From an archaeon (GTDB taxonomy: Archaea; Nanobdellota; Nanobdellia; Pacearchaeales; UBA284): a DNA stretch of 64,000 nucleotides. This document shows positions 1-64,000 of this stretch, piece by piece. The position numbers and the translations under genes were made by a program. The stretch lies in assembly GCA_020343435.1 (NCBI GenBank), contig CP070794.1, forward strand, positions 126,413 to 190,412. The letters are read 5' to 3'. The notes under the pieces were generated by a model, which searched no databases, had not been told where the DNA came from, and worked only from the letters and a program-made list of their open reading frames with translations. The stretch's first letter is position 1; the number at the start of each line of letters is the position of its first letter.

Positions 1-70
1 TTAACCACTCTTTTCTTAATGGAATTGTGTAAACTTTCTCTATTTTGGGTTCTTGTTTTTTCTTTGCCAT
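1..70 (-). CDS. rpl31e: Ribosomal protein L31e, N-terminal fragment (gene runs off the window start)
   Basis: Reverse-strand ATG at 70 gives MAKKKQEPKIEKVYTIPLRKEW..; the VYTIPLR motif is typical of the L31e N-terminus. It lies immediately downstream of L39e, as in the conserved archaeal cluster. Confidence 0.5.
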   Translation of the reverse strand, partial: MAKKKQEPKIEKVYTIPLRKEWL

Positions 71-71
71 T

Positions 72-314
72 TTAATGTTTCTTTCTTATTCTTCCTGAAA
101 TAAACTCTTTTCCAGCTCTTCTCTTAGCTGTTTTTTTAATTCTTCTCTTGATCTTGGTTCTTCTCCAGTGTCTTTTAACTCTTGTTAGAGCGGAAGGGTG
201 AGCTCTTCTTCCTTTGCCTTTAGCTTTAGGAATAACCCAAAAAGGAGTCCATTTAGTTCTCCTTTTCAATTTAGTTAATCTTGTTTTTTTAGTGTGACTT
301 TTTCTACTTGCCAT
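72..314 (-). CDS. rpl39e: Ribosomal protein L39e
   Basis: Very basic 80-aa protein with ..KTRLTKLKRRTKWTPFWVI.. and ..KRHWRRTKIKRR.., matching the L39e signature (HWRRTKL). It has a C-terminal basic extension. Confidence 0.75.
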   Translation of the reverse strand: MASRKSHTKKTRLTKLKRRTKWTPFWVIPKAKGKGRRAHPSALTRVKRHWRRTKIKRRIKKTAKRRAGKEFISGRIRKKH

Positions 315-316
315 TT

Positions 317-577
317 TTATCTTCTGAAATTAAAAGTTCGTTTACCTCTCTGAATTTCTAATAATATTGCTTTAAAATCTTGATCAGATAATGTTTGGTT
401 TATTTGGCCCATCTGAGCTGCTTGAGCAATTACAGTTATCGCTTTAATTGCTGTTTCAGGATGTGCTAATTTTACATTACCGTATCTCTGAATTGCTTCT
501 TTGCTCATAACTTTTTTTGCCATTTTTTCTAAGACAGCTAATTGTTGAGTTAATTGATTTATTTCTTGATCATTCAT
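317..577 (-). CDS. PDCD5/TFAR19-like dsDNA-binding protein (COG2118 family)
   Basis: 86 aa, helical, starting MNDQEINQLTQQLAVLEKMAKK, typical of the archaeal PDCD5-like family. It lies in the conserved S19e / DNA-binding protein / L39e / L31e cluster. Confidence 0.55.
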   Translation of the reverse strand: MNDQEINQLTQQLAVLEKMAKKVMSKEAIQRYGNVKLAHPETAIKAITVIAQAAQMGQINQTLSDQDFKAILLEIQRGKRTFNFRR

Positions 578-1002
578 TTTAATTCTTTAGCAAAGTTTTC
601 TAAAAATTCCTTACCTTTTTTATTTAATCTTCTTCCAGCATTTTTTTCTTTAATATGTTCTACTAATCCTGCTAATGTTGCTTGTTGTAATATTGTTCTT
701 ATGATTTTTCCAGAAGCTTTTTCAAATTTCTCTGGTTTCATTCCCCTATCTTTTTTAGATCCATATTTTATTCTTAATCTTGAAACTCCAACAACTCCTT
801 TAACATATAATGATCTTAAAATGCTTGCAGCTCTGATATACCACCAATCTTCATGTTCTGGTGGTCTTTCTCTTGAAGCACCTGTTTTTACAAAAACTGC
901 CCATTCAGGCATTTTAAATTCAGGAATTGTTTTTAATTTAGAGGCTAAAGCTGAAATAAACTTCTGTGGCTCAATCTCGTGAACTAAGTTTTTTTCCGCC
1001 AT
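574..1002 (-). CDS. rps19e: Ribosomal protein S19e
   Basis: 142 aa; motifs ..KMPEWAVFVKTGASRERPPE..DWWYIRAASILR..GVSRLR..YG.. are characteristic of eS19. It overlaps the next gene by 4 nt. Confidence 0.85.
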   Translation of the reverse strand: MAEKNLVHEIEPQKFISALASKLKTIPEFKMPEWAVFVKTGASRERPPEHEDWWYIRAASILRSLYVKGVVGVSRLRIKYGSKKDRGMKPEKFEKASGKIIRTILQQATLAGLVEHIKEKNAGRRLNKKGKEFLENFAKELK

Positions 1003-1241
1003 TTCTTAATAAAAACTGTGTAACCTAAGATTCTAGAAACGAATCTTTTTTCGTAGAGATTGCTTAATTTTTGACATATTTCATCACTTAATTTCTTAAG
1101 TTCTTTTTTATCTCTACAACAGCTTCTCAATATAGAAATCTTAACAAGATCGTGCTTTTTAAATGTTTTTGAGATAGTTTCTATAAAATTCTCTGTTAAA
1201 CCATTCTTACCTAATTGAAACAGTGGAATTGCTCCTTTCAT
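984..1241 (-). CDS. YhbY/CRS1-type (CRM domain) RNA-binding protein
   Basis: 85 aa; LFQLGKNGLTENFIETISKTFKKHDLVKISIL matches the YhbY/CRM fold signature (GKxGlt..). The size is typical of archaeal CRM proteins. Confidence 0.65.
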   Translation of the reverse strand: MKGAIPLFQLGKNGLTENFIETISKTFKKHDLVKISILRSCCRDKKELKKLSDEICQKLSNLYEKRFVSRILGYTVFIKKWRKKT

Positions 1242-1249
1242 AATTCTAA

Positions 1250-1648
1250 TAAGGGGTATTAGCTTTTAAACCTAATTAGATTTATAAATAAAGAGCCAAT
1301 ATCTTAAGCATGGATGATAGTTATACAAATCAGCAAGTAGCTCAGTGGTATTATACTTGTACTTGTTTTAATTCAAAACGCTCTGATGGAGCGGTTTGTA
1401 GGGGCATTCGTGAGTCTGAAAAGAGTATCCATGAAGAATATCAAAGTAATGGAAATTTAAATGGGTTATCTCTTCCTGGAATTACGAGAGTTCCAATAAG
1501 AGCTATTAAAATTCTGGAGAAAATCCTTTCAGCAGCAGATCCTATATTATTTGTGGAAGAAGAAGCAAGTAGATGTAGTCAAACAATATCTCATAGATTT
1601 GAACAGCATAGGGGCGGGCAGGTTAGATCAAGAAGGAATTTAGATCAC
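1250..1648. ncRNA. Candidate structured non-coding RNA (possibly RNase P RNA or SRP RNA); identity unresolved
   Basis: A roughly 400-bp gap between convergent/divergent genes is visibly GC-richer than the flanking DNA (runs such as ggggcgggcagg, cccccgcaggg). The only ORF in it (1310..1654, +) encodes an implausible protein (MDDSYTNQQVAQWYYTCTCF..). I could not fold it into a tRNA. Confidence 0.2.
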
Positions 1649-2173
1649 TCATAGCTTAAAACCCCCCGCAGGGATTGCTTGAAGAACTTCTTGTTTCTTA
1701 ACTTTTAATTTCTCGGCAATAATTTCAGCTACTTTTTCTTTAGGAATCCTTCCAGGCAGAATTCTGTGTTTTGTAACAAAGGGAACTGCTCTTAAAACTC
1801 CTTTTTGTTTTTTAAGATATAAAACTAGTGGGACTTTTTTCTTTTGAACTTTCCCAAGAACTCCAAAAGTCCCTTTTTTCATCTTCTTGTCCTTGTAAAC
1901 CTGATTTCCCCTGAAAATATGAACTTCAGCTGTTTTCTTTTTCTTCTTCCATTGTTGGGAAAAACAAGTACAGAATATTGAAACTTCTTTTAGATCTTTA
2001 GAACTAGGATTCTTAATTATACAAAAAGGAGATCCGGGTGTAGAAGTATGAACTATTACATCGGTAGGTTTAATTTCTTTCATTAGCCTTTCATTCTGAT
2101 CAGAATTCTTTCCACAAATAACTAACTTCTTAGAAGAAGTATAAAACCACCTATAATTAATCTTCTTCATCAT
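1649..2173 (-). CDS. NFACT-R (DUF814) domain RNA-binding protein
   Basis: VICGKNSDQNERLMKEIKPTDVIVHTSTPGSPFCII matches the DUF814/NFACT-R core (GKN..QNE....D.w.Ha....GS). Lys-rich linker. Confidence 0.5.
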   Translation of the reverse strand: MMKKINYRWFYTSSKKLVICGKNSDQNERLMKEIKPTDVIVHTSTPGSPFCIIKNPSSKDLKEVSIFCTCFSQQWKKKKKTAEVHIFRGNQVYKDKKMKKGTFGVLGKVQKKKVPLVLYLKKQKGVLRAVPFVTKHRILPGRIPKEKVAEIIAEKLKVKKQEVLQAIPAGGFKL

Positions 2174-2369
2174 TTTCTTCAGCTTCCTGTATTTCTTCTA
2201 ACTCTCCTTCACTAAACCCTTTCCTAAACCCAGTTATACATGCTGTTCGAGAACCAAGTGCCCTGTGATATTGTAAGCACTCACAACAAATCCCGTGCCT
2301 CCTACACTCTGTAAATGGACAAGGGCAATCCTGTTCATTATCTTTTTTATTCGGACATTTTTTTCTCAT
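2157..2369 (-). CDS. Small cysteine-rich (probable metal-binding) protein with acidic C-terminal tail
   Basis: 70 aa with 7 Cys, CPCPFTECRRHGICCECLQYH..C, then EEIQEAEENDEED. It overlaps cysS by 4 nt, so it is probably co-transcribed. Confidence 0.3.
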   Translation of the reverse strand: MRKKCPNKKDNEQDCPCPFTECRRHGICCECLQYHRALGSRTACITGFRKGFSEGELEEIQEAEENDEED

Positions 2370-3730
2370 TTTATCCTCCTTATTTTAGTTCCTTTTCCAG
2401 TATCATCTAAACTATATCCAAATTTTTTTAATTGTTCTCTTAATTTATCTGCTTTTTTGAAATTCTTTTCTTTTCTTGCTTTTTCTCTTTCTTTAATTAA
2501 ATCTAAAACTTTTTTTGGAATAGCAAATCTCTCTTGTTTAAACAGATCTAAACCAAAAACTTCATCTATTTTCTTAATAGTTCTTACTTTTCCTGGTGCT
2601 TTTTTATCTCTAACTAGTTTCCATAAAACTTGTAAAGCTTTTGGGGTATCTAGATCATTATTTATTGCTTTTTGGAATTCTTTTAAGTATCTTTCATTAA
2701 GTTTCTTATCATCTTTTAATTCTGAGATTATATTTTTTAATCTAAAGTAAGTTTTCTGTGCATTATCTAAATTCTTGAAAGTAAAATTCAACTGAGTTCT
2801 GTAATGTCCTGTTAAACAAAAATAACGATAAGATAGGGGATTGTAACCTTTTTTTTCTAAAGCAGTAATTGTGTACATAATTCCTTTGCTTTTTGACATC
2901 TTTTCTCCTGAAAATAAGAGCCACCTCAGATGTAACCAATAATTAACAAACTTTTTTCCTGTTGCTGCTTCAGATTGAGCAATTTCATTCTGATGATGAA
3001 TTGGGATATGTTCTTCTCCACCAGTATGAATATCAAAATGTTCTCCAAGATATTTCATAGACATTGCTGAACACTCTAAATGCCATCCTGGAAATCCAAT
3101 TCCCCAAGGAGATCTCCACTCTTGTTGCCTTAATCCTGGCTTATGAGAAAACTTCCATAATGCAAAATCTGTTTTATTTTTCTTTTCTTTTAATGTAATC
3201 CTTTTTCCTGCTTGTAAAGTTTCTTTTTTTATCTTTCCTAATTTGCCATATTGTTTAAATTTAGAAGTATCAAAATAAATTCCATCTGAAGTTCTGTAAG
3301 TTAATCCTTTTTTCTCTAGTTTTTTTATTAAATCTATTTGTTCTGAGATATGTTTTGTAGCCCAAGCCCAGATTTCTGGATTTAAGAGATTTAATTTTGA
3401 AAAATCTCTGCTAAAAACATCAAAATAATAATGGGTAATTTCAGAAGCACTTTTCCCTTCTTTTTTAGCTGCTTTCTCTACCTTATCCTCTCCTTCATCT
3501 TGATCTGAAGTTAAATGACCAACATCAGTTACATTCATCACATGTTTAACTTTATATCCATCATATTTTAGAACTCTTTTTAGAATATCCCAAGCAACAT
3601 AAGCTCTTAAGTTTCCAATATGTTGAAACCAATAAACTGTTGGCCCACAACTATAAATTCCTGCAAATCCTTTTCTAATTGGTTTAAATTCCTCTTTTTT
3701 TCTTGTTAATGTATTGTATAGCTTTAACAT
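2366..3730 (-). CDS. cysS: Cysteinyl-tRNA synthetase
   Basis: Begins MLKLYNTLTRKKEEFKP..IYSCGPTVY..HIGN (HIGH motif), has KMSKSKG (KMSKS motif) and a full-length class I CysRS architecture. Confidence 0.95.
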   Translation of the reverse strand: MLKLYNTLTRKKEEFKPIRKGFAGIYSCGPTVYWFQHIGNLRAYVAWDILKRVLKYDGYKVKHVMNVTDVGHLTSDQDEGEDKVEKAAKKEGKSASEITHYYFDVFSRDFSKLNLLNPEIWAWATKHISEQIDLIKKLEKKGLTYRTSDGIYFDTSKFKQYGKLGKIKKETLQAGKRITLKEKKNKTDFALWKFSHKPGLRQQEWRSPWGIGFPGWHLECSAMSMKYLGEHFDIHTGGEEHIPIHHQNEIAQSEAATGKKFVNYWLHLRWLLFSGEKMSKSKGIMYTITALEKKGYNPLSYRYFCLTGHYRTQLNFTFKNLDNAQKTYFRLKNIISELKDDKKLNERYLKEFQKAINNDLDTPKALQVLWKLVRDKKAPGKVRTIKKIDEVFGLDLFKQERFAIPKKVLDLIKEREKARKEKNFKKADKLREQLKKFGYSLDDTGKGTKIRRIK

Positions 3731-3765
3731 GGGAATATCAAGAAAAAGAAGTTTAAAAATTTAGC

Positions 3766-4353
3766 TTACTTAGCTTTTATCCTCACATCAAATCCAAAAG
3801 TATCGTAAGGGGTTTGGGCTGGCCCTTTTGTAACATCCACCCTAAATCTAACAAGACATAGTGGTGCATCTAAATCTGGTTCAAATCTAATAACTGTATA
3901 ATAAGTATCTCCAGGTCCTAAAGGAATGTTTCTTTCTGATTCTCCAGCAACAATCCAGTATTCTGCATCTGAAGCAGAGATCCCACATTTTTCCATTATC
4001 CTACTATCACTTACCTTTACAGTATAACCATAATCACTCTGTCTTGAACCTATATTCCTTATAGCAAACGCCACACCAAATGCCTCTCCTTGTTTTATTT
4101 CTGCCAATCTATCTGATAAATAAAGTGCTGTTCCTTGGTTATCCTCTGAAAATAATTTATTGATTTCTGCCTTTACTTTTTCGTTCATTGAAAGAACATT
4201 TTCTGTAGCTCCTCCAAAGATTTGTCTTACAAAAACTAATCCTAGAACTAATAAAACAACAGCTATTACTATAATGACCATTGTACTTACAGACATTTCA
4301 AATGCTGCTTTTTTGTTAAGTGATCTTAACTTCATTTTAACATCCAGACACAT
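3766..4353 (-). CDS. Secreted/pilin-like protein with an N-terminal class-III-like signal sequence (start probably internal, MKLRSLNKKA..)
   Basis: ..NKKAAFEMSVSTMVIIVIAVVLLVLGLVFV.. is a basic residue followed by a small residue, a hydrophobic helix and an early Glu. The globular beta-rich remainder resembles minor pilins. Confidence 0.35.
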   Translation of the reverse strand: MCLDVKMKLRSLNKKAAFEMSVSTMVIIVIAVVLLVLGLVFVRQIFGGATENVLSMNEKVKAEINKLFSEDNQGTALYLSDRLAEIKQGEAFGVAFAIRNIGSRQSDYGYTVKVSDSRIMEKCGISASDAEYWIVAGESERNIPLGPGDTYYTVIRFEPDLDAPLCLVRFRVDVTKGPAQTPYDTFGFDVRIKAK

Positions 4354-4392
4354 CTAATCTCATTTTATGGTCCTCCATCAATATCTCCTATT

Positions 4393-4599
4393 TTATTTCT
4401 TTCTTTTTGGTTTGGTTTCACAAGTGCAATAATCTTTACATCTCATAGCACATATTCCTGCAAAAATCAAGATTAGCCCCCAGAAAATTGGGTGAGCTAA
4501 AACAGGCTTAATCATATTATTAATTAAACCTTTAGAAAGTAACCAAATACCAATAACTAAAATTATATGCCCAACAATTATTGGTCCTGTTTTACACAT
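4393..4599 (-). CDS. Small two-TM membrane protein with a Cys-rich basic tail
   Basis: 68 aa with two hydrophobic helices followed by CAMRCKDYCTCETKPKRKK. No homolog recognised. Confidence 0.25.
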   Translation of the reverse strand: MCKTGPIIVGHIILVIGIWLLSKGLINNMIKPVLAHPIFWGLILIFAGICAMRCKDYCTCETKPKRKK

Positions 4600-4652
4600 T
4601 TTGCCTCTTTTTATATTGTATAAATGAATCTCGGTTTTTTAAATGTTACGAG

Positions 4653-4726
4653 TGGGAAGACGGGGATTTGAACCCCGGACTCCATGGTCTTCAGCCATGT
4701 GCTCTCCCAGGCTGAGCTACCTTCCC
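4653..4726 (-). tRNA. tRNA-Phe (GAA)
   Basis: Reverse complement GGGAAGGTAGCTCAGCCTGGGAGAGCACATGGCTGAAGACCATGGAGTCCGGGGTTCAAATCCCCGTCTTCCCA. It has a 7-bp acceptor stem, anticodon loop CTGAAGA and a GTTCAAATC T-loop. No CCA is encoded. Confidence 0.9.
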
Positions 4727-4805
4727 ATAAAAACAATAACCTAAAAGTCGTTTTAAAACTTTCTGTTTTGAGAGATTTTAAAAACCTAATTTTCTTTAAA
4801 AAACT

Positions 4806-6143
4806 ATGATTAAGTTTCATACAGTTGGTGGTTATAGTGAAGTTGGAAAAAACATGTCTATACTGGAAATTGACGATGATGCTATAATCCTTGACATGGG
4901 ATTATTCTTACCACCAATAGTAGAATTAGAGAATAAAAAAGGTGAAGTTTACACAGAGAGAAGTCTCAGAACTATTGAAGCTTTACCAGATGATAAAAAG
5001 ATTTCTAAAGATCTAAGGAAAAAAATAAGAGCTATTTTAATCGGACACGCACATCTGGACCATGTTGGAGCAGTTCCTTATATGGAGTATAATTACAAAG
5101 CTCCGATTGTAGGAACTCCATTTACAATGGAATTCTTAAAAGCAATTGCAGAAGATGGAAATTTTGTTTTGAAAAATCAAACAAGAACTGTTCATCCTAA
5201 TTCTTCTATAACAATTAAAGGTAAAAAAGACATTAAAGTTGAATTCATAAACATGACTCATTCTACATTACAAACAGCAATGGTAGTTATTCATACACCA
5301 AAAGGAGCAATTGTTTATGCTAATGACTTTAAATTTGATAATTATCCAATTATAGGTAAAAAACCTAATTATCAAAGATTAAAAGAACTAGGAAAACAAG
5401 GAGTTTTAGCATTAATTGTAGATTCTATTTATGCAAATGTAGAGAAAAAAACTCCTTCTGAGAAAATAGCTAGAGGATTATTAGAAGATGTTTTATTTAC
5501 AACAGATAATCAAAAATCAGGATTATTTGTAACAACTTTTTCTTCCCATATTGCTAGATTAAAGAGTATTGTTGATTGTGGGGTAAAACTAAATAGAAAA
5601 ATTGTTTTTGTAGGAAGATCGTTACATAGGTATGTTTCTGTAGCTTCAAAAGTTAATTTAGCTCCTTTTACAAATAAAATAAAATTAGTTCGTTATAGAA
5701 ACCAAGTTGAAAGAGCTCTGAAAAAAGTTTCAAGAGATCCTACTGAATGGATGGTTGTTTGTACAGGACATCAAGGAGAACCAGGATCTATTCTAGATAG
5801 ATTAACAAGAGGAGTTTTGCCTTACAAATTCTCAAGCAAAGATCATGTTGTATTTTCAAGTGCTGTTATTCCTTCTGTTTGGAGTATAGCAAATAGACAA
5901 AAATTAGAGAAAAAGATGAAAGCTGCTGGAACAAGGATTTTCACAGATGTACATGTCTCTGGACACTGTATGAGAGAAGATTTAAGAGACCTTGTAGGAA
6001 TGTTACAACCACAACATATTATTCCAGCACATGCAGGAATAGATAAAACAACTGCAATGGCTGAATTAGCTTCAGAATTAGGATATAAGTTAGGAAAAAC
6101 AGTTCACTTGATGCAAAACGGAAACAAATTAAGTCTGGGATAA
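4806..6143 (+). CDS. rnj: Archaeal RNase J (metallo-beta-lactamase / beta-CASP ribonuclease)
   Basis: HxHxDH motif GHAHLDHVGAVPY plus beta-CASP region motifs (..VDSIYAN.., ..HVSGHCMRED..). Length of 445 aa is typical. Confidence 0.9.
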   Translation: MIKFHTVGGYSEVGKNMSILEIDDDAIILDMGLFLPPIVELENKKGEVYTERSLRTIEALPDDKKISKDLRKKIRAILIGHAHLDHVGAVPYMEYNYKAPIVGTPFTMEFLKAIAEDGNFVLKNQTRTVHPNSSITIKGKKDIKVEFINMTHSTLQTAMVVIHTPKGAIVYANDFKFDNYPIIGKKPNYQRLKELGKQGVLALIVDSIYANVEKKTPSEKIARGLLEDVLFTTDNQKSGLFVTTFSSHIARLKSIVDCGVKLNRKIVFVGRSLHRYVSVASKVNLAPFTNKIKLVRYRNQVERALKKVSRDPTEWMVVCTGHQGEPGSILDRLTRGVLPYKFSSKDHVVFSSAVIPSVWSIANRQKLEKKMKAAGTRIFTDVHVSGHCMREDLRDLVGMLQPQHIIPAHAGIDKTTAMAELASELGYKLGKTVHLMQNGNKLSLG

Positions 6144-6147
6144 AAAG

Positions 6148-6897
6148 ATGGTGAGACAAGATATTGTAGCAATATTAAGAAATGCTCTTGAAAGAGGGGA
6201 ATCTATTCAACAAGCTAGAAAAAGCTTGGTTAATTCTGGATATAACTTTCAAGAAGTTGAAGAAGCAATTAGATATTTAAATCGCAGTAAGCTTCCTAAA
6301 GCTCCACATGCTAGAACTAAGTTTATTCCTGAATTACCCAGAGCTGGAATGAGACATTCTCCTAAAAAGTTTCCATTTTGGATAATAATTGTGATTGCTG
6401 TTGTGATCTTACTTTACTTTTTTGTTTTTTCAGGTACTGTAAGTTCTTCAGATTGTGGATCTAATGTTAATTGTTTTCTAAATAATGCTGAAAATTGCAA
6501 AGCATCTAAACTAAGCTTTTCTGGATCTGAAGATTTTTTTGGTATGGTTATTACTAGTTCCATAGATTATGAAGTTCTTGCAGGTTGTGATTTTGCATAT
6601 ACTGTTAAAGAATTTTCTTTAAGGTATAATTCAACAATTAGAGAGCAATTAATGACTTCAGGAGTTACAAGAGAAGAGATAGATCAATTAGAACAAGAAA
6701 CTAATGTTGAAATGGATAAACTTGAAGGAAAAAGAATTAGTTGTTCTGTTGAATCTAGTGAGGATCTATATTATGTTTTAAATAAGCTCTTAGTTGAAGG
6801 AGAATCTCAAGTTACTGCTTCATTAGTTCCTCAAAATGACTCAAATGCTATAGCTCCTTTCACCTTACATGGAAGAGCTGAATGTAGGGAAGGATGA
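6148..6897 (+). CDS. Hypothetical single-TM membrane protein with a cytoplasmic N-domain and a Cys-containing extracytoplasmic C-domain
   Basis: TM helix at WIIIVIAVVILLYFFVF. It overlaps the downstream GGR gene via ATGA, implying an operon. No family recognised. Confidence 0.4.
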   Translation: MVRQDIVAILRNALERGESIQQARKSLVNSGYNFQEVEEAIRYLNRSKLPKAPHARTKFIPELPRAGMRHSPKKFPFWIIIVIAVVILLYFFVFSGTVSSSDCGSNVNCFLNNAENCKASKLSFSGSEDFFGMVITSSIDYEVLAGCDFAYTVKEFSLRYNSTIREQLMTSGVTREEIDQLEQETNVEMDKLEGKRISCSVESSEDLYYVLNKLLVEGESQVTASLVPQNDSNAIAPFTLHGRAECREG

Positions 6898-8105
6898 AAA
6901 CTTATGATGTAGTTATTGTTGGTGCTGGGCCTGCAGGAGGCCAATTAGCTAGAGAACTTTCTGCAAGGGGGCATTCTATTCTTGTTATTGATAAAGAGAT
7001 GGAAATTGGAGAACCAGTTTATAGTACTGCTGGAACTTTCCCTACAATCTTTGAAGAGTTCAAATTACCTTTAAAGTTGGGTTCTTCAGGAACAAATTTT
7101 ATATTATTTAAGGGCCCAAAAAAAGAAGTTGAGTTGAGGTATAATAAACCTGAATTGCTAACTCTCAATTTTAAGGGATTAAAACAGTTTTTATTAAGAG
7201 AGGCTATAAAAAAAGGTGCAGAAAGCCTTATTGGAACAAGAGCAACCCACCCAATTTTAAAAGGTAATAAGATAATTGGTGTGAAATATACAGGAATAGG
7301 AGGATCTGGAGAAGTATACGGAAAAGTAGTTGTAGATGCATCTGGTCCAGAAGGGGTATTGGCTTCTCAATTGGGTTTACGAAAAAAAAGAGAGAAATTT
7401 CTAACCATCGGAGCAGAATTTTTGATGGAAAATCTAAATTTAGACAGAAATGGAAAAAGATTTGATTTTTGTATTGGGAAGTATATCGCTCCTGCGGGAT
7501 ATGCTTGGATTTTCCCAACAAACAAAAATGAAGCGAAGGTTGGTGTTGGTTTTGGAGTGGACCACTTAGGAAAAAATAAAAAAAGCAATCCAATCTATTA
7601 TTTACATAAATTTATCAAATCAAACAATCAACTAAAAGAAGGACAAGCCTTAGAATTTCATTCTGGTATCATATATGCAAACGGAGGGATAAAAAAATAT
7701 AGTTTAAACAATTTTTTAGTGATTGGGGAATCCGCATGCCAAACTAGTCCTCTATTTGGGGAAGGCATAAGACATTGTATGTGGTCAGGGAGATTCGCTT
7801 CTGAAGTAATTTCAAATTCTTTGAAATTAAATAATTTTTCTCAAAAAAAATTGGAGGAATATGACAAAAAGTGGAAGAAGTACATAGGATATCGGTGGAA
7901 ATATTCAGTAAAAATTAGGGAGATTGCTTCAAGATTGTCTGATGCTGAATTGGATCGTATAGTGGATGCTATAAAGGATATGGATCCTATGAGATTCCTT
8001 CATAGTTTAAGAACAGAGTTTACTAAAGAAGAAGTAATAAAGGGAGGTCTACATGTATGTGGAAAAAGATTTCTTCGTCTTTTTCAACCACACAAATCTA
8101 TTTAA
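6894..8105 (+). CDS. Geranylgeranyl reductase family FAD-dependent oxidoreductase (digeranylgeranylglycerophospholipid reductase-like)
   Basis: N-terminal Rossmann motif YDVVIVGAGPAGGQLARELSARGHSILVIDKE and GGR-family length and motifs (..GYAWIFP..). Confidence 0.85.
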   Translation: MKTYDVVIVGAGPAGGQLARELSARGHSILVIDKEMEIGEPVYSTAGTFPTIFEEFKLPLKLGSSGTNFILFKGPKKEVELRYNKPELLTLNFKGLKQFLLREAIKKGAESLIGTRATHPILKGNKIIGVKYTGIGGSGEVYGKVVVDASGPEGVLASQLGLRKKREKFLTIGAEFLMENLNLDRNGKRFDFCIGKYIAPAGYAWIFPTNKNEAKVGVGFGVDHLGKNKKSNPIYYLHKFIKSNNQLKEGQALEFHSGIIYANGGIKKYSLNNFLVIGESACQTSPLFGEGIRHCMWSGRFASEVISNSLKLNNFSQKKLEEYDKKWKKYIGYRWKYSVKIREIASRLSDAELDRIVDAIKDMDPMRFLHSLRTEFTKEEVIKGGLHVCGKRFLRLFQPHKSI

Positions 8106-8142
8106 AAACTAAGTAATTCTAATTCTTGGCTAAGGTAAAAAA

Positions 8143-9366
8143 ATGGTGAAATTCGCACATTTGGCAGATGTACATCTAGGATCCTGGAGATATCCAGAAA
8201 TGCGAGACTTAAATCTCAGAGCATTTAAACAAGCAATAGATACATGCATCCAAGAACAAGTACAATTTGTGATAATAGCAGGAGATTTATTTGATATAGC
8301 AATGCCTTCTGTGGATATCTTAAAAGAAACAGTAGCAGAACTAAGAAGATTAAAAGAAAATAACATCAATTGTTACATCATAGCAGGATCTCATGATTAT
8401 AGTGTAACAGGAAAAACCTTCATAGATGTCCTAGAAAAAGGAGGGTTCTGTAAAAACATAGCAAATGTTGATGAAGAATCCCAATTCTTAAGACTAATAC
8501 AAGAAAACAATATTTTACTAGCAGGTATTCCAGGGAGAAAAACAAGTCTAGAACTAGAACATTTTAAAAAACTAAGGTTAGAATCTCTAGAAAACTATCA
8601 AAATTTATTAAAAATATTTGTTTTTCACACAACCTTAACAGAATCTAAACCAGCTGAGATGATGCAAAGCCTAGATATCAATAATCTTCCTTCTGGATTT
8701 GATTATTATGCTGCAGGACATTTACATATCGTAGATGTAAGAAAGAAAGATAATAAACCAGTTGTTTATCCTGGTCCAATCTTTCCAAATAACTCAGAAG
8801 AATTAGAAGAGTTAAGACAAGGTTCTTTTTTTATAGTAGATTATAATAAACAAACAAAACAATGTAACTTAGAAAAGAAAGATATAAGATTCAATGATGT
8901 TCTTCTCGTTGATTTAGATGTAAATAATCTTCCAATAGAAGAAACTAATAAAAAGGTATTAGATGAATTAGAGAATAAAGATATAAAAGATAAGATCCTG
9001 ATCCTAAAAATAAGAGGTTGTTTAGCATCAGGAAAAACTCATCAGATAGATCAAGAAAAAATAAGGGAAAAGACAAAAGATGCCTACTTCTTACTAAAAA
9101 ACTTCTCAAAATTAACAACAAAAGAACTAGAAATAGATGTTGAAATAAAGAATAGAACTATAGAATCTATAGAAAATGAATTCATTGAAACTTACAAAGT
9201 TCAAGTTAATGAAGAGTTCAAAGCGCTATCAGGGTTTATACATTCTCTAATTAATAATCTAGAGTTTGAAAAGGATGAAGGAGAAAAGAAAGATGATTTC
9301 AATCAGAGAGTTTTTGAAACTGTCTCAAAAATCATACCAATAGAAAATGAAATTAAAGAAAATTAG
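8143..9366 (+). CDS. mre11: DNA double-strand-break repair nuclease Mre11
   Basis: Phosphoesterase motifs FAHLADVHLG, IIAGDLFD, GSHD and GHLH. Its end overlaps the Rad50 start. Confidence 0.9.
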   Translation: MVKFAHLADVHLGSWRYPEMRDLNLRAFKQAIDTCIQEQVQFVIIAGDLFDIAMPSVDILKETVAELRRLKENNINCYIIAGSHDYSVTGKTFIDVLEKGGFCKNIANVDEESQFLRLIQENNILLAGIPGRKTSLELEHFKKLRLESLENYQNLLKIFVFHTTLTESKPAEMMQSLDINNLPSGFDYYAAGHLHIVDVRKKDNKPVVYPGPIFPNNSEELEELRQGSFFIVDYNKQTKQCNLEKKDIRFNDVLLVDLDVNNLPIEETNKKVLDELENKDIKDKILILKIRGCLASGKTHQIDQEKIREKTKDAYFLLKNFSKLTTKELEIDVEIKNRTIESIENEFIETYKVQVNEEFKALSGFIHSLINNLEFEKDEGEKKDDFNQRVFETVSKIIPIENEIKEN

Positions 9367-11377
9367 ATTAAAAAACATAAGAAGTTTTGAAGAACAAGAA
9401 TTCAGATTTCCGGAAGGAAGAGTCCTTTTATCAGGGGATATTGGATCAGGAAAATCCACAGTTCTTCTAGGATTAGAATTTGCATTATTTGGATTACAAA
9501 CAGGATTTATAGCAGGAAATGATCTTTTAAGAAAAGGTAAAGATTATGGAGAAGTAGAAGCAGAGTTTGAAATTGATGGAAAACCCATATTTATACAAAG
9601 AAGTCTAAAAAGGAAAAAGAGATCAGTTACTCAAGATAAAGGATTTCTACAAATAGAAGATAAAAAAGAACAATTAAGTCCAGAAGAAATCAAAGCAAGA
9701 GTATTAGAATTAATGAAATATCCAGCCAGTTTACTGAAATCTAAAAGTAATTTGCTGTACAGATTCACATTATATACCCCACAAGAACAAATGAGGTTTA
9801 TTTTACAAGGAAAATCTGATGAGAGACTAAATACATTAAGAAGAATTTTTGGAATTGATAAATATAAGAACATTCTAACAAATTTAGATGTTTTCTCCTC
9901 GAAAATAAAAGAAAAAATAAAACTATTAGATTTACAAATAGAATATTTAGAAAAAGATAAGGAAAAACTAAAAGAAAATCAAGAGAAAATAGATCAAGAG
10001 AAACTAAAAATAGAAAAAATCAAACCATTAATAGAGTTAGTTAATAGAGATATAAAAAGAAAAGAAGAATTATCAGAACAAATAGAAGAAAAAATAAAGA
10101 AAATCAACCAATTAAAAACAGAAAATGCTTCTTTCAAAGCTGAACAATCCTCAACATTAAGACATTTAGAAGATATTAAGAAACAGATAGAAAATATTCA
10201 AGATCAAGAAGAAATAAAAATAGAAGATAAGAACTACCAACAAGAATTAGAAAAAATAAGTAAGGAACTAGAAGCATTATCTCAAAAATCAAAAGAATTA
10301 TTACTAAAAAAAGTTGAGAATAAAACTAAAAGAGAAGATTTCAAAGAAACTCATGAAAAAATCTCTTCTTTAAACATATGCCCAACATGTAAACAGCAAG
10401 TATCTGAAGATTATAAACAAAGATTTGGAGAGGATATCAAATTAAAAATAGAGGCTATAGCAAAAAACATTCAAAACCTAGATTCTCAAGAATTTGAAAT
10501 AAACACTAAAATAGAAAATATGAAATTAGATTTAAATAAATTAAGAGAAGAGGAAAAGAAAAATGCTGTAATAAAAGAAAAAGCTAAGTTCATAGAGGAA
10601 CAAAGGAAAAGAAAAACTAAACTTTTAGAAAATATGAATGAAATAACAAAAAGACAAGAGGATATTCTAAAGAACTTAAAAGAAAATGAAGAACAACTAA
10701 ACAAATTCTCAGATGTAGAACAAGCATATGAAGTTCTAAAACAAGAATTATCATCGTTAAAACAACAAGAAAGAGATTTTGCAATAGAAAAAGGAAGAGT
10801 TGAAAAAGAAATAGAATCTCTAACTAAAAGAATTGAAGAAATTAATAAAGAAATAATAAAAAAAGAAAAAATATACGATAGATCTAAAGAATTAAGAAAA
10901 ACAAATGAATGGATTTTAGATCATTTAACTCCTTTAATCTTAAAAATTGAAAAAAATGTTATGTTAGCAGTAAATATAGAGTTCAATAAGATGTTTAGTT
11001 CATGGTTCTCAATGTTAGCAGAGAACTTAACAGCTAGAATCAGTGAAGATTTTACACCAATAATAGAACAACAGGGTTATGAGATAAGTTATGAGGCATT
11101 AAGTGGAGGAGAAAGAACTGCAGCAGCACTAGCTTATAGATTAGCTCTAAATCAAATAATAAACAGTTTAATGTCCAAATTATCAACAAAAGGAATTCTT
11201 ATATTGGATGAACCAACAGATGGATTCTCGTCAGAACAGTTAGATAAAATGAAAGATATTCTTAACCAAATTGAAGTAAATCAATTATTATTAGTAAGCC
11301 ATGAAACTAAGATAGAGGATTTTGTTGAAAATATAATAAAATTCAGAAAAGAAAACGGAACTAGTTATATAAATTGA
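9347..11377 (+). CDS. rad50: DNA repair ATPase Rad50 (SMC-like)
   Basis: Walker A LSGDIGSGKST; long coiled coil; zinc-hook CPTC at nt 10379-10390; C-terminal signature LSGGERTAAALAYRLAL and Walker B ILILDEPT. Confidence 0.9.
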   Translation: MKLKKIRLKNIRSFEEQEFRFPEGRVLLSGDIGSGKSTVLLGLEFALFGLQTGFIAGNDLLRKGKDYGEVEAEFEIDGKPIFIQRSLKRKKRSVTQDKGFLQIEDKKEQLSPEEIKARVLELMKYPASLLKSKSNLLYRFTLYTPQEQMRFILQGKSDERLNTLRRIFGIDKYKNILTNLDVFSSKIKEKIKLLDLQIEYLEKDKEKLKENQEKIDQEKLKIEKIKPLIELVNRDIKRKEELSEQIEEKIKKINQLKTENASFKAEQSSTLRHLEDIKKQIENIQDQEEIKIEDKNYQQELEKISKELEALSQKSKELLLKKVENKTKREDFKETHEKISSLNICPTCKQQVSEDYKQRFGEDIKLKIEAIAKNIQNLDSQEFEINTKIENMKLDLNKLREEEKKNAVIKEKAKFIEEQRKRKTKLLENMNEITKRQEDILKNLKENEEQLNKFSDVEQAYEVLKQELSSLKQQERDFAIEKGRVEKEIESLTKRIEEINKEIIKKEKIYDRSKELRKTNEWILDHLTPLILKIEKNVMLAVNIEFNKMFSSWFSMLAENLTARISEDFTPIIEQQGYEISYEALSGGERTAAALAYRLALNQIINSLMSKLSTKGILILDEPTDGFSSEQLDKMKDILNQIEVNQLLLVSHETKIEDFVENIIKFRKENGTSYIN

Positions 11378-12444
11378 AGACAAGCTCCAGATGCTGGGGG
11401 AATATGATAAGTTTCATTAGCTTCTACAAAAGTCATCTCAAGCCAAGAAGGAACTTTATTTGTTGCATCTACAATTTTAACCTCCGAATCCTCAGAACTA
11501 AAGTAAGAATGATCAACAAGACTTTTACCAGGCATTAAAGTACGCCCAACTTTAACCCCATGTATTATGCTCTCAATACCAGATTCTGTATCTTGAGCAT
11601 CAAACTGGCCTTTTAATCTACTTAGATAATTTGGGGCATTGGGACTATATGCATAAAATGAACTAGTATAATCAGGTTCCTGAGCACCATCTGCCCATGT
11701 TCTTTCTAAATGCATGCTTAAATTAGTTCCATTACAAGTTCCAGTACTATTATTAACAAAAGATGTATATGGTGTTCTTTTGATTAAACTAACAACATCT
11801 CTTCCAAATTCTCTGGTATAGAAAGGATCTTCTAAATTATATAATGGAATTTTTCCTTCTACAACAGCATATCTGTCCCATACAGCATTAAGTTCATCAT
11901 CTTCAATAACATAGTGAAGAGTAACATTCATATCAATTGCCCATGGAGTAGATTGACCTATGCTCACCCCAATATCATCTATATCTAAATCCCGGAATTC
12001 TAAATTAATCCCTTGTTTACTTGCTCTATCTATGATACTCCCCTGCCAATCCGCTAGAGTCATCCCTTCTAGAAATCTGGAGCCATCATAACCTTCAATA
12101 ATAAGTTCTCCATTGATAAAAGCATCTTTAAAAACCACATCATAGTCCACACTCAAAGGGATATAATCCTCTGCTGAAGAAATATAATCTAATAATCCTA
12201 AAACAGTCCTATATCCTGAAATATAAATTGCTCTTTCAGCATCTTTTTCTACAGACTCTACAAAACTATTTGTGGTTAGAACTCTGGTTCTAATTGATTC
12301 TTTAGTATACTCTCTTCTGTAAGAAAAAGAAACTAATAATAATAGAGTTATAAGAAAAAGAACTGTTAAAGTAAAGAAAAATGCTTTTTTATTTTTCATA
12401 AATTTTTTATTTTTCATTTTATCTCCAAGCCATTGTTTTTGCAA
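11365..12444 (-). CDS. Pilin-like protein with class III signal peptide (KKA|FFFTLTVLFLITLLLL), 359 aa
   Basis: The N-terminus resembles the FFTLDALFA motif of the upstream adhesin. It overlaps the 1239-aa gene, so it is the last gene of the pilin operon. Confidence 0.5.
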   Translation of the reverse strand: MQKQWLGDKMKNKKFMKNKKAFFFTLTVLFLITLLLLVSFSYRREYTKESIRTRVLTTNSFVESVEKDAERAIYISGYRTVLGLLDYISSAEDYIPLSVDYDVVFKDAFINGELIIEGYDGSRFLEGMTLADWQGSIIDRASKQGINLEFRDLDIDDIGVSIGQSTPWAIDMNVTLHYVIEDDELNAVWDRYAVVEGKIPLYNLEDPFYTREFGRDVVSLIKRTPYTSFVNNSTGTCNGTNLSMHLERTWADGAQEPDYTSSFYAYSPNAPNYLSRLKGQFDAQDTESGIESIIHGVKVGRTLMPGKSLVDHSYFSSEDSEVKIVDATNKVPSWLEMTFVEANETYHIPPASGACLQFI

Positions 12445-15400
12445 TGGTGAAATGTAAAAAAGGAATTCCTGGAACTAAAACAGCATTAATTCCTAACTCT
12501 GTATTGAATTGGATGTCAGACATATTATTCTTAGGATTCTGATCAAGAATGTCATTTAAAAGGTTAAAAACTGCGACATCATAAGCTTCATCTTCATCAT
12601 ATTTTATGTTTGGAGGCCCCAAAGTTTTTGAAAAAGTACAGGTCTCTGTAGGATTTGTACCTGCAGGAACTGCTAATTCAAAAGTTCCTCCAGGAAGATC
12701 AGGATTTGAAGGATCTTGATATTGGATAGTCCATATACAACCCTCTCCAACCTTATTTACAGCCCCGCTATATGAAAAAGTTGGAGGAATAAATAATGTA
12801 TAAATTATCTTACTTGAATCATCTGGAGGAGTTTCATTATATGAACTATTTGTTCCAAAAACTAAACCAACTTCATTTACAGTGGGCCCTTTTGAAATTC
12901 TTTCTACAGGAATATTAATTGTGAAAGGATCTCCTAATGTGATATATGTTTCATTCCATTTAGTTAAATTAAAGAAAGTTAAGTTATGTGTTGTGTTTTG
13001 TATAAAAGATTCTCTGCTCCATAAGTCTCCAGAATAGGAGATAACTGATGCTTCAAAAGGATCTCCAGTTGCAAAAGTAAAACTATCCATCCCTCCTGAG
13101 AAACCATCTGTTTCATAACTTATAAGATCCCCAAAAAGAGAGTTTCCATCAGTATCCCAACCATTATCCTCAAAATCATAACCAAAAGTTACTGTACCAT
13201 TACTAAGATTAGATTTTGCACTTCCTATTACAATGATAACTGATTGATTAGCATAAGTAAGTCTCAAGATTTCTTGTGCCCACTCTCTAAAAATTATCCT
13301 TAGTTCTGAAGCATTATTACTCAAGAAATAATCTCCCTCTCCTTCTTCAGCAATTCTCATCATTAAATCTTGAGCAATAGGACAGAAGGCTATTGGACCA
13401 AATCCAACAGCATATATTGTTGCATTAGCTGTGTTATGGCCCCTAGTTGCTTCACTTATAGATTGATCTATTGACTTTTGATTTACCCAGTCCCCACATA
13501 TCATTAACCAAGAAGAAGCTGAAGAAGAGTAATAATGACTATAAAATCCTTGGGTGTGAGAATTTGTAATTCCTGAAATAATGTACCATTTATTCTCTAT
13601 TAAATTATAAGCTAAATCTGGTGAAGGCCCTTGTCCTCCAGGAGCATCACTTAAATCTAAACCAAAAGCAATAGTATCAGTTCTTGTCCAACCTGTTCCA
13701 TTCCAGAAGAAACCATAATAATCACTACCACTAGATCCAGTAACTAATTCCCATTCTCCTGTACCAGTAATATTAAATCCAGTTGTTGGAGCACTATTAG
13801 TTCCAATATCTCCTGGAGGGGCTAAAGAATCGTCTCTTTCCCAACCTGTTCCATTCCAGAAGAAACTAGCAAAAGAACCATCATCCATCCCAGAAATAAG
13901 CACCCATTTTCCATTACCTGTAAGATTAAAAACAACAGTGGGATCAGCTTGAGTCCTTGAGGCTATAGTTAAACCACCAACCAAGGTAGAATTTGAAACC
14001 CAACTATCACCATCCCAAGAAAATCCTGCAAAACTACCGTTATACAAACCAAAGATCAAATCATGTTTATTAGTCCCAGAAAATTCATATAATAATTCTG
14101 GGGCAGGGTAAGTATTTGAACCTAAGTTAGACAAACCACTTATAACAGATGGTGTAAGGACCCATCTTAATCCATTCCACTCATGACCATAAACATTACC
14201 TGCTTTATCTCCTACAACCAGATTCCACTTTCCATTTCCTCTTAAGTCATAAGTAACAGCAACTTTTGCAGATTGGCCACTTGTTATCTGAGCAACACGA
14301 TCATGACAACCAACACCACAATCAACCCCCTCACAAAAATCATCATCGGGACATCTCTCAGAAATACATCCTGGATCAACACGATCAATATCTGTTTCAT
14401 TACAATGAACATTTGTTAAACCATCTGCTAAAACTAAAATAAAACTTGGTCTATCTTGTTCTTCAGGAGGTCTTGCTTCCAACATCAATCTTGCTTTTCT
14501 CAAACCTGCACAAACAGGAGTATCCCCACCAGTTGCATAACCATTAAGATCACTTACAAGAGTTACATTATTATTAGTGAGTCCTGTAGAATACTGGATA
14601 ACGTTTGGAGTTGTTGCTCCCCCTGGAGTTGAACCAGGTCTTGCGCTATATCCAACCAGTCCAACTCTATTCTCAGAATGTTCTAAAAGTATATTTAAGA
14701 ACTCTATAGCCAAACATTTTGCAACATTTAATCTCCTTCTTCCTGGAAGAAAGATTGGATTATCAGGATCTGAAAGATTGCCACACGCTATATTTTGATC
14801 TCCATTTTTATAGTCTTTGTCCATCCTCCATATCATACTACCAGAAACATCCATAACAACAATTACGTCTGCTGGTCCCCTGCCCCCAATTTGTGCTTCT
14901 ATTTCTTCTATTCCCACTCTAAAAGGAACATTTTCTTTGCTAATATCTAAATAAGTTATACCTTGTTCTGATAAAAGTTTACTTGAGATAGTAGAATTAG
15001 TTATTTGTACAGAATTATATCCTTTTTTATTTCCCCTTTCATCTCTCCATACAGTAACATTTCCTATCTTTACAAAAGGAGTTGTATTCTCTTCCTGCTC
15101 ATATTCTAAATTAATAACCACGTTTGTTAAATTCCCAGGAATGTAGAAAGAATCATAGATATTCATAGATCCATTAATAAATGGAAGATATTTTGTTTCT
15201 GGTAACAAGTATGAAACGCTTCCAGTAGTATATTTTATTTTTAAGAAACCTCCAGCAATGTAAAGAGATCTATTATACGTTGTTGTATTAAATTTGATTT
15301 CATTAATCCCCCCATTAAAATAAGGGTCAATAGGATCTGGAAATTGCCCCCCATCTAAAGAGATAGGACAATGTTTACATGTAGATGGAGAAAAGGTTTC

Positions 15401-16138
15401 AGGGAACAAACGATCATTTACAGATATTTGAAAAGTGTCTCCCATGATCACTCCCTCAAAAGATAAAGAAGTTACATTGATATCCAAAGGTAAATCAAAT
15501 CTTTGAGTTATGTTTCCATCTCCAACATATCCCCCAAAATAAACATATTTTGTTTTCTCTGGTCTATAAAGATAAGCTCTTGAAGAATAACCTTTAACAG
15601 GTTGTTCATAAGCAATCCCACTCATATGTTTTTTAGCAGCAACTACATCTCTTGAATTTGCAAAAGGAATATTGCTTTTAGACCATATTTCAATTAAAAC
15701 AGTTCCAGAAGGGTCTGGAGCTTCAAAATAAAGACCAATATTGTCTTCTTCTGTTGTTATGCTATCAAAAAAACTTTCAGTGATCTCTCCACTAATATTA
15801 TTTGCAGGGGTTTGACCATAATGGGTCGCCCAAATTTTACCAATTGTATCTATTAGATTATCTTTATCTTCCAAAATCTCTATTCGAACAGAATTATTTA
15901 ATTGAGAAATGTTTCCATTTATTAAAGAATTGTTTATACTTACTGTATTGAGATTTGAGAGAAGAGTCAACATATCTTCTTGTAAATAAGAGGTTCTATG
16001 TTTTTCAGGAACATCTCCAACATATGCAAAAGGAACTAAGATAATCACAGATAACAAGATTACCAAAGCAAAAAGAGCATCCAGAGTAAAAAAATACCCC
16101 CTCTTTTGTTTTAGTTTTTTCATTTTAAGCTTTTTCAA
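12419..16138 (-). CDS. Giant pilin-anchored adhesin with class III signal peptide, a vWA domain carrying a complete MIDAS, and FG-GAP-like beta-propeller repeats (integrin-like)
   Basis: N-terminus KRG|YFFTLDALFALVILLSVIIL. vWA: ADVIVVMDVSGSM (DxSxS), ..GGDT.., ..LVLADGLTN... Four repeats of G(N/D)GKW.L..G...G.F..F.WNGTGW (aa about 630-830). Many N-x-S/T sequons. Confidence 0.7.
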   Translation of the reverse strand: MKKLKMKKLKQKRGYFFTLDALFALVILLSVIILVPFAYVGDVPEKHRTSYLQEDMLTLLSNLNTVSINNSLINGNISQLNNSVRIEILEDKDNLIDTIGKIWATHYGQTPANNISGEITESFFDSITTEEDNIGLYFEAPDPSGTVLIEIWSKSNIPFANSRDVVAAKKHMSGIAYEQPVKGYSSRAYLYRPEKTKYVYFGGYVGDGNITQRFDLPLDINVTSLSFEGVIMGDTFQISVNDRLFPETFSPSTCKHCPISLDGGQFPDPIDPYFNGGINEIKFNTTTYNRSLYIAGGFLKIKYTTGSVSYLLPETKYLPFINGSMNIYDSFYIPGNLTNVVINLEYEQEENTTPFVKIGNVTVWRDERGNKKGYNSVQITNSTISSKLLSEQGITYLDISKENVPFRVGIEEIEAQIGGRGPADVIVVMDVSGSMIWRMDKDYKNGDQNIACGNLSDPDNPIFLPGRRRLNVAKCLAIEFLNILLEHSENRVGLVGYSARPGSTPGGATTPNVIQYSTGLTNNNVTLVSDLNGYATGGDTPVCAGLRKARLMLEARPPEEQDRPSFILVLADGLTNVHCNETDIDRVDPGCISERCPDDDFCEGVDCGVGCHDRVAQITSGQSAKVAVTYDLRGNGKWNLVVGDKAGNVYGHEWNGLRWVLTPSVISGLSNLGSNTYPAPELLYEFSGTNKHDLIFGLYNGSFAGFSWDGDSWVSNSTLVGGLTIASRTQADPTVVFNLTGNGKWVLISGMDDGSFASFFWNGTGWERDDSLAPPGDIGTNSAPTTGFNITGTGEWELVTGSSGSDYYGFFWNGTGWTRTDTIAFGLDLSDAPGGQGPSPDLAYNLIENKWYIISGITNSHTQGFYSHYYSSSASSWLMICGDWVNQKSIDQSISEATRGHNTANATIYAVGFGPIAFCPIAQDLMMRIAEEGEGDYFLSNNASELRIIFREWAQEILRLTYANQSVIIVIGSAKSNLSNGTVTFGYDFEDNGWDTDGNSLFGDLISYETDGFSGGMDSFTFATGDPFEASVISYSGDLWSRESFIQNTTHNLTFFNLTKWNETYITLGDPFTINIPVERISKGPTVNEVGLVFGTNSSYNETPPDDSSKIIYTLFIPPTFSYSGAVNKVGEGCIWTIQYQDPSNPDLPGGTFELAVPAGTNPTETCTFSKTLGPPNIKYDEDEAYDVAVFNLLNDILDQNPKNNMSDIQFNTELGINAVLVPGIPFLHFTIAKTMAWR

Positions 16139-16718
16139 AAGACCATAAATAAATAACCATCCTTAAAGGAATGGTAATGTTACTTTCATTCTTATAAGCA
16201 ACTAAACGTTCTATTTTAACAAGTTGTGTTGGATTCTTACCTTGTATTGTATTTCCTGCTCCAGAACAACCCCCAGGATCTGGAATTAATCTTGGAACCG
16301 GGGGGTCACTATAAAAATCCTCCATATTATCAAAAAATTGTATGAAAAAAGATGATTGGGTTCCAAACTTTTCTTTAACACCTGAATAATAGTTTTCGCT
16401 CCAATCACAAAATTTTGTCCATTTCGCTGGATCCAATGTATTATCAGTAATTAATCCAAATTGATAAATATCTTCAAGGTTCTCTGGACTAAGCGTAATT
16501 TCTTCCCATCCTGGAGGGGTCCCATTAATTAATAGAGAATTTGATATATATCTTCCTTCTCTCACCATCCTACTAACAATGTTTTGTTCAGGAACAAAAC
16601 TTACAGAATAACGATAGAAAAGAAAAATAATCATAACAAAAACCATTAGACCAATAGCTAAGTCAAGAGCCCAAACTTGAGCTTTTTTATTTTTTCTTGA
16701 GAGATTTAAGTTTGGCAA
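16125..16718 (-). CDS. Pilin-like protein (class III signal peptide KKA|QVWALDLAIGLMVFVMIIF)
   Basis: 197 aa; basic N-terminus, small residue, then Q and a hydrophobic helix. It overlaps neighbours on both sides. Confidence 0.5.
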   Translation of the reverse strand: MPNLNLSRKNKKAQVWALDLAIGLMVFVMIIFLFYRYSVSFVPEQNIVSRMVREGRYISNSLLINGTPPGWEEITLSPENLEDIYQFGLITDNTLDPAKWTKFCDWSENYYSGVKEKFGTQSSFFIQFFDNMEDFYSDPPVPRLIPDPGGCSGAGNTIQGKNPTQLVKIERLVAYKNESNITIPLRMVIYLWSFEKA

Positions 16719-17140
16719 TCTAATTTTAATTCCTCCTGTTCTCCAGCTTCTCTAATCTTTTCTATAGTAACTGTTCCCCCTGGAATAAGAGGTTCCACAT
16801 CATTAATATAAGGTGTTCCTCTCGACGCTGTGAATTTAGTTTCACTCCCTCTTAAAGTTTTAACTACAAAACCATATCCAGAATCAGACATTAAGATAGA
16901 ATACTCTTTTCCAGTAATTTTTTTAGGTAATGTAAACTCTCTAGAATAATTTGGAGGGGATCCCGAAGCTAAAGTTATTTCTTGTTGTAGAAAATTTGCA
17001 AAATCATTTAAAGATTCTTGTTCATTTTTCTCTCTTGCTAAAGAAGTATTAAAATTAGCTGAAGCAATCATTATTACTACTAAAAAAATAACTGCTGAGA
17101 CTAATAATGTGAATTCAATTGTTACTTGTCCTTTTTTCAT
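16706..17140 (-). CDS. Type IV pilin (archaeal, Q-x-S/T-x-E-F class; KKG|QVTIEFTLLVSAVIFLVV)
   Basis: The QxTxEF motif after KG is characteristic of EppA/PibD-processed archaeal pilins (DUF361-like). 144 aa. Confidence 0.65.
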   Translation of the reverse strand: MKKGQVTIEFTLLVSAVIFLVVIMIASANFNTSLAREKNEQESLNDFANFLQQEITLASGSPPNYSREFTLPKKITGKEYSILMSDSGYGFVVKTLRGSETKFTASRGTPYINDVEPLIPGGTVTIEKIREAGEQEELKLDCQT

Positions 17141-17141
17141 T

Positions 17142-17600
17142 TTATTGATTTGTTTTGGTTACCTCAACATAAATCCCATTAGAATCATTCTTTGCTTCCA
17201 AAGTCAGAGTCTTAAAACCTGCCTTAGATAAACTGGTTTGGACACCCCCTCCATCCTCTATTCTTCCTTGAGTATCATAAATCATATCTGATCTCGCTGT
17301 TCCTTTGATAGTAACTTTAAAATGGATGCCAAAAGGGGAAGTATCTAGAAACTCTACACTATAAACGCTCTCAGGAATAGTTACTTGAATTGTTGCCTTA
17401 GAAGGAGGACCTAAAAAGTAAATTGAATCGGCAGCTTCAGCAATTTTTTTTCCAGCTTTATCAACAGTATTGACTTTTATTTGAGTTTTTGCTGTTCCAG
17501 AATAATAGTAAGCGATACCTATTATGGCTATTAAAAGGAAAGTAATAAAACCAATAAGTAAAGCGAACTCTACACTTACCTGACCTCTTTTTTTTCTCAT
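17142..17600 (-). CDS. Type IV pilin (archaeal; RG|QVSVEFALLIGFITFLLIAII), probable major pilin
   Basis: Canonical class III signal peptide with Q+1, S+3, E+5, F+6. It is the first gene of the operon and 152 aa long. Confidence 0.7.
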   Translation of the reverse strand: MRKKRGQVSVEFALLIGFITFLLIAIIGIAYYYSGTAKTQIKVNTVDKAGKKIAEAADSIYFLGPPSKATIQVTIPESVYSVEFLDTSPFGIHFKVTIKGTARSDMIYDTQGRIEDGGGVQTSLSKAGFKTLTLEAKNDSNGIYVEVTKTNQ

Positions 17601-17682
17601 AATTTCAAAGTAAGGTTTATAAAATACCTTTTCTTTTTAAACTGTGTAAAAAAAGAGGCTGTGATTTATAAATCTTACTAGA
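17601..17682. promoter_or_regulatory. Divergent promoter region between the pilin operon (-) and the pilus-assembly operon (+), with TATA-like boxes
   Basis: ggtttataaaa (about 17615-17626) and gatttataaatc (about 17655-17666), each about 25-30 bp from the respective start codon. These are AT-rich BRE/TATA-like elements. Confidence 0.35.
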
Positions 17683-19293
17683 ATGGATTACCAAAAGAAA
17701 CTGAAAAAAAAGTATGGTGAAACATATCTTCGGGAAGTATTCAATGAGAGAGTCACAAAAATTTTAATTTTAGAAACATATAGGGGAACTATTTTTATTG
17801 AACTTTTCCATAAAGATATCCCTTTGATTAAAGATGTTATCTCTAGTGTTCTTTTGGGGGAACTTGATGGGATGGTATTTTACAATTGTAATCCTTACTT
17901 CTTACAATTAAGAAAAAGTGCTGAAGAAAAAAAGATGTCTGATAGGATTCTTAGACCCTACTTACAAAACATAAAGGGAACTGTTGGTTTGGTAAGTTCG
18001 AAAAGAAATGCACAGAAATCTTTACTAGATCATTTTTACATTTGTTTATCTGATGTTCCTGAAATCGATGGAGAATATACTATAATTGGAAAGGTGGTTC
18101 GTGGTTTTGATATTTTAACTAAGGTATGGAATGGTAATACTATAAGAAGAGCATACATAGAAAAAGGATTTGTTGGAAAAGAACCAACAATTAAGAGGTT
18201 GGGAGCACTATACTGGGTTGGTTTAGCAACAATTTTATTTTATGCGTTCTGGTTATTATCAAGAAATCTTGTTTCATTACAAAATTTCCAAAAATCTATT
18301 TTTGGAAGTGTTTTTACAGAAACGCTATCCAAAGGAAACGCGATATTTATTCTGATAGTGGGAATAATTCTGATAATCTTTGCTTTAACAGTAAGTGGAT
18401 TAAGTGCGAGAGTGAAAGTTGGAGAAACACCAACAGCCCTAAAAGAGAGAGACGAAGAGAAAAAGATGTTGATGAAAGTTAGAGAAAAGAGATTAAAGAT
18501 GATGGAGACGTTGAGAAAGAAAGAAAAAAGTAAAACCCCGGTTTTTAAGAAAGAAGTTAGAGAGGAAGATAAAGGAGGAAAAAGACTGGAAAAAGAGAAA
18601 AGAGAGATTGAAGAACTTAGAAAGAAGTTAGAGAGAGAAAAGAAAGAATTTGAGGAGCGTCTTAGAAAACAAAAAGTTCCTTCAAAAGCAGAATTAAGAG
18701 AATTAAGTAAAGGAAAGGAGGAAAAAGAGAGATTAAAGAAGGAGAGATTAAGACTAAGAGAAATAAAAGCTAAAAGAAAAGCTAAGGAAGAAGAGAAAAA
18801 GAGGAGAGAAGAAGAAAAGATTAAGATAAGAGAGGCTAAGATAAGAGAAAAGAAAGCTAGAGAAAAGGCAAGAGAAGACGCTAAGAAAAAAGCAGAGGAA
18901 GAAAGACAGAAGATTAAAGAGGCTAAGATAAGAGAAAAGAAAGAAAGGATTAAGAAGACTGTGAAAGAAAAGAATAAAGAAGAACAGAAAGAGAGGAAAA
19001 AGATGGTACAAGTAATGGAAAAACACATAGATACTAAAAAAGAGATTAAAAAGAAACTAAAAGAAGAAATTAAAAGAGAAGTATTACCAAGAATTGCTCA
19101 AAAAACTGAGACACAATTAGATATTTTATATGATCTTTTAGAAAAATATAAAACACTAAAATTAGATTATATTATGAAAACATTTGAGATTAGTAAAGAA
19201 GAAGCAATAGAGTGGTGTAATATTCTTGTTGAAAATGGTCTTGCTGAATTAAAATATCCTGCATTTGGAGAGCCCCTTTTAATTAAAAAATGA
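17683..19293 (+). CDS. Fusion protein: N-terminal cyclophilin-type PPIase-like domain, 2 TM helices, about 220-aa E/R/K-rich predicted single alpha-helix/coiled-coil region, and a C-terminal winged-helix-like domain
   Basis: TYRGTIFIELFHKDIPL.. and ..GEYTIIGKVVRGFDILTKV resemble cyclophilin motifs (..HvVFGkV.eGmdVv.ki). TM helices at aa about 172-195 and 220-240. Highly charged repeats (EKKAREKAREDAKKKAEEERQKIKEAKIREKK) from nt about 18430 to 19090. C-terminus ..LDILYDLLEKYKTLKLDYIMKTFEISKEEAIEWCNILVENGLAEL. Confidence 0.5.
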   Translation: MDYQKKLKKKYGETYLREVFNERVTKILILETYRGTIFIELFHKDIPLIKDVISSVLLGELDGMVFYNCNPYFLQLRKSAEEKKMSDRILRPYLQNIKGTVGLVSSKRNAQKSLLDHFYICLSDVPEIDGEYTIIGKVVRGFDILTKVWNGNTIRRAYIEKGFVGKEPTIKRLGALYWVGLATILFYAFWLLSRNLVSLQNFQKSIFGSVFTETLSKGNAIFILIVGIILIIFALTVSGLSARVKVGETPTALKERDEEKKMLMKVREKRLKMMETLRKKEKSKTPVFKKEVREEDKGGKRLEKEKREIEELRKKLEREKKEFEERLRKQKVPSKAELRELSKGKEEKERLKKERLRLREIKAKRKAKEEEKKRREEEKIKIREAKIREKKAREKAREDAKKKAEEERQKIKEAKIREKKERIKKTVKEKNKEEQKERKKMVQVMEKHIDTKKEIKKKLKEEIKREVLPRIAQKTETQLDILYDLLEKYKTLKLDYIMKTFEISKEEAIEWCNILVENGLAELKYPAFGEPLLIKK

Positions 19294-21083
19294 AAAAAAG
19301 AAAGATAAAATCAAGGACCAAGAAAAAAAAAGTGAAGAAAAGAAAAAAGTCTTTCCATGCTCTCTCTGTTCCAAAACCAACTTGGAAAAAACCAATAAAA
19401 GAAACACATGATAAACTTGGTTTTCCAAGTAAAACTGTAGAAATAAAAAAAGTGGGTTCTGTAGTGACAACCCCACAGACAGAAAAAGACAAAAAATTGG
19501 GTTTACCAACAAAGACAGATAAAGAAGAGATACAAGAAATAAAAACCAAGATCAAGGAAAGAATTCAAGTTCATGGAAAGATCATAAAAACATATGATAT
19601 TGATTCTAATAATGTTAAGGTAAAGATATCTATATTAGATACAGAAAAAGGACTATTCTACCAAATAAAAATTCCAGAAATATCTCGTCCAACTCGGGCA
19701 CTTTTAGAGAACATAAAACAAAAATTAATAGGCACTATTGAAATGGGGGCTTCTGAGATAACAGATATTAATGCTATAGAAAAACTAAAACAAAAATTAA
19801 TATCTCGTTCAAAAGACTTATTACAAAGATTCAAATCATCTAGGGATAACATAACTCTTTTAACAAGTATTCTAATTAATGAGATGTTGGGGTTAGGCAA
19901 TATAGAACTTTTAGTTGCAGATCCCCATTTAGAAGAAATAGTTATAGCATCTGCACAAGAACCTGTAAGAGTTTATCATAAAGAATTTGGTTGGTTGCCA
20001 ACGAACATTTATTTAGAAAACGAAAAACAAACTGAAAATTACTCTGCTATAATTGCAAGGCGTGTTGGAAGACAAATTACAACCCTAACTCCAATGTTGG
20101 ATGCTCACCTTGTAACTGGTGATCGTGTAAATGCTGTTTTATATCCTATATGTACAAGAGGGAATACAATAACAATTAGGAAATTTGCAAGAGAACCATG
20201 GACCATTGTGGATTTCATTAATAATAAGACTTGCAGTGCAGACGTTTTTGCGATGATATGGATGGCAATACAATATGAAATGAACATTCTATTTTCTGGT
20301 GGAACAGCCTCTGGAAAAACAACTATGTTGAACGTCTGCACTCCTTTCTTCCCAGCAAATCATAGAATTCTAAGTATTGAAGATACTAGAGAGTTGCAGT
20401 TACCAGAACACTTGTATTGGTCTCCATTAACAACAAGGTTACCAAATCCTGAAGGAAAGGGAGCAGTTACAATGTTGGATCTATTGGTTAATAGTTTAAG
20501 AATGAGGCCAGATAGGATAATTCTTGGAGAGGTAAGAAAACACGAAACAGCAGAAGTACTTTTTGAGGCAATGCATACTGGTCATAGTGTTTATTCTACA
20601 GTTCACGCAAATACATCTTCAGAAACAGTTGCTAGATTAGTAAATCCCCCAATTAGCATTCCTCCAAACTTGTTGAAAGCAGTAGACCTTAATGTTGTAA
20701 TGTTTAGAGAGAGGAGAAGAGGAATAAGAAGAGTCTTTCAATTAACAGAACTAATTCCAGATGAAACTGATAAAAACGGAGTAAAGCCAAATATCCTTTA
20801 TAGATGGGAACCAAGTTCAGATAAGATTATATCTCATGCTTCAACTTTAAGATTCTTTGAAGATATGTCAAGACATACTGGAATGAGTTTTTCTCAGATT
20901 AATAAAGATCTAAAAGAAAAAAAAGAATTTATAGAACATCTTGTGAAAAACAACATCAGAGAGATGAATAGTATAGGAAAAATGATTCAGGATTTCTATC
21001 TTAAAAAAGGAATAAAAGATATAAAAACCAAAAAACCTTCTAAAATTAAGAAAATTAAAAAGAAAAAGAGAAAAAAGAGGTAA
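19290..21083 (+). CDS. Type IV pilus / archaellum-type assembly ATPase (FlaI/ArlI-PilB-GspE-VirB11 superfamily)
   Basis: Walker A FSGGTASGKTTMLN, Asp/Glu boxes (..ILSIEDTRELQL..), His box (..ILGEVRKHE..) and a Lys-rich N-terminal extension. Its start overlaps the upstream gene. Confidence 0.85.
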   Translation: MKKRKIKSRTKKKKVKKRKKSFHALSVPKPTWKKPIKETHDKLGFPSKTVEIKKVGSVVTTPQTEKDKKLGLPTKTDKEEIQEIKTKIKERIQVHGKIIKTYDIDSNNVKVKISILDTEKGLFYQIKIPEISRPTRALLENIKQKLIGTIEMGASEITDINAIEKLKQKLISRSKDLLQRFKSSRDNITLLTSILINEMLGLGNIELLVADPHLEEIVIASAQEPVRVYHKEFGWLPTNIYLENEKQTENYSAIIARRVGRQITTLTPMLDAHLVTGDRVNAVLYPICTRGNTITIRKFAREPWTIVDFINNKTCSADVFAMIWMAIQYEMNILFSGGTASGKTTMLNVCTPFFPANHRILSIEDTRELQLPEHLYWSPLTTRLPNPEGKGAVTMLDLLVNSLRMRPDRIILGEVRKHETAEVLFEAMHTGHSVYSTVHANTSSETVARLVNPPISIPPNLLKAVDLNVVMFRERRRGIRRVFQLTELIPDETDKNGVKPNILYRWEPSSDKIISHASTLRFFEDMSRHTGMSFSQINKDLKEKKEFIEHLVKNNIREMNSIGKMIQDFYLKKGIKDIKTKKPSKIKKIKKKKRKKR

Positions 21084-21085
21084 AA

Positions 21086-21967
21086 ATGAAGTTAAGAATT
21101 CCATTTTCTTTTTATCCGCCAAAATTTTTGTATAGGTTCTCAAATGCTTTTCTATCAGTTGGTAAAAAGATGGTTTCTAAAAATAAGAATATGGAGCTAT
21201 ACTTCTCACAATCAGATTTCCCAATAAAACCTGAAAGATATATTGCTGCTTCTATTGCATCAACAATTCTTAATTTAATTATTTTCAGTTTAATCTTTAT
21301 AATAATTTTCAGAGCAGGAGGATCAAATCCTCTTTTTGGATTGCTTATCGGCATAGTAGTTGCAGGGTTCATGTATATGCAGCAATTAAATTATCCTAAG
21401 ATGATAATTTCTAAACGTATAAGAAACATTAATGTTAATATTCTTCCAGCAATCAGAGCTTTAATGATTCAATTAAATGCTGGAATTACATTCTTTAATG
21501 CTTTAAAAAATATAGCAAAAGGAAATTATGGAGTAATTTCAGAAGAATTCCAAAAAGCAATAAACTCTATGGAAGCTGGAGTTCCTGCAGTTGAAGCTCT
21601 TGAAAAAATTTCTAGAAACAATCCTTCGCTCTTCTTCAGAAGAGCTATTTGGCAGATAATAACTGGAATCCAAGTTGGAGCAGATATTTCAATAGTTCTT
21701 AAGGAAATTGTTCATTCATTAGTACAAGAACAAATGACAGAGATACAAGCATATGGAGGGAGGTTGTCTCCATTAGCTATGTTTTATATGGTTATCTCAA
21801 TTATATTCCCAGCATTAGGGATAACATTTTTGATGATATTATCTACATTTATACAAGGTCTTGGACAAAATTACCAGTTGATACTTTTCGGAATATTAGC
21901 ATTAGTTATTTTATTCCAGTTTATATTTTTGGGAATGATAAAATCAAGGAGGCCGCCACTGATATAA
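21086..21967 (+). CDS. Pilus assembly polytopic membrane protein, TadB/TadC (T2SS-F/FlaJ-like) half 1
   Basis: 293 aa with multiple TM segments and a cytoplasmic helical domain (..ALMIQLNAGITFFNALKNIAKG..) typical of the GspF/TadC repeat. It lies directly downstream of the ATPase. Confidence 0.65.
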   Translation: MKLRIPFSFYPPKFLYRFSNAFLSVGKKMVSKNKNMELYFSQSDFPIKPERYIAASIASTILNLIIFSLIFIIIFRAGGSNPLFGLLIGIVVAGFMYMQQLNYPKMIISKRIRNINVNILPAIRALMIQLNAGITFFNALKNIAKGNYGVISEEFQKAINSMEAGVPAVEALEKISRNNPSLFFRRAIWQIITGIQVGADISIVLKEIVHSLVQEQMTEIQAYGGRLSPLAMFYMVISIIFPALGITFLMILSTFIQGLGQNYQLILFGILALVILFQFIFLGMIKSRRPPLI

Positions 21968-21968
21968 A

Positions 21969-22934
21969 ATGAGATTATTTGCAAGATTTTCACCAAAGTT
22001 CACAGAAAAGATAGAAAAGCTAGTAGAATATGCTAATGTTAAAAAGAATCCTAGAGAACTTGCAGGGATGATTATTTTCATAAGTCTAGTAATTGCTGTA
22101 GTTGCGTTTGTAGCATTATTCTTGTTTGTTGGGTGGATATACTCCATTCCAGTAGCAGTTGTAATTTATTTTGTGGTTCCATTAATCTTCCAGTTAATGC
22201 TTGTTCTAAAAGCAGATAAAAGAGCTTCCCAAGCAGAAGAAGCACTACCAGATGCTTTGCAATTAATGGCAACAAACTTGAGAGCAGGATTAACAACAGA
22301 TAAAGCACTTTTAGTTTCAGCAAGAGAAGAGTTTGGGGTACTTAATGAAGAATTTAAGCGGGTTGCAAAAGAGATTGCTGTGGGAAAAGAGATAACAGAG
22401 TCATTAAAAAGAATGTCAGAAAGAATACATTCAGATCTTGTAGAAAGAACTTTAAGTCTAATAATTTTTGGAATAATTTCTGGAGGAGAATTAGCATCAT
22501 TACTCGAAGAATCTGCTGCAAGCCTAAGACAACAAAGTCTAACAAGAAAACAAATTCATGCAAGTGTCTTAATGTATACTATTTTCATAATTGTTGCAGT
22601 GGCAGCTATTTCTCCTCTACTCTTTGGATTAAGTTCTGTTCTTACAGAAACTATGCAAGAAACTATTGGATCTATAGAAGCTCCGCCTCCAGAAGTTACT
22701 TCTCAGGTTCCATTATCCATCTCGCCAGTAGACATAGATGTTGGTTTGATAAGGATATTTATAATAATACTATTAGTAGTAAGTGCTATCCTAAGTTCTC
22801 TGGTTTTAGGACTAATATCTAAAGGTAATGAAAAAGCGGGATTAAAATATATACCAATATTAATGATAATCTCTTTAGTGGTGTTCTTTGTAGTAAGAAC
22901 TGGAATTGTAAAACTTCTGGAGATGTTTTTCTAG
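21969..22934 (+). CDS. Pilus assembly polytopic membrane protein, TadC/FlaJ-like half 2
   Basis: 321 aa; a second GspF-like repeat (..LQLMATNLRAGLTTDKALLVSAREEFGVLNEEFKRVAKEIAVGKEITESLKRMSER..). Together with the previous gene it equals a split FlaJ. Confidence 0.65.
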   Translation: MRLFARFSPKFTEKIEKLVEYANVKKNPRELAGMIIFISLVIAVVAFVALFLFVGWIYSIPVAVVIYFVVPLIFQLMLVLKADKRASQAEEALPDALQLMATNLRAGLTTDKALLVSAREEFGVLNEEFKRVAKEIAVGKEITESLKRMSERIHSDLVERTLSLIIFGIISGGELASLLEESAASLRQQSLTRKQIHASVLMYTIFIIVAVAAISPLLFGLSSVLTETMQETIGSIEAPPPEVTSQVPLSISPVDIDVGLIRIFIIILLVVSAILSSLVLGLISKGNEKAGLKYIPILMIISLVVFFVVRTGIVKLLEMFF

Positions 22935-22973
22935 GACAGAAAAGAATTTAAATCTTAAAATAGAAAGAATAAC

Positions 22974-23732
22974 ATGGTAAAAAAGAAAAAAGGGGTAAAG
23001 AAGAAAGTTAAGAAGATAATTAAAAAAAATGAAAAGATAGAAACAGGGATCCCGGCTTTTGATAAGATTAGTAAGGGGGGATTTAATGAAGAATCTGTTA
23101 ATTTAATTGTTGGTGGAGCTGGAGCTGGTAAAACTATTTTTTCTATAAAATTCTTAATGGAAGGAATGATCAAAGGAGAAACTTGTCTGTACATTACTTT
23201 TGAGGAAAAGAAAGATGAATTATATAAGAACATGCTGTCTTTTGGATGGGATTTAGCAGATTATGAAAAAAAAGGTAAGTTTATCTTTGTGGAATATACT
23301 CCTGAGAAAGTTAGAAAAATGCTTCAAGAAGGTGGGGGGGCTTTAGAAAGTCTTATGTACAGTAAAAAAATAAGTAGGCTTGTGATAGATAGTGTAACTT
23401 CCTTTACCCTACTTTTTGAAGGGGAATTGGCAAAAAGAGAGGCAGCTCTTTCATTATTTGATATGACTAGAAGATGGAAAACAACTGTATTACTAACGTC
23501 AGAAAGAGAATTAACAAAAAAAGATTTAACATCTGGGACAAGTTCAGCTCTAGAATTCGAAGCAGATTCTATAATATTACTTTATTTCTTAAGAGAGGGC
23601 GGGGAAAGAAAGAGGTTGATAGAAGTCCTTAAAATGAGAGGAACCCAACACTCTAAAAGCCTTTATCCTTTTCAAATAACTAGTAAGGGTGTTGAGATAA
23701 GTAGTAAAGCTAAGAAAATAAATCTAAAATAA
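22974..23732 (+). CDS. KaiC/RecA-superfamily ATPase, FlaH(ArlH)-like
   Basis: GIPAFDKISKGGFNEESVNLIVGGAGAGKT (Walker A) and ..LYITFEE.. match the KaiC-like domain. The 252-aa single domain and position next to the pilus ATPase and membrane genes mirror FlaH. Confidence 0.7.
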   Translation: MVKKKKGVKKKVKKIIKKNEKIETGIPAFDKISKGGFNEESVNLIVGGAGAGKTIFSIKFLMEGMIKGETCLYITFEEKKDELYKNMLSFGWDLADYEKKGKFIFVEYTPEKVRKMLQEGGGALESLMYSKKISRLVIDSVTSFTLLFEGELAKREAALSLFDMTRRWKTTVLLTSERELTKKDLTSGTSSALEFEADSIILLYFLREGGERKRLIEVLKMRGTQHSKSLYPFQITSKGVEISSKAKKINLK

Positions 23733-24137
23733 TCAAACATCAACCACACATTCTACAATCCAACTCTTTTTTTTGTAAATTTTTAACCCAGAATAAGTTG
23801 CTGCCTTAACTTCTGTTCTTAATTGATGTTCTTTTTTTATTTTTTCTCCAAAAGCAAAACCTTGTAATTTGTTTTTATCTAATCTAGTTATCTTAAATTT
23901 TGAGAACAACATATTTTTCAAAGAGGATTGGCTTAGTAAGGCATTTAACCATTCAATAAAGAGTTCTTCCTTATTTTCTGCTTTACAAGAAATCTTAATT
24001 TTTTTGGAAGCTTTAATTTTTTTTATGTTTGCTTGAACAGAAAACATAGCTTTCGCAGCTTCTGTAAAAGCTTCTTTTACAGTTTTTCCCTTACCTCTAA
24101 TTCCAATGTCTGCTTTATGTTCAAAAGTTTCATGCAT
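23733..24137 (-). CDS. Archease (RtcB tRNA-ligase cofactor)
   Basis: Begins MHETFEHKADIGIRGKGKTVKEAFTEAAKAMF.., the archease signature (FxHTADxGxxxxGxxxEE.F..AA). Size 134 aa. Confidence 0.8.
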   Translation of the reverse strand: MHETFEHKADIGIRGKGKTVKEAFTEAAKAMFSVQANIKKIKASKKIKISCKAENKEELFIEWLNALLSQSSLKNMLFSKFKITRLDKNKLQGFAFGEKIKKEHQLRTEVKAATYSGLKIYKKKSWIVECVVDV

Positions 24138-24138
24138 T

Positions 24139-24507
24139 TTAATCTCTTAACCAAACATATGCTATAAATTTTTGGGTGTTTCCACTTTCCCAAACAAAAA
24201 AAGTTGAAGAACCAATTTCTTTTTCTAAGTTGGGAGGACTACATTTAGGATCACATTTTCTTATAGAGACGTCAAACCTTGTATGATTTATTTTTTCTTT
24301 TAATTTGGAATTTAAATCTTCAACATTTGTTAATAAAGATCCTCTCTCAGTAGTTGTCGCTTCTTCAACAACATAATCTAAAACAGAACTTGTATCTATA
24401 GATGTACTCCCTGGTTGTCTTGACATAGATATGAATAAAAAACTAAACATGATTAGAACTGCTATAACAACTTCTATAACTAAAAGCCAACCTTTTTTAT
24501 TCACCAT
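24139..24507 (-). CDS. Pilin-like small protein (KKG|WLLVIEVVIAVLIMF), 122 aa
   Basis: The N-terminus closely resembles the bacterial/archaeal type IV pilin G|FTLIEVVIA consensus. It overlaps the upstream gene and is downstream of the DUF87 ATPase. Confidence 0.45.
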   Translation of the reverse strand: MVNKKGWLLVIEVVIAVLIMFSFLFISMSRQPGSTSIDTSSVLDYVVEEATTTERGSLLTNVEDLNSKLKEKINHTRFDVSIRKCDPKCSPPNLEKEIGSSTFFVWESGNTQKFIAYVWLRD

Positions 24508-25190
24508 ATTCTCATATTCACCAATGCTTCCTGAACATTGGCATTTTCATCTATTATTTTAATTTTGAATTCTTTAGCATAAACTCTAACATCAAATGGC
24601 TCAAATTCTGTAATATTAAACAAAATTTCTTCTCCTTGTTTGATTATAATTGAAAAATCTCTATCAAAACCAAGTTGTTTTCTGAATTCTCTGTAATCTT
24701 TGGAATAATTCTCCCTAAACTCTTCTAATTTATCATAAAAAACAAATTCTTCTTCTTTGATAAAGGAATAGCTGTAATCTTCAGTTGGATCACATGTTGG
24801 TCCTGAAGAAACACTCTCAAAGTATTCTGAAAAGAATAAACTATATTTACCAGAACCATGGCTCCCTACATGAATATTATTGCTTGAATCAAAATTAAAA
24901 TCAATAACAGAACCCCCTTCTTTGATAATCAAATTATCCGGAGAACCCTGAAAATTAGTATTAAAAGGAACATTAAAACAAGTTTTAGTAGTGGTAATTG
25001 TAAGATTAGCTATTTTAACTGGAATCTCTGTTCTTTCTCTAAATTCTTTTTCTAGAAGAAGAAAAGAATTACCTTCATTAGATCTTAAAGAAAAATGTGA
25101 GATATATAAAACAGCCAAAACACATATAATAAATATACTTACAGCAATTACATATTCTACATGATGAACACCTTTTTTATTTTTCATCAT
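24501..25190 (-). CDS. Pilin-like protein (NKKG|VHHVEYVIAVSIFIICVLAV), 229 aa
   Basis: Class-III-like N-terminus, then a beta-rich extracellular domain. It overlaps the DUF87 ATPase gene (25187). Confidence 0.45.
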   Translation of the reverse strand: MMKNKKGVHHVEYVIAVSIFIICVLAVLYISHFSLRSNEGNSFLLLEKEFRERTEIPVKIANLTITTTKTCFNVPFNTNFQGSPDNLIIKEGGSVIDFNFDSSNNIHVGSHGSGKYSLFFSEYFESVSSGPTCDPTEDYSYSFIKEEEFVFYDKLEEFRENYSKDYREFRKQLGFDRDFSIIIKQGEEILFNITEFEPFDVRVYAKEFKIKIIDENANVQEALVNMRIW

Positions 25191-26515
25191 AATCTTTTTT
25201 TGATTTTTATAGCAGTAGGAGCTTCACCACCATGCCATGTAAATCTTGGCCTAACTCTCATAGGATAAATTCTTTCAGAATTATCATCTAAAATTATTGC
25301 TGATCCTTTAAGTCTTGGTAAATTATCAATATATGTTTTAATATCTGCAGCCAGATAGCTCTGCATAATGTAATTCAAAGCATCAACATCTGGTTTAGCT
25401 GTAACTCTGTGAGATATGACTACATCAGATTGAGTCATAACATCTTTATGAATCTGTCCTGGTTGTTGGGTTGCTAAGACCAAGGAAATACCTGGTTGTC
25501 TTCCTTCTCTTAAAATTTGAATTAAAGCGTCTGTTGCAGCTGTTTTTCCTTCAACTGGTAAGAATTCGTGAGCTTCATCTATAGCCATCCAAACTAATGG
25601 CATCTCTCTTTTCTCTTTATAATGTAAGTAATCTAAACCATGTCTTACTCCTTCAACTTCCTCATGTTTTCTTGCTTCCATTCTTTGATTAAATATTTTT
25701 TTAGAAACTAATCCTATTACTAAAGCCCTAACATTGAAAGATCCAATACTGCTATAACAACTTAAATCTAAAATTGTTGTACTCCCTGCCTTAACTAACT
25801 CTTCAACTTTGGTCCCTTCTTCTTTTTTTGGTGCAAAAACTCCCCAAGTATCTGCTCCTTCAAATAAGTTTATAGCAGCATCTTTTTCATGTTTAGCAGC
25901 ACGAGTATCTTTTTGTATAGCTTTAACAATATCTTTTATATCAAAATCTCTAATTCTATTGTTTTCTAGTTCATCTAACAATAATTGAACATTTCTTTCA
26001 ACAACAAGTGCAACAGGATCTATGAATTCCAATCCAAAAGTAATAATCCAATCATCTATACTAATATCAGAGACTTTTAATGCAAATGGTTTGGTTGCAA
26101 CAATTCCTTTTTCTTTGTATTTTTTAAAATAACCAAAAGGGACATAAACTTTAACAGGCAATTTTTTAGAGTCTATCCCCCATTGTTTTAACAATGCAGC
26201 TTCTTTTTCATTTTTATGAGACATTGTCCAGAAGATTCCCATAGTATCAAAAATTAAGAAAGATAAATTTTGTGAGATTTCTTTATCTAAATCTGCTAAT
26301 TCTTCTGCAATAACCCCAATTGAATAAGATTTTCCTGAACCTCTTTTACCAGCTATTAGGATTACATGACTTCTGGCAATATCCACAAGAACCCGATTAC
26401 TTAAACTAGTAACATGCCCCATTTTAACATAATGTTTTCCTAAATAGATCAAAGCTTCTTTACCAAATCTCTTTTTATCTGCCTCATCTCTACCAATAAC
26501 AATATCTTCTGGCAT
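25187..26515 (-). CDS. DUF87 / HerA-FtsK-VirB4-like P-loop ATPase
   Basis: Walker A ILIAGKRGSGKSYSIG, Walker B WMAIDEAHEFL and a ..LVLATQQPGQI.. motif (the TQRP-like motif of HerA/FtsK/TraG families). 442 aa. First gene of a three-gene operon with two pilin-like proteins. Confidence 0.7.
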   Translation of the reverse strand: MPEDIVIGRDEADKKRFGKEALIYLGKHYVKMGHVTSLSNRVLVDIARSHVILIAGKRGSGKSYSIGVIAEELADLDKEISQNLSFLIFDTMGIFWTMSHKNEKEAALLKQWGIDSKKLPVKVYVPFGYFKKYKEKGIVATKPFALKVSDISIDDWIITFGLEFIDPVALVVERNVQLLLDELENNRIRDFDIKDIVKAIQKDTRAAKHEKDAAINLFEGADTWGVFAPKKEEGTKVEELVKAGSTTILDLSCYSSIGSFNVRALVIGLVSKKIFNQRMEARKHEEVEGVRHGLDYLHYKEKREMPLVWMAIDEAHEFLPVEGKTAATDALIQILREGRQPGISLVLATQQPGQIHKDVMTQSDVVISHRVTAKPDVDALNYIMQSYLAADIKTYIDNLPRLKGSAIILDDNSERIYPMRVRPRFTWHGGEAPTAIKIKKRL

Positions 26516-26606
26516 TTCATACCTCTTTTTACCTCTATAAAAAACACAACTAACTTATAAATCTTGCGAACAAAAGATTTATAAGCCAGGAGTTCCTGAA
26601 GTAAAA

Positions 26607-28082
26607 ATGGCTGAGGAGACTGAGAAAAAAGAAGTAAAAACTACTAAAAAAGTTAAGAGAAAGAGAATTAATTGGACAAAGTTAGGGATAGTTATTGTAA
26701 TTGTAGCTTTTATCTTAATATTCTTATGGCCAGGAGGAATTCTTTTATCTGAGCCAGGACAAGCTACAAGATATGTTAACACATCTTATGATGTTTTTGT
26801 TGGAGATCAAATAATAGATACAGGTTCTGGAAATATAAGAGAGGGGACATTATCTGGATCCATAGGATTTATTTCTGATAAATTAGATCAAGAAATAACA
26901 AATATGCAACCTGGTGAAGATAAGAATATTACCTTAACAGCAACAGAAGCTTTTGGAACTTGTGATTCCTCTAATAATTTTGAATATGATAGAAAACAAG
27001 AAATAGAAAGAGAGCAAGATATAAACAGAACAAGAAATGTAACATTAGCTATCTTTACACAAATGTTTGAAGAAGAACCAGAAGTTGGAGAAGTTTATGA
27101 AACTCCCTTAGCAGAATGGAAGTACAAGGTCTTAGAAATTTTTGATAATGAATTAACTCTAAGCATTGAAACTGAACTTGGAAAGGAGTTTCCAGCAGGT
27201 TATTATGGGGTCCTAAAAGTTAAAACAATAACTGATGATAAGATTACTCTAAGATTGGAAGGGGAAGATTCTATAGTTCCTAGTGAAGTAGGGAATATTG
27301 AAATTGAATTTAAAGAAGACGTTGTTGTTAGCACATTAACTCCAGAAATTGGAGCAGAAATTCAATTACCTAACTTACCTAAAGCAAGAGTAATAGAATT
27401 AACTGAAGACACTATAAAATTAACAACAAATCATCAGTACTGTGATCAGGAAGTTATAGTTTCAATTAAAGTTTTAGGAAGATCAACTCAGACCACCTCT
27501 ACAGGAGGACCCATACAACATATTGAAGGAGCTCCAACATTAGAATTCTATATCATGAGCTACTGTCCTTATGGATTACAAATGTTAAAGGGAGTGTTGC
27601 CAGTTTGGAAACAATTCCAAAGTCATGCAAATATAGAATTAAGATTTGTTAATTATATTTTACACGGTCAAGAAGAACAAGATGAAAATGCAAGAATGAC
27701 TTGTATAAGAGAAGAACAATCTGATAAATTAATAGATTACTTAACTTGTTTTGTTGAGAATGGAGATTATGAGAGATGCATGGTGCAAACAGGAGTTGAT
27801 TCAGCTGAAGTAGAATCTTGTATAGATGAAAGATATGATACTTACTTTGTAGAAGATAATGCTAGAAATGAACAATATGGAGTAAAGGGATCTCCAACAG
27901 TGGTATTAAATGGTGAAGTAATTGAATTATGGCCAAGAAGCCCATCAAATGTAGCTAAAGCAATATGTGATGCTTTTGATTCAAAACCAGATGTTTGTGA
28001 TTTAACATTTAGTGAAGAAAATCCAACAGCAGGGTTTGGGGGGAGTACTGGAGGATCTGGTGGTTCTGGTGGAAGCTGTTAA
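26607..28082 (+). CDS. Membrane-anchored extracytoplasmic thioredoxin-fold (DsbA-like) thiol:disulfide oxidoreductase with a Gly-rich C-terminal tail
   Basis: N-terminal TM anchor (WTKLGIVIVIVAFILIFLW). CxxC active site ..FYIMSYCPYGLQML.. followed by a DsbA-like helical insert (..LIDYLTCFVENGDYERC..). C-terminus GFGGSTGGSGGSGGSC. Confidence 0.55.
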   Translation: MAEETEKKEVKTTKKVKRKRINWTKLGIVIVIVAFILIFLWPGGILLSEPGQATRYVNTSYDVFVGDQIIDTGSGNIREGTLSGSIGFISDKLDQEITNMQPGEDKNITLTATEAFGTCDSSNNFEYDRKQEIEREQDINRTRNVTLAIFTQMFEEEPEVGEVYETPLAEWKYKVLEIFDNELTLSIETELGKEFPAGYYGVLKVKTITDDKITLRLEGEDSIVPSEVGNIEIEFKEDVVVSTLTPEIGAEIQLPNLPKARVIELTEDTIKLTTNHQYCDQEVIVSIKVLGRSTQTTSTGGPIQHIEGAPTLEFYIMSYCPYGLQMLKGVLPVWKQFQSHANIELRFVNYILHGQEEQDENARMTCIREEQSDKLIDYLTCFVENGDYERCMVQTGVDSAEVESCIDERYDTYFVEDNARNEQYGVKGSPTVVLNGEVIELWPRSPSNVAKAICDAFDSKPDVCDLTFSEENPTAGFGGSTGGSGGSGGSC

Positions 28083-28085
28083 TAT

Positions 28086-28535
28086 CTAACGATATTCTTT
28101 CTTTAGGATTGTTACTCCATTTTTCTCGTTAATAAAGGCTTCTTTATTAAACAGCTTTGAAAATTCTAAAAACTTTTCTATTAAACTATCACCAAATTCC
28201 TTTTTTTGTTCTTTGATAAATTCTATTTGTTTTTTCTCTTGAATTTTTAAGTTTTTATCACTTGTTTTTCTGAGAAATTCAAAGGTAAGCATGATAAAAA
28301 AACGTTTTTTAAAATGATCATATTTTTTTAAACCAGGAACTTTATTAGCTATTTTTAAAAGATAGTTTATAGCTTCTTCATCATAATTATAGATATCTTT
28401 ATCCACTCTCATAGATAGGACTACTTCTTTTCCCTCCTTAAGATTACCTTCTTTAACTACGCTAGAAGGAACCCTTATACATAAAGAGTTACCTTGTTTA
28501 ACCAATCTATTTGTAAAATCTATCTGAATTTTCAT
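28086..28535 (-). CDS. Hypothetical protein with an N-terminal AbrB/SpoVT-type swapped-hairpin DNA-binding domain
   Basis: ..LVKQGNSLCIRVPSSVVKEGNLKEGKEVVL.. fits the AbrB/MazE-like motif. The rest is Lys-rich and helical. Confidence 0.4.
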   Translation of the reverse strand: MKIQIDFTNRLVKQGNSLCIRVPSSVVKEGNLKEGKEVVLSMRVDKDIYNYDEEAINYLLKIANKVPGLKKYDHFKKRFFIMLTFEFLRKTSDKNLKIQEKKQIEFIKEQKKEFGDSLIEKFLEFSKLFNKEAFINEKNGVTILKKEYR

Positions 28536-28576
28536 TGTAATTACATGTAATTACTATTTAAAAAGCTTTCGATTAA

Positions 28577-29311
28577 TCACATTTGTTCTAATTTCTTAAT
28601 TCTATCTTTTATAGAAGGATGTGTAGATAATATATTTGGAGCAAATAACAAATGAGAAACTGCTCTATTAATTTCCAATTTCTTTTCTTTTCCCATTTCA
28701 TTTCCTATTTTTTTCAAAGCTCCAACTAATCCAGGAGGATATCTTGTAAATGAAACAGATCCAGCATCAGCCATGAACTCTCTCTTTCTTGAAATAGATA
28801 ATTGGACTAACATAACAATTATTGGAGCAAGAATAGCTAAAGCAATAGCAATTATCATTAAAATTGCTCCGCCCTCTCCAGAACTTCTCCTTCCTCCAGA
28901 AAACCATAAACTTCTTAAGAATATTTGTGAAAAAATAGCAATAGCTCCAACAACAATTGCAACTAAAGTCATAAATCTCATATCATAATTAGCTATGTGT
29001 GCCATCTCATGTCCTACAACTCCTTCTAATTCTTGTTTGCTTAATTTTTTTAAAGCTCCTTCAGTAACACATATAATTGCTCTATTTGGATCTCTTCCAG
29101 CTGTAAATGCATTTATTCTTGAGCCAGGCATAACATATGCTTTAGGTTTAGGCATTCCAGAAGCTATAGACATATTATCTATAGCATTAATGAATCCTCT
29201 GTGTCTAATTGGATCAGCAGGTTTAGCTTTTGCACTTGAGATAGCTATCTTCTCAGAATTATTATAAGTAGCTAAAACATAAATTATAGCTATGATAGTT
29301 GCTATAATCAT
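28577..29311 (-). CDS. htpX: HtpX-family zinc metalloprotease (peptidase M48); the annotated ATG start probably truncates the true N-terminus
   Basis: HEXXH motif VVGHEMAHIANYD, downstream Glu and TM helices. The upstream in-frame extension (29312-29458) encodes a further TM helix (..RSVVLLITVFVVIVVIGYFISF..) but contains no ATG/GTG/TTG. Confidence 0.8.
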   Translation of the reverse strand: MIIATIIAIIYVLATYNNSEKIAISSAKAKPADPIRHRGFINAIDNMSIASGMPKPKAYVMPGSRINAFTAGRDPNRAIICVTEGALKKLSKQELEGVVGHEMAHIANYDMRFMTLVAIVVGAIAIFSQIFLRSLWFSGGRRSSGEGGAILMIIAIALAILAPIIVMLVQLSISRKREFMADAGSVSFTRYPPGLVGALKKIGNEMGKEKKLEINRAVSHLLFAPNILSTHPSIKDRIKKLEQM

Positions 29312-29439
29312 TATAGTAAAGAATTGTCCTGGACCAAAAGCAAAACTAATAAAATAACCTATAACAACTATAACTACAAAAACTGTGATTAGTAAAACAA
29401 CTGATCTTGTTTTATTTCTAGAAATTTGATCTCTAAAAT

Positions 29440-30393
29440 CTATTTTTCCAATTTTGTTTTAATTTCCTCCAAGATTCTCTTAAATTTTTCTTGAGCATCT
29501 TTTTTAGATTCACGTGATGAAGATGCAACATAATCATGTCCACCGCCCCCATATCTTTTAAATATCTCTCCTAATTTTATTTTTCTCATTAAAGGCATTA
29601 CATTTTTCCAAGGATTTTGTGATGCCTTAACATAATATCTTCCCCTTTTTTTTGACTTAGCAATCCCTACAGCTAAACTACTCTCTGGAAAAAAATGAAA
29701 TGGGGCAAATCTGTACCATCTGATATTTGATGTATTGTAAATCACTATTCTTTTATCATGTTTTTTAATTACTTTTTTTAAGTTTCTAAGATCAGAATCT
29801 GCTTTTTTAAGATAATCTTTTATTTCTTTTTGGATTCTGGGTATTTTTGAGATTTCTTCAAAAGAAGAGCCATTAATTAATCTCTGCAGAATAACTGGAA
29901 TGTTTTTCCTATTTAAAATCAAGGCTAATTGTATCACAGGATTTTTTGGTTTTATAGTTTCTATGGGGGGAAGACCATATTTATAGTATAATGCCCCATC
30001 GATTAGTTTTGCCCATTTTTCAACTTCTCTTAAGTTTTTTAGATCTATTTTAATTTTCTTTTTCTTAGCAAAATTCAAAATTACTTCAAAACAACTTTGC
30101 TTAGAGGGATCATGATAAAATATTTTTGTTGTTTTGGATTTTTTCCCCTTAGGATTTGAATGATGATCAAAATAAATTTCTAAATCTGGTCTGTACTCTG
30201 AAAAATCAACAACACAAGCGGGTTTCTTAATTGGTACTCTTCCTTTTCTCCAAGCCCCCATATCGCACATGCCATAATGAACTTCCCCGGCGATCTCTGG
30301 GTGATATCCTATTTTTTTCAACACATGAAACATTAGATATGCTGATGCGATTCCATCAAAATCTCCATGATAATATAAATAAATCTTTTTCAT
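29440..30393 (-). CDS. DHH-family phosphoesterase (NrnA/RecJ-like catalytic core)
   Basis: Motifs YYHGDFDGIASA (DHH motif I-like), ..IYFDHHSNP.. (DHH motif) and ..GGGGHDYVASS.. (GGGH motif). Confidence 0.6.
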   Translation of the reverse strand: MKKIYLYYHGDFDGIASAYLMFHVLKKIGYHPEIAGEVHYGMCDMGAWRKGRVPIKKPACVVDFSEYRPDLEIYFDHHSNPKGKKSKTTKIFYHDPSKQSCFEVILNFAKKKKIKIDLKNLREVEKWAKLIDGALYYKYGLPPIETIKPKNPVIQLALILNRKNIPVILQRLINGSSFEEISKIPRIQKEIKDYLKKADSDLRNLKKVIKKHDKRIVIYNTSNIRWYRFAPFHFFPESSLAVGIAKSKKRGRYYVKASQNPWKNVMPLMRKIKLGEIFKRYGGGGHDYVASSSRESKKDAQEKFKRILEEIKTKLEK

Positions 30394-30416
30394 AATAATT
30401 AGAATTAAGGGAGGTA

Positions 30417-30983
30417 TTAAAACTTAACTTTAACTGGTTTTCTTTCAGCTTCTGGGATCTTCATAAATTCTTTTGCTTTCTTACTCAAAATTCCTGCAAA
30501 TAAACTACCAGGGAACATTTTGATAGAGTTCTCATAAGCTAAAATAGAATCATTATAAAATTGTCTAGCATAAGCAACTTTATCTTCAATAGCAGATAAT
30601 TCTTGTTGTAAGTGTAAAAAGTTTTCATTAGCTCTTAATTTAGGGTAGTTTTCAGCTATTGCAAAAATACTTTTTAGAGCATTTTGTAGCATATCTCCTG
30701 CTTTAATTCTTTTAGCCATATCTTTAGTATTATTTGCTGAGACTAATGCTTTCCTTGCTTCTGTAACTTCCCTAATCATTTTCTGCTCATGTTTCATATA
30801 ACCTTTAACAGACTCCATTAAATTAGGGACTAAATCAGCTCTCTTTTTCAACTGAACATCAATCTGGGCAAAAGAATTTCTAATTCTGTTATCTAAAACT
30901 ACAAACCGATTATTATATCCCCACAATAAAAGTAAGAAAATAACTACTATGATTATTATAACAATTAAAAACACCGGTATCAT
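30417..30983 (-). CDS. lemA: LemA family membrane protein
   Basis: N-terminal TM helix, then ..YNNRFVVLDNRIRNSFAQIDVQLKKRADLVPNLMESVKGYMKHEQ.. and ..ENYPKLRANENFLHLQQELSAIEDKVAYARQFYN.., the LemA signature. Confidence 0.85.
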   Translation of the reverse strand: MIPVFLIVIIIIVVIFLLLLWGYNNRFVVLDNRIRNSFAQIDVQLKKRADLVPNLMESVKGYMKHEQKMIREVTEARKALVSANNTKDMAKRIKAGDMLQNALKSIFAIAENYPKLRANENFLHLQQELSAIEDKVAYARQFYNDSILAYENSIKMFPGSLFAGILSKKAKEFMKIPEAERKPVKVKF

Positions 30984-31056
30984 GAAAATAAAAATAAGTT
31001 CTAGTATTTAAACCTTATTAAGAAAGTTATTTAAACTTATTTTCAGTTTTAATTCT

Positions 31057-33219
31057 ATGTCTAGAGAGGATCAAATAATAAAAGAGCGTTTAAGAAAAAT
31101 AGAAGAGTTAAGAAAACAAGGGATTAATCCTTATCCTTACAAATTTGATAAGAAAAACTACTGTGAAGAGCTACAAAAAAAGCACTCTAAACTAAAAAAA
31201 GAACAAGAAGCTAAAGGAACGGTAAAAATAGCTGGAAGAATCTTGGTTATAAGGAATATGGGAAAAATTTGTTTCGGTAAATTACAAGATAATACTGGAC
31301 AAATACAAGTTGTCTTACAAAATCAAAAAACTCCTGAAAAAGAAATTAAATTTTTCAAAAAATACATTGACTCTGGAGATATTTTAGGAGTAGAAGGTTC
31401 TATATTTAAGACAAAGAGAGGAGAATTATCTGTTTTAGCTAAAAAAATAACCCTCTTAACTAAATCTATAAAACCTTTACCTGAAAAATGGCATGGATTA
31501 CAAGATAAGGAAGAAAGATACAGAAAAAGGTATCTAGATTTAATTATGAATCCCAAAGTTAAGGAATTATTCTTAAATAGACAAAAGATTGTTAATGCTA
31601 TTAGAGAATTTATGGAGATTAAGGGATTTACAGAAGTAGAAACACCAATTTTACAATCAATTTATGGTGGGGCATCAGCAAATCCCTTTGAATCTAATCT
31701 AAATGCTTTAAATATGAAAGTCTACATGAGAATTTCTAATGAACTTTACTTGAAAAGATTAATAGTTGGCGGATTTGAAAAAATATTTGAATTTTCAAGA
31801 GACTTCAGAAACGAAGGTATTGATAGATTACATAATCCTGAATTCACACAAGTTGAAACCATGTGGGCTTATGCGGATTATGAAGATAACATGAAATTCT
31901 GTGAAGAAATGGTTAGTTTCATAACTAAAAAAATTCATGGAAAAACAAAGATAAAATTCCAAGATAAGGAAATTGATTTTAAAACACCATGGAAAAGAAT
32001 AAAATTCTTAGATGTTATTAAAAAACACACAAAAGCAGATTTCTCTAAAGTAAAAAAAGTAGATGAAGCTAAGAAGATAGCTAATAAATTAAACGTAGAC
32101 ATAACTAATTGTGAAAGTGTTGGTGAAATAATAATAAATGTTTTTGAAGAACTAGTGCAAGATAAAATAATACAACCAACAATTGTTTATGATTATCCTT
32201 ATGAAGCAGTAGGATTAGCAAAATCTGGAGAAAATAAGAAATTTGTAAAATCTTTTGAACCAATTGTCAATGGTTGGGAACTTGGATTATCTTACTGTGA
32301 ACAGAATGATCCTCAAGCATTAAAGGAATACTGGAAAGAGGCTGAAGAAAAATACAAAAGAGGAGATATCGAAGCACAACCAACAGATCCTGATTTCATC
32401 AATGCCTTAGAAATAGGAATGCCCCCAACATCTGGCATGGGAATGGGAATAGATAGATTAACTATGTTAATGACAGATCAAACTTCAATAAGAGATGTTT
32501 TATTTTTCCCATTTATGCGACCAGAAAAACCATTAAAAGTTCCTTCTCAAAAAGAAAAAAGAACAGATATGAAAAGAATAAAAGAAGTTTTTATTTCTCC
32601 TGAAGCTAGAAAAATTGGATTAAAAACAGGATATGCTATCATTTCTGGAGTTAAGATATATAAAAAAAATCCTGGACTTGAAAAATTAAAAAAATCATTA
32701 AAAGCTAAAAGAGATAAGAAAAAAATTGAATGCATGCAAAAAGCTTTCAGAGCTTTTGGAGTAGATCCTACTAAAAGAGCTCCAAGTGCAGAAGCTCTAA
32801 TCAAAAGAGTAGAATCTGGAAAAGACATCTATAACATCAATACGTTAGTTGATGCTTATAATTTATCTTCTGTAAAAGAAAATTTACCAATGGCAGCATA
32901 TGATTTAGAAAAAGTTGATTTCCCAATAACCTTAAAAGAAGCAAAAGGAGAGGAGATAACCTTCATTGGTGGAGAAAAAAAGAAAACTCAACCAGGAGAA
33001 ATAGTTTACGCAGATGAATTCGAAATATTATGTTTAGATTTTAATTATAGAGATTGTAATAAAACAAAGATAACTGAAAAAACAAAAGAAGTTATCATCT
33101 TTGTTGATGGTTGTGAAGGAATAAGCAATAAAGAAATTTTATCTGCATTGAATAATACTTGTGACTTAATAATCAAGTTCAATGGTGGAAAAGTTATGGA
33201 AAAAAAGGTTGTAGAATAA
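31057..33219 (+). CDS. lysS: Class II lysyl-tRNA synthetase fused to a C-terminal B3/B4 (PheT-like) tRNA-binding domain
   Basis: N-terminal OB-fold (..IAGRILVIRNMGKICFGKLQDNTGQIQVV..). Class II motifs (..FEFSRDFRNEG.., ..GMPPTSGMGMGIDRLTMLMTD..). Residues about 540-720 (..KAFRAFGVDPTKRAPSAEALIKRV..INTLVDAYNLSSVKENLPMAAYDLEKV..) resemble the B3/4 domain. Confidence 0.85.
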   Translation: MSREDQIIKERLRKIEELRKQGINPYPYKFDKKNYCEELQKKHSKLKKEQEAKGTVKIAGRILVIRNMGKICFGKLQDNTGQIQVVLQNQKTPEKEIKFFKKYIDSGDILGVEGSIFKTKRGELSVLAKKITLLTKSIKPLPEKWHGLQDKEERYRKRYLDLIMNPKVKELFLNRQKIVNAIREFMEIKGFTEVETPILQSIYGGASANPFESNLNALNMKVYMRISNELYLKRLIVGGFEKIFEFSRDFRNEGIDRLHNPEFTQVETMWAYADYEDNMKFCEEMVSFITKKIHGKTKIKFQDKEIDFKTPWKRIKFLDVIKKHTKADFSKVKKVDEAKKIANKLNVDITNCESVGEIIINVFEELVQDKIIQPTIVYDYPYEAVGLAKSGENKKFVKSFEPIVNGWELGLSYCEQNDPQALKEYWKEAEEKYKRGDIEAQPTDPDFINALEIGMPPTSGMGMGIDRLTMLMTDQTSIRDVLFFPFMRPEKPLKVPSQKEKRTDMKRIKEVFISPEARKIGLKTGYAIISGVKIYKKNPGLEKLKKSLKAKRDKKKIECMQKAFRAFGVDPTKRAPSAEALIKRVESGKDIYNINTLVDAYNLSSVKENLPMAAYDLEKVDFPITLKEAKGEEITFIGGEKKKTQPGEIVYADEFEILCLDFNYRDCNKTKITEKTKEVIIFVDGCEGISNKEILSALNNTCDLIIKFNGGKVMEKKVVE

Positions 33220-33286
33220 AAACCAATATATTTATAAACCAAAAATTCTTTTTATCGTCGTTATAATAAATATTTAAGGAGGTAAA

Positions 33287-33484
33287 ATGGTAGAAGGATA
33301 TTGCGTTGTATGCAAAGAAAAAGGCGTTAAAATAGACAATCCTGTCATCAGTCAGACAAAACGTGGAGGATTTATTGCTAAAGGAAAGTGCAGTAAATGT
33401 AAAAAAACAACTGTATGTGCTATGATATCTAAAGAAAACGCAGAAAAAGCAATAACTAACGGTGAAGCAAAAAAAGGATATTAA
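33287..33484 (+). CDS. Small zinc-ribbon protein (4 Cys: CxxC...CxxC)
   Basis: 65 aa, CVVCKEK...CSKCKK. Strong RBS aaggaggtaaaATG and an upstream AT-rich TATA-like tttataaa. Confidence 0.4.
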   Translation: MVEGYCVVCKEKGVKIDNPVISQTKRGGFIAKGKCSKCKKTTVCAMISKENAEKAITNGEAKKGY

Positions 33485-33486
33485 AG

Positions 33487-33651
33487 ATGGTTGAAATCAT
33501 CGTTAAAAGTAAATTAAAAGAAGTTGTAAAACTAAGGGTGGCTGCAAATCTAGCATCAGAACTTAACAAAAAAGTTGAAGAAATTCTAAAAAAAGCTGAA
33601 GAAAGAGCTAAAGCAAATAAAAGAACTACTGTTATGCCTCAAGACTTGTAA
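33487..33651 (+). CDS. Small DUF1931-like (histone-fold-like) protein, 54 aa
   Basis: MVEIIVKSKLKEVVKLRVAANLASELNKKVEEILKKAEERAKANKRTTVMPQDL; the ..AeeRAkaNkRtTVmpqDl ending is typical of DUF1931. Not in the ORF track (under 60 aa). It overlaps the hjc start (taATGg). Confidence 0.4.
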   Translation: MVEIIVKSKLKEVVKLRVAANLASELNKKVEEILKKAEERAKANKRTTVMPQDL

Positions 33652-34025
33652 TGGGAAATAAAAAAAGGGGCATTGCTGCTGAAAGAGAATTACTACATAA
33701 ACTTTGGGATAAAGGGTTTGCTTGTTGTCGTGTAGCTGGTTCAGGATCTATTCCAGAACCCTCTTGTGATCTTTTAGCAGGTAATGGGAAGAAAAAGTAT
33801 ATCATAGAGGTAAAGATATCTAAAAAAGAAAAAAAATATATTTCTGCAGATCAAATAAGAGAATTCACAAAATTTGCTGAAAAGTTTGGGTTACAACCAA
33901 TAGTTGCTGTTAAATTTATAAGACAAGGTTGGTTTTTTGTCAAGCCAGAAAAATTAAACAAAACAGAAAAAGGTCGTTCTATTTCTTTAGAACAAGCTAG
34001 AAGATTCAATCTAAAAATATTATAA
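33651..34025 (+). CDS. hjc: Holliday junction resolvase Hjc
   Basis: ..GIAAERELLHKLWDKGFACCRVAGSGS....CDLLAGNGKKKYIIEVKIS.. matches the Hjc catalytic core (E..D..EVK). Confidence 0.8.
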   Translation: MGNKKRGIAAERELLHKLWDKGFACCRVAGSGSIPEPSCDLLAGNGKKKYIIEVKISKKEKKYISADQIREFTKFAEKFGLQPIVAVKFIRQGWFFVKPEKLNKTEKGRSISLEQARRFNLKIL

Positions 34026-34619
34026 AATTTTGAGTTTTTTTAGATCTCTTATTAATTGAGTATTGTTTTTAAAAAGAATTATTCTCATGCCTAGCTTCCT
34101 TGCAGGAGGAAGGTTTTTTGGTGCATTATCTATAAAAAGAATTTCTTCTGGAGAGAGTTTTATCTTTTTAATAATTAATTTGTAGATTCTTGGGTCTGCT
34201 TTTTTCATCCCAACTTTATTAGAACGCATAACAAATTTAAAATGTTTATAGTAATTTCCCTTTTTCCTAGAAATATCTTTGGTTTTAGTTACATTTGTTA
34301 GGGCAGCAATTAAATACTTCTTTTTTAATTTTAAAAGTAATCTATCAACTTGTTTATTCTTCTTGAGGTATTTTATATTATCTTTAATCCAATCCTTGTA
34401 GAAATTATTGAAATCTTTAATACCCAATGACTTAGCGACAATTCGGGGGAATCCTCTTTTAGAGAGTTTACCTAATTTAGCTAAACGACCATAATGATTA
34501 TAAAATTTTTTGAAATCTTTATATTTAATCTTATATTTCCTACAAAAAGCATGATATCTTTTTTTAGACTGAGAATATAAAATTCCACCCACATCAAAAA
34601 CTATTGTTTTGATTACCAT
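34020..34619 (-). CDS. HAD-superfamily hydrolase
   Basis: Motif I VFDVGGIL (DxG) and C-terminal ..LFIDNAPKN.. (motif IV-like). 199 aa. Confidence 0.55.
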   Translation of the reverse strand: MVIKTIVFDVGGILYSQSKKRYHAFCRKYKIKYKDFKKFYNHYGRLAKLGKLSKRGFPRIVAKSLGIKDFNNFYKDWIKDNIKYLKKNKQVDRLLLKLKKKYLIAALTNVTKTKDISRKKGNYYKHFKFVMRSNKVGMKKADPRIYKLIIKKIKLSPEEILFIDNAPKNLPPARKLGMRIILFKNNTQLIRDLKKLKIL

Positions 34620-34627
34620 AATAAAAA

Positions 34628-34698
34628 TGGGGACGGAGAGAATCGAACTCCCATCAGCCGGTCTGGAGCCGGCAGTTCTACCTTTGAACTACATCCCC
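34628..34698 (-). tRNA. tRNA-Trp (CCA)
   Basis: Reverse complement GGGGATGTAGTTCAAAGGTAGAACTGCCGGCTCCAGACCGGCTGATGGGAGTTCGATTCTCTCCGTCCCCA. Anticodon loop CTCCAGA; cloverleaf pairs throughout. Confidence 0.85.
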
Positions 34699-34733
34699 TA
34701 AAAATTCTAAGTTAGAACTGTTTTAAAACCTTA

Positions 34734-37514
34734 CTAAAGAATGAATTCTGGCACTTCATAAGGATAAACTATTATAGCACAAGTATCATTCCCATTATCC
34801 CATTTATCCTTACATTTAATATAATAAGGATCACTAATCTGCCATGGTGCTGAGTGTTTAAACTTATCTGCTGAGGACATTGGAGTCCCATCACTAAAAT
34901 TATATGCACAGGATCCCGATCTTAAACTGTAAACACAACTTGCTTCATCATCTGTTTCTATTACTAAACTATTTCCAAAAGCTCCAAATGCAGGATCATT
35001 CATATGATACATTCTAATAACTTCTGGAGGAGTAATATCTTTAACAATAGAGAAAGAAGTTGTAAAGTGATTAACTTCTAAATTACCAGCATCTCTACAT
35101 CTTACAAATAAATAATGTGGTTTTCCTTCATCGGGGGTTGCATTTAATTCTTCAGATACAATTCCAATATGTGTTTGTGTAAATACTTCATCTAAGAAAT
35201 TCATCTCATCCCATAAGATATTATTAACTGCTCCTTGAGTCCATTGCCTTGTATTAATCAAATACTTACAATAAGTATTGTGAGAAGTATTAACAACTAA
35301 CTCTGGTTGTCTTTCATAAGTTTCATAACTATCATTCCATGGAGGTTGAATAATCTCAATATCATAAGGTGGCATTGCAAGTAATGAATAAGGAACTGGA
35401 GGCATTTCATTATCTTCTTCATCTCTGCAAACAAACATTAATCTGTATAAACCAATGCTCTCATTTACATACTCAAACTGTTGCATTAGATCAAGTATGT
35501 GACTAATATCTTCTGAAGTTAGATTATTTCCATACTTTTCTCTTAAAGTTTCTTCATCCATACTTAAATCAATTTGTTCTCCACCATGTGTTAAATCAAG
35601 AGTTAAGTTAGCATGAGTACATTCTCCGCTAGTTACTAAACATCTTCCAGATTCATAAGGAGAAGGATTTGCTTTAACAAATTCAAATTCTTGTCCAAAA
35701 CTTGTCATATTATCCCAATCTACTGATAAAGGAACTGTATGTAATGGAGTACTATACCTGCACCTAACTTCATCTTCATCAAACCATAATTCAATTTCTT
35801 TTTCAGGAAGATTTGCTGGAATAAAACTCTGCCAAGGATCTATATAACATCTTCCAGCATCATGAGCTGTGATTAGATCGGGATAACAAGGATATCTCCA
35901 ATCTGGTTCATCTTCTAATTCAAACTTAACTTGATAAGGATTATCTTCTGGTTGATGAACTGCACCACAAACATCTTGACATTTTATAAAGATAGTATAA
36001 CTTTCTCCAGGGACCAAACCATCTGTAGGAGCATAGACATAATGTTCTGATGAGAATAAATCAGGATCAAATGTAGACATGTTTTCAAATGCTTGGTCTT
36101 TCTTAAAGCTCCATCTACATTTTGTAAACTCTGAATAAGGATTTGCTTCAGCAGAAGTATCTACATATAGTTCTATATATGCTGTATCCCAAGCAATTTT
36201 TCCTAGATCAACTCCCCCACTACTTCCTCCAGTCCAATCTTTATCTCTAACAACAGTTCCATTAATATCATATGCTATTGCATTTAGATAGATTATCTTT
36301 GGACTTCCTCTTTCAGGACAATCTCCAGAGATACATATAACTCTTCCAGGATCCTCTGTTTCAGCAGTAATACAATTAGGTCCTAAAATTGCGCATCTTT
36401 CTTCTGTACAAAAGAATCCTTCTTCATTACAAGATTCACATTGGCTTTCTGTTAAAGGTTGTTCAGGTGCGCAAGTTCCAACATGTGAAGCTAGTCTTAT
36501 TGAAGTTGCTATTCCATAAGTTAATGAAAAGATATCTACAACATACTCCCAAGCGCACCATCCATATCCAATATGTTCTCTATCACTACAATTGATTATT
36601 CTTTCCCAGAAAGATTTCTTTTCTTTTTTTCCTTCTTCAATCTCTTTTTGGATGTTATCTTTAATTTCATTGGCATTTTTATCATAATCGGTCCATGCTT
36701 CCCAAAACTCATTTATTTCTTCTTCTGTGAGTTCAACAGGTTTGCCTGCTACTTTTCTTTTAAGTCTTTCTCTTGTGCTTGTTGAAAGGCCAAGTTTATC
36801 TAAAAGAGCATTCTCTCCTCCTTCTTTTTCTGTTCCAAGTTTAAAAGCCTCTTCAATTTGTCCACTGATTTTATCAAAAACTCCCTCTTTTAATTGTGTT
36901 TCAAATGGGGATAAAATAGAATCTATTAACATTGAGACTAAAGGATTTCTAACAACATTTCCAGCACTACCAACTCCTGTTGCTGCTGGATTTGGATTTA
37001 ATGCTGAACCTTGATTATTGGTGGTTCCAGTAACAGTAAAATCTATCCTTTCTGGAACTGCTGTAGCATAAGAAACTTCATGTATCGGTAAGGTACCATG
37101 CATCTTATCTTTGTATACTTTAAGATTTTTTAATTCTACATAAAAAGTATCACCAACAGATTGACTTGCTTTTATCTTAAAACTAAAAGAATATTCTCTC
37201 CCCTCTCCTTTTTGTAATCTTATTACCTGGGGAGTTTTGGCTCCATTATGAACAATTAATTCTCCTCCTTCTAGACCATCATAATCTCCAGGAACTGTCA
37301 AAGAAATGATAATAGCATTATCTTGGCCCCTTTGGATTGTTTGTGGGGAAGCAGTAAAACTAACTTCTACATCTTCAGCAAATGAAAATGGTGGGATAAC
37401 CAGAGTTATTAAAAAAACTATCATAGCTAATGCTATTATTTTTTCAGCTGTTTTTTTATTTTTTAATTTCATGTTATGCATTCTCCCCACATTGTGTTTG
37501 GAGGGTGTACGCAT
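34734..37514 (-). CDS. Large secreted protein (926 aa) with N-terminal signal/TM anchor and many Cys; unknown function
   Basis: MKLKNKKTAEKIIALAMIVFLITLVIPPFSFA signal-like N-terminus. Numerous Cys pairs (..CSDREHIGYGWCAWEY.., ..CESCNEEGFFCTEERCAILGPNC..). It overlaps the upstream Cys-rich gene (37469). Confidence 0.5.
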   Translation of the reverse strand: MRTPSKHNVGRMHNMKLKNKKTAEKIIALAMIVFLITLVIPPFSFAEDVEVSFTASPQTIQRGQDNAIIISLTVPGDYDGLEGGELIVHNGAKTPQVIRLQKGEGREYSFSFKIKASQSVGDTFYVELKNLKVYKDKMHGTLPIHEVSYATAVPERIDFTVTGTTNNQGSALNPNPAATGVGSAGNVVRNPLVSMLIDSILSPFETQLKEGVFDKISGQIEEAFKLGTEKEGGENALLDKLGLSTSTRERLKRKVAGKPVELTEEEINEFWEAWTDYDKNANEIKDNIQKEIEEGKKEKKSFWERIINCSDREHIGYGWCAWEYVVDIFSLTYGIATSIRLASHVGTCAPEQPLTESQCESCNEEGFFCTEERCAILGPNCITAETEDPGRVICISGDCPERGSPKIIYLNAIAYDINGTVVRDKDWTGGSSGGVDLGKIAWDTAYIELYVDTSAEANPYSEFTKCRWSFKKDQAFENMSTFDPDLFSSEHYVYAPTDGLVPGESYTIFIKCQDVCGAVHQPEDNPYQVKFELEDEPDWRYPCYPDLITAHDAGRCYIDPWQSFIPANLPEKEIELWFDEDEVRCRYSTPLHTVPLSVDWDNMTSFGQEFEFVKANPSPYESGRCLVTSGECTHANLTLDLTHGGEQIDLSMDEETLREKYGNNLTSEDISHILDLMQQFEYVNESIGLYRLMFVCRDEEDNEMPPVPYSLLAMPPYDIEIIQPPWNDSYETYERQPELVVNTSHNTYCKYLINTRQWTQGAVNNILWDEMNFLDEVFTQTHIGIVSEELNATPDEGKPHYLFVRCRDAGNLEVNHFTTSFSIVKDITPPEVIRMYHMNDPAFGAFGNSLVIETDDEASCVYSLRSGSCAYNFSDGTPMSSADKFKHSAPWQISDPYYIKCKDKWDNGNDTCAIIVYPYEVPEFIL

Positions 37515-39607
37515 CTTAATCCTTCACGGCATTCTGAATCAGCAGGGCCCTTTATAGATATACAAGAATCTCCTCTTGATACAGAATTAAGTTCTACACA
37601 AACATCTTGATCAACTCTATTGACTACTGTAGTTCTACACTGGCCAGATTTACAATCACCATCACTAGAGCAAGGATCTGATCGCTCTTTCTTCTCTTCG
37701 GTTTGTTCCTCTTCTTTTTGTCTATTTCCATATCGTGGATTTTTTGAATAAAAAGGATTGTCAATATATCCAATTAAATCTACTAAAGCTAATGGGCTTG
37801 CTTTCCACATAAATTCTAAAGTTAATGGACCATACTTACTATATTTCTTGGTGAAACATCTTCCGTATTCTGCTAAGTATCCTCCAGGAATAGCAGTGGA
37901 ATGTAATGCTTGGACAGCACATTCTACTGGGATTAAGTTTAATCTCTCGAGTACTGTTGTTGGATAAAATGTTAAAACCCCTGTTCCAGCACTTAGCCAG
38001 AAGTTTTTCTGGAATTGATAATTTCCAAGACTATAACACTCTCCAGCATCACAAACATTCCATAGATCATCTCCTCCTTCTCCACATTTTCCTGCCTCCC
38101 AATTGGTGACTCCAGGAGGATAAACAGGAACACAGTTTCCATATTCTGTTCCAGGGAATACTCCATGCCAATCAACAACATACATACAATCTCCTGCTTC
38201 CATACATGTATCTCTATTACATCTATCAGAGATCAAAGAACCTAAACTTATGCTTAATAGATAACCTGTTGGCCAAAATGGTCTAAACACATCTCCTATC
38301 CACTCAATAACTAAAGAATTTTGTCTCCCACACGAAGTACAATTTTGCCAAACATTAGCTTTTTCCTTAGCATAACCATATCCACTCTCACTAACAGCAG
38401 GTTGGCATAATGTGTTTCTATCTAAACCCATTCCAAAAACTTTTAATTCCCCCTCTTCACATTCTAGATATTGATTTTGCAATCCTGTACTTCTATCACC
38501 CATCCTTGCAATATCTTCTTTTCCTTCTCCTCTCTCAAAAGAACCATAATAATTATAACACTTTTGTTCTCCATGCCTTAAACTAAAAGGTTCATCATTT
38601 ACTTTGGTGACAATTCTTTTATTGGTTTCAAATCCCCAGAATTTTGCATCAATAACTTCAATTTCTTGACTACCTTCTAAATCTATATTATTACAAGAAA
38701 CTTGTTTACAATAAGGATAAGTTTTTGCTACTTCATCTGAAGTATCATCATCTGAAAGAAGATTGCAACTTTCTTCTTTACAAATTTTACAAATATATCC
38801 TTCAGCAAAATTACAACTATTATAATTTATTTCATCTCCCAAACCATTTGTAAAATTTATTCCCAACCCAGATTCAGGAGCACATCTTTCTTGTTGCCCT
38901 CTATTATCATATAAACATATTTTATTTTCATCTCCTAATTCATATTGACCACAAGAAATTCTTTGTTCACCAACATTATCACAACCAACAACTTCTGAAC
39001 ATTGTACTCCTTTAAAGAAATCTTCTACAGTTCCCCCCATATCTGCACATTGTTCAAAATTAACATAATAACATCCATCTGAAACTTTACAACATCCTTT
39101 TGATTTGCTTCTACAGTTAGCATATGTCTCTGTTTGACATCTAGCTCTACAAGAAGTATAACTTTCTCCTTCTTTGCATTCACATTCTGTAAATTCAAAT
39201 TCATTTCCTGCTGCTAACTCTTCACAAATTTTATATTGTTCAGCTTGACAATTAACACTACATCCTCCTAACTTACATGCTGGAACCTCTTGTAAATCTG
39301 TTACTCTAGCAACATGTCTACCATAAACCTCACATTCTGCTTTATATTTTCCTAATTCACACTGTCCTTCTCTTGGAACACAAGCACCAAGTTGACAAAA
39401 ACTAACTTTAGAACAATCTGTCTCTAAAAAACTTGGAAAACTTTGTTTTCTTGCTCCAGGAGCACACAAATCATCTGTTGTTTCAACACAATATCTCCCA
39501 GCATTGTCTTTTTCACAACAAACAGGTGCAGGAACAGAACTAACATTAACTGTAAGTATGATTACAAATATAATACCTATCAATAAAAAAATTCCTGCTT
39601 TTTTCAT
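37469..39607 (-). CDS. Giant cysteine-rich secreted protein (712 aa; about 9-10% Cys by eye)
   Basis: Signal peptide MKKAGIFLLIGIIFVIILTVNVSS, then a dense Cys pattern throughout (..PVCCEKDNAGRYCVETTDDLCAPG.., ..CKICKEESCNLL..). Confidence 0.5.
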   Translation of the reverse strand: MKKAGIFLLIGIIFVIILTVNVSSVPAPVCCEKDNAGRYCVETTDDLCAPGARKQSFPSFLETDCSKVSFCQLGACVPREGQCELGKYKAECEVYGRHVARVTDLQEVPACKLGGCSVNCQAEQYKICEELAAGNEFEFTECECKEGESYTSCRARCQTETYANCRSKSKGCCKVSDGCYYVNFEQCADMGGTVEDFFKGVQCSEVVGCDNVGEQRISCGQYELGDENKICLYDNRGQQERCAPESGLGINFTNGLGDEINYNSCNFAEGYICKICKEESCNLLSDDDTSDEVAKTYPYCKQVSCNNIDLEGSQEIEVIDAKFWGFETNKRIVTKVNDEPFSLRHGEQKCYNYYGSFERGEGKEDIARMGDRSTGLQNQYLECEEGELKVFGMGLDRNTLCQPAVSESGYGYAKEKANVWQNCTSCGRQNSLVIEWIGDVFRPFWPTGYLLSISLGSLISDRCNRDTCMEAGDCMYVVDWHGVFPGTEYGNCVPVYPPGVTNWEAGKCGEGGDDLWNVCDAGECYSLGNYQFQKNFWLSAGTGVLTFYPTTVLERLNLIPVECAVQALHSTAIPGGYLAEYGRCFTKKYSKYGPLTLEFMWKASPLALVDLIGYIDNPFYSKNPRYGNRQKEEEQTEEKKERSDPCSSDGDCKSGQCRTTVVNRVDQDVCVELNSVSRGDSCISIKGPADSECREGLRCVHPPNTMWGECIT

Positions 39608-40431
39608 TCTCTACTTATAGCAAACTGAAATTTAAATGGGTTTTCTCCATCTCTTGTTGGTTCTGATTCTAATATAACAACTCCAACATTAAATGAACTT
39701 GGGTGATGTATTCCATTAATCTTGATATTTCTATGTTGTTCATATAAAGCAGTTTGGTAATGTTGCTTTACTAATCCTTCAAATTTCTCTCCTGCAATTT
39801 CTGAATTAACAATATCTTGAGCAACTTCTAAAAGATCCTTGAATGGAATGGATAATATAACATCTTTTTGATTAATTTTTTGAGTTGTAGTTCCAGTAGC
39901 ATATTTTTTTGAAACAGTTATTGGCCAATCAACACTTATAACAATTTTATCATTAGTAATCTCTGCTTCAAAATCTTTTTCTTCAGGTTCTACTCCAATT
40001 TGTCTTTTAAAAGAAGAGAAATCGTTTAAACAACTCTCAATTTCTTCGTATCCTTCTTCTTCTAAGGCTAACTGGAATTCTTGTTCTATCATCTCCAAAG
40101 AAGGTAATCTATTAACTAATTTATTTCCACCAAATTTATCCATTACAACAACATATTGGTCTTCCCCCCACAAAAACGCATAAACATGGCTCCATCTGTA
40201 ATAACCAGCTTGTTTTCCTAATGTAATAAAAATATTTTCACTAGTTTCAGAAACACAATCATAAATAGCATCTCTTAATGGTTCAATTTGGCTTGCCAAA
40301 AGTTCTCCTGCTTTTTCTTCACTTGTAAATCTGTCTCTAATAGAAGGCCATAAGAATATAGCAATTAATGCCACAGCAACAATGATCACTGCGATGATTA
40401 TGAATAAAGTAGTTTGTCCTCTTTTATACAT
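39604..40431 (-). CDS. Pilin-like protein with class III signal peptide (KRG|QTTLFIIIAVIIVAVALIAIF), 275 aa
   Basis: Canonical basic residue, G, then Q+1 and a hydrophobic helix. First gene of the operon with the two Cys-rich secreted proteins. Confidence 0.5.
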   Translation of the reverse strand: MYKRGQTTLFIIIAVIIVAVALIAIFLWPSIRDRFTSEEKAGELLASQIEPLRDAIYDCVSETSENIFITLGKQAGYYRWSHVYAFLWGEDQYVVVMDKFGGNKLVNRLPSLEMIEQEFQLALEEEGYEEIESCLNDFSSFKRQIGVEPEEKDFEAEITNDKIVISVDWPITVSKKYATGTTTQKINQKDVILSIPFKDLLEVAQDIVNSEIAGEKFEGLVKQHYQTALYEQHRNIKINGIHHPSSFNVGVVILESEPTRDGENPFKFQFAISRE

Positions 40432-40481
40432 GGTATTCTTAACATCTGAGCGTTTATAAAATTTTCTTCAGTCAAATATAC

Positions 40482-41213
40482 CTAATCCTCTTCTCCACGT
40501 GGAGCAAGAATAAAACTCAATTCAAAATTATCTGTTTTAAATTCAAATCTTGCAGGATACTCGTTAGAATAAAGGACATTAACTCTATCTGCAAGTTTGG
40601 ATGCTTTAGCAAATTTAACAAGATAATCTAAACTATATTTTGCTTTTGAAACTTTTTCTGTTTGTATTTTAACTTCGTCTGAACTAAACTCTGTTTTTGA
40701 AGAATGCAGTGTTCCTTTAGCTTCAATAACAAAAGTGTTTGGATCTACATTAAAACTGCAAGAATCTGCAACAATGGCAGCATCATTAACTATATCTAAA
40801 AAGTTTAAAGAATCTATGCCAACCAAAGAATCAAAATTAAAGTTAGAAACTTTCTTCTCTTCACCCTCAACATTGATTAAAGCTAATCTGAAAGTTCTCT
40901 TAGCCTTATCTTCTATATGAACCTTTAATGAATTATCTTCTCTTTCTAAAGATAAAGAAGCGCTAATAGGAACTCTTCTTAATACTTGTTTAAAATCTTC
41001 TAGATTTAATCCTAAAACCTCCTCCTTATCAACCTCAAACTTAGAAAAAGTTTTTGTTGGAATCTTTAAACTAACCAAAGCAACATTAGCAGGATCAACA
41101 GCAGAGATATAAAACCCATCTTTAGTAATCTTGGCATTTACCTCTAAAACTAGTTCTGAGATTAGAGAGACAATATCTGTCAGAATCTTGGGAGTATCTA
41201 ATTTTAATAACAT
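40482..41213 (-). CDS. pcn: DNA polymerase sliding clamp PCNA
   Basis: 243 aa; ..FKQVLRRV.. and the overall two-domain pattern typical of archaeal PCNA. Confidence 0.85.
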   Translation of the reverse strand: MLLKLDTPKILTDIVSLISELVLEVNAKITKDGFYISAVDPANVALVSLKIPTKTFSKFEVDKEEVLGLNLEDFKQVLRRVPISASLSLEREDNSLKVHIEDKAKRTFRLALINVEGEEKKVSNFNFDSLVGIDSLNFLDIVNDAAIVADSCSFNVDPNTFVIEAKGTLHSSKTEFSSDEVKIQTEKVSKAKYSLDYLVKFAKASKLADRVNVLYSNEYPARFEFKTDNFELSFILAPRGEED

Positions 41214-41312
41214 GCTTAAGAGATATCGCTGGAATTTTTAAAGTTTGTTATACTGTAAAATTCACATTCTACCCTCAAAAAACTATTTAAAAAATAACTC
41301 CTGATCTCAAAC

Positions 41313-42653
41313 ATGGAAGTTGAGAAGATAAAACGAATTGCAAGAAAGTATTATTCAAGGAAAGATATCCAAAAAGTACTGTTTGAACAAGCTAAGAATA
41401 GAGAAATAATCCCAAGATATGTTAAAAGAGATGAAAAAATGGTGACTAAAGACACAATTCTTATGGGAAAAAGACCAGATACATTAGAATATCTTGGGGA
41501 TTTGATAGGATATGTGGAAAGAGGAGCTACAAGTTTTCATGTTTCTGAAGAATTTTGGCAAGACCCTCTACAATTAAAAACAGCATTAACACAACAGGCA
41601 CTTAACAAATTAAGACTAGGTTGGGATTTGATACTAGATATAGACTGTCCCTATTTAGAATATAGTAAGATAGCAGCTTTTCTGTTGATAGAAGCTTTAT
41701 ATTTCCATGGGATTAAAAAAGTGGGATTAAAATTCTCTGGAAAAAAAGGGTGGCATATTGGAGTTCCCTTTGAAGCATTTCCTAAGAGAGTCCAAAACAT
41801 AGATGTTAAAGGATTCTTTCCAGAAGGACCAAGGATTATAGCAGCTTATTTGAAAGATATGATAAAAAAAGGTCTTGCTGAAAGAATGTTGGAGATGTCT
41901 AGTCTAAAAGAGATATCAAGATCAATGGGAAAACCAGAGAAAGATCTTTTGGATGATAAAAATCAGTTTAATCCTTATTCTGTTTTAGAAGTAGATACTG
42001 TTTTGATCTCCTCAAGACATCTTTATAGGATGGCTTATTCATTACATGAAGTTTCAGGATTATCTAGTATAGTTATTAGACCAGAGCAATTAAGATCCTT
42101 CCATATTGGGTGGGCAAAACCTGAAAGAGTTTTACCAAAGCCATTTTTACCTGTTCCAGAAAAAGAAGAAGCAAAAGAATTATTAATCCAGGCTTTAGAT
42201 TGGGTAGCTAGACAAGAACAAAGAAAAACTTTTGTTAAAAAAGAAAAATTTTCTCCAGTAAAAACTATTAAAATAAAAGAACTTAAACCAGAACTTTATC
42301 CTCCTTGTATTCAAAATATTTTACCAGGAATAAAAAAAGATGGTAGAAAAAGAGCATTATTTGTTTTAATAAATTATTTCCGTTCATTAGGAATGGAATT
42401 CAATGATATAGAAAAAATATTAACAGACTGGAATAAGAAAAATTATAATCCATTAAGAGGGGGATATGTGAAAACTCAATTAAACTGGTTCAAGAGACAA
42501 TCTGTAAAATTACCTCCAAACTGTAAAAATTATTATCAAGACTTAGGAATTTGTTTTCCAGATAGTTTATGTAACAAAATAAAAAATCCTGTAACTTATG
42601 TTGTAAGAAAAGCTAGATTTTCTAAAGTGAGAGGAAAAAAGGCTAAAAAATGA
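41313..42653 (+). CDS. Single-chain DNA primase: PriS catalytic core fused to a PriL-type Cys-rich (Fe-S) C-terminal domain
   Basis: PriS motifs ..WDLILDIDCPY.. (DxD) and ..FSGKKGWHIGVPF.. (SGxRGxH). C-terminal 4 Cys (..PPCIQN..PPNCKNYYQDLGICFPDSLC..) and a ..RKRALFVLINYFRSLG.. helix resembling the PriL-CTD. Confidence 0.65.
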   Translation: MEVEKIKRIARKYYSRKDIQKVLFEQAKNREIIPRYVKRDEKMVTKDTILMGKRPDTLEYLGDLIGYVERGATSFHVSEEFWQDPLQLKTALTQQALNKLRLGWDLILDIDCPYLEYSKIAAFLLIEALYFHGIKKVGLKFSGKKGWHIGVPFEAFPKRVQNIDVKGFFPEGPRIIAAYLKDMIKKGLAERMLEMSSLKEISRSMGKPEKDLLDDKNQFNPYSVLEVDTVLISSRHLYRMAYSLHEVSGLSSIVIRPEQLRSFHIGWAKPERVLPKPFLPVPEKEEAKELLIQALDWVARQEQRKTFVKKEKFSPVKTIKIKELKPELYPPCIQNILPGIKKDGRKRALFVLINYFRSLGMEFNDIEKILTDWNKKNYNPLRGGYVKTQLNWFKRQSVKLPPNCKNYYQDLGICFPDSLCNKIKNPVTYVVRKARFSKVRGKKAKK

Positions 42654-42707
42654 AAATATCTGTTTTTTAACCGAAAACATTTTAAAGCTCTCAAGCTTAA
42701 AAGACAC

Positions 42708-45053
42708 ATGAAAAAAGAGTTGATAGTATGTATATTAGTTGTATTATTACTTTTATCACCAGTCCTTATTCATGCTGAAACAGAACAAGAACAAGTTGAT
42801 AAAGCATATTCTTGGTTAGTTAACAACACTGTTAATAAATGGGATGGATTAAACACAAGACAAAATGCCTTTTCTTTGTTGGCTTTAGGATGTAACACAA
42901 CATATAAAATTCAAGGCAATGATTCTTTATGGGAAAGAAGTTATAGTTCTGGAGGAAGAATATGTTGGGCAGAGAATACAAGTTCTCCAAACTGTGAGTT
43001 GGTTGAAACTTCTTTGGCTATCATGGCTTTAGATGAGATTGATGAGAATTACACAGATGCAAAGAATTGGCTTGTAGAAAGAAATAAAACACAAACTGAT
43101 CTTTATTGGTATTTACAATTAGATGTTGAAAGAGATTACAATGCAACATGTGAAGTTTATTATTTGGGAAGAAATGACTCTGTACAAATTAACGAAGATA
43201 AAACTGTTGCTTTGATCAGTGGTTCTGAATGCTTAAATGTTTATCAGCCAAATCAAGATTATTATTTTGAGTTTACAAGAAATGAAAGATGCCTTGGTGC
43301 AACTTATGAAATAAAATGTTTTAGTAGTTCTCCTTACTTTACTGCAACCATGCTTTACAAAAACACATCTGCTGGAAGACAATGGTATGTTTCTTCAGAA
43401 ACTGGTGTAGGAATCCCTGGAACAAGAGGAGAAAGAGGAGAAGAATCTGATGTTATTGAATTACAAGTTCCAAGTTATTGTCTAACTGAATTAGGGAGTA
43501 ACTCATGTAGTTATGAAGGAACTGCTTGGGGAGCTTATGTTCTTTCAAGAATAGGAGATACAGATTCAGCAAACATGTTCATACCTTATCTTGTGATTAA
43601 TGCTGAAAGAAATCCAGAATTATTCCCTTCAGCATTTTTAGCAGCATTGATTGATGGAAGGTTTACAGATGAAGCAGCAAATTTACAAAGAAATGATGGA
43701 TTCTGGATTATACAAAATGCTGGAGGTGGGGTTTTATATGGAAGATTATATACCACAGCTCTAGCAAAATTAATGTTAGGTTCTTCAGCTGATTTTACAA
43801 AAGCTAAAGAATGGGTATTAAGTAAACAAAAAGATCCAGGTTATTTTTCAGATGCTGATGTTGTTGGAGGAGAAGATAGACTTAGAGATAATGCTTTTGT
43901 GTTGTGGACATTCTGGCCAGATCAATGCCCAGGATATGGTGGGGGTATAGGAAACGAATCTCAATGCGAAAGAAGAGGTGGAATCTGTAGGCTTTCTTGT
44001 GATTCAAGAGATGAAGAAAGAACATGGGATTGTGATTCAGGATTAACATGTTGTGTTCCACCAGGAGGAGGATTAGAAAATTGTACAATGGCTGGAGGAG
44101 CATGTAGGATAGATGAATGTGAATCTGGAGAATTTTTCTGGGAAACTGGTTTCTGTGTAGAGGAAGACAGAATTTGTTGTAGAGATTATTTTGATTTCAG
44201 ATGTGAACAGCTTGAAGGGGAATTCTGTAATTCAACTCAAACATGTAGTGGAGAGAGAGTAGAAACTGTTGATTCATATGTTGGTGGTTCTGGATTATGT
44301 TGTTTGGGAGATTGTTTGGGAGATGATCCTAGCAACAAATACTGTTATGAAATTGGAGAAGAATGTGATCCTGGTGAGACCTGTATTAATGATGCAAGAA
44401 TAGAAATAGGATTTACACAAACCCTGGATGGAGATTGTTGTACTGGAAAATGTGTAAAAGATGATTATTGTAGTAGTATTGGAGAAGAATGTTCTTCTGG
44501 AGAGTGTAGGGGAAGTATTATCAAAACAATAGATACTGATGAGTGTTGTGATGGATCTTGTTTACAAACTTGTGATGACCTTGGAGGAGAACTCTGTTTA
44601 ACTGGCCAAGGATGTACTGGAAGATTTAGAACTGCTTCAAATGGGAGATGTTGTATTGATGGAACATGCACAACAAGTCCAGGAGAAGAAGGAGGATTCT
44701 CATTAATATGGATAATAATCATAATAATAATTGTAATTGTAGCATTATATTTCTTTGTTTTCAAAAAGAAACCAACTAAAAAAGAAGAAGGAGAAGATCT
44801 GTTTTCATTTACTAAACCAAAAAGACCACCAACACAACCACCAGCATTAAAACTACCACAACAAAGACCATTCCCCCAAACAAGACCACTACCAAGAATG
44901 CCAATGATGCCAAGACCAACTTTAAAACCAGCAACATTACCTAAACCAAAAACAACTACAACTAGAAAAACAACAACAAGGAGAAAAAGAACAACAAGTA
45001 AAACAGATCTTGAAAAGACATTAGCAAAGTTAAAGAAATTAACAAAAAAGTAA
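42708..45053 (+). CDS. Secreted, C-terminally membrane-anchored surface protein: prenyltransferase/squalene-cyclase-like alpha/alpha-toroid repeats + Cys-rich CC-G-C repeats + TM + basic Pro/Thr-rich tail
   Basis: Signal peptide; ..LQRNDGFWIIQNAGGG.. (QxxDGxW repeat motif); repeated ..GLCCLGDCLGDD.., ..GDCCTGKCVKDD.., ..DECCDGSCLQTC.., ..GRCCIDGTCTTS..; TM IWIIIIIIIVIVALYFFVF; tail PKRPPTQPPALKLPQQRP..TTTTRKTTTRRKR. Confidence 0.55.
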   Translation: MKKELIVCILVVLLLLSPVLIHAETEQEQVDKAYSWLVNNTVNKWDGLNTRQNAFSLLALGCNTTYKIQGNDSLWERSYSSGGRICWAENTSSPNCELVETSLAIMALDEIDENYTDAKNWLVERNKTQTDLYWYLQLDVERDYNATCEVYYLGRNDSVQINEDKTVALISGSECLNVYQPNQDYYFEFTRNERCLGATYEIKCFSSSPYFTATMLYKNTSAGRQWYVSSETGVGIPGTRGERGEESDVIELQVPSYCLTELGSNSCSYEGTAWGAYVLSRIGDTDSANMFIPYLVINAERNPELFPSAFLAALIDGRFTDEAANLQRNDGFWIIQNAGGGVLYGRLYTTALAKLMLGSSADFTKAKEWVLSKQKDPGYFSDADVVGGEDRLRDNAFVLWTFWPDQCPGYGGGIGNESQCERRGGICRLSCDSRDEERTWDCDSGLTCCVPPGGGLENCTMAGGACRIDECESGEFFWETGFCVEEDRICCRDYFDFRCEQLEGEFCNSTQTCSGERVETVDSYVGGSGLCCLGDCLGDDPSNKYCYEIGEECDPGETCINDARIEIGFTQTLDGDCCTGKCVKDDYCSSIGEECSSGECRGSIIKTIDTDECCDGSCLQTCDDLGGELCLTGQGCTGRFRTASNGRCCIDGTCTTSPGEEGGFSLIWIIIIIIIVIVALYFFVFKKKPTKKEEGEDLFSFTKPKRPPTQPPALKLPQQRPFPQTRPLPRMPMMPRPTLKPATLPKPKTTTTRKTTTRRKRTTSKTDLEKTLAKLKKLTKK

Positions 45054-45105
45054 ATATGTTTCTATAATTGAAAAAGTTTATTAATACTATAGATCTAAAA
45101 ATAAG

Positions 45106-47454
45106 ATGGGAAAAAGAGTTAATTCAAAAATATTAATATTTGTTTTTGCAATAATCTTTACGATAGCAATCACAAGTTTTGTTTCTGCAAGCTGTATAGA
45201 TATGAAATTAGCAAGAGAATCTTATTTGCCCCAAGAAACACTCCAGTTAGAGATAGATGCTGAATTAACAAGAGATTTAACAACAAATGATTTATTTTTG
45301 TATAGGGGTTCTTCTTTATTACCAAATGTTTTTTTTATGACTAAACTAACAGAAACAAAATATTTTGTATGGACAGATTTACCAGGCACAGAAGGAGATT
45401 ATAAGTTAATGGTAAGAGGAGTTTGTGAGGGAGGTTTATCTTTTGCTGAAAAAGAGTTTCCAGTAGTTAAACCAATATCAACTCTTTATGAGTCTCTTCC
45501 TACAGAAAACTTCAACACACTAACATTAAATGAACATATAATTACTGCAGCAGCTCTTTCATTTAGGCCAGAAGCAATAAGCAATGCACAGAATGATTTT
45601 CTTGTTAGGGGAAATTCTTGTTTTAACCAGGAATGCACAACAAAACAATATGCTTTATCTGCACTTGCTTTCCCAACCATAAGAAATGATATGTTGGATA
45701 GATTAACTGCAGCACAAAATTCAAGATTAGGAAATTGGTCTTTAGTTGTAAATTCAGGATCAGATCAACAATGTGATCTGACAATAGGAGAACAAACAGA
45801 GCAAGTTGATATTAATACTGGAGAACAAACACTTGATCTTGATTTAAATTCAACATCAGAACAAATAAATGTTATTCTTAATTGTTCTAGTAGTACAATA
45901 ACTTCATTAAACTACCAATATAAAGAAACAGAAAAAGAGATTGGAATAGAAAATGGAGAATTAGTATCTTTTACAATTAATAATCAAAAATGTTGGGGGT
46001 CTGGGATAAAAACAACCTGTGATGAAGAATCCACAACTTTTGCAATAGTAGCTTTGAAGTATCTTGGAAAGACTCTTGAAAATGGAACTTCAGTATGGCT
46101 TAGCAATAATAATGATTTGATTATGGCAAAAGCCGCTCATTACTTATTAACTAAAAACAATGAAACAGCAACTGTTCTTTTAACAAGTCAGATGTTTAGT
46201 GGGGGATGGCCAAATCAATTAGGAAGTTATGTTACAGATATGATTACAACAAGCATAGTCTACTTCTCATTACAACAAGATTATCCAGAAGAACTAGAGA
46301 AAACAGAAGATAGATTAAAATCATTGTTCCCTTCCTCAAACCTGGAAGAAAAAGCTTATACTTTATTTTTTGTTTTCCCTTCAAACAAAATAGAACCAAT
46401 TAGCAGAGTTTGGCCAGGAATGGTGAAAACAGAGAGTAGGGGCAGTTTTTATCTTATCTTAGAAAATAAAGGAACAGAGAATATAACTGTTAATGGTTAT
46501 TTCATGAATTCTACAATTGAGATAAATCTTCCAATAAACTCTCTTAAAAGTTTAACCATATCCATCCCAAGAGTTGCAACCCCTGATGAAAGAGCTGTGA
46601 ATTATGATCTTGATCTGATCCAAAGAACGGAGTTTGGAGGAAGGAGAGACTACAAAATTCCGGTAGTTATTTTTACAGAACTTGGAGATGGGATTTCTGG
46701 ACAAACAAACACAAGTGAACAAGAGATAAATGAAACTCAACAACAAAATATAATTAATCAAACACAGAATGGTAGTTTAAATAATCAAACAACCAATATA
46801 ACTGAACCACTTTTACAAGATAAGTTTAGTTTTGTTGAAGAAGAAATAGAAGAAAATATTTCTGAGAGAACTAATTTCACAATAACTTTACACCTAGCTA
46901 ACCTATATAATGAAGCTGTAGAAGATATAAGAATAATTTCAAGTATAGGTTTGTTGGGAATTCTTAATATAAATCCTTCTTCATTAGAAAGAATGGAACC
47001 TAAAACAAGAGAAGAGATTAATCTATCAATAACCCCTCAATTTGGAGGAAGTTATATTGGAACAATAACTGCTGAAGGAAAATTGAATAATCAAAGAATT
47101 TTATCAAATATTTCTGTTTCTTTAATAGTAAACCTTGAAGGTAATGTAACTTGTGCTGAAATGAATGGTACAGATTGTAGTGAAGAGGGGTTTACATGTA
47201 AGGGGGATAGAGAAGTAATGGCTTCTGATACCTTTCATTGTTGTTTGGGCAAATGTGAAAAGGAGGGAGGATCTAACACATTAGCTATAATTATCATCAT
47301 AATAGTTATAATTATCTTATTACTAGTTGTGTTTGTTCTAAAAAAGAAACCTAAAAAAGATATGGGCGATGTTTTGGATGAAGTACAAAACAAATATCAA
47401 AGAAGATTTAAACCATCTCCAGAAATAGGTCCAAGAGGCACTGGAAGACTCTAG
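45106..47454 (+). CDS. Paralog of the preceding surface protein (alpha/alpha-toroid repeat ..QMFSGGWPNQLGSY.., C-terminal Cys cluster, TM anchor, basic tail)
   Basis: Same architecture and similar length (782 vs 781 aa); ..CAEMNGTDCSEEGFTCKGD..FHCCLGKCEKEGG.. then AIIIIIIVIIILLLVVFVLKKKPKK. Confidence 0.55.
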   Translation: MGKRVNSKILIFVFAIIFTIAITSFVSASCIDMKLARESYLPQETLQLEIDAELTRDLTTNDLFLYRGSSLLPNVFFMTKLTETKYFVWTDLPGTEGDYKLMVRGVCEGGLSFAEKEFPVVKPISTLYESLPTENFNTLTLNEHIITAAALSFRPEAISNAQNDFLVRGNSCFNQECTTKQYALSALAFPTIRNDMLDRLTAAQNSRLGNWSLVVNSGSDQQCDLTIGEQTEQVDINTGEQTLDLDLNSTSEQINVILNCSSSTITSLNYQYKETEKEIGIENGELVSFTINNQKCWGSGIKTTCDEESTTFAIVALKYLGKTLENGTSVWLSNNNDLIMAKAAHYLLTKNNETATVLLTSQMFSGGWPNQLGSYVTDMITTSIVYFSLQQDYPEELEKTEDRLKSLFPSSNLEEKAYTLFFVFPSNKIEPISRVWPGMVKTESRGSFYLILENKGTENITVNGYFMNSTIEINLPINSLKSLTISIPRVATPDERAVNYDLDLIQRTEFGGRRDYKIPVVIFTELGDGISGQTNTSEQEINETQQQNIINQTQNGSLNNQTTNITEPLLQDKFSFVEEEIEENISERTNFTITLHLANLYNEAVEDIRIISSIGLLGILNINPSSLERMEPKTREEINLSITPQFGGSYIGTITAEGKLNNQRILSNISVSLIVNLEGNVTCAEMNGTDCSEEGFTCKGDREVMASDTFHCCLGKCEKEGGSNTLAIIIIIIVIIILLLVVFVLKKKPKKDMGDVLDEVQNKYQRRFKPSPEIGPRGTGRL

Positions 47455-47903
47455 GATTTCTTATCCTGTGTTTCTTTTATTTTGTTCTTTAATGCTTCTC
47501 TTTGAGCAATCAAAGTTCTTGTTAACATATTAAGTTTATGTAATCTCATAGAAAGATCATTGAGAAGACCATTGGCATCACTTAAATTAAATTTTAGATT
47601 TTTGGGGTGTAAGATCTCTACAGAAGAAGGCATATAATCAAATATTATTTCCATAACCCTGGCCATATTAACAGTTACAACTTCTACTTCTGCGAAACTT
47701 GAAAACATTTCCTCAGAGTCTTTTGCTGGTTTTGCTTCATGAGATTTAGATTTTACAATATTAACATTCTTTTCTTCACCTAATTTTTTTATTATTGTAT
47801 TCAAGACATCTGTGATATGTTCTTTAGGTTTACCAATTATCTCAAACAACATGTAAACATGTAACCATCCTTTTGCTAACTTATCTTTCAATTCATCTTC
47901 CAT
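47451..47903 (-). CDS. Hypothetical cytoplasmic protein (150 aa)
   Basis: No signal peptide or TM helix; acidic and helical. No family recognised. Confidence 0.35.
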   Translation of the reverse strand: MEDELKDKLAKGWLHVYMLFEIIGKPKEHITDVLNTIIKKLGEEKNVNIVKSKSHEAKPAKDSEEMFSSFAEVEVVTVNMARVMEIIFDYMPSSVEILHPKNLKFNLSDANGLLNDLSMRLHKLNMLTRTLIAQREALKNKIKETQDKKS

Positions 47904-47927
47904 TTTGATCTTACAGATTAAGGTTAT

Positions 47928-49346
47928 TTAAATTTTTTTGATGATTAAATATATAGTTAAAAGTAAACAAATAGTTACAAAAAAATAGGGTAGTATGTTA
48001 AGAACTCCTGAACTTTTATCAGAAACGGCAGATCCTGTGATTGGAGACCGGTACTCTTCATTTTGAGTTTGGGGATTTGTAGAGATAGACTCTTGTTCTT
48101 CTTCATTAAACAATTCTTGAGAGTCTCCCTTTATTTCCTCCACGGTTTGTTCATGACATGAATCAAGATTTATTGAATCTTTGTCTTTTTCCCCAAGTCC
48201 TTCCACAATAATATAATATTTTCCGCTTTCTTCTTTACATTTAAGGTTTATCAAAAAAGATCCTTCATATTCAACATACTTTGACCTAAGATGTATTTTT
48301 GATTCATCACTAACTTTCTTTTCATCAGCATCTTCTACATAAGCTTTAATAGAATATTTTGATGTATCTCCTTTATAGATTTCAACTTCTATTTCAATGG
48401 TCTCCCCAAACTTGGCTGAATTGGGAGATTTGCTAATTTTAATTGTAGACTCTCCTTCCCTTTCTTCTTCAGAAGCAGAATCACAAATAACAGAGATATA
48501 TTCTGCATCAAAATCTGTATAACTAGTGGTGTTTGTTTTTCTTAGTCTTGGCATTAATATTGCTTCTCCTGAAAAGTTTTCTATTTTAAAAGTTAGGGTA
48601 GATTCTCCATAATTCATTGAAGAATTCAAAGCATTTAGAACATAAGACATAGTAGATAACCATTTAGAACCATCCCAAACTCTACCAACACGCTTATCTT
48701 CATCTAAAGATTTTATATCCACCTTAACATCAAACAAGGAATCTTGAAGATTAAATGTTTTAAAAGTTATTTGAAAACTTTCTCCACAATTAACTTCTGA
48801 AGGATAAGTTAATTCTATTCTTTCTGGTTCTGGAACATAAATAGAACAATTATTCCAAGACCCAGGAGTTGGAGAACATTCTTTCCATGAAGAATTATAA
48901 AAACTCCAAGAATCCCCAGAACTTTTGATTGAAGAATTCCAAGAAAAATCACTAATTAAGATATCTTGATCATCAAAAAGAAAAATAGATTCTTCAGAAT
49001 CTTTTAACCCATTCCCAATAGTTGTAAGTTCAAAACAAGAGACATTAATTTCAGAACATCCTGTCTCATTGTTTACATTTGAATCCACAATTAAAATAAA
49101 TGAATTTGGTAGGATTGTTAAGTTAAAAGAATCGTTACTATTAAGATCTCCCACTTTCCAATTTGTTAAATTAACTGTGAAACTTCCAGAATTATAGATT
49201 TCTACCCACTCGTCTTCCATACTGTTGTTTGAATGAGGCATAATTTCATTAAGATAAATCTCTGCAGAAACAAGGTTACAAAACAAGAATAAAAATATCA
49301 GAATTAATGTTAGTTTACCTCCAGACCCCAGGAATTTTTTCACCAC
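47928..49346 (-). CDS. Secreted lamin-tail-domain (LTD) protein with C-terminal TM anchor
   Basis: Signal peptide; ..EIYLNEIMPHSNNSMEDEWVEIYNSGSFTVNLTNWKV.. is the LTD signature (yINEimpnp...EwiElyN...L.gW.l). C-terminal TM LNILPYFFVTICLLLTIYLII. Confidence 0.6.
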   Translation of the reverse strand: MVKKFLGSGGKLTLILIFLFLFCNLVSAEIYLNEIMPHSNNSMEDEWVEIYNSGSFTVNLTNWKVGDLNSNDSFNLTILPNSFILIVDSNVNNETGCSEINVSCFELTTIGNGLKDSEESIFLFDDQDILISDFSWNSSIKSSGDSWSFYNSSWKECSPTPGSWNNCSIYVPEPERIELTYPSEVNCGESFQITFKTFNLQDSLFDVKVDIKSLDEDKRVGRVWDGSKWLSTMSYVLNALNSSMNYGESTLTFKIENFSGEAILMPRLRKTNTTSYTDFDAEYISVICDSASEEEREGESTIKISKSPNSAKFGETIEIEVEIYKGDTSKYSIKAYVEDADEKKVSDESKIHLRSKYVEYEGSFLINLKCKEESGKYYIIVEGLGEKDKDSINLDSCHEQTVEEIKGDSQELFNEEEQESISTNPQTQNEEYRSPITGSAVSDKSSGVLNILPYFFVTICLLLTIYLIIKKI

Positions 49347-50319
49347 ACTTACATCCTCCTTTTTTCAATTTCTTTTTAATAAGATTAAAAGTTTGTCTTA
49401 CTAATAATGCTTCATTACATCTTGGACAAAAAGTTGTTGAACCTTGAACATCTCTAACATTTCCTGTATAAACATACTTTAATCCTTTAGATTTTGCAAT
49501 AATTCTTGCTTTTGTTAAGATTGCTGGATCTGTTGATTGGATATTGGTTAGTTTGTAACATGGATAAAAAGCAGAAAAATGTAATGGAACATCCTCCCCC
49601 AAATTATTTTTTACCCATTCTATTCTTTTTTTAATTTCTTCATCAGAATCATTATATCCTGGGATAATCAAGTTAGTTATCTCTAACCAAACTTTAGATT
49701 CATGTAAAAGTTTTATGGTCTTAAGAACAGAATCCAAATTCCCACCACAAACTTCTTCATAAAATTTTGCATTACCTTTTAGATCTATGTTTGCTGCTTT
49801 AATATGTGAAATTAATTTTTTTAAAGGTTTTTTATTTATGAAACCATTACTAACAATTGTACATTTTATTCTTGCTTTTTTAGCTAACTTAGCAATGTCT
49901 AACATATATTCATAAAAAACAGTTGGTTCTGTGTATGTAAAGGATATTATTCTAATCTTTTTCTTTTTACAAGTTTCAATAACCTCTTCAGGAGTTAAAG
50001 TTAGTGTATTAATTTTCTCAGGATCAACTTGACTTATAGTATAATTCTGACAATGTAGACAGGATAGATTACATCCTGCTGTTGCGATGCTTAATGCTTC
50101 TTTTCCAGGTAAAAAATGATAAAAAGGTTTCTTTTCAATAGGATCTGTTGCAACAGAACAAGGCTTATTATAAACTAAAGATATTAATTTTCCTTTTTTA
50201 TTTAACCTAACTCTGCACTTACCTTTCTCTCCAGAATTAATTGTACAGAAATGGGGACATAGTTGACACTGGACAGAATTATTCTTTAATTTTTTGTAAA
50301 ATAATGCCTCTTTTTCCAT
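49315..50319 (-). CDS. Radical SAM enzyme, AmmeMemoRadiSam-system / PFL-activase-like family
   Basis: ..CQLCPHFCTINSGEKGKCRVRLNKKGKLISLVYNKPCSVATDPIEKKPFYHFLPG.. N-terminal signature and radical-SAM CxxxCxxC (ATAGCNLSCLHCQN). Confidence 0.75.
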   Translation of the reverse strand: MEKEALFYKKLKNNSVQCQLCPHFCTINSGEKGKCRVRLNKKGKLISLVYNKPCSVATDPIEKKPFYHFLPGKEALSIATAGCNLSCLHCQNYTISQVDPEKINTLTLTPEEVIETCKKKKIRIISFTYTEPTVFYEYMLDIAKLAKKARIKCTIVSNGFINKKPLKKLISHIKAANIDLKGNAKFYEEVCGGNLDSVLKTIKLLHESKVWLEITNLIIPGYNDSDEEIKKRIEWVKNNLGEDVPLHFSAFYPCYKLTNIQSTDPAILTKARIIAKSKGLKYVYTGNVRDVQGSTTFCPRCNEALLVRQTFNLIKKKLKKGGCKCGEKIPGVWR

Positions 50320-50395
50320 GATGTTTTAATAGATATGAAAGTTATAAATTTTCCTAATCATAAGCTTTTTATAGGGTTATTTTCTAGATAAACCT

Positions 50396-50704
50396 ATGGC
50401 ACACACAAGGATTAAGCTTGCCAGCATAAACATAGGTAAGCTTAACGAGATAATAGAAGCAGTTAAAGATATAGCTTCTAAAAGCGGAGTAGTTATACGT
50501 GGACCTATACCTCTTCCAACAAAAAAGTTGAAAGTAACTACAAGAAAAAGTCCTTGTGGTGATGGAAAAGCTTCTTTTGATAGATATGAAATGAGAGTTC
50601 ATAAAAGGTTAATAGATTTACCAGCAGATGAAAGAGTTCTACATAGTATTATGAGATTACCAATACCTAAAGAAGTTAATGTAGAAATAGAGATGCTTGA
50701 GTAA
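50396..50704 (+). CDS. rps10: Ribosomal protein S10 (uS10)
   Basis: ..GPIPLPTKKLKVTTRKSPCGDGKASFDRYEMRVHKRLIDL.ADER.. matches uS10 almost position-for-position. Confidence 0.9.
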   Translation: MAHTRIKLASINIGKLNEIIEAVKDIASKSGVVIRGPIPLPTKKLKVTTRKSPCGDGKASFDRYEMRVHKRLIDLPADERVLHSIMRLPIPKEVNVEIEMLE

Positions 50705-51616
50705 TTAAGGTAAAAGAGTCATAGTCTTTGTTGTACTTTCTTTATATTTGTAACTTAAAACAATTTCTATAGGAGAAATATGTGTACTTTCTCCAGTAGC
50801 TAATGTTTTCTCACAACTTACAAGATATCCCAATTGTACACTCCCTTCTAAACCAGCAATAGAATTATATGGTTCCTCTCCTGATTGAATATTACATGCA
50901 AATCCTTGATCTGTTCTGATGAGAATATTAACTCTGTTTCTCTTTAATTGTTCATTAATATCTTCTTGTTCTATTTTATCACAATCTGAATTTAATAGAT
51001 AAACTTCTCCGGTACCCAAGTTAGATATCTTAAAAGAAACAGTAAGTTTATTTCCAACCAATTGCTCTGTTAATTCTTCTATTTGGATTGGTGCTGCAGT
51101 GTTACTATCAGAATCTATTTTATTTCCTTCTAAGGAACATACACTTCCACTTTCACCAACACAAATACTTGTTTGGGTAAAGCTAGCATAATCATAACAA
51201 GAAGTTAATTTCATAGTTAAGTTAAAAGGTTGTGGTAACTGTTGAGCTGCTTGAGCTTCTCTTGCAAAAGTTAAAACTTCAGATCCTCCAAGTTGGGTCT
51301 CTGTTTTTTTAACTAGAACATTTGTATTAATTAATTTGCTTTGAACACCAATTAAATTTTGACCTATTCCTGTTAAATAAAAAGTTGCTGCTCCTGCAGG
51401 GATATCATATCCTCCCAAATTCTGAGCTTCAACATAAATTGGAAAACTTATCCCATAATTAATTTCTGAAGGAGGAGCATTATCTATAAACATAGTCAAC
51501 AACCCAGAACTATCAAAAGTTGTTTCTCCATCTCCACAACTTGTAATTGCTCCCATCACAAATAATCCGAGAGTGACAAGTACTATTAACATAAAGATAC
51601 TTATTTTATCTTTCAT
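50705..51616 (-). CDS. Secreted hypothetical protein (signal peptide, Cys after the signal)
   Basis: MKDKISIFMLIVLVTLGLFVMGAITSCGDG..; beta-rich. Last gene of a three-gene secretory operon. Confidence 0.4.
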   Translation of the reverse strand: MKDKISIFMLIVLVTLGLFVMGAITSCGDGETTFDSSGLLTMFIDNAPPSEINYGISFPIYVEAQNLGGYDIPAGAATFYLTGIGQNLIGVQSKLINTNVLVKKTETQLGGSEVLTFAREAQAAQQLPQPFNLTMKLTSCYDYASFTQTSICVGESGSVCSLEGNKIDSDSNTAAPIQIEELTEQLVGNKLTVSFKISNLGTGEVYLLNSDCDKIEQEDINEQLKRNRVNILIRTDQGFACNIQSGEEPYNSIAGLEGSVQLGYLVSCEKTLATGESTHISPIEIVLSYKYKESTTKTMTLLP

Positions 51617-51709
51617 TGTTACCTCTTTATTTCTTCCTCTTTTTTCTCTTTTTCTTTTTACAAGCCATTTTATACATTAATTTAGTTTTTTGTCTTTTTA
51701 AAAGTTTCT

Positions 51710-52621
51710 TTAATCTCGTTCTGTTTTTATATTAAATCCAAATTTTTTCTCAAGTTGAACTCCATAAGCTAAACTAACTACTAAAGGAAAACTTTGTTCC
51801 TGTCTATTAAAGATTGTTGTGGAACATTTTACTTTTCTAATATCTTCTAATTCTATTACTCCTCCTTCAATAGGATCTCCTGAAACAGTACACTGTAAAG
51901 TCAAAGGAATTAAACTTATATGAAATTGTGTGAAGTTTCCTCTTGAAAAATCGGGTAAAAATATTTGTCCTACAGTTTGTTTAATTAAATCAATATCTAA
52001 ATCAAGTTTATATCCATCAGTTCTTGGATGTATTGTTTTTGTTGCACTAACTCTAACTGCTGCAGGATCTTGTCCCATAACTGGTTGCTCTGTTCCAGGA
52101 CTTGTTACAGTTGCTGTTGCTTGAGTCATTTCATTATATTGTAAAGAAACAAAGAGATTTGCAGTATATGGCCTTGCCATCTCAGGCATTCCATTGTAGA
52201 AATATTCTGTTTGTTGTGGAAAGAAAATCTCAACAGTTCCAGGACTTATTCCTCCTGAAGAACCTGTTAACCCCAAAAATCCTCCACTGCTCTCCTCCCT
52301 TTCACCAGCCCTAACCACAAAAGGTTGACACTCTCCAAAACCACTTGAACGTATTCCTGCAAAACTATCATCTATGTCATCCCTTATACAAATGGTCCCA
52401 GTTCTTTCCTCCAAATCATAGTTCTCTATCTTTACACCAACATAAAAAATATCTCCTTGTTGTAATAAACTTCCCATGTTCAAGAAATTGGGTCTAGAAA
52501 TTAAAACAAAATCTATTCCTGTTCTTGAAGCATCGCTAGTTCCACATCCAGCTTCTTGTGCTGATGAGAACACAAATAATGCAAGTAATGCAATGATAAT
52601 TAAAATCTTTTCAATTTTCAT
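51710..52621 (-). CDS. Secreted hypothetical protein
   Basis: MKIEKILIIIALLALFVFSSAQEAGCG..; same size (303 aa) and similar N-terminal layout as the downstream gene. Confidence 0.4.
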   Translation of the reverse strand: MKIEKILIIIALLALFVFSSAQEAGCGTSDASRTGIDFVLISRPNFLNMGSLLQQGDIFYVGVKIENYDLEERTGTICIRDDIDDSFAGIRSSGFGECQPFVVRAGEREESSGGFLGLTGSSGGISPGTVEIFFPQQTEYFYNGMPEMARPYTANLFVSLQYNEMTQATATVTSPGTEQPVMGQDPAAVRVSATKTIHPRTDGYKLDLDIDLIKQTVGQIFLPDFSRGNFTQFHISLIPLTLQCTVSGDPIEGGVIELEDIRKVKCSTTIFNRQEQSFPLVVSLAYGVQLEKKFGFNIKTERD

Positions 52622-54090
52622 TGTCCTGGAGTAAGGAAGTCTGGTGTTGTCTCTCCAGGTTGTGGAAGAGAGATCTCCTCACCAGGATATCCTTCAGAGT
52701 GTGGTTTAAGTATTGGAGCATCATATTTTGAAACAACATCATAATATGCTTCTATATTTATTGGAGCAAGAGTTGCTTGCACTGGTGCTGACCTCACATA
52801 AATAGAACAAGGGAAGGTATATATTTCTTCCTCATCATTACTATAATATCTGCTTGAATTTTTTAGAACTCCTGCATCAACATTAAACATGTTTAAGGTT
52901 TGTCCAACAGCATCAAAAGCTTCTCCGCAACCTGCAAGAATCGAATCTGGAAACTCTATTCTAATTTCTTTAATAAACTTTAATTCAGTATCTTCATCTA
53001 TTCTTTTTATAGCTAATGAAGCATCATAGGTGTGGCCTTCTTCAAAAGGCATATCATTAAAGGAGTATAAAGCAATAGAGTATGGGGCATTATAAGCTAA
53101 AATTGTTTTTGTTCTTCCCATATTTGGTTCTGAGCCAATATAAACTGGCCAATTTCCAGTTAATCTCACAGGTCTCTCAAATTCCACAAGTACTTTATCA
53201 AAATAAGTATTATGTTGTCCCTCCAGATGAGAGATATCCCCAAAACATCTAAAGCTAGTGTGCATATCCTCTCCACTTAGTGGGAATATGAATTTGTCTC
53301 CTGAAGCATATTTTCCCATGTGTTTTACTTTTAAGGTCTCCTTCTTTTTCTCTCCCAGATAACATTTCGGTGTTATCTCTAATTCTGTTAATTCTGGATT
53401 TTTTACTGTAACTGAAACTAAAACATTGACTTCATCTCGCAGGATGCGCTGATCCGAAAATTCCACATCAATATTCAGCAGTTCTAGAGGATTAATTCTT
53501 TCAGCTTCATCCCATTGTATGAAAAATGGACAACGCGCATCAGCATAGAAACAATACTTGAACTTTTCTAATTCATCAAAAACATCATCAATTTTTTCTC
53601 TTATCGGAGCAAAAGCGAAATTAGCATACTCTCCAACAGGGCCAGTTGTTGCAATAAAAACCATCCAAAGAGTAAAACCTATTGCTACCCCAATAATTCC
53701 AAAGATAATCATTTGTTTTAGTCTTATTGGAATATTGATGAAATAATAAGCAAAACCTCCAACAAAGAACGCCCCAAATCCCAATCCTGCAAAAACTACA
53801 AAAAATAAGAAACTTCCATAAAGTCCTGCAAATCCAAAAGTAAATACAGGATATAAACTCAAAAGAAAAGCTAAAACCAGACCGATAATAAGACCTAATA
53901 AACCAGATTTCCAAGCCTGGCCTAAAGAATCTTTGAAAGTTAATCCTTTTTCATACTCCCATTTAGAACCCAAACCAAAAGCTGCAAGAACTGCTCCAAA
54001 ACCACCTACTAAAATTATCAACCAGATTATAGGGTCAATACCCCAGTAATATGCCATCTTATCTCTTTTTATAAAAAAGGGATTTAACAA
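52618..54090 (-). CDS. Polytopic membrane protein with a large extracytoplasmic C-terminal domain
   Basis: At least 6 hydrophobic helices in the first 150 aa, then a soluble domain. It overlaps the next gene by 4 nt. Confidence 0.4.
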   Translation of the reverse strand: MLNPFFIKRDKMAYYWGIDPIIWLIILVGGFGAVLAAFGLGSKWEYEKGLTFKDSLGQAWKSGLLGLIIGLVLAFLLSLYPVFTFGFAGLYGSFLFFVVFAGLGFGAFFVGGFAYYFINIPIRLKQMIIFGIIGVAIGFTLWMVFIATTGPVGEYANFAFAPIREKIDDVFDELEKFKYCFYADARCPFFIQWDEAERINPLELLNIDVEFSDQRILRDEVNVLVSVTVKNPELTELEITPKCYLGEKKKETLKVKHMGKYASGDKFIFPLSGEDMHTSFRCFGDISHLEGQHNTYFDKVLVEFERPVRLTGNWPVYIGSEPNMGRTKTILAYNAPYSIALYSFNDMPFEEGHTYDASLAIKRIDEDTELKFIKEIRIEFPDSILAGCGEAFDAVGQTLNMFNVDAGVLKNSSRYYSNDEEEIYTFPCSIYVRSAPVQATLAPINIEAYYDVVSKYDAPILKPHSEGYPGEEISLPQPGETTPDFLTPGQ

Positions 54091-54247
54091 TATATAAAAC
54101 TTTTTAAAAAACGATGTTTTAAATAAAGAATGGAATATGCCTGTTCATCTCAGAGAAAATCAAAAAAACAAGTAAGAAAGAAAAGAAAATATAATCCTTA
54201 TAGAAGGGGCGGTCCTCAAAGAACTAAAAAAATAAAAAAGAAGTGAA

Positions 54248-55114
54248 ATGTTAGATATTTTAACAGCAGATATTATTCTTACAGTAATAGCAATAGTCTG
54301 GTTAATAGCTGCATCAGTAACAGATATTAAAAAAAGAGAGGTAGCAGATTGGATAAGTTACAGTTTAATTGCTATTGCATTGGCAACTAAAATTATGGTT
54401 TCTGTATTATCTTCAGATTTTTCATATCTATATTATAGTTTGATTGGTTTGGGGATATTTTTTGGATTAGCAATGGCGCTTTACTACTCAAGAATTTTTG
54501 GAGGAGGAGATGCTAAATTATTGATGGCATTGGGTGCTTGCTTTGCTGTAAAACCAGTTTTTGCAAAAGTGATGAGTTTTGGTTTTATTTATAATGAACC
54601 ATTCTTACTAACTTTAATAATTAATATGTTATTTATTGGGGCAATTTATGGAATAGTGTTCTCAATTATTAACGGATTAAGAAACAAAAAAGGTTTCTCA
54701 AGAACTTATAAAGAAAATTCAAAGAAGAATTATAAAATATTTTATTTTGCTTTAGCAATAATTTTGTTTGTATTTGCTTTGATAACAAAGACTTATAACT
54801 TGATTATTTTGGCAGTAATATTTGCAGTTCTTCCTTATATTTTCACAGCAGTAAAATCTTCTGAACAATTAATGATCAAATTAAAATCTGGAAAAGATCT
54901 GAGTGAAGGAGATTGGTTGGCTAAACCCATTAAAATAAAAAATAAAAATCTTAAAATAACTGCTGATGGTTTAAGTAAGGAAGATATAAAACTAATAACA
55001 AAATCAAAAAAGAAAGTTTATATCAAAGATGGGATTCCTTTTGTTCCAGCGATATTAGTAGCATTAATAATTAGTTTATTTGTAGGAAATATTTTACTGT
55101 TACTCATAGCTTAA
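54248..55114 (+). CDS. Type IV prepilin / preflagellin peptidase (A24 family; PibD/FlaK/EppA-like)
   Basis: Catalytic Asp motifs ..SVTDIKKREVADWIS.. and ..IFGGGDAKLLMALG.. (the GGGD motif) in a polytopic membrane protein. Confidence 0.75.
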   Translation: MLDILTADIILTVIAIVWLIAASVTDIKKREVADWISYSLIAIALATKIMVSVLSSDFSYLYYSLIGLGIFFGLAMALYYSRIFGGGDAKLLMALGACFAVKPVFAKVMSFGFIYNEPFLLTLIINMLFIGAIYGIVFSIINGLRNKKGFSRTYKENSKKNYKIFYFALAIILFVFALITKTYNLIILAVIFAVLPYIFTAVKSSEQLMIKLKSGKDLSEGDWLAKPIKIKNKNLKITADGLSKEDIKLITKSKKKVYIKDGIPFVPAILVALIISLFVGNILLLLIA

Positions 55115-55794
55115 GGTCTTCTTTTCTTAACATGTTTGTAGATCTGCTCAGCTTCTGAAGCTTCTTGGATCTTCTGATGTTTTAACAACTTCTTTTTTTC
55201 TTCTTCAAGTTGACCAACAACAGTATTTGTTGCTGCTTTTTTAACTAACTTAGCAACCTTATCTAATTCTTTTTTATCTGCTTTTTTTCTTTCCCAACCT
55301 ATTGCAACATTGTCTCCTTCATATCTTGGGATTACATTAATAAAAAAATGATCAACATTTTGTCCTGCTAACTGTCCTTGTGGTAAATAAATACTCAAAC
55401 CCTTTGCCTTCAAAACATCAACTAAAGCAGGACTAAGAACTTTGACAAAATTCATAATTTTATTTAACAAAGGATTATCTACTTCTTGGATAAAATGAAT
55501 ATGTTTTTTTGGAAAAACAATAATATGTCCTCTAGAAGCAGGCATGATATCTAGAATTGCTAAGATATCCTTATCTTCAAATATCTTTATAGTATCTATT
55601 TCTCCTTTTACAATCTTACAAAAAATACATTCTCCTCCTTGACCTTGCATTTGTTGAAGAAAAGATTCTAATTCTTTTGGAGAAGCTTTCTTAACTTGTT
55701 CCTTCAAATTTCCTATTTTATCTTTAGGTAAACTCTTTAATTGTTCCAAAATTTGTTCTCTTACTTGTTCGGCTTGTTCTTTTGTTAACGTCAT
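55111..55794 (-). CDS. HIT-family (histidine triad-like) nucleotide hydrolase/transferase with an N-terminal helical extension
   Basis: ..CIFCKIVKGEIDTIKIFEDKDILAILDIMPASRGHIIVFPKKH.. is a HIT N-terminal signature. The ..VDHFFINVIPR.. triad is degenerate. Confidence 0.55.
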   Translation of the reverse strand: MTLTKEQAEQVREQILEQLKSLPKDKIGNLKEQVKKASPKELESFLQQMQGQGGECIFCKIVKGEIDTIKIFEDKDILAILDIMPASRGHIIVFPKKHIHFIQEVDNPLLNKIMNFVKVLSPALVDVLKAKGLSIYLPQGQLAGQNVDHFFINVIPRYEGDNVAIGWERKKADKKELDKVAKLVKKAATNTVVGQLEEEKKKLLKHQKIQEASEAEQIYKHVKKRRP

Positions 55795-55865
55795 ATCCGA
55801 ATATGGTGTGGGATTTTAAATATCTTTTTGTTTACAATAATCCTTAAGTAATATTCTTATTTAAG

Positions 55866-56699
55866 GTGGGGATGAAGTATGAAAGGATTCTCTGGGTTGA
55901 TGATAATCCTGCAGACTGGGCTGGTTCTGTATTAAGAACCCTTTCAAAAAACCAAGAACTTATTAATAAATTTAGGTGGGAGGATTTAGAATCAAGAGTA
56001 ACTTGGGTTTATGACCCAGAAATGGCTGGAAGTTTAAACGCCACAGATTATGATCTAATTATTTTAGATGTGGATATGCCAGCAGATCATCCTGAGGGAG
56101 GAAAGGAACAACTAGATTGGTTAACCAAAGAAATGGGAAAAATTTTCTGTTCAACAGATTTAAGAGATCGGGATGCTGTTTGGAAAGTAATCTGTGGCAA
56201 AATTCATGAGGAATTTGGAAGAACTCTACAAATGTACCCCAACTGGGAAAACGGGGGCTCATTTTCTTATTATCTTGAGCACTTGGTGGGACATAAAGGA
56301 GATGTGGTATTCTTTTCTAACAATGACCTTGGAGGAGCAAGAGATGCATATGTAGTGGGAAGACCATTTTACTTCAAATGGCCAGAAGATACAGAGACAC
56401 TAAGAGGGAAAAAAGAAAAAGTGGAAAAAAGTTTACATGGACTAGAAAAGAGTGTGAAAGCAAATCGGTATTTGGTTTTAGATATCCTAAGAGCATTTCC
56501 AGATGTTAAACTAGTAAATGGAGAATGGGATTGGGGAGAATATCTTGAAGAGAGCAAAAGAAAAAAATCTCTTTCAGGAGATGAATGGGATGAGAGGGAT
56601 AGAAAAGCTCATGAACTAGCAGAAGCGATTCCAGTAAGAAAAGATTGGACATATGCTGGGAGTACAGAATTTGTTAGAGATCTCTTGTTAGCTGCCTAA
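55866..56699 (+). CDS. Receiver(CheY)-like domain protein with a Trp-rich C-terminal domain; compositionally atypical
   Basis: ..RILWVDDNP..(15 aa)..YDLIILDVDMP.. resembles the REC domain (DD...D). It is visibly GC-richer than its neighbours and Trp-rich. C-terminal domain unknown. Confidence 0.4.
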   Translation: MGMKYERILWVDDNPADWAGSVLRTLSKNQELINKFRWEDLESRVTWVYDPEMAGSLNATDYDLIILDVDMPADHPEGGKEQLDWLTKEMGKIFCSTDLRDRDAVWKVICGKIHEEFGRTLQMYPNWENGGSFSYYLEHLVGHKGDVVFFSNNDLGGARDAYVVGRPFYFKWPEDTETLRGKKEKVEKSLHGLEKSVKANRYLVLDILRAFPDVKLVNGEWDWGEYLEESKRKKSLSGDEWDERDRKAHELAEAIPVRKDWTYAGSTEFVRDLLLAA

Positions 56700-56701
56700 A
56701 A

Positions 56702-56974
56702 TTATCCTATTGCTCTCCTAAAATCAGTTACTTCTACAGATTCAACATGTTCTATTTCTCTTAAAGGAGCTTCTATTTTTTCCTGTTCCATCTCTTCAGG
56801 CCATGCAAAAAGAACCTCCAAGGATTTCAAACCAAAAGCAACAGGTTGAATATCATAAGAATGTATCTTTACATTTAAACCAGAAGCAATTTCTTCAACT
56901 TTTTTCTTAATTGCTTCCAAATCAACTTCAGGAGACTCAGGCATTATCTTTATCTTTAAAGCAGCAATTGCCAT
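56702..56974 (-). CDS. ef1b: Translation elongation factor aEF-1beta
   Basis: MAIAALKIKIMPESPEVDLEAIKKKVEE..YDIQPVAFGLKSLEV..VESVEVTDFRR matches aEF-1beta end to end. Start chosen at the internal ATG (56974), not the GTG at 57001. Confidence 0.85.
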   Translation of the reverse strand: MAIAALKIKIMPESPEVDLEAIKKKVEEIASGLNVKIHSYDIQPVAFGLKSLEVLFAWPEEMEQEKIEAPLREIEHVESVEVTDFRRAIG

Positions 56975-56975
56975 T

Positions 56976-57128
56976 TTATGGACCTTCAAAACCACAAGCA
57001 CAAGTATACTTAATATTTAATTTTCTACATTTGTTACATCTTGCTATTTTCTTATTACATTTAGGGCATTCAAAAATAACACTTTTATCATCTAAATCTG
57101 CTCCACAACTTGCACATTTTATCTTCAT
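56976..57128 (-). CDS. Zn-ribbon protein, COG2888-like (8 Cys; two zinc fingers), 50 aa
   Basis: MKIKCASCGADLDDKSVIFECPKCNKKIARCNKCRKLNIKYTCACGFEGP; the ..C.CGFEGP ending and EF-1beta adjacency are typical of COG2888. Not in the ORF track (under 60 aa). ATGA overlap with aIF2-alpha. Confidence 0.55.
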   Translation of the reverse strand: MKIKCASCGADLDDKSVIFECPKCNKKIARCNKCRKLNIKYTCACGFEGP

Positions 57129-57862
57129 TTTAAAACATTAAACTCACAATTGTTTTGTTTGGCTTTTTTTTGTAGTTCTTGGATTAAATTTTCAGTTTTT
57201 TTATTCCCTGATTTGTAATCTAAAGATTCTACAGTAAGAGTGTAATTTGGGGCACTTTTATAGCTTATGATTCCTTCTTTCACACTTAACACTTTTTTAA
57301 TCCTCTCCATTCCATCTGACTCAAAACACTTTAAACTTAGTTTAGTTTTAACATAGATCTTCTTAGTTTTTACTTTCTCTTTTATTTTTCCAATTAAAAC
57401 TATAGATTCTTTCTCAGTTAAACCTACTTCTTTTAGTAATTTTAAAGATTCTTTTTCTTTTTTAACAACTTCTTCAAAGAAATCAGAGATTCCATACTCT
57501 TTCAAACCTTCCATTATTTTTCCTATTTTATCTTGATCTTGGGTAGTAAGAGATAATAAAACACTTAATTCTTTTTCTTTTTTCTCAGATTCCATTGCTT
57601 GTTTCTTTTCTTTCTGAGAAACTCTTCTTAATGATAAGTCAACATGGCCTTTAACTGTATCTACTCTTAAAACTTTAACAGCTATTTTTTGTCCTGGTTT
57701 AACATAATTCCTAATATTCCTAATTCTTCCAGGAGCAATCTCACTAAAAGTAATTACCCCACTTAATGGAAAATCTTTCAATTTTATGAAAACACTAGCT
57801 ATCTTAATCTTGTCTACTGTTCCTAAAATGATCTTATTAACTTTTGGAAATTCTTTACTCAT
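57125..57862 (-). CDS. eif2a: Translation initiation factor aIF-2 alpha subunit
   Basis: N-terminal S1 domain (..GTVDKIKIASVFIKLKDF.LSGVITFSEIAPGRIRNIRNYVKPGQKIAVKVLRVD...HVDLSLRRV..), then helical and alpha-beta domains. 245 aa. Confidence 0.9.
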   Translation of the reverse strand: MSKEFPKVNKIILGTVDKIKIASVFIKLKDFPLSGVITFSEIAPGRIRNIRNYVKPGQKIAVKVLRVDTVKGHVDLSLRRVSQKEKKQAMESEKKEKELSVLLSLTTQDQDKIGKIMEGLKEYGISDFFEEVVKKEKESLKLLKEVGLTEKESIVLIGKIKEKVKTKKIYVKTKLSLKCFESDGMERIKKVLSVKEGIISYKSAPNYTLTVESLDYKSGNKKTENLIQELQKKAKQNNCEFNVLK

Positions 57863-58047
57863 TTCAAAACCTCCAGAACTTTTGCTCTTAACCTAGATTT
57901 GCCTCCTGTTGGTCTAGTTAAGGGGGCCTTACATTTTAAACAACTAACTTTGGTAGTTGCTTTTCCGAAAATCACTTGATCTTCTTCACATTTAGGACAT
58001 CTAACTCTAACAAATTTGCTCTTAGTTATTCTAATTTGTTTTGGCAT
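57859..58047 (-). CDS. rps27e: Ribosomal protein S27e
   Basis: ..FVRVRCPKCEEDQVIFGKATTKVSCLKCKAPLTRPTGGKSRL.. carries the eS27 C4 zinc-finger signature. It overlaps eif2a by 4 nt. Confidence 0.85.
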   Translation of the reverse strand: MPKQIRITKSKFVRVRCPKCEEDQVIFGKATTKVSCLKCKAPLTRPTGGKSRLRAKVLEVLK

Positions 58048-58088
58048 TTTATGATAAAAAGATCTTGCTTTTTAAAGCTTTTTAAGAC

Positions 58089-59489
58089 CTATATTTTGAT
58101 CTTAATTTCCTCTATTTGTAAGGCTTTTTGTAAAGAAGTTATAAATGTTTGTTCTTTGTTTTTAGAGATTAAAGCACCAGCAGCATTGACATGGCCTCCT
58201 GCTTCTCCATCTCCAATTTGTTTTACAACAGAATCTAGTAATTTATGCAGATTAACATTATTTATATTTCTTCCAGCAATTCTTGAAGAGACTTTTATTT
58301 TATCCCCTCTATAAGCCATGCCAACTAAGATTGTTCCATCAGGATTAACAGAAGAAGAGGCTAAAATACTTATCACAGTTCCTATTATTGTATCTTTAAT
58401 ATTGTCTTGAGCATTTACAATCATAAATCCTTCACTCTCTATTTTTTTAGTAGAATTAACAAAATTCAATCCACTAACTAGATGATGTTTATATTTATTA
58501 TAAACCATCTCAACTTTTTCTTTAGCAGTTCCTGAATTTAATAAAAAAGATAAAGCAATACTTGCATGTCCTAATCTTCCACAAGCATTCATCATTGCAC
58601 TAGCTTCTCTTGCATCATATAATCTTCCATATAATTTTAATAAATAAATAGTGCCAATAATATCTTTATCATCTTTATTTCTCCTTCTAAGCATAATCCC
58701 TGTGATTAATCTTGAAATTTCTTCTTTATTCAGATCTAATAATGTTCTAAATCCTCCCCTATTCTTATCCCTAATAGAAATATCTAATTCTCTTAAAAAA
58801 GCTAAAGCTCCTTGAGAAGAACCAGTCACTCCTGGAATAAAAATTGAAGATCCAAATTCTAAAGCTTTATTTAAGGCCCGAGTTGTAGAAAAGATATCTA
58901 ATCCTCTTTTAGCTTGCATTCCATGTTTTTTAGCATCTGCAATAACAGAATTATTAATCTTACTTATACTCTTATTCATAACATCTCCAACCATTCCTAA
59001 AACTGCTAATTGAGCAAGTTCTTCATTTTTTTTATCTAACTCTTTAACAAATTGATAAACAACTGTTGAAGCATTCACATTTTCCTCTTTACCTTCACTT
59101 ACTGGATTTACAAAGATAAAATTCTCACTCTGGACATCTTCTATGGCTCTTCCAACAATAAACTTCTCCTGTAATTCGTGGTGATCTAAGATTATGGTTT
59201 TTATATGCTCTGAGAATTTTGAGAGTTTTGCTAATTTTGTAGAGCCTAGATCTAAAAAGAATATGGCTTTCCATTTTTTAGTTTCAACTTCTTCATAAAG
59301 TTGATCGATATTATGATCCTCTAATTGTTTTAAACAGACAACGCAGAATTGTTGATCTAATTTTTTTAAAGCTTTAATTAAAACAGCTGCTGAAGTTAAG
59401 CCATCTGTATCTATATGGGTTACAACCTTTATCATACCCTCTCTTTCTAAGACTTCTTTGAATCTAGAAACTGCCTCCTTTATCTTCAT
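58089..59489 (-). CDS. RecJ-like DHH/DHHA1 phosphoesterase (archaeal GAN/RecJ/Cdc45-like)
   Basis: ..VVTHIDTDGLTSAAVL.. (motif I), ..IILDHHE.. (DHH), ..GGGHVNAAG.. (GGGH, DHHA1). 466 aa. Confidence 0.75.
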   Translation of the reverse strand: MKIKEAVSRFKEVLEREGMIKVVTHIDTDGLTSAAVLIKALKKLDQQFCVVCLKQLEDHNIDQLYEEVETKKWKAIFFLDLGSTKLAKLSKFSEHIKTIILDHHELQEKFIVGRAIEDVQSENFIFVNPVSEGKEENVNASTVVYQFVKELDKKNEELAQLAVLGMVGDVMNKSISKINNSVIADAKKHGMQAKRGLDIFSTTRALNKALEFGSSIFIPGVTGSSQGALAFLRELDISIRDKNRGGFRTLLDLNKEEISRLITGIMLRRRNKDDKDIIGTIYLLKLYGRLYDAREASAMMNACGRLGHASIALSFLLNSGTAKEKVEMVYNKYKHHLVSGLNFVNSTKKIESEGFMIVNAQDNIKDTIIGTVISILASSSVNPDGTILVGMAYRGDKIKVSSRIAGRNINNVNLHKLLDSVVKQIGDGEAGGHVNAAGALISKNKEQTFITSLQKALQIEEIKIKI

Positions 59490-59504
59490 TTTAAAAATAA
59501 AAGA

Positions 59505-59906
59505 CTATTTTTTATGATAGTCCCTGAGCCTTTTTATCTTAGCTTTAGTAAACTGAAATCCACGTTTTGCTGTTCTATCTTTCTTGTTCTTTTCTAAGTG
59601 TTTTCCTAATTTCTTTTCTCTTTCTTCTAGAATCTGTAAATCTTGTTGTTTAGCATTAATCTTATTTTCTTCTAAAATCTTAGTTATTTTCTTTCCTGTA
59701 AAGATTTTAATGTTGGGAATTCCATAATTGTCTCTTAACATTAATCCGATCTTAGCTGTAGTCTTTCCTTCTTTAGCTAAATTAACTATGATTGTTTCAG
59801 CTTCTTTAGGTTTCAACTTGGTCCAGTAAGGCTTTTCCTGTTTAGGAGGATGACTTCCTGATTTTCCTTTTCCATGTCCATATAATGTTGCCATTGTAGA
59901 GCTCAA
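59505..59906 (-). CDS. rps15: Ribosomal protein S15 (uS15; S13e type)
   Basis: ..YGHGKGKSGSHPP..WTKLKPKEAETIIVNLAKEG.T.AKIGLMLRDNYGIP.. and C-terminal ..LEKNKKDRTAKRGFQ...KIKRLRDYH. The true start is possibly the internal ATG (MATLYGHGKGKS). Confidence 0.85.
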   Translation of the reverse strand: MSSTMATLYGHGKGKSGSHPPKQEKPYWTKLKPKEAETIIVNLAKEGKTTAKIGLMLRDNYGIPNIKIFTGKKITKILEENKINAKQQDLQILEEREKKLGKHLEKNKKDRTAKRGFQFTKAKIKRLRDYHKK

Positions 59907-59943
59907 TCAAATTTTGTTTTTAAACATTTCGCAACAGAATTAA

Positions 59944-61020
59944 TCATATTTTCCAGGCCCCTTTATCCTGGACTACTTTCCTATCCAGAACTATCTTAGC
60001 TTTCTTCATATCTTTAACAATATCCCAATGAATAGCAGAATCATTACCTCCACCGTTTTCTTTGTAAGCCATTCCCAAAGCTAGGTGTATTGTTCCACCA
60101 ATTTTTTCGTCAAATAGTAAGTTTTTTGTGAATTTGTTTACTTTTGGATTGCAGCCTATTCCAAATTCTCCAACATAAGATGAATTTTTATCTGTTTTTA
60201 GCATTTCATGTAAGAAATCTTCATTTTTTGTTGATTTAGCTTCAATTACTTTACCATCTTTGAACTTTAATTCAATATCTGTTACTTCTTTTCCTGCTTT
60301 AATTGCAGGATAATCAAACTTAATCCAACCATTTAGGGATGTTCTTATGGGGGCCATGAAAACTTCTCCACCAGGCATGTTTTCTTCTCCTTTATCTGCT
60401 ACTGCATTTTTACCCTTAATTGAGAATTTTAAATCAACATTCTCCCCAATTAAATGAACTTGTTTTCCTTTCTCAAATTTGTTTTTAATCTTATCTAATT
60501 GCTTTCCTAGTTTTTTCCAATCTTGTAAACATGAAGAATAAACAAAATGTTCATACTCTAATAAAGACATTTCAGCTTCTTGTGCTAAAGCAATGCAGGG
60601 AAACCCAACAGTGCATCTTAAGATTTTATCTTTTTCATTTACAACATAATCTGAGATTGGTTGTGTTACTTTCTGTCTTATTGCAATTTTTTTAGGATTT
60701 GCACTTGATAATTCTCTTGTATTACTTTCAGTATCTATTCCAATGTATTTTTGAGCTTTTTTAACTGTGAAATCAAAAGTTTCTGGGAATTTTTTTAATT
60801 GATGTTCTTGAGCATATTTGTAATAAAATGGCGCTAAACCAGGGATACTAACTCTTAGAATTGGATGTGCTCCTTTAAGAATAATTTCCTTGTATAATGC
60901 TTCAACAAATTCTTTAGCTTCTGTACTTCCTGAAATAATAACATTTTCTCCTTTTTTGACCATAACAGAATAATTAACTACAAGTTTTGCAAGTCTTTGT
61001 GTTCTCAAATCTACTGGCAT
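59944..61020 (-). CDS. M29-family aminopeptidase (AmpS/aminopeptidase T-like)
   Basis: ..NMPGGEVFMAPI.., ..VGEFGIGCNPK.., ..LFDEKIGGTIHLALGMAY..GGGNDSAIHWDIV.. match the M29 signature blocks. Confidence 0.8.
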   Translation of the reverse strand: MPVDLRTQRLAKLVVNYSVMVKKGENVIISGSTEAKEFVEALYKEIILKGAHPILRVSIPGLAPFYYKYAQEHQLKKFPETFDFTVKKAQKYIGIDTESNTRELSSANPKKIAIRQKVTQPISDYVVNEKDKILRCTVGFPCIALAQEAEMSLLEYEHFVYSSCLQDWKKLGKQLDKIKNKFEKGKQVHLIGENVDLKFSIKGKNAVADKGEENMPGGEVFMAPIRTSLNGWIKFDYPAIKAGKEVTDIELKFKDGKVIEAKSTKNEDFLHEMLKTDKNSSYVGEFGIGCNPKVNKFTKNLLFDEKIGGTIHLALGMAYKENGGGNDSAIHWDIVKDMKKAKIVLDRKVVQDKGAWKI

Positions 61021-61095
61021 TTTTAATTTTCTCAGAAACAGTCTGAGGTCTGACCACCTCTTATTATAATCAGAAAAACTAATTTAAATAATTAA

Positions 61096-61843
61096 CTATC
61101 TTTTAGAACATACAAAGATAACAGAATATAAATCAAAAGTTGTTGGTCCATTGCCAAAACGTTTTTTTAAGTAATCATCCATTTGGTCTTTTATTTTTTT
61201 ACTAATTTTATTTTGATCTATATCAAAGATAAGTTCTACCATAGACAAAAATCCTTTTTTATTGGGAGTCCTGATATGGGTTTTTAATTTGAGTTTCTTG
61301 AATTTAAACCCAGATCTCCTAAGAAATCCTGGAAAAGTATTATAAACGCAGGGGTCTAATTTATCAAAAAGCATTTTTTTGAACTTGATATAAAATTTTC
61401 CATAACTACCCTTATCAGGCATATTAGATATGAGTAATAATTTCCCTCCCGGTTTTAACATAGATTTTATACGTTTCAATTGAAAAACTGGATTCTTAAA
61501 ATAATGGATAACATAAGAGGCTAAAACAAAATCAAATTTTTTAGGGGTGTTAAAATTCTCAAAATTTTTGTTTATTAACGAAAATTTCTTACCAGAACAC
61601 TTACTATTGATCTTATCAAAGAGTTTTTTAGATGGCTCTACAGCAACTATGTTTTTAAAAAAACCCTGAAAACTTTTTAGTGAAAACCCCATCTCCAGCA
61701 CCCACATCCAATAAAGATTCCCTGGGGGTAGAAAAAATTCTTTTAATTTTCTTTTCCAATAACCTTTTTTCATTAGACCATCTCAGAAAGTTTTCAAACG
61801 CTCTACTCTTAGAACTATAACTTACTTGATCTCTTTTCCTCAT
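61096..61843 (-). pseudogene. Class I SAM-dependent methyltransferase interrupted by a +1/-1 frameshift in an A7/T7 homopolymer (61657-61663)
   Basis: ORF 61655..61843 ends ..LLDVGAGDGVFTKKFSGFF* (motif I). ORF 61096..61773 continues in another frame with ..SFQGFFKNIVAVEPSKKL..(post-I)..DFVLASYVIHYF..LKPGGKLLL. Deleting one T from GGGTTTTTTTAAAAAC joins them into one roughly 249-aa MTase. Confidence 0.6.
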
Positions 61844-61853
61844 TTTTTAACTA

Positions 61854-61926
61854 TAGCCCCGCCAGGATTCGAACCTGGGTCCCTAGCTCCAAAGGCTAGT
61901 ATACTTGACCACTGTACTACGGGGCT
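61854..61926 (-). tRNA. tRNA-Gln (TTG)
   Basis: Reverse complement AGCCCCGTAGTACAGTGGTCAAGTATACTAGCCTTTGGAGCTAGGGACCCAGGTTCGAATCCTGGCGGGGCTA. Anticodon stem CTAGC/GCTAG, loop CTTTGGA, T-loop TTCGAAT. Confidence 0.85.
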
Positions 61927-61980
61927 ATGAAAATATTATGTCAATAACGTTTTTAAAACCTTTTTGTCTAGAATATTCAT

Positions 61981-62054
61981 GCCTGCGTAGCTCAGCTGGC
62001 TAGAGCGGCTGCCTTGTAAGCAGTAGGTCGGGAGTTCGAATCTCTCCGCAGGCT
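61981..62054 (+). tRNA. tRNA-Thr (TGT)
   Basis: GCCTGCGTAGCTCAGCTGGCTAGAGCGGCTGCCTTGTAAGCAGTAGGTCGGGAGTTCGAATCTCTCCGCAGGCT. Acceptor GCCTGCG/CGCAGGC, D-arm GCTC..GAGC, anticodon loop CTTGTAA. Confidence 0.85.
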
Positions 62055-62059
62055 TTTTT

Positions 62060-62497
62060 ATGATGAAAGTTCTATATCATGGGAGCCCAAGGAAATTGGT
62101 TGGAAATAAACTTATACCCAAGAAAGCGAAAGATATGGATAAGAGAAGAAAACACAATCTTCTCAAAGGAATCTATGCTTCAAGTTTTAGATATGTTGCA
62201 ATTGCAATGGCTATAATTTCTTGTAGTGGGGTGAATGCTTCTTCATTAAATCCGATTAAAGGAAAATCTATAGGAGTGATCTATAAAGGATGGCCAAAAA
62301 ACAAGTATGTTTATCTACACACTCTACCTAAAAAAACTTTTAAGAATATCCCAAAAGGAACAGCACAATTTGTTTCATTTAAACCAGTAAAACCAATTAA
62401 AACAGAAAGAATAAAGATCTCGGACTATCTTCATTTAGTAAGAAAGGCTACAAAAGAAGAAAAAAAGAAATGGAGACAAAAATACGGTAAAATTTAA
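62060..62497 (+). CDS. Hypothetical basic protein with PARP-like ADP-ribosyltransferase motifs at its N-terminus (LYHGS ... KGIYAS)
   Basis: MMKVLYHGSPRKL..(25 aa)..LLKGIYASSF resembles the H-G-S and G-I-Y-[FA] motifs of PARP-type ART folds. The rest is Lys-rich. No catalytic Glu assigned. Starts 6 nt after tRNA-Thr. Confidence 0.3.
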   Translation: MMKVLYHGSPRKLVGNKLIPKKAKDMDKRRKHNLLKGIYASSFRYVAIAMAIISCSGVNASSLNPIKGKSIGVIYKGWPKNKYVYLHTLPKKTFKNIPKGTAQFVSFKPVKPIKTERIKISDYLHLVRKATKEEKKKWRQKYGKI

Positions 62498-62521
62498 AAG
62501 ATTCTTCCTCTTAGAAAAAAC

Positions 62522-62905
62522 ATGATAAACATATATGAAATTCCAAAAGATAAGCTTCAAACAGTAAAGAAAATCTTAGAAGCTCAAGATCAAGCAGGAG
62601 AAGATCTAGATTTTGAAATAGAAAAAGAAGCTGGAAAAGGAAAGATGGCTAAAGCTAAATCCTGGAATATTAATGAATTTAGAAAGCAAGGATATGCTCT
62701 ACGAGATTCTAAAGCTCTCAATTTAGAAGGAGATTCTTCTTATCTTTATATAAAAGGAGATGAATCCTTTTTTGAAAGAAATGAAAAGAAATTAACTGAA
62801 GCTGGAGCTAAGAAAATAGAAGGGGAGACTTATGAAAAAGTTAAAGAAAAAGTAGAAGAACAAGAGAATTCAGCAGCTTCAGGATTTGGTTCTATTTTTA
62901 GTTAA
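62522..62905 (+). CDS. Hypothetical acidic cytoplasmic protein (127 aa)
   Basis: ORF with a plausible RBS context; no recognisable family. Confidence 0.3.
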   Translation: MINIYEIPKDKLQTVKKILEAQDQAGEDLDFEIEKEAGKGKMAKAKSWNINEFRKQGYALRDSKALNLEGDSSYLYIKGDESFFERNEKKLTEAGAKKIEGETYEKVKEKVEEQENSAASGFGSIFS

Positions 62906-62945
62906 TTAGTAAAGAATAAAAACCTTGCATAATTCCTAGAATTAA

Positions 62946-63018
62946 GGGCCTGTGGTCTAGTGGTTATGACGTCCGCTTGACGTGCGGGAGGTCCCAGGTT
63001 CGAGCCCTGGCAGGCCCA
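62946..63018 (+). tRNA. tRNA-Val (GAC)
   Basis: GGGCCTGTGGTCTAGTGGTTATGACGTCCGCTTGACGTGCGGGAGGTCCCAGGTTCGAGCCCTGGCAGGCCCA. Acceptor GGGCCTG/CAGGCCC, anticodon stem TCCGC/GCGGG, loop TTGACGT, T-loop TTCGAGC. Confidence 0.85.
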
Positions 63019-63064
63019 TTTCTTCTAAAACAAAATCTTTTTAAATGGTATTAACTACTTTAAA

Positions 63065-63808
63065 ATGACTAAAATGGCTGAGGAGAAAGGACTTGAAGGA
63101 ATAGTCAATGCAGCAGTTGTATTCAAAGGACATAAAAGAAGAGAGAGTATAGAAGAAGCTGCAGAACTATACAAAGAAGGAACAGTTAATAGAATTGTTA
63201 TAGTAGGACCAGGATATGAAACTCTTGGAGATGGATTAAAATTAAGAAAAGAATATCAAGATATATTTAAGAAATATGATCTTGATCCTGAAAGTGTAGA
63301 TTATTATATTGTCAGAGACAGAAATGATCTCAAAGATAAAGCTCCTGATGCTGATGTTGAAGGATCAAGTAAAGGATTAAGAAAAATAGAAGATCAAGCT
63401 TATGCAGCAAGAGTTCTTGCAAGACAGGAAAAATGGGGTAAAACTTTTGTTGTGGCCCCAGATACTTATATTTATACCAAAGAGGGAGGAGATGAAGAAA
63501 GAGTTCCTGACGGAAGAGTTCCATTAGTATTTGATAGATTCTTTTCAGACTACAAAGGAGATGTAAACTATAATCATATTACAGAAAAAAGTAAGGGATT
63601 CCTTAGTAGGAGAGGTTGGTTTGAACCAATTAGAAGATGGTGTTATGAAGGAATGTTAAGTAATGTTGCAAAAAGAGAAGAATTAGAAAAAGATAAGGAT
63701 TATGAAGACAAACCTTACAAACAAGACAAACAAATATGGAAAGGATTTAAGAGAAAAAGAAATTGGTTCTGGAGATTTTTAAAGTGGTGTTTTGGTTGGG
63801 GAGGATAA
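63065..63808 (+). CDS. Hypothetical protein, possibly DUF218/YdcF-like N-domain, with a Trp-rich basic C-terminus; compositionally atypical
   Basis: ..GHKRRESIEEAAELYKEGTVNRIVIVGPGYE.. loosely resembles DUF218. C-terminus ..KRNWFWRFLKWCFGWGG. GC-richer than the surrounding DNA. Confidence 0.3.
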   Translation: MTKMAEEKGLEGIVNAAVVFKGHKRRESIEEAAELYKEGTVNRIVIVGPGYETLGDGLKLRKEYQDIFKKYDLDPESVDYYIVRDRNDLKDKAPDADVEGSSKGLRKIEDQAYAARVLARQEKWGKTFVVAPDTYIYTKEGGDEERVPDGRVPLVFDRFFSDYKGDVNYNHITEKSKGFLSRRGWFEPIRRWCYEGMLSNVAKREELEKDKDYEDKPYKQDKQIWKGFKRKRNWFWRFLKWCFGWGG

Positions 63809-63870
63809 GAACTTCTTCATAAGATTTATATATCAAATTTTCTTAATTTCTAGAAGAAAAGAGGAGAAAA

Positions 63871-64000
63871 ATGCTTAGTACCAACTCTAAAAAAGCACAG
63901 ATGACACTTTTTATAATAATAGCTATAATAATTGTTGCTGTTGTTTTACTAGTTTTTGTTGTAGGAAAGGTTTCTTTTACACAAGTTCAAGAAGCAAGTG
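63871..64000 (+). CDS. Pilin-like protein, N-terminal fragment (class III signal peptide KKA|QMTLFIIIAIIIVAVVLLVFVV); continues beyond the window
   Basis: MLSTNSKKAQMTLFIIIAIIIVAVVLLVFVVGKVSFTQVQEAS. It is near-identical in layout to the 39604..40431 N-terminus (KRGQTTLFIIIAVIIVAVAL). Confidence 0.4.
   Translation, partial: MLSTNSKKAQMTLFIIIAIIIVAVVLLVFVVGKVSFTQVQEAS

Follow-up and report, generated by a model that had tools for sequence, protein, structure and literature searches.

The closest described systems to the ATPase considered here are those built around HerA, among them the Sulfolobus protein (4D2I), the HerA-NurA pairs of Thermococcus and Deinococcus, and the anti-phage Sir2-HerA and DUF4297-HerA complexes. 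A second point of comparison is offered by the Ced and Ted systems, which are crenarchaeal. In these, ATPases of the HerA/FtsK superfamily are used alongside small filament proteins of the membrane (PMC11823120, PMC9905601); the pilins, CedA1 and TedC, resemble VirB2 and have no class III signal peptide, and some orthologues of the Ced ATPase are without a transmembrane segment (PMC11823120). The Epd-type pili of Methanococcus, in turn, comprise one ATPase, two TadC/FlaJ proteins, a major pilin, several minor pilins and large adhesins; KaiC is known to be associated with archaeal type IV pilus loci, and class III proteins encoded inside such loci have been read as minor pilins (PMC4858521).

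In the 64,000-nucleotide stretch of Pacearchaeales DNA analysed here (contig CP070794.1; hereafter the window), a 442-residue ATPase is encoded in overlapping minus-strand frames with a 229-residue and a 122-residue protein (p229 and p122), and the coordinates and lengths given in a preliminary description of this DNA were confirmed. That description took the three genes to be a translocation module of the Ced/Ted kind, distinct from a canonical pilus locus. We consider it probable, on balance, that they are instead two functionally separate units, a HerA-like ATPase gene and the tail of a pilus operon, joined by a lineage-specific rearrangement.

The gene string and its pilus surroundings

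25187-26515, minus strand: ATPase, 442 aa, a predicted soluble P-loop protein of the HerA clade (FtsK/HerA superfamily) without an N-terminal HAS barrel
24501-25190, minus strand: p229, 229 aa, type IV pilin-like, putative class III signal KKG/VHHVEY, Glu at +5
24139-24507, minus strand: p122, 122 aa, a second pilin-like protein (KKG/WLLVIE), constant partner of p229
23733-24137, minus strand: archease (Pfam Archease, 2.3e-36)
26607-28082, plus strand: membrane-anchored thioredoxin/DsbA-like protein, a conserved divergent neighbour of the ATPase
19290-21083, plus strand: FlaI/PilB-type secretion ATPase (Pfam T2SSE, 1.4e-36)
21086-21967 and 21969-22934, plus strand: two FlaJ/TadC-type platform proteins (Pfam T2SSF, 1.2e-16 and 2.2e-16)
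22974-23732, plus strand: KaiC/ArlH-like ATPase (Pfam KaiC, 1.5e-56)
11365-17600, minus strand: genes for pilins and adhesins of this pilus system, all with class III-like N-termini
54248-55114, plus strand: prepilin peptidase of the PibD/FlaK type (Pfam Peptidase_A24, 4.1e-15)
8143-11377: Mre11 and Rad50, with no canonical HerA or NurA alongside

The ATPase and p229 frames overlap by 4 nt (ATGA) and those of p229 and p122 by 7 nt, and archease starts 1 nt past p122 on the same strand, making a four-gene string. An ATGA overlap between the ATPase and the pair is seen in the window and in locus L005, which implies co-expression there. The divergent gene upstream of the ATPase encodes a product with one transmembrane segment (residues 28-46) and sub-threshold Pfam matches to Thioredoxin_4 and DSBA; a thioredoxin-like gene takes this position in 43 of 84 loci.

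The window resembles the Epd system in having one T2SSE gene, two T2SSF genes, several class III proteins including a large adhesin-like one, and a dedicated A24 peptidase, and differs from it in its KaiC-like gene and in the p229 and p122 families, which have neither a Pfam nor an NCBIfam model and for which no solved structural relative was found. The set at 11365-17600 includes two pilins of about 150 aa (KKG/QVTIEF and KRG/QVSVEF), pilin-like proteins of 197 and 359 aa and a 1239-aa VWA protein; a Pfam VWA_2 match falls among these genes, and Pfam Class_IIIsignal matches 16706-17140 at E 3.5e-4 (20.9 bits, under the 23.7-bit cutoff). The pilus locus had been placed 7 kb from the trio, which is about right for the pilin genes at 16125-17600, but the FlaI-FlaJ-FlaJ-KaiC block (19290-23732) ends only 0.4 kb from p122.

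The N-termini of p229 (MMKNKKG/VHHVEYVIAVSIFIICVLAVLYI) and p122 (MVNKKG/WLLVIEVVIAVLIMFSFLFI) both show the marks of a class III signal, namely a basic N-terminus, a [KR]-[GA] motif and some 20 hydrophobic residues, the hydrophobic windows covering residues 13-31 of p229 and 8-26 of p122 (a single N-terminal helix in the latter). Two further features expected of pilins, T2SSE/T2SSF genes alongside and an A24 peptidase in the genome, are also present, and p229, p122 and the pilins are all predicted substrates of this peptidase. The p229 family extends to 531 clusters at E<=1e-3 in a full HMMER scan; in an alignment of 41 sequences K5, E12 (+5 after the G/A), C71 and C133 are kept in at least 90% and W229 is invariant, while all 13 of the p122 homologues examined share [KR]-[GA]-[WF]-x-x-[IV]-x-E. 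With motifs conserved across 41 and 13 homologues, the pilin-like N-termini that the preliminary description pointed out are a conserved property and not a chance resemblance, and both proteins look like PibD substrates and not the ordinary transmembrane proteins that it had named as the alternative. The AlphaFold2 model of p229 (pLDDT 93) has a 47-residue N-terminal helix (8-54) that starts where cleavage is predicted and leads into a beta-rich domain, and we regard the protein as a predicted minor pilin or pilus-base subunit. The glutamate at +5 or +6 is more like that of bacterial pilins. Word-indexed homology searching with p229 returned only p229 itself, and its alignments contain no conserved stretch of 7-10 residues; distant loci were gathered by profile search and contig look-ups.

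Affinities of the ATPase

The ATPase carries the four motifs by which the FtsK/HerA superfamily is recognised: Walker A (GKRGSGKS, residues 56-63), Walker B (WMAIDE, 309-314), an arginine motif (REGRQPG, 336-342) and, for the Q/S-Q-R/Q-P motif, ATQQPG (348-353), all of them invariant across an 18-sequence alignment. Together with a Pfam DUF87 match (2.5e-10), these uphold the original assignment to the superfamily and the motifs on which it was based. The RecA-like core, the EGRxxG arginine motif and the (S/T)Q(Q/R)P motif are shared with HerA, and it is HerA families that match best in NCBIfam, PDB and PADLOC, CedD ranking fourth in NCBIfam. The leading Foldseek matches are likewise HerA structures (4d2i_A, 1.3e-7; 9x1m_A, 6.5e-7; 7f6d_A, 1.2e-6), followed by Cag-beta and TrwB; however, the TM scores are about 0.4 and the AlphaFold2 model, built on the 18-sequence, low-diversity alignment, has a pLDDT of 60, so the fold matches are only indicative. 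Another feature in common with HerA, a helical insertion that separates Walker A from Walker B, is nonetheless predicted with high confidence. Taken together, the closest known relatives of the ATPase appear to be the HerA helicases, and CedB, VirB4 and TraG do not appear close.

Several other assignments were considered and rejected. Membership of the conjugative VirB4/TraG group is contradicted by NCBIfam scores of 17-19 bits and by the position of TrwB and Cag-beta below HerA in the fold search; the match to Zot and filamentous-phage assembly ATPases is confined to the Walker B region (residues 310-369); and phage packaging ATPases are represented by only four weak matches in 50,697 phage records. 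The Ced/Ted comparison fares little better. An ATPase of the HerA/FtsK superfamily does stand alongside small membrane proteins, as in those systems, but p229 and p122 have class III motifs, and p229 a long N-terminal helix and a beta domain, unlike the VirB2-like pilins. No transmembrane segment is predicted in the ATPase, the CedD model scores 32.2 bits against a cutoff of 600, and no other Ced-named model matches at E<=0.01. The four-gene string encodes no CedA-like polytopic protein, the only polytopic proteins nearby being of the T2SSF/FlaJ family. The analogy as first drawn does not hold.

The ATPase also departs from HerA in several respects. Its Walker A motif begins at residue 56, compared with about 150 or later in HerA, and its length of 442 aa falls short of the usual 500-700 aa. 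Only some 45 residues precede the P-loop strand, and the HAS barrel is absent; alignments begin at residue 26-45 of the ATPase and at 122-146 of HerA, and the haloarchaeal NurA-linked HerA proteins (547-555 aa) align only to ATPase residues 45-437. The ATPase might still serve these reduced genomes as their working HerA, engaged in end resection with Mre11-Rad50, with or without an unrecognised nuclease, its HAS barrel having been lost. Such a role would suit its nearest characterised relatives, which are NurA-associated and other HerA proteins, and also the presence of Mre11 and Rad50 in the window without a canonical HerA or NurA, and of an Mre11-like phosphoesterase 6 kb from the orthologue in locus L002. 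We think it improbable, given that the HAS barrel is missing, that Pfam finds no NurA domain among the window ORFs scanned, that none of the loci examined places the ATPase next to Mre11-Rad50, and that the NCBIfam scores (36.2 bits for HerA_Thermprot, cutoff 800; 35.3 bits for helicase_HerA, cutoff 970) are far beneath what is asked of an equivalog. The clustering of 84 ATPase loci likewise yielded no NurA neighbour, giving RFC, Trx, Trm5, FEN1 and PolB instead, and the NurA partner which the preliminary description had set against its own proposal was found in neither set.

A part in anti-virus defence, in the manner of the HerA-effector complexes or of mad8 in MADS, finds some encouragement in PADLOC, where the HerA model matches at 4e-21 and mad8, covering almost the whole of the ATPase, comes second at 4e-18. 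The closest homologue outside DPANN is a Haloplanus plasmid protein (33% identity over 88% of the query) whose gene adjoins one for a BREX-type ATPase and another with weak similarity to PglZ; the plasmid matches are otherwise mostly generic ATP-binding proteins, and three of the best five are NurA-linked or DUF87 haloarchaeal genes. The ATPase is like mad8 and the Haloplanus protein in being short, HerA-like, without a HAS barrel and alignable over nearly its full length. Unlike them, with their setting of defence-type islands and mobile DNA, it is a stable chromosomal gene with no effector neighbour in any locus. Defence genes typically show a patchy distribution; the orthologues of this gene, by contrast, are found in at least 501 species at 60-83% identity (mean column identity 77%), and a defensive function strikes us as very remote.

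Gene contexts across DPANN archaea

The ATPase is conserved over the Pacearchaeota/Woesearchaeota-type DPANN archaea, and its genomic setting there is rarely that of the window. Among 162 loci, 143 of which could be classified, 116 are of a replication type (RFC, SSB or Trx on one side of the ATPase and Trm5, FEN1 or PolB on the other), 9 are of the window type and 13 of a second type described below. The replication setting also holds the unrelated Trm5 and Trx, and so carries no more evidential weight than the pilus setting. Counted as families, the neighbours are strikingly diverse, with 44 upstream (135 scorable loci) and 90 downstream (140 loci), or about 130 in all. In each of the three contexts TATA-like boxes, as judged by eye and with no statistical test, stand immediately before the ATPase, also in the gaps of about 45 nt between p122 and the ATPase, and these upstream sequences suggest that the gene has a promoter of its own; a sigma-70 scan, the model for which is not applicable to archaea, gave fewer matches than shuffled sequences. 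Two orthologues have a mini-intein inside the P-loop, a position typical of inteins in essential nucleic-acid enzymes. Between locus L047 and the window the ATPase is 64% identical and FlaI 32%, and the ATPase appears to be a much slower-evolving gene than those of the pilus. We take it, on the strength of comparative sequence data, to be a separate and widespread housekeeping gene that is independent of the pilin-like pair.

The pair, for its part, has a setting of remarkable constancy. p122 follows p229 in all 13 loci with enough sequence, and each of nine distant p229 loci reads (T2SSE)-T2SSF-T2SSF-p229-p122, often continuing into archease and RtcB, with no DUF87 gene in the available flanks of any of the nine. 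Counting these and the second ATPase context (clade C), the pair stands directly behind T2SSE-T2SSF-T2SSF in each of 10 lineages from beyond the window clade. By this synteny p229-p122 would be the conserved tail of an ordinary type IV pilus operon, and the original description of the trio as distinct from the canonical pilus locus must be given up. Archease and RtcB, which plainly have nothing to do with pili, are the pair's most constant neighbours downstream, and the p229-p122-archease(-RtcB) string recurs in L001, L005, L007-L009 and L087-L089. Archease is functionally unrelated to p229 and p122 despite this synteny, and adjacency in these genomes is therefore a weak signal.

When the synteny of the trio was followed across relatives, contact between the ATPase and the pair proved to be limited to two clades. 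In the window-type clade B (9 loci) the order is ATPase-p229-p122, and in clade C (at least 13 loci) it is FlaI-FlaJ-FlaJ-p229-p122-ATPase, with the ATPase as last gene; the p229 copies of clade C were missed by tblastn with the window protein and recovered with an HMM. The two clades never grouped together in 100 bootstrap neighbour-joining trees. What survives of the proposed translocation trio is this contact in two clades; in 116 of the 143 classifiable loci the adjacency is absent.

Rearrangement or a pilus motor

An alternative, which modifies the idea first put forward, is that the type IV pilus of DPANN archaea really does employ the ATPase as an accessory motor, placed with p229 and p122 on the cytoplasmic side of the FlaJ platform. 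Its task might be to pull in pilus-captured DNA, or to export a substrate. The direct contact with the pair in two separate clades speaks for it, as do the start/stop overlap with p229 in the window and the position of the ATPase directly after FlaI in locus L127; CedB and CedD, of the wider superfamily, power archaeal DNA import (PMC11823120), and the DNA transporter of pilus-dependent archaeal transformation is unknown (PMC10133366). Taken further, the ATPase could be the missing cytoplasmic DNA motor of pilus-based DNA uptake in nucleotide-scavenging DPANN, docked at FlaJ with p229 and p122, which would explain why it is found twice beside the tail of the pilus operon and otherwise among replication genes; we view this more specific proposal as distinctly improbable.

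The broader accessory-motor reading we also judge unlikely, if not negligibly so. Most classifiable ATPase loci are unlinked to the pilus, the sampled p229 loci lack the ATPase, and a TATA-like promoter of its own precedes the ATPase even in clade C. There is neither a membrane anchor on the ATPase nor an accompanying channel protein, its evolution is much slower than that of the pilus parts, and no HerA-type ATPase is found among the known accessories of type IV pili (PMC4858521). Given flanks as fluid as those of the ATPase, the probability of a second chance juxtaposition was put, crudely, at about 0.2-0.3; with neighbours changing so often, chance can explain the contact in two clades. A genuine link of any kind between the ATPase and the pilus is, in our estimation, a minority prospect. 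Were it true, the ATPase would be a candidate for the DNA transporter sought in archaeal pilus-dependent uptake (PMC10133366), and the result would bear on the acquisition of nucleic acids by DPANN symbionts.

The reading that we prefer is a junction of unrelated units, for a conserved ATPase lying beside genes that normally close a type IV pilus operon looks like the product of gene shuffling. The ATPase would most likely act as a hexameric ring that moves along or remodels DNA at the expense of ATP in genome maintenance, whether in replication, repair or segregation, and would apparently be transcribed from its own promoter. The A24 peptidase, for its part, would cleave p229 and p122 after the K/R-G/A motif, and the adjacent FlaI-FlaJ-FlaJ(-KaiC) machine would insert the cleaved proteins, which would serve as minor pilins or as subunits of the pilus base. 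Within the window clade, the p229-p122-archease block was probably excised from its usual site behind the second T2SSF gene and became fused to the 3' end of the ATPase gene, giving overlapping and translationally coupled frames that probably have no common function.

The locus is mostly of value as a caution that, in compact and rearrangement-prone DPANN genomes, overlapping frames need not signify a common function. Two by-products of the analysis may nonetheless be of use: a two-gene pilin-like module, p229/p122, which closes type IV pilus operons of Pacearchaeota and Woesearchaeota, and a short HerA-like ATPase of DPANN archaea, uncharacterised but very highly conserved, which sometimes has an intein in its P-loop.

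The gene string and the nearby pilus locus

The window has a G+C content of approximately 31%, and its best protein matches come from DPANN archaea of the Pacearchaeota type. The preliminary description correctly recognized the string of a 442-aa ATPase and two small proteins, p229 and p122, as well as the ATPase motifs, which are Walker A GKRGSGKS at residues 56-63, Walker B WMAIDE at 309-314 and ATQQPG at 348-353. The ATPase stop and the p229 start overlap as ATGA, p229 shares 7 nt with p122, and archease completes the row. The pilus locus had been placed 7 kb away, which is wrong, as its assembly genes reach position 23732 and are separated from p122 by one gene, archease.

Genes of the ATPase string and the pilus locus (window positions)
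11365-17600, two pilins of ~150 aa and larger proteins with class III signals, one of them a 1239-aa VWA protein
19290-21083, convergent to the ATPase string, FlaI-type T2SSE, pilus assembly
21086-22934, convergent to the ATPase string, two FlaJ-type T2SSF genes, pilus assembly
22974-23732, convergent to the ATPase string, KaiC-like ATPase of the pilus locus
23733-24137, minus, archease, start 1 nt past p122
24139-24507, minus, p122, 122 aa, pilin-like
24501-25190, minus, p229, 229 aa, pilin-like
25187-26515, minus, 442-aa ATPase, first of four genes in the row
54248-55114, prepilin peptidase (Peptidase_A24)

A gene for a 536-aa protein (17683-19293) whose N-terminal part is a cyclophilin domain overlaps the start of FlaI by 4 nt, as a member of the pilus operon might.

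The pilin-like pair

Although p229 has no match in Pfam, NCBIfam or PADLOC, an exhaustive HMMER scan recovered 531 clusters of homologues, nearly all full length (220-250 aa). In a 41-sequence alignment, the N-terminal Lys, E12 (a Glu five residues past the G/A) and two cysteines are each kept in at least 90%, and the C-terminal Trp is invariant. A p122 homologue lies directly after p229 in all 13 loci having enough sequence, and [KR]-[GA]-[WF]-x-x-[IV]-x-E is common to the p122 homologues. Given these conserved N-terminal motifs, and the same design in the window's own pilins (KKG/QVTIEF and KRG/QVSVEF), we accept both proteins on sequence grounds as type IV pilin-like, as had been proposed from their N-termini. 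By the logic of a census of archaeal type IV pili (PMC4858521), they are probably minor pilins or pilus-base subunits.

The pair was also located through distant p229 homologues, and in nine of nine such loci a single strand carries the order (T2SSE)-T2SSF-T2SSF-p229-p122. Archease and RtcB usually come next, and no DUF87 gene occurs in the available flanks of these loci. As such, p229-p122 is the conserved tail of an ordinary FlaI/FlaJ-type pilus operon and no separate module, and its supposed distinctness from the canonical pilus locus does not survive. Archease and RtcB are RNA-ligase genes without a pilus link, yet they are as conserved beside the pair, so that in these genomes a stable neighbour is not necessarily a functional partner. 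In one related locus (L090:1920-4802) the RtcB 3' of the pair is intein-split (960 aa; Pfam RtcB-Intein_splicing-RtcB).

An architecture resembling Ced/Ted, the crenarchaeal DNA-import systems, had also been suggested. Ced and Ted pili consist of VirB2-like subunits without class III signal peptides, the systems require a polytopic CedA, and their CedB and CedD ATPases are mostly membrane-bound (PMC11823120, PMC9905601). The trio of ATPase, p229 and p122 has none of these three features, and no hydrophobic segment was found in the 442-aa ATPase; the likeness is limited to a HerA-superfamily ATPase accompanied by small membrane proteins, and the suggestion is not borne out.

Identity and gene contexts of the ATPase

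By sequence, the closest characterized relatives of the ATPase are HerA proteins. HerA profiles match it at 1e-11 to 3e-7 in the PDB, and PADLOC returns HerA at 4e-21 and mad8, across nearly the full length, at 4e-18. Scores against the NCBIfam HerA models are 35-50 bits, all far under their cutoffs of 800-970. Foldseek with a low-confidence model (pLDDT 60) places Sulfolobus HerA and the Thermococcus and Deinococcus HerA-NurA complexes on top, with TrwB and Cag-beta ranking below HerA. NurA-linked haloarchaeal HerA proteins can be aligned only from residue 45 on, and thus the HAS barrel, the N-terminal domain of HerA, is missing. Taken together, these comparisons place the ATPase in the HerA clade, as a new and short subfamily outside HerA proper. 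The DUF87 translocase reading stands as regards motifs and superfamily, but membership in CedB/CedD, VirB4 or TraG is rejected, as HerA is closest and the CedD model, whose cutoff is 600, gives 32 bits.

The closest homologue outside DPANN is a short protein (389 aa, 33% identical) on a plasmid of Haloplanus sp. HW8-1 (NZ_CP098519.1; L091:5814-8122) in a defence-like neighbourhood, where it comes after a BREX-type ATPase and shares an overlap with a gene of weak PglZ similarity (380 aa); these neighbours suggest a defence role for the Haloplanus branch.

With one genome scanned per species, at least 501 species carry an orthologue, identity among the best 80 of these being 59-83%. A metagenome scan with a seed out of a different clade added 80 loci, and 162 loci were classified by p229 and p122 HMMs and marker proteins. 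A conserved replication block accounts for 116 of the 162, in the order RFC-small, RFC-large, SSB, divergent thioredoxin-like gene, ATPase, convergent Trm5-like methyltransferase, FEN1 and PolB. The window arrangement, ATPase-p229-p122-archease (clade B), occurs in nine and FlaI-FlaJ-FlaJ-p229-p122-ATPase (clade C) in 13, and since sampling was deliberately centred on these two clades, their true species share is lower. Five loci have other contexts and 19 have flanks too short to classify. The ATPase is the slowest-evolving gene of its neighbourhood (64% identical between the window and the clade C locus L047, as compared with 32% for FlaI). Essential nucleic-acid enzymes are favoured hosts of inteins, and two orthologues (L125:6001-7716 and L127:3864-5594) carry a mini-intein of ~143 aa within the Walker A P-loop (GKRG/C...SHN/SGKS). 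Inspection by eye found TATA-like boxes 25-32 nt 5' of the ATPase start, in loci of the common context as well as in the gaps of ~45 nt that separate p122 from the ATPase in clade C, and in clade B an upstream TTTATAAG box with a Shine-Dalgarno-like AAAGAGGT.

Repair in the manner of HerA, together with Mre11-Rad50, would be one particular form of a genome-maintenance function, and we regard this role as improbable. The window encodes an Mre11-like phosphoesterase and Rad50 as an overlapping gene pair (8143-11377) with no HerA or NurA gene beside it, in contrast to the usual archaeal herA-mre11-rad50-nurA cluster.

Adjacency of the ATPase and the pair

Neighbour-joining bootstraps recover clade B in 84 and clade C in 100 of 100 replicates, and in none of 100 are the two grouped without many common-context lineages between them. 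It follows that the ATPase joined the same pair twice, once upstream and once downstream of it. This recurrence could hint at a functional link and a real partnership of ATPase and pilus, of which a DNA-uptake motor would be the most interesting form. However, the ATPase flanks are very fluid, with 44 distinct upstream families at 135 scorable loci and 90 downstream at 140, and a crude estimate (roughly 130 neighbour changes, ~700 genes per genome) puts the probability of a second juxtaposition by chance at ~0.2-0.3. We therefore treat the double adjacency as a lead and not as evidence of coupling; a partnership appears unlikely, and an uptake motor very unlikely.

We favour, as reasonably probable, a lineage-specific join of two units. 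The first would be a conserved, soluble, HerA-like ring ATPase, probably acting on DNA in genome maintenance, its substrate and oligomeric state being putative. The second would comprise the minor-pilin-like p229 and p122, as the terminal pair of genes belonging to the neighbouring type IV pilus system, with the A24 peptidase predicted to process both and their cleavage and assembly presumed.

Further observations concern the surroundings. Clade C loci with the ATPase last include L047:4938-11311, L095, L101, L109, L111, L113, L114 and L159, and in L127 the ATPase lies almost directly behind FlaI. In the window (26607-28082) and in 43 of 84 related loci, a gene for a membrane-anchored thioredoxin/DsbA-like protein is conserved beside the ATPase in divergent orientation, and the two conserved p229 cysteines might need an oxidoreductase of this kind; a hairpin with a 16-bp stem and then a T-run (26550-26589) lies between the two divergent genes. 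Four predicted secreted proteins of 712-926 aa without any Pfam match occupy 34734-40431 and 42708-47454, and beside them a 275-aa protein (39604-40431) starts with a class III-like signal, MYKRGQTTLFIIIAV. Finally, a 720-aa class II aminoacyl-tRNA synthetase (31057-33219; Asp/Asn/Lys type, anticodon OB fold) carries a fused C-terminal B3/4 domain of the kind known from PheRS beta subunits.

Follow-up and report, generated by a model that had tools for sequence, protein, structure and literature searches.

A CtdA-like B3/B4 module joined to class II lysyl-tRNA synthetase in a Pacearchaeales archaeon, a candidate editing domain for tRNA(Lys)

The window (the whole stretch of archaeal DNA analysed, 64,000 nucleotides of contig CP070794.1) encodes a class II lysyl-tRNA synthetase (LysRS) that continues beyond a flexible tether into a module with a predicted B3/B4 fold. 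We favour, with some confidence, the reading that this module is a tethered post-transfer editing domain (an aminoacyl-tRNA deacylase) that would act on mischarged tRNA(Lys). Because related genomes attach the module to both of the unrelated LysRS classes, the fusion suggests a proofreading step for lysine tRNA that was previously undescribed. That the module hydrolyses, that it acts on tRNA(Lys), and what kind of substrate it takes are inferred from homology, from the recurrent fusion to class I and class II LysRS (LysRS-I and LysRS-II), and from the conservation of the pocket. The initial annotation was not aware of any described LysRS-B3/4 fusion, and this agrees with the searchable literature on LysRS B3/B4, CtdA-2, PF03483/COG3382, and DPANN editing, which gave no description (the term 'B3/4' itself is not directly searchable).

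The fusion gene ends with a TAA stop codon (33217-33219), and its product is 100% identical to UCD21089.1 ('MAG: lysine--tRNA ligase [archaeon]' in GenBank, from a 647,887-bp contig). The N-terminal aa 1-~491 are recognised by sequence models as a full class II LysRS, with NCBIfam lysS models matching aa 5-491 at 564 bits (TIGR00499, lysS_bact; cut-off 427.6 bits) and 631 bits (NF001756, PRK00484; cut-off 468 bits). Motif 3, GMGMGIDRLTMLMTD, lies at aa ~460-474 and the LysRS body finishes at ~aa 491, as anticipated by the initial annotation, which had a complete class II core ending near aa 490. The GC content of the C-terminal extension (~0.30) is the same as that of its surroundings. A homologue search found no HD, class I LysRS, ArgRS, or DUF2000 homologue within the 64-kb window, and no tRNA(Lys) gene lies within it. 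The features of the open reading frame (ORF) are collected in Table 1.

Table 1. Features of the LysRS-B3/4 fusion gene, with positions in the window.
Feature	Position (nt)	Strand	Basis
Whole ORF: class II LysRS, linker, and CtdA-like B3/4 module	31057..33219	+	720 aa, uninterrupted
OB-fold anticodon-binding domain of LysRS-II, aa 56-134	31222..31458	+	Pfam PF01336 tRNA_anti-codon, E 2.7e-18
Class II catalytic core including motif 3, aa 151-487	31507..32517	+	Pfam PF00152 tRNA-synt_2, E 4.8e-79
Predicted disordered Lys/Glu-rich tether, ~25 aa, aa 483-508	32503..32580	+	pLDDT < 50 in full-length model
A5-G-A6 homopolymer tract just upstream of join	32549..32560	+	Bases, three-frame translation
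Internal in-frame ATG, Met505	32569..32571	+	Stand-alone homologues start there (alignment P0001-P0005; junctions L001, L010, L021)
Predicted complete CtdA-like module, aa ~510-720	32584..33216	+	AF2 model and full-length CtdA match
Pfam B3_4 core, aa 562-689	32740..33123	+	PF03483, E 1.1e-21, 77.7 bits
Asn602 = CtdA Asn105 = PheRS-beta Asn254	32860..32862	+	Alignments
Pocket strand A613-A614-Y615-D616	32893..32904	+	Aligns with CtdA G116-G117-E118-N119
Pocket motif C659-L-D661-F-N663-Y664-R665-D666	33031..33054	+	Aligns with CtdA C166-R-R168-W-N170-W171-R172-Q173

The module is assigned to the B3/B4 fold from sequence and from an AlphaFold2 (AF2) model, and is closest to free-standing deacylases of the CtdA type rather than to the editing domain of PheT. 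CtdA is a canavanyl-tRNA(Arg) deacylase with structures from Salmonella enterica (9MKL) and Pseudomonas canavaninivorans (9F7E) (PMC10018355, PMC12449066). The PF03483 match of 77.7 bits is far beyond chance (gathering score 29.3 bits) and persists when the C-terminal tail is scanned alone (E 9.7e-23), confirming the family named in the initial annotation; its likeness to PheRS-beta does not hold in detail, as CtdA is closer by both sequence and fold. A sequence search of solved structures gave E 2e-8 for 9MKL and 2e-7 for 9F7E, compared with 0.02-0.5 for PheRS beta chains. The AF2 model of the module (pLDDT 93.1, pTM 0.89) was matched by Foldseek to 9MKL (TMq 0.84) and 9F7E (TMq 0.83), followed by PheRS editing domains at ~0.6; the match probability was 1.00 both for CtdA and for over 25 PheRS beta chains. 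The Foldseek alignment to CtdA covers 223-226 columns of the 226-227-aa chains, and the module has the whole-protein CtdA architecture (~220-230 aa, with N-terminal extension and helical insert). The span first proposed for the extension (32670-33219, aa ~538-720) thus lies inside the module, but the folded part begins earlier, at ~aa 510 (nt ~32584). The PheT architecture (B1/B2/B5-B8) was not found in the ORF, in which all domains outside the module belong to LysRS, and the pheT_bact model reaches 29-31 bits, below its cut-off of 402.

Across 42 LysRS-linked domains, the best-conserved positions are N602, D599, Y651, D661, N663, Y664, R665, D666, and G685, and these line the pocket of CtdA. 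Asn602 is 97% conserved and corresponds to CtdA N105, which is essential (PMC12449066); conservation in the LysRS-linked clade lies at 92-97% for D661, N663, Y664, R665, and D666. Four CtdA pocket residues, G116, E118, W171, and Q173 (Q or E), are not matched, their places being taken by A613, Y615, Y664, and D666. The acidic E118 is thereby replaced by an aromatic residue, and throughout the C-terminal LysRS-linked clade CtdA position 118 is F/Y and position 173 is D. The position of CtdA Cys166 is Cys659 in the window ORF and C, T, or N across the clade. Because E118 and Q173 are not conserved (Tyr615 and Asp666), specificity is not transferable from CtdA.

That the strongest conservation lies in an amino-acid pocket rather than on the surface, and includes the Asn essential for CtdA hydrolysis (PMC12449066), speaks against a non-catalytic tRNA-binding appendage that would capture the acceptor end of tRNA(Lys) for charging or hand on Lys-tRNA, which we regard as improbable. 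Such a role would suit the flexible tether, the commonness of appended RNA-binding domains on synthetases, the additional tRNA_bind domain of some fusions, and the occurrence of the B3/4 fold in non-enzymatic contexts (e.g., the LRRC47 match 8xp3), yet the characterised relatives (CtdA and PheRS B3/B4) are all hydrolases, and it is hard to see what stand-alone members of the clade would do as mere binders.

The fusion recurs with class II LysRS in other genomes. Diverged relatives (48-57% identity) from independent assemblies carry it with different linkers, and it is replicated for P0036 (NCBI MAG and ENA contig), P0048 (two JGI samples), and P0093 (three contigs); further class II fusions are P0037, P0040, L011, L012, L024, and L044. 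Some fusions bear extra tRNA-related modules, namely tRNA_bind PF01588 (P0177, L025) or DUF2000 (P0165). An HDIG protein is a further accessory module, which follows lysS-B3/4 or is fused to it. In close relatives the two parts can be separate, adjacent genes: in L001, lysS is followed after a 2-nt gap by the B3/4 gene, and L010 and L021 are similar. Many close relatives lack the B3/4 module altogether (L090, L091, L093), so it is dispensable. The comparison with related LysRS proposed at the outset therefore shows an extension that is accessory and variable between lineages, but it is no one-off, being recurrent and real. A LysRS with an HD domain (P0138, 654 aa) was dropped as evidence, since its LysRS part is without motif 3 and looks like a deletion or an assembly artefact. 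The fusion genes are currently annotated just as 'lysine--tRNA ligase', and at least one stand-alone B3/4 protein carries the wrong name 'lysyl-tRNA synthetase class 2', which it presumably received when the annotation of fusions was passed on to it.

In the window, the tether is identified, by sequence and full-length model, as the former C-terminal tail of LysRS joined to the former N-terminus of a B3/4 protein, and the ATG of Met505 is recognisable from alignments as a relic of the separate B3/4 gene. The LysRS of unfused relatives stops 0-25 aa past FPFM(K/R)PEK. With one A fewer in the A5-G-A6 tract, the LysRS would end ...QKEKEQI-TGA, and this TGA would share bases with the ATG at 32569 (ATGA). 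It is thus conceivable, though we think it rather unlikely, that the fusion in this genome arose as an artefact of assembly or sequencing, or through a frameshift that happened very recently, an extra A having merged ATGA-overlapping lysS and B3/4 genes of a two-gene operon whose second product would be a trans-acting factor. The frame is open over 720 codons and free of other defects, and a tail of 13 residues ahead of Met505 is not unusual in length among natural LysRS tails; several related lineages reproducibly show a fusion of the same two genes, so such a fusion is viable. An artefact would nevertheless explain why removal of one A from 32549-32560 restores the overlap and why the in-frame ATG is kept exactly at the stand-alone start, whereas it is lost in older fusions. 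It would also fit the closest B3/4 relatives (58-70% identity), all of which stand alone, the closest LysRS relatives (up to 73%), which are unfused, and the single contig from which the 720-aa protein is known. The junction sequence with an A tract of variable length had no match in JGI metagenome contigs, and no finding speaks positively for an error. An artefact at this site would leave the biology unchanged, because some relatives have the two genes side by side in the same orientation and in others they are truly fused.

Class I LysRS (PF01921) likewise carries modules of the same B3/4 clade, in Chloroflexi, CPR bacteria, and Woesearchaeota. Class I and class II LysRS have unrelated folds. 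The class I fusions are L014, L016, L019, L020, L023, L026, and P0028, to which tblastn adds L015, L017, and L022, and in L036 the class I lysS and the B3/4 gene lie side by side. We searched 1.84 billion representatives with a profile made without any class I fusion and inspected the best 150. Among these, 12 were linked to LysRS-II (10 full-length, two fragments) and 22 to LysRS-I (12 full-length, 10 fragments), while the N-terminal order was found in one B3/4-LysRS-II, one B3/4-LysRS-I, and three B3/4-ArgRS proteins; no synthetase partner beyond LysRS and ArgRS occurred among the best 150. These N-terminal fusions to LysRS-I, LysRS-II, and ArgRS belong to a CtdA-type sister group. In a distance tree, class I-linked and class II-linked domains are intermixed within one clade, and the link of the module is therefore to 'a LysRS' and not to one fold. 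The initial annotation had connected the extension with genome reduction, but this is not the common thread, since the same module sits on class I LysRS in free-living Chloroflexi as well as in CPR and DPANN organisms.

This distribution bears on whether the module is an ordinary CtdA orthologue (a canavanyl-tRNA(Arg) deacylase) or a general trans-editing factor whose linkage to lysS is incidental. CtdA is its nearest characterised protein and Cys659 aligns with CtdA Cys166, but the CtdA signature GGE...WNWRQ is replaced by AAY...FNYRD, and the true signature sits in the ArgRS-fused proteins. A LysRS of either class is the partner in 36 of the best 150 representatives, ArgRS appears only in the CtdA-type branch, and a chance fusion would not choose two unrelated LysRS folds in four topologies. 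We consider an incidental linkage very improbable.

The neighbourhoods of 57 stand-alone homologues (from Bathyarchaeia, Hadarchaeota, and others; 113 flanking ORFs in a Pfam scan) had no tRNA or lysine theme except L036 and showed lineage synteny only (Big_3_5, OMP decarboxylase, HAD, ABC-2), so the LysRS link belongs to one clade and not to the whole family. The LysRS-linked clade is probably the CtdA-2 of PMC12449066, where CtdA-2-type proteins are explicitly called uncharacterised, although Cys166 is stated there as not conserved in them. COG3382 members under a ykkC (guanidine) riboswitch in Clostridiaceae (PMC3766115) are of the CtdA-1 type and not of the LysRS-linked clade.

If the module is an editing domain, LysRS would load tRNA(Lys) and the tethered module would then sample the aminoacylated CCA end, either within the same dimer or as soon as the tRNA has been released. 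It would hydrolyse the ester bond of a non-cognate amino acid that LysRS cannot reject and would spare Lys-tRNA(Lys). The tether, or tight operon coupling in relatives, would raise the local concentration of the deacylase at the synthetase being checked. In the full-length AF2 model (pTM 0.49), the linker is disordered and the two active sites have no fixed position relative to each other, so the reach and orientation of the module do not follow from it. Class I fusions place the module behind the anticodon-binding end of the enzyme, a long way from the acceptor stem, which counts against an editing role.

The pocket retains conserved Asp residues and an aromatic residue, so that, reasoning from CtdA and canavanine, a cationic lysine mimic is the probable substrate. 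Esters of ornithine and diaminobutyrate lactamise spontaneously. LysRS-II also clears homocysteine, homoserine, and ornithine by pre-transfer cyclisation (PMC7373986), and because this route is already known, it is not evident why another sieve should be needed. Lactamisation and pre-transfer clearance of ornithine are the reasons why ornithine and diaminobutyrate, as amino acids 'smaller than cognate' in a double sieve, are not favoured as the edited species.

More broadly, we see about an even chance that LysRS in several archaeal and bacterial lineages acquired a dedicated CtdA/B3-B4 editing module, in cis or in trans, which was recruited independently to class I and class II enzymes and clears tRNA(Lys) of a natural lysine antimetabolite or of some other product of repeated mischarging. 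Editing domains mark synthetases that need a second sieve, and LysRS of both classes has been regarded as depending solely on its active site, with pre-transfer cyclisation in class II. A CtdA-type hydrolase attached to LysRS in four topologies and on two unrelated folds is a Rosetta-stone signal that some organisms may face lysine-related mischarging serious enough to fix a dedicated proofreader, and it raises the question of which aminoacyl-tRNA(Lys) is hydrolysed. The fusions open a way to the function of the archaeal/Chloroflexi branch of the CtdA family and amount to a natural experiment on the shuffling of editing modules between synthetases. If the proposal is correct, the module would represent a new aminoacyl-tRNA deacylase specificity and a function for the 'CtdA-2' branch, and B3/B4 modules would be a general proofreading device for synthetases of basic amino acids (ArgRS and LysRS).

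Among known systems, CtdA is like the module in its fold over the whole ~220-aa protein. Both have the essential Asn, N170, R172, and the Ser/Leu/Arg of the PSAEALxxR helix, and the module of the window ORF also has a Cys at CtdA position 166; in parallel to the LysRS fusions, ArgRS is fused to the sister group that bears the true CtdA signature. In contrast to the module, which is fused or operon-linked to LysRS and falls in a separate clade, CtdA is free-standing; identity is 18-22%, with the changes E118 to Tyr/Phe, Q173 to Asp, W171 to Tyr, R168 to Asp, and G116 to Ala/Gly, and the substrate is presumably on tRNA(Lys) instead of tRNA(Arg). The B3/B4 domain of PheT shares the PF03483 family, the fold, and the Asn that positions the water (E. 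coli N254), the last as judged from PMC12449066 and the alignment with CtdA, and it provides a post-transfer editing site in cis within a synthetase. However, it is embedded in a multidomain subunit paired with PheS, whereas the module is terminal and on a flexible tether, and the other PheRS editing residues (R244, H265, G318, E334) are not shared with CtdA-type proteins (PMC12449066). AlaRS/AlaX, ProRS-INS/YbaK/ProXp, and ThrRS-N2/ThrRS-ed follow the same pattern of a hydrolase found as a separate gene, an adjacent gene, or a synthetase domain (PMC7373986, PMC11580382); in these systems the hydrolase serves the synthetase to which it is attached, but the fold families differ from B3/B4. Compilations of synthetases that have a post-transfer editing domain do not include LysRS (PMC7373986; AARS Online Table 2, PMC11580382), and Ser- and Thr-tRNA(Lys) are edited in trans by ProXp-ST1/ST2 (PMC7373986). 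Known LysRS quality control thus addresses the same problem, errors of LysRS, but through the synthetic active site or a factor of the INS/YbaK fold, and without B3/B4 or any domain fused to LysRS. LysX of Mycobacterium (a LysRS-MprF fusion; PMC9437257) is a bacterial LysRS with a second enzymatic domain that uses Lys-tRNA(Lys), but its MprF domain moves lysine to lipid and is unrelated to B3/B4.

In the window, the first ~491 residues of the LysRS-B3/4 reading frame form a complete class II LysRS; aa 5-491 score 564-631 bits with the NCBI lysS models, well over their cut-offs. The last ~230 residues contain a B3_4 domain whose Pfam score of 77.7 bits exceeds the gathering score of 29.3, confirming the C-terminal B3/4 domain that the initial annotation had proposed. 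The identical GenBank protein, UCD21089.1, is encoded on a 648-kb contig and carries only the annotation "MAG: lysine--tRNA ligase [archaeon]". The nearest relatives come from Woesearchaeota, Nanoarchaeota, and Pacearchaeota, and hjc, which encodes an Hjc resolvase, lies two genes downstream; both assign the host to the DPANN archaea. An ORF between lysS-B3/4 and hjc encodes a Cys-rich (CxxC...CxxC) protein without an NCBIfam match and is preceded by a strong GGAGG ribosome-binding site; the related loci L001, L090, and L093 have a 55-aa ORF in the same position.

Coordinates of features in the window and in homologous loci
Feature	Sequence	Position	Strand	Remark
LysRS-B3/4 ORF, 720 aa	window	31057..33219	+	single uninterrupted reading frame
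OB anticodon-binding domain	window ORF	aa 56-134		Pfam
Class II core	window ORF	aa 151-487		Pfam, E 5e-79
B3_4 domain (PF03483)	window ORF	aa 562-689		Pfam, E 1.1e-21
A5-G-A6 tract	window	32549-32560		just before the join
In-frame ATG (Met505)	window	32569		at the join
Cys-rich ORF, 65 aa	window	33287-33484	+	between lysS-B3/4 and hjc
A9 homopolymer	L010	320-335		lysS C-terminal tail
LysRS-II-B3/4 triple architecture	L025	978-3623
HDIG-type HD protein	L001	6642-7226
HDIG-type HD protein	L005	7144-7731
HDIG-type HD protein	L091	4452-5072
HD as third domain	L011	4640-5245		LysRS-II-B3/4-HD

By sequence, the closest solved proteins to the C-terminal module are free-standing canavanyl-tRNA(Arg) deacylases, CtdA (PDB: 9MKL, E 2e-8; 9F7E, E 2e-7). 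The initial annotation had likened the extension to PheT; the B3/4 family assignment holds, but PheRS beta chains match more weakly than CtdA (E 0.02-0.5), and the original interpretation as a whole is supported and sharpened. AlphaFold2 produced a confident model of residues 504-720 (mean pLDDT 93.1, pTM 0.89), to which Foldseek aligned CtdA end to end (TMq 0.84 and 0.83, E 4e-16 and 1e-14), followed by bacterial PheRS beta editing domains (TMq ~0.6). Because the alignment spans the full length of CtdA, the extension is an entire CtdA-like protein of ~210 residues, more than a B3/4 core. The full 720-aa chain was modeled with a pTM of 0.49 and with pLDDT below 50 across residues 483-508, so the protein is predicted to consist of two well-folded units and a flexible Lys/Glu-rich tether, without a fixed orientation.

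The module tail as sole query retrieved 34 homologues, all stand-alone proteins of ~200-240 aa, the closest of which are 58-70% identical. On L001, a 22-kb contig that carries the homologue P0005, a 501-aa lysS stops two bases ahead of the B3/4 start codon, and the order lysS, B3/4, HD-domain gene, hjc is syntenic with the window; at L010 and L021, the two genes abut in different frames. It is unlikely, if a real concern, that the join in the window reflects an error in homopolymer length or a frameshift of very recent origin. The in-frame ATG is kept precisely where the stand-alone proteins start, and with one A fewer in the preceding tract, LysRS would stop at a TGA that overlaps this ATG (ATGA), a typical arrangement of coupled genes. 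The LysRS tail ahead of Met505, at 13 residues, is inside the natural range, only a single contig is known to carry the protein, and the junction sequence was not recovered when metagenomes were scanned for it. The functions of lysS and B3/4 are coupled in the window whether the join is real or an artefact, and an artefactual join is compatible with the editing function proposed below.

The full-length query recovered diverged LysRS-B3/4 fusions (P0036, P0037, P0040, P0048, and P0093; 48-57% identity, 713-744 aa) and a further one of 913 aa with an extra HD domain (P0039). Their linkers vary in length and sequence, and the internal Met is gone. Replicate occurrences are known for P0036 (one NCBI MAG, one ENA contig), P0048 (two JGI samples), and P0093 (three contigs). 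Because diverged fusions have differing linkers and several occur in more than one assembly, the architecture is genuine and recurrent. At the same syntenic site in other close relatives, the module is missing (lysS alone in L090 and L093, lysS then HD in L091), and it is therefore an accessory element, which members of this lineage have acquired, lost, split off, and fused. Comparison with related LysRS thus shows the extension to be fused, adjacent, or absent. P0138 (654 aa), in which LysRS-II breaks off ahead of motif 3 and runs into HD, was not counted as fusion evidence; a deletion or a misassembly probably accounts for its structure. The lysS of L010 has a long C-terminal tail with an A9 homopolymer shortly before the separate B3/4 gene, and homopolymer-rich junctions in several relatives may ease fusion and fission via single-base indels. 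The module of L025, from an Aenigmatarchaeota MAG, has an in-frame stop (IYSDQE*VITRD) instead of the Lys codon of the near-identical P0093 (IYSDQEKVITRD); either a nonsense mutation or an error in sequencing could explain this.

Scanning GTDB species genomes with a module profile yielded 80 loci. Class II lysS lies immediately upstream in eight, either fused (L011, L012, L013, L024, L044, and L025) or adjacent (L010 and L021). In 10 of the 80, the module ends or neighbours a long ORF other than class II lysS; Pfam identifies these partners as class I LysRS (PF01921, E 1e-87 to 1e-130), and B3_4 lies at the C-terminus. Hosts of these fusions are Chloroflexi (L014, L019), Woesearchaeota (L016, L020), Roizmanbacteria (L023), and CPR3 (L026); L015, L017, and L022 are fused according to tblastn, and at L036 the class I lysS and module genes are adjacent. 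LysRS is the only synthetase that occurs in both classes, whose folds are unrelated (PMC7373986). An exhaustive search of 1.84 billion representative proteins, using a profile built without any class I fusion, returned 591 matches at E <= 1e-30. The best 150 of these include 22 LysRS-I-B3/4 proteins (12 full-length, 10 fragments), 12 LysRS-II-B3/4 proteins (10 full-length, 2 fragments; some with HD or DUF2000), three B3/4-ArgRS proteins, one of them with a tandem B3/4 pair, and one each of B3/4-LysRS-II, B3/4-LysRS-I, and B3/4 with tRNA_bind; no synthetase partners other than LysRS and ArgRS occur among them. In a distance tree, the C-terminal modules linked to either class intermingle in a single clade; for example, within Woesearchaeota the class II fusions P0048 and P0093 cluster with the class I fusions L016 and L020. 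Selection thus preserves the link of the module to "a LysRS" of whichever fold. Two MAGs labelled "uncultured Gammaproteobacteria" (L024, L044) carry LysRS-II-B3/4 with modules that group with CPR bacteria, and their labels may be unreliable. P0009 (L002-L004), a stand-alone 234-aa B3/4 protein without a lysS neighbour, is named "lysyl-tRNA synthetase class 2" at JGI, presumably by annotation transfer from fused reference sequences.

The CtdA pocket residues N105, G116, E118, C166, and Q173 (PMC12449066) map to N602, A613, Y615, C659, and D666 of the window protein. Two pocket signatures are cleanly separated in the alignment: PxGG[E/D][N/D] ... CxxWNWR[Q/E] in CtdA, in the ArgRS fusions, and in both LysRS fusions whose module is N-terminal, and [P/S]x[A/G]A[Y/F]D ... 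[C/T/N]xDxNYRD in the C-terminal LysRS-linked clade, which includes the window. In an alignment of 42 LysRS-linked modules, conservation is highest at the residues that line the pocket (D599, N602, Y651, D661, N663, Y664, R665, D666, and G685; 92-100% each), and pocket residues are alike whichever LysRS class is the partner. The pocket Asn, essential in CtdA, is the sole residue common to the PheRS editing site (PMC12449066). This distinct signature and the conservation lining the pocket point to a functional enzyme that has a specificity of its own. They speak against a degenerate binding domain and against a canavanine-specific CtdA. A non-catalytic tRNA-binding appendage is doubtful, and it is highly improbable that an ordinary CtdA, or a general factor, was fused by chance.

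We consider it somewhat likely that the module is a deacylase that edits tRNA(Lys) after transfer. Through its tether to LysRS, or through operon coupling with it, the module would sample the products of the synthetase and hydrolyse non-cognate aminoacyl-tRNA(Lys) while sparing Lys-tRNA(Lys). The conserved Asp pair (D661, D666), together with the aromatic position 615, suggests that the substrate is a lysine look-alike with a cationic side chain. The analysis establishes what the module is, its fold, its fusion pattern, and its conservation, while hydrolysis, tRNA(Lys) as carrier, and the substrate class are inferred. Substrates that we assume to be candidates are antimetabolites of the thialysine or oxalysine type, hydroxylysine, arginine or homoarginine, or small neutral amino acids, which LysRS is reported to mischarge.

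In P0162, P0251, and P0253, B3/4 domains with the true CtdA signature (two tandem copies in P0162) are fused N-terminally to ArgRS; they look like cis versions of canavanyl-tRNA(Arg) deacylase, and we came across no account of them in the papers examined. A CtdA-type B3/4 likewise precedes LysRS-II in P0221 (764 aa) and LysRS-I in P0276 (791 aa); their pockets have Asp in place of E118 and Glu in place of Q173, and they are a second, independent lineage of LysRS-linked modules. Triple architectures, LysRS-II-B3/4-DUF2000 (PF09391) and LysRS-II-B3/4-tRNA_bind (PF01588), occur among P0165 (906 aa), P0214, L025, and P0177; DUF2000 weakly matches PDB 2GAX, and we take it to belong to the peptidyl-tRNA-hydrolase-2-like superfamily. 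An HDIG-type HD protein (~195-205 aa), absent from the window, follows lysS or lysS-B3/4 in relatives and forms the third domain of LysRS-II-B3/4-HD proteins (913-1072 aa; L011, P0039, P0155, and P0187). NCBIfam assigns it only a generic HDIG domain. Class II LysRS makes Ap4A, and a dinucleotide or aminoacyl-adenylate hydrolase is a lead for the HD protein.

The first stand-alone B3/4 editing protein described was CtdA, in 2023 (PMC10018355). In 2025 the family was divided into the characterised CtdA-1 and an uncharacterised CtdA-2 found in Chloroflexi, Bacillota, and archaea, in a study that does not mention fusions (PMC12449066). Reviews and the AARS Online domain table enter no post-transfer editing domain for LysRS (PMC7373986, PMC11580382), for which the known quality control is pre-transfer cyclisation and trans-editing of Ser/Thr-tRNA(Lys) by ProXp-ST (PMC7373986). 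In agreement with the initial annotation, which knew of no LysRS-B3/4 fusions, full-text searches (LysRS with B3/B4, CtdA-2, PF03483/COG3382, and DPANN editing) found no account of one, an absence of evidence from incomplete coverage rather than proof. What is new is that a known editing fold sits on a synthetase not known to carry any; the main result is the wider pattern, in which one module is convergently attached to both LysRS classes, and this, together with the sister ArgRS fusions, raises its interest. CtdA handles canavanine, an arginine look-alike; the lysine look-alike proposed for the LysRS-linked module would be its parallel, as are the ArgRS fusions.

Follow-up and report, generated by a model that had tools for sequence, protein, structure and literature searches.

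A pilin-like gene coupled to a split, disulfide-rich exported protein forms a conserved DPANN cassette and a candidate adhesion module

Why would a symbiotic-type (DPANN) archaeon with a small genome place a pilin-like gene away from its pilus locus and directly ahead of two large exported proteins? We found this arrangement, genes A, B and C, in a 64,000-nucleotide window of a pacearchaeal genome (GCA_020343435.1, contig CP070794.1; Table 1), the window being the whole stretch of DNA analysed. The cassette takes up ~5.7 kb of a genome of less than 1 Mb and is predicted to carry dozens of extracellular disulfides.

A, B and C form one translationally coupled operon. The three open reading frames are co-directional on the minus strand, and the start of B lies over the stop of A in a 4-nt ATGA overlap. 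The first-pass annotation had recognised this three-gene layout, which stands, and had added a 46-nt overlap between B and C (37469-37514), which arises only because the longest reading frame of C was used (926 aa, starting at 37514). For C, the ATG at 37472 is the preferred start: it creates a second 4-nt ATGA junction and yields the 912-aa protein of the NCBI annotation, and aligned C homologues begin at an equivalent MK(x)KNK. A single TATA-like box, TTTATAAA, ends 21 nt before the ATG of A and is the putative promoter, and a tRNA-Trp(CCA) gene marks the operon end. Ordinary GC content and the lack of viral family or fold matches favour a chromosomal origin of the operon.

Table 1. Positions in the window of the operon, its protein regions and related genes; a slash marks the predicted prepilin cleavage site.
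Feature	Position	Strand	Details and evidence
VWA protein	12419-16138		1239 aa; gene separate from B and C
T2SSE/FlaI/PilB-like ATPase	19290-21083		Pfam/NCBIfam
Two T2SSF/TadC-like platform genes	21086-22934		Pfam/NCBIfam
tRNA-Trp(CCA)	34628..34698	-	ARAGORN; 36 nt 3' of C, then T-run
Gene C	34734..37472	-	912 aa, Sec-exported; JSW08_00920
C residues 386-912, four tandem repeats of ~110-180 aa	34737..36317	-	hhalign self-comparison
C residues 295-385, 10-Cys neck	36318..36590	-	Consensus C..EQPL....C..CN....CTEERC.ILG..C
C residues 33-295, variable head	36588..37376	-	Ig/CARDB-like beta domain and charged, probably coiled stretch
Gene B	37469..39607	-	712 aa, Sec-exported, disulfide-rich by sequence; JSW08_00925
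B residues 646-712, lineage-specific 8-Cys tail	37472..37672	-	After charged linker; closest relatives only
B residues 536-615, amphipathic helical C-terminal region	37763..38002	-	AF2 helices
B residues 230-535, conserved core	38003..38920	-	Beta-rich, then alpha/beta domain; alignments, AF2
B residues 29-220, Cys-dense N-terminal region	38948..39523	-	~1 Cys per 8; consensus and AF2
Gene A	39604..40431	-	275 aa, type IV pilin-like; NCBI JSW08_00930
Hydrophobic helix of A	~40416-40348	-	Sequence
Class III signal of A, MYKRG/Q	40431-40417	-	Sequence
A24 prepilin/preflagellin peptidase	54248..55114	+	Peptidase_A24 E=4e-15; FlaK_Arch E=4.5e-15, under equivalog cut-off
A-family paralogue, N-terminus	63871..64000	+	MLSTNSKKA/QMTLFIIIAIIIVAVVL..., cut by window edge

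Gene A encodes a protein with the N-terminal hallmarks of a type IV pilin. Its N-terminus, MYKRGQTTLFIIIAVIIVAVALIAIFLW, combines a basic leader with K/R at -2, G at -1 (the G/A/S position of pilins), Q at +1 and ~22 hydrophobic residues, where pilins have ~20. The resulting class III leader and mature start, MYKRG/QTTLFIIIAVIIVAVALIAIFLW, bear out, for the N-terminus, the original description of the leading gene as pilin-like. The helix is followed by a ~240-aa alpha/beta domain in which C59 and C134 are invariant, and an AF2 model (pLDDT 78, pTM 0.74) places a helix at residues 4-73, kinked at 36-37, before beta-strands and further helices. Foldseek with this model found no pilin in the PDB and nothing at E<0.01, and neither Pfam Class_IIIsignal (PF04021) nor the NCBIfam class III models matched A at E<=0.1; PF04021 matches both pilins of the window's type IV pilus (T4P) locus weakly. 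Homologues of A in Pace- and Woesearchaeota share 42-51% identity. The motif [KR][GAS]Q with a following hydrophobic stretch occurs in 100 of 103 distinct A-family reading frames, with R/K at -2, G/A at -1 and Q at +1 in 96, a count that is partly circular because the locus search was seeded with the same motif. Q at +1 is also found in the window's own pilins at 16706-17600.

The coupling of A to large exported proteins recurs throughout the clade. Of 52 B genes, 46 have A immediately ahead of them, and locus L087, retrieved by way of its B gene, likewise reads A-B-C. Other A paralogues run, with overlaps of -4 or -8 nt, into other large proteins with Sec signals, and tandem cassettes of 2-3 divergent copies occur in at least 14 loci. 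The proposal of a repeated pilin-plus-cargo design thus holds. All cassette loci come from Woese-, Pace- and Nanoarchaeota; in loci L001-L012 the cassette sits between PCNA and Hjc/LysRS. Orthologues of A are 46-49% identical and those of B and C 27-33%, and this faster divergence of B and C, together with the tandem copies, fits surface recognition proteins. A single fused A-B reading frame (L013), which keeps a remnant of the B signal peptide, may be an artefact.

A second pilin-like N-terminus (KKA/QMTLFIIIAIIIVAVVL) does appear at 63871, as first noted, and runs off the window. Its surroundings (tRNA-Thr, a 127-aa gene, tRNA-Val and an A-domain gene) are shared with loci L026 and L048, where the A-domain gene encodes 620-622 aa and lies ahead of the gene for a giant Sec-signal protein (2562 aa, 2.4% Cys). 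By this synteny the gene at 63871 probably encodes a 620-aa A-domain protein, and the gene after it, which the first-pass annotation had proposed checking for cysteine richness, is probably not Cys-rich (2.4%).

B and C carry Sec-type signal peptides, in agreement with the initial prediction: a basic n-region, a hydrophobic core with KD19 of 2.6-2.8 and a c-region of small residues. B has 55 cysteines in 712 residues (7.7%), against 1.63% in all window reading frames of at least 150 aa (binomial P 8e-21). The richness reported earlier is therefore genuine, and the density of one per 10 residues across the whole length is not: B averages one per 12.9, distributed unevenly as one per 8.4 in residues 30-305, one per 24 in 306-645 and one per 8.4 in 646-712. 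Nor are close spacings numerous, as had been stated; exact counting gives two CC, one CxC and two CxxC.

The pattern of cysteine conservation points to disulfide bonds in B. An exhaustive HMMER search found 71 relatives of B, mostly 600-650 aa long with 6.4-8.6% Cys; the family has 30 cysteine columns conserved at 90% or more and 38 at 70% or more. Variable cysteines are gained and lost strictly in pairs (30-65, 172-203, 276-281, 505-530, 120-165 and 231-242), the six pairs covarying with phi of 0.91-1.0 over 48 sequences, each in its own phyletic pattern. Conservation of cysteines in even numbers, with pairwise gain and loss, is the sequence signature of a disulfide-bonded extracellular protein, and with the Sec signals it supports the earlier picture of B and C as disulfide-dense exported proteins.

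B divides into four regions, modelled by AF2 at moderate confidence (pLDDT 68, pTM 0.48). By family consensus and AF2, residues 29-220 comprise three small beta-beta-alpha-beta modules opening with GCCxKTxxGxYC, ECxxGCC and GCCVxxxGxC. The core contains the invariant motifs CYNFY (350-354), RSTGLQN (372-378) and PPG..C..CGGGGD.WN.C...E.YSLGNC.F (497-532). The counterpart of residues 536-615 is moderately hydrophobic in relatives and internal in B-C fusions (hydropathy of 24 unfused and 13 fused proteins). The tail is modelled at pLDDT below 50, and no more than 20% of the family share its cysteine columns.

C joins a variable head to a cysteine neck and a repeat array. It was described as having long Cys-paired stretches; it has only 25 cysteines (2.7%, P ~0.01), 10 of them in the 91-residue neck and the others spread over four repeat domains. 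Six neck cysteines (C345, C348, C355, C360, C367 and C380) are invariant in the family alignment. Comparison of the C-family profile with itself by hhalign matched the repeats at probabilities of 80-96% (E 2e-9 to 1e-5); they share the motif C-[RK]-[YW] ... M..F ... Y-[IV]-[KR]-C-x-D, and each holds an invariant cysteine pair (C452/C498, C571/C682, C735/C792 and C846/C887). The repeats are probably beta-sandwiches, and two C-family members match the Ig-like Big_13 and Y_Y_Y models. Residues 303-912 align with the syntenic C of L005 by BLASTP (33% identity, E=3e-87). The head, before alignment column ~860, is unconserved among orthologues and replaced by other modules; the L005 orthologue has PG_binding_1 there (E=5e-13). 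A CBM_4_9 match in the C head is weak and under its cut-off.

B and C had been taken for two independent giant proteins; judged by the sequences of their relatives, they are two halves of one. In 19 related reading frames B is continuous with the C-terminal 600 aa of C, and in 18 the two are separate, so that about half of the relatives are fusions, of 1,100-1,450 aa with one outlier of 1,876 aa. C is absent for only two B genes.

All three proteins represent linked "dark" families, unlike anything characterised. None of them matched Pfam, NCBIfam, PHROG, the PDB or viral structures in BFVD, and our literature searches found nothing on them. No adhesin domain was detectable in B or C themselves, and Pfam, NCBIfam, PDB fold and profile searches found no PilY1/PilC beta-propeller or vWA domain in either.

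We interpret A-B-C as a pilin-anchored or pilus-displayed, disulfide-stapled adhesin or host-contact module specific to Woese-, Pace- and Nanoarchaeota-type DPANN, with a probability of about one half. The genome has an A24 peptidase, an assembly ATPase and platform proteins, none of which adjoins the operon; the pilus locus lies 15 kb away in the same window, and no ATPase or platform gene stood beside a cassette in the loci examined. The A24 peptidase, presumably acting in trans, would cut A after Gly5. The mature helix would have one of two fates: incorporation into a type IV filament assembled by the machinery at 19-23 kb, or retention in the membrane, where it would serve as a stalk. Exported through Sec, B and C would take shape on the outside as a scaffold whose staples are at least 15 disulfides in B and, in C, the 10-Cys neck and paired repeat cysteines. 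This B-C complex would dock on A, presumably by direct contact, and serve in adhesion or host contact. Its rigid shaft would come from the conserved B core and the C repeats, and its binding specificity from the swappable C head.

This proposal has partial parallels in known systems. Bacterial type IV pilus tip complexes, in which minor pilins accompany PilY1/PilC, also couple a prepilin-type protein genetically to a large Sec-exported non-pilin, a putative adhesin, and the window likewise has the assembly ATPase, platform proteins and prepilin peptidase. B and C, however, share no sequence or fold similarity with PilY1 and have neither a beta-propeller nor a vWA domain; the operon lies apart from the pilus locus, and its cargo comes in two split or fused halves and is far more disulfide-rich. 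In the Sulfolobus bindosome, substrate-binding proteins with class III signals are displayed on the surface and are not classical filament subunits, a use of the class III signal that A may share. Bindosome subunits, however, are solute-binding proteins with a dedicated ATPase and platform operon, whereas A has no solute-binding-protein fold or match by Pfam or Foldseek.

Modular type IV pilins such as Streptococcus sanguinis PilB, described as a pilin module joined to a functional, adhesive module (PMC8179133), resemble A-family members of 620-740 aa, in which the A domain bears a long C-terminal extension. In the window, by contrast, the functional module is on separate genes with their own Sec signals. 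Archaeal T4P loci encode class III proteins alongside large signal-peptide proteins with conserved cysteines and presumed disulfides, as well as Ig-fold-rich adhesin-like proteins (Makarova et al. 2016, PMC4858521; 2026 TFF preprint 10.64898/2026.04.22.720090). Those families, unlike A-B-C, are arCOGs of Thermoproteales, Euryarchaeota and others, inside T4P loci. The A, B and C families, the B-C split and fusion, and the DPANN-wide cassette are absent from both studies (PMC4858521; 10.64898/2026.04.22.720090).

A structural role in the envelope is possible, though we think it improbable. B-C would then be an S-layer-like or spike wall protein, and A a mere membrane anchor with no part in adhesion or pili. 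Large size, export and disulfide stabilisation would suit such a protein, as would a fixed chromosomal place beside housekeeping genes and next to the conserved surface proteins D781 and E782; Cys-rich S-layer-like proteins are also known from archaeal T4P loci (Makarova et al. 2016, PMC4858521). D781 and E782 each end in a C-terminal transmembrane anchor, however, and are themselves the better fit to a C-terminally anchored S-layer pattern. B and C have no hydrophobic segment of KD19>=1.6 besides the signal peptide, hence no transmembrane anchor was found, and they do not combine a signal with the C-terminal transmembrane anchor, PGF-CTERM or S-layer domain of such glycoproteins. Two to three divergent tandem copies with swapped C heads would also be unusual for a lattice-forming wall protein.

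The invariant non-cysteine motifs of B, a possible active site, raise a further alternative: B-C as a secreted hydrolase, toxin or ligand processor, and A as a pseudopilin aiding its release through the envelope, as in a type II secretion system (T2SS). In one Sec-signal protein that follows an A paralogue, Pfam detects an SLT lytic transglycosylase domain at the model's cut-off, and HExxH-like strings are visible by eye in some other partners of A paralogues. We consider this reading decidedly unlikely, as B and C match no enzyme family in Pfam, NCBIfam or the PDB, and their four Ig-like repeats and variable head resemble a shaft-and-tip architecture. Archaea are, besides, not known to possess an outer membrane, the barrier that a T2SS serves to cross.

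The first-pass annotation proposed that B is a string of known small disulfide-knot modules of EGF, knottin, TNFR or furin-like type, an idea that now looks very improbable. High cysteine density and the resemblance of the N-terminal 190 aa to three small related modules favour it, and the 67-aa tail reaches sub-threshold scores for Toxin_29 (16.9 bits against a cut-off of 25), EGF_Teneurin (13.1 against 24.3) and Dickkopf_N. No model of any of these repeat types reached threshold on whole B or its isolated segments, however; Pfam returned nothing for B at E<=0.1, nor at E<=5 for the isolated N-terminal 197 aa. The core at 230-535 is modelled as a large beta and alpha/beta domain and not as a repeat array, and Foldseek with the B model finds no fold of the proposed kinds. 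The rigid surface array of the first-pass annotation is a conjecture, and nothing in the window supports its description of the organism as a lipid-monolayer archaeon.

That the cysteines of B instead bind Fe-S clusters, haem or other metals in an extracellular electron-transfer protein, as their abundance and a probably anoxic lifestyle might suggest, is scarcely credible: there is no CxxCH, neither CxxC (CKICK, CTSCG) being followed by His, no ferredoxin-type or clustered CxxCxxC spacing, cysteines come and go strictly in twos, and the N-terminus of B, MKKAG, is without a twin arginine, so export is by Sec and not Tat.

One feature counts against the adhesin or host-contact module that we favour: RSTGLQN, CYNFY and GGGD.WN could be hallmarks of an enzymatic or ligand site in B and not of a shaft. 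On a tentative and, as a whole, doubtful extension of the favoured reading, A-B-C would be the host-contact apparatus of Woese- and Pacearchaeota-type DPANN: exchangeable heads, for instance the peptidoglycan-binding domain of one orthologue, would choose the host; once docked, the B core, which bears RSTGLQN, CYNFY and GGGD as well as amphipathic helices, would work on the envelope of the host; and tandem divergent cassettes would form a repertoire of host specificities.

The cassette bears on how DPANN archaea make contact with other cells. The general view is that most of these archaea live in attachment to other cells, and we know of no cultivated model and no attachment machinery for the very abundant Woese- and Pacearchaeota. 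Dozens of predicted extracellular disulfides raise the question of how cysteines are oxidised outside these cells. The three families are exported proteins, conserved throughout the clade and frequently present in several copies, and their architecture is suggestive of a rigid shaft that carries a variable tip. The operon is a good candidate for a device by which DPANN archaea may attach to cells or surfaces.

A, B and C are consecutive ORFs on the minus strand and form one operon. Its upstream neighbour, 50 nt away on the same strand, is PCNA; tRNA-Trp follows 36 nt downstream. GC content is 29-36% across the window, the composition of the operon is not distinct, and the closest relatives are labelled Pacearchaeota or Woesearchaeota. 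The 46-nt overlap of B and C described in the first-pass annotation is an artefact: C is annotated at 912 aa, homologues start at the equivalent MK.KNK, and an ATG at 37472 gives an ATGA overlap with the B stop, the same as at the A/B junction. Upstream of A, the TATA-like TTTATAAA stops 21 nt short of the ATG; judged from sequence, it is a putative promoter and would suit a leaderless transcript.

Features of the window and of homologous loci in relatives' genomes (L numbers). A slash separates positions -1 and +1.
Feature	Position	Strand	Detail
Gene A	40431..39604	-	275 aa; NCBI JSW08_00930
Gene B	39607..37469	-	712 aa; NCBI JSW08_00925
Gene C	37514..34734 (longest ORF)	-	926 aa; annotated product 912 aa, NCBI JSW08_00920
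A paralogue	63871		
Type IV filament locus	11365-23732		
Further class III-like ORFs	11365-12444, 16125-16718		
VWA-domain protein	12419-16138		1239 aa; class III-type
Two small pilins	16706-17600	-	KKG/QVTIEF, KRG/QVSVEF
PPIase ORF	17683-19293	+	536 aa
FlaI/PilB-like ATPase	19290-21083		
Two TadC-like genes	21086-22934		
KaiC/FlaH-like ATPase	22974-23732		
More class III-like N-termini	24139-25190, 3766-4353	-	MVNKKG/WLLVIE, MMKNKKG/VHHVEY, KKA/AFEMSVSTMVIIVIAVV
HerA/FtsK-like ATPase	25187-26515		
Thioredoxin-like protein	26607-28082	+	491 aa
Counterpart of tRNA synthetase	31057-33219	+	720 aa
Primase-like protein	41313-42653	+	446 aa
Two surface proteins	42708-45053, 45106-47454	+	
C orthologue with PG_binding_1	L005/L007 3830-6775		
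A-B ORF	L013 3950-6415		821 aa
Large Sec-signal partners of A paralogues	L057 2786-4606; L022 5018-7138; L009 17105-18955		
A-domain gene and partner	CP061211.1 (L026 9995-19548)		622 aa and 2562 aa

The operon encodes a pilin-like protein and two proteins with export signals. The class III signal claimed for A was borne out, its N-terminus MYKRGQTTLFIIIAVIIVAVALIAIFLW having K/R at -2 and G at -1 ahead of a hydrophobic stretch, and the signal peptides of B and C are both Sec-type. A is probably cleaved, and it shares a +1 Gln with the pilins of the window's type IV filament locus. In its model (pLDDT 78), residues 4-73 form a helix with a kink at 36-37, and an alpha/beta domain comes next; two of its cysteines, C59 and C134, are invariant. 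The window also encodes an A24 prepilin peptidase, and the presence of two platform genes in its filament locus matches 'system 1/4A' of a 2026 type IV filament preprint (10.64898/2026.04.22.720090). Immediately upstream of the pilus ATPase is an ORF matching cyclophilin-type PPIase (E=8e-12), with a weak C-terminal match to an ISXO2-like DDE transposase. Among the additional class III-like ORFs, those beginning MVNKKG and MMKNKKG adjoin the HerA/FtsK-like ATPase.

Comparison with relatives revealed that B and C are two halves of one protein. A word-index search returned only B itself, and this apparent orphan status was a sensitivity artefact, as syntenic loci showed along with exhaustive HMMER against 1.84 billion representatives, which yielded 71 B relatives, 42 of them with E<=1e-10. 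By BLASTP, B is 29% identical to its L004 homologue (E=4e-54), and residues 303-912 of C are 33% identical to the L005 homologue (E=3e-87). In 13 B relatives of 1,137-1,381 aa, the first ~550-600 residues resemble B and the last ~600 resemble C from ~300 to 912, which establishes the two-halves relationship. These fusion proteins are colinear with the split pair, running from the B core through helices, a linker and Ig-like domain, and the neck to the repeats.

Linkage of the three genes extends across the clade. The A alignment, scanned against the species genomes of GTDB, found at least 248 loci; the 80 retrieved come from Woese-, Pace- and Nanoarchaeota MAGs, with a few labelled Methanosarcinales, and include one complete 710-kb Pacearchaeota genome. 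The syntenic loci encoding A homologues share the order PCNA, A, a ~600-aa protein of ~7% Cys and a ~1000-aa protein, with Hjc and LysRS farther on. By HMM annotation of these loci, 46 of the 52 B genes directly follow A, and 3 others lie at contig edges. Nineteen ORFs are B-C fusions, the two are split in 18 cases, 13 are undecidable and 2 are without C; at least 14 loci held tandem cassettes. L087, reached through its B gene, has the order A-B-C too. Eight A-family loci (L038, L041, L045, L049, L051, L062, L073, L079) are titled 'uncultured Methanosarcinales archaeon', and one record so titled is a 774-kb 'chromosome' (OZ246410.1); these labels may be wrong, as the gene content looks DPANN-like. 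At L013, a C-terminally truncated A is joined to B in one ORF with a B signal-peptide remnant at the junction. A genuine fusion, a pseudogene or a misassembly could each account for this single case, which we set aside as evidence.

B is exceptionally rich in cysteine, and its cysteines covary in pairs. It has 55 Cys (7.7%) vs 1.63% over all window ORFs of at least 150 aa (binomial P = 8e-21). The first-pass annotation gave roughly one Cys per 10 residues along the whole length, and its "many" CxxC, CC and CxC spacings came down on counting to two CC, one CxC and two CxxC. The density is uneven, at 1 per 8.4 over residues 30-305, 1 per 24 over 306-645 and 1 per 8.4 over the final 67. Conservation reaches at least 90% in 30 Cys columns and at least 70% in 38. 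Across 48 near-complete B sequences, variable cysteines are gained and lost strictly as pairs: 30-65 and 172-203 are each complete in 38 and absent in 10, 276-281 in 25 and 23, and 505-530 in 42 and 6, with no sequence keeping one member only. The corresponding counts are 20 and 27 for 120-165 (one single) and 15 and 31 for 231-242 (two singles). Correlation from one pair to another is low, indicating distinct phyletic patterns. Paired gain and loss is the signature expected of disulfide partners.

B and C divide into distinct regions. An AF2 model of B built with library representatives (pLDDT 68, pTM 0.48) gave three small Cys-dense beta-beta-alpha-beta modules at residues 29-220, and a beta-rich followed by an alpha/beta domain at 230-535, where CYNFY, RSTGLQN and PPG..CGGGGD.WN.C are invariant. 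Amphipathic helices span 536-615, and a lineage-specific C-terminal tail carries 8 Cys. C, in which 25 residues are Cys (2.7%, P about 0.01), comprises a signal peptide, a head (33-295), a neck (295-385) with 10 Cys and four repeats in tandem that share the motif C-R-Y...M..F...Y-I-K-C-x-D; self-profile comparison gave E values of 2e-9 to 1e-5. The head is not conserved, and orthologues carry different ones; in one of them it includes the peptidoglycan-binding domain PG_binding_1 (E=5e-13), a hint that bacterial cell walls are a target in that organism. Two C family members have weak Ig-like matches, Big_13 and Y_Y_Y.

Searches against known families returned no assignment. Neither A, B nor C matched Pfam, NCBIfam or PHROG, isolated segments included; PDB sequence-profile searches gave nothing significant, and Foldseek gave no match with E<0.01 for the A and B models in the PDB or for the B model in BFVD. 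We rejected a viral or mobile origin on the absence of PHROG matches and, for the B model, of BFVD matches. We found nothing on these families in the literature; archaeal type IV pilus surveys mention Cys-rich and adhesin-like accessory proteins.

Gene structure, export signals, clade-wide A-B-C linkage, B-C splitting and fusion, and the disulfide signature are firmly established. We infer that the three proteins associate physically and, at about even odds (roughly 0.5), function as a pilin-anchored or pilus-displayed adhesin. B core and C repeats would form a shaft stapled by disulfides, on which the head would be exchangeable. A symbiotic lifestyle is attributed to this clade. The adhesin reading fits that lifestyle, the variation in copy number, the swapping of heads, and a divergence that is faster in B and C than in A. 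An envelope or S-layer-like structural role is unlikely, and export of an effector helped out by a pseudopilin somewhat more so. The EGF- or knottin-like array proposed initially, along with TNFR- or furin-like membership, is unsupported because B has no family, PDB-profile or Foldseek match; sub-threshold knottin-toxin matches come only from its 67-aa tail, leaving such an array very improbable. Metal binding by the B cysteines is hardly credible, as B has no CxxCH, Fe-S spacing or Tat signal and its cysteines come and go as pairs.

Several neighbouring genes are of separate interest. The two surface proteins have signal peptides, C-terminal TM anchors and basic tails, and are 45-50% identical in relatives with synteny kept. 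One of them, D781, has 6% Cys and six ~35-45-aa repeats (C..G..C...C.....CC...C); a module shared with B was rejected at an hhalign probability of 1.7%. The 491-aa protein is anchored by an N-terminal TM segment and carries a thioredoxin-like domain at its C-terminus (Thioredoxin_4 E=5e-4, just under cut-off) with a single-Cys CPYG, not CxxC; it may act outside the cytoplasm as a thiol-disulfide or folding factor that bears on the Cys-rich proteins. The primase-like protein weakly matches small and large DNA primase subunit domains and may be a fused PriS-PriL; its counterparts beside PCNA in relatives are 437-450-aa genes with no Pfam match on record. The L001 syntenic counterpart of the 720-aa product is a 488-aa class II tRNA synthetase (tRNA-synt_2), implying a ~230-aa C-terminal extension.

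Other A paralogues also precede large exported proteins, upholding the earlier proposal of a repeated pilin and cargo design. In two relatives, the position of the 63871 paralogue is taken by A-domain genes of 620-622 aa, within a shared order of tRNA-Thr, a 127-aa gene and tRNA-Val. In the complete genome among them, the A-domain gene overlaps by 4 nt the gene after it, which encodes a Sec-signal protein of 2.4% Cys. The Sec-signal proteins that come after other short A paralogues in relatives are 480-960 aa long and not Cys-rich, and the genes usually overlap (-4 or -8 nt). An SLT lytic transglycosylase domain is present in one of these proteins (21.7 bits vs the 21.3 Pfam cut-off). Two of the tabulated partners contain HExxH-like strings, HEMAH and HEGGH, seen by eye only. 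We rejected 620-740-aa A-family proteins as fusions of A with the low-Cys cargo of other cassettes (BLASTP matches, 0/28). A pilin-like gene with a large exported partner is thus a general design of the clade, and Cys-rich B-C is one class of exported partner in its pilin-like cassettes.
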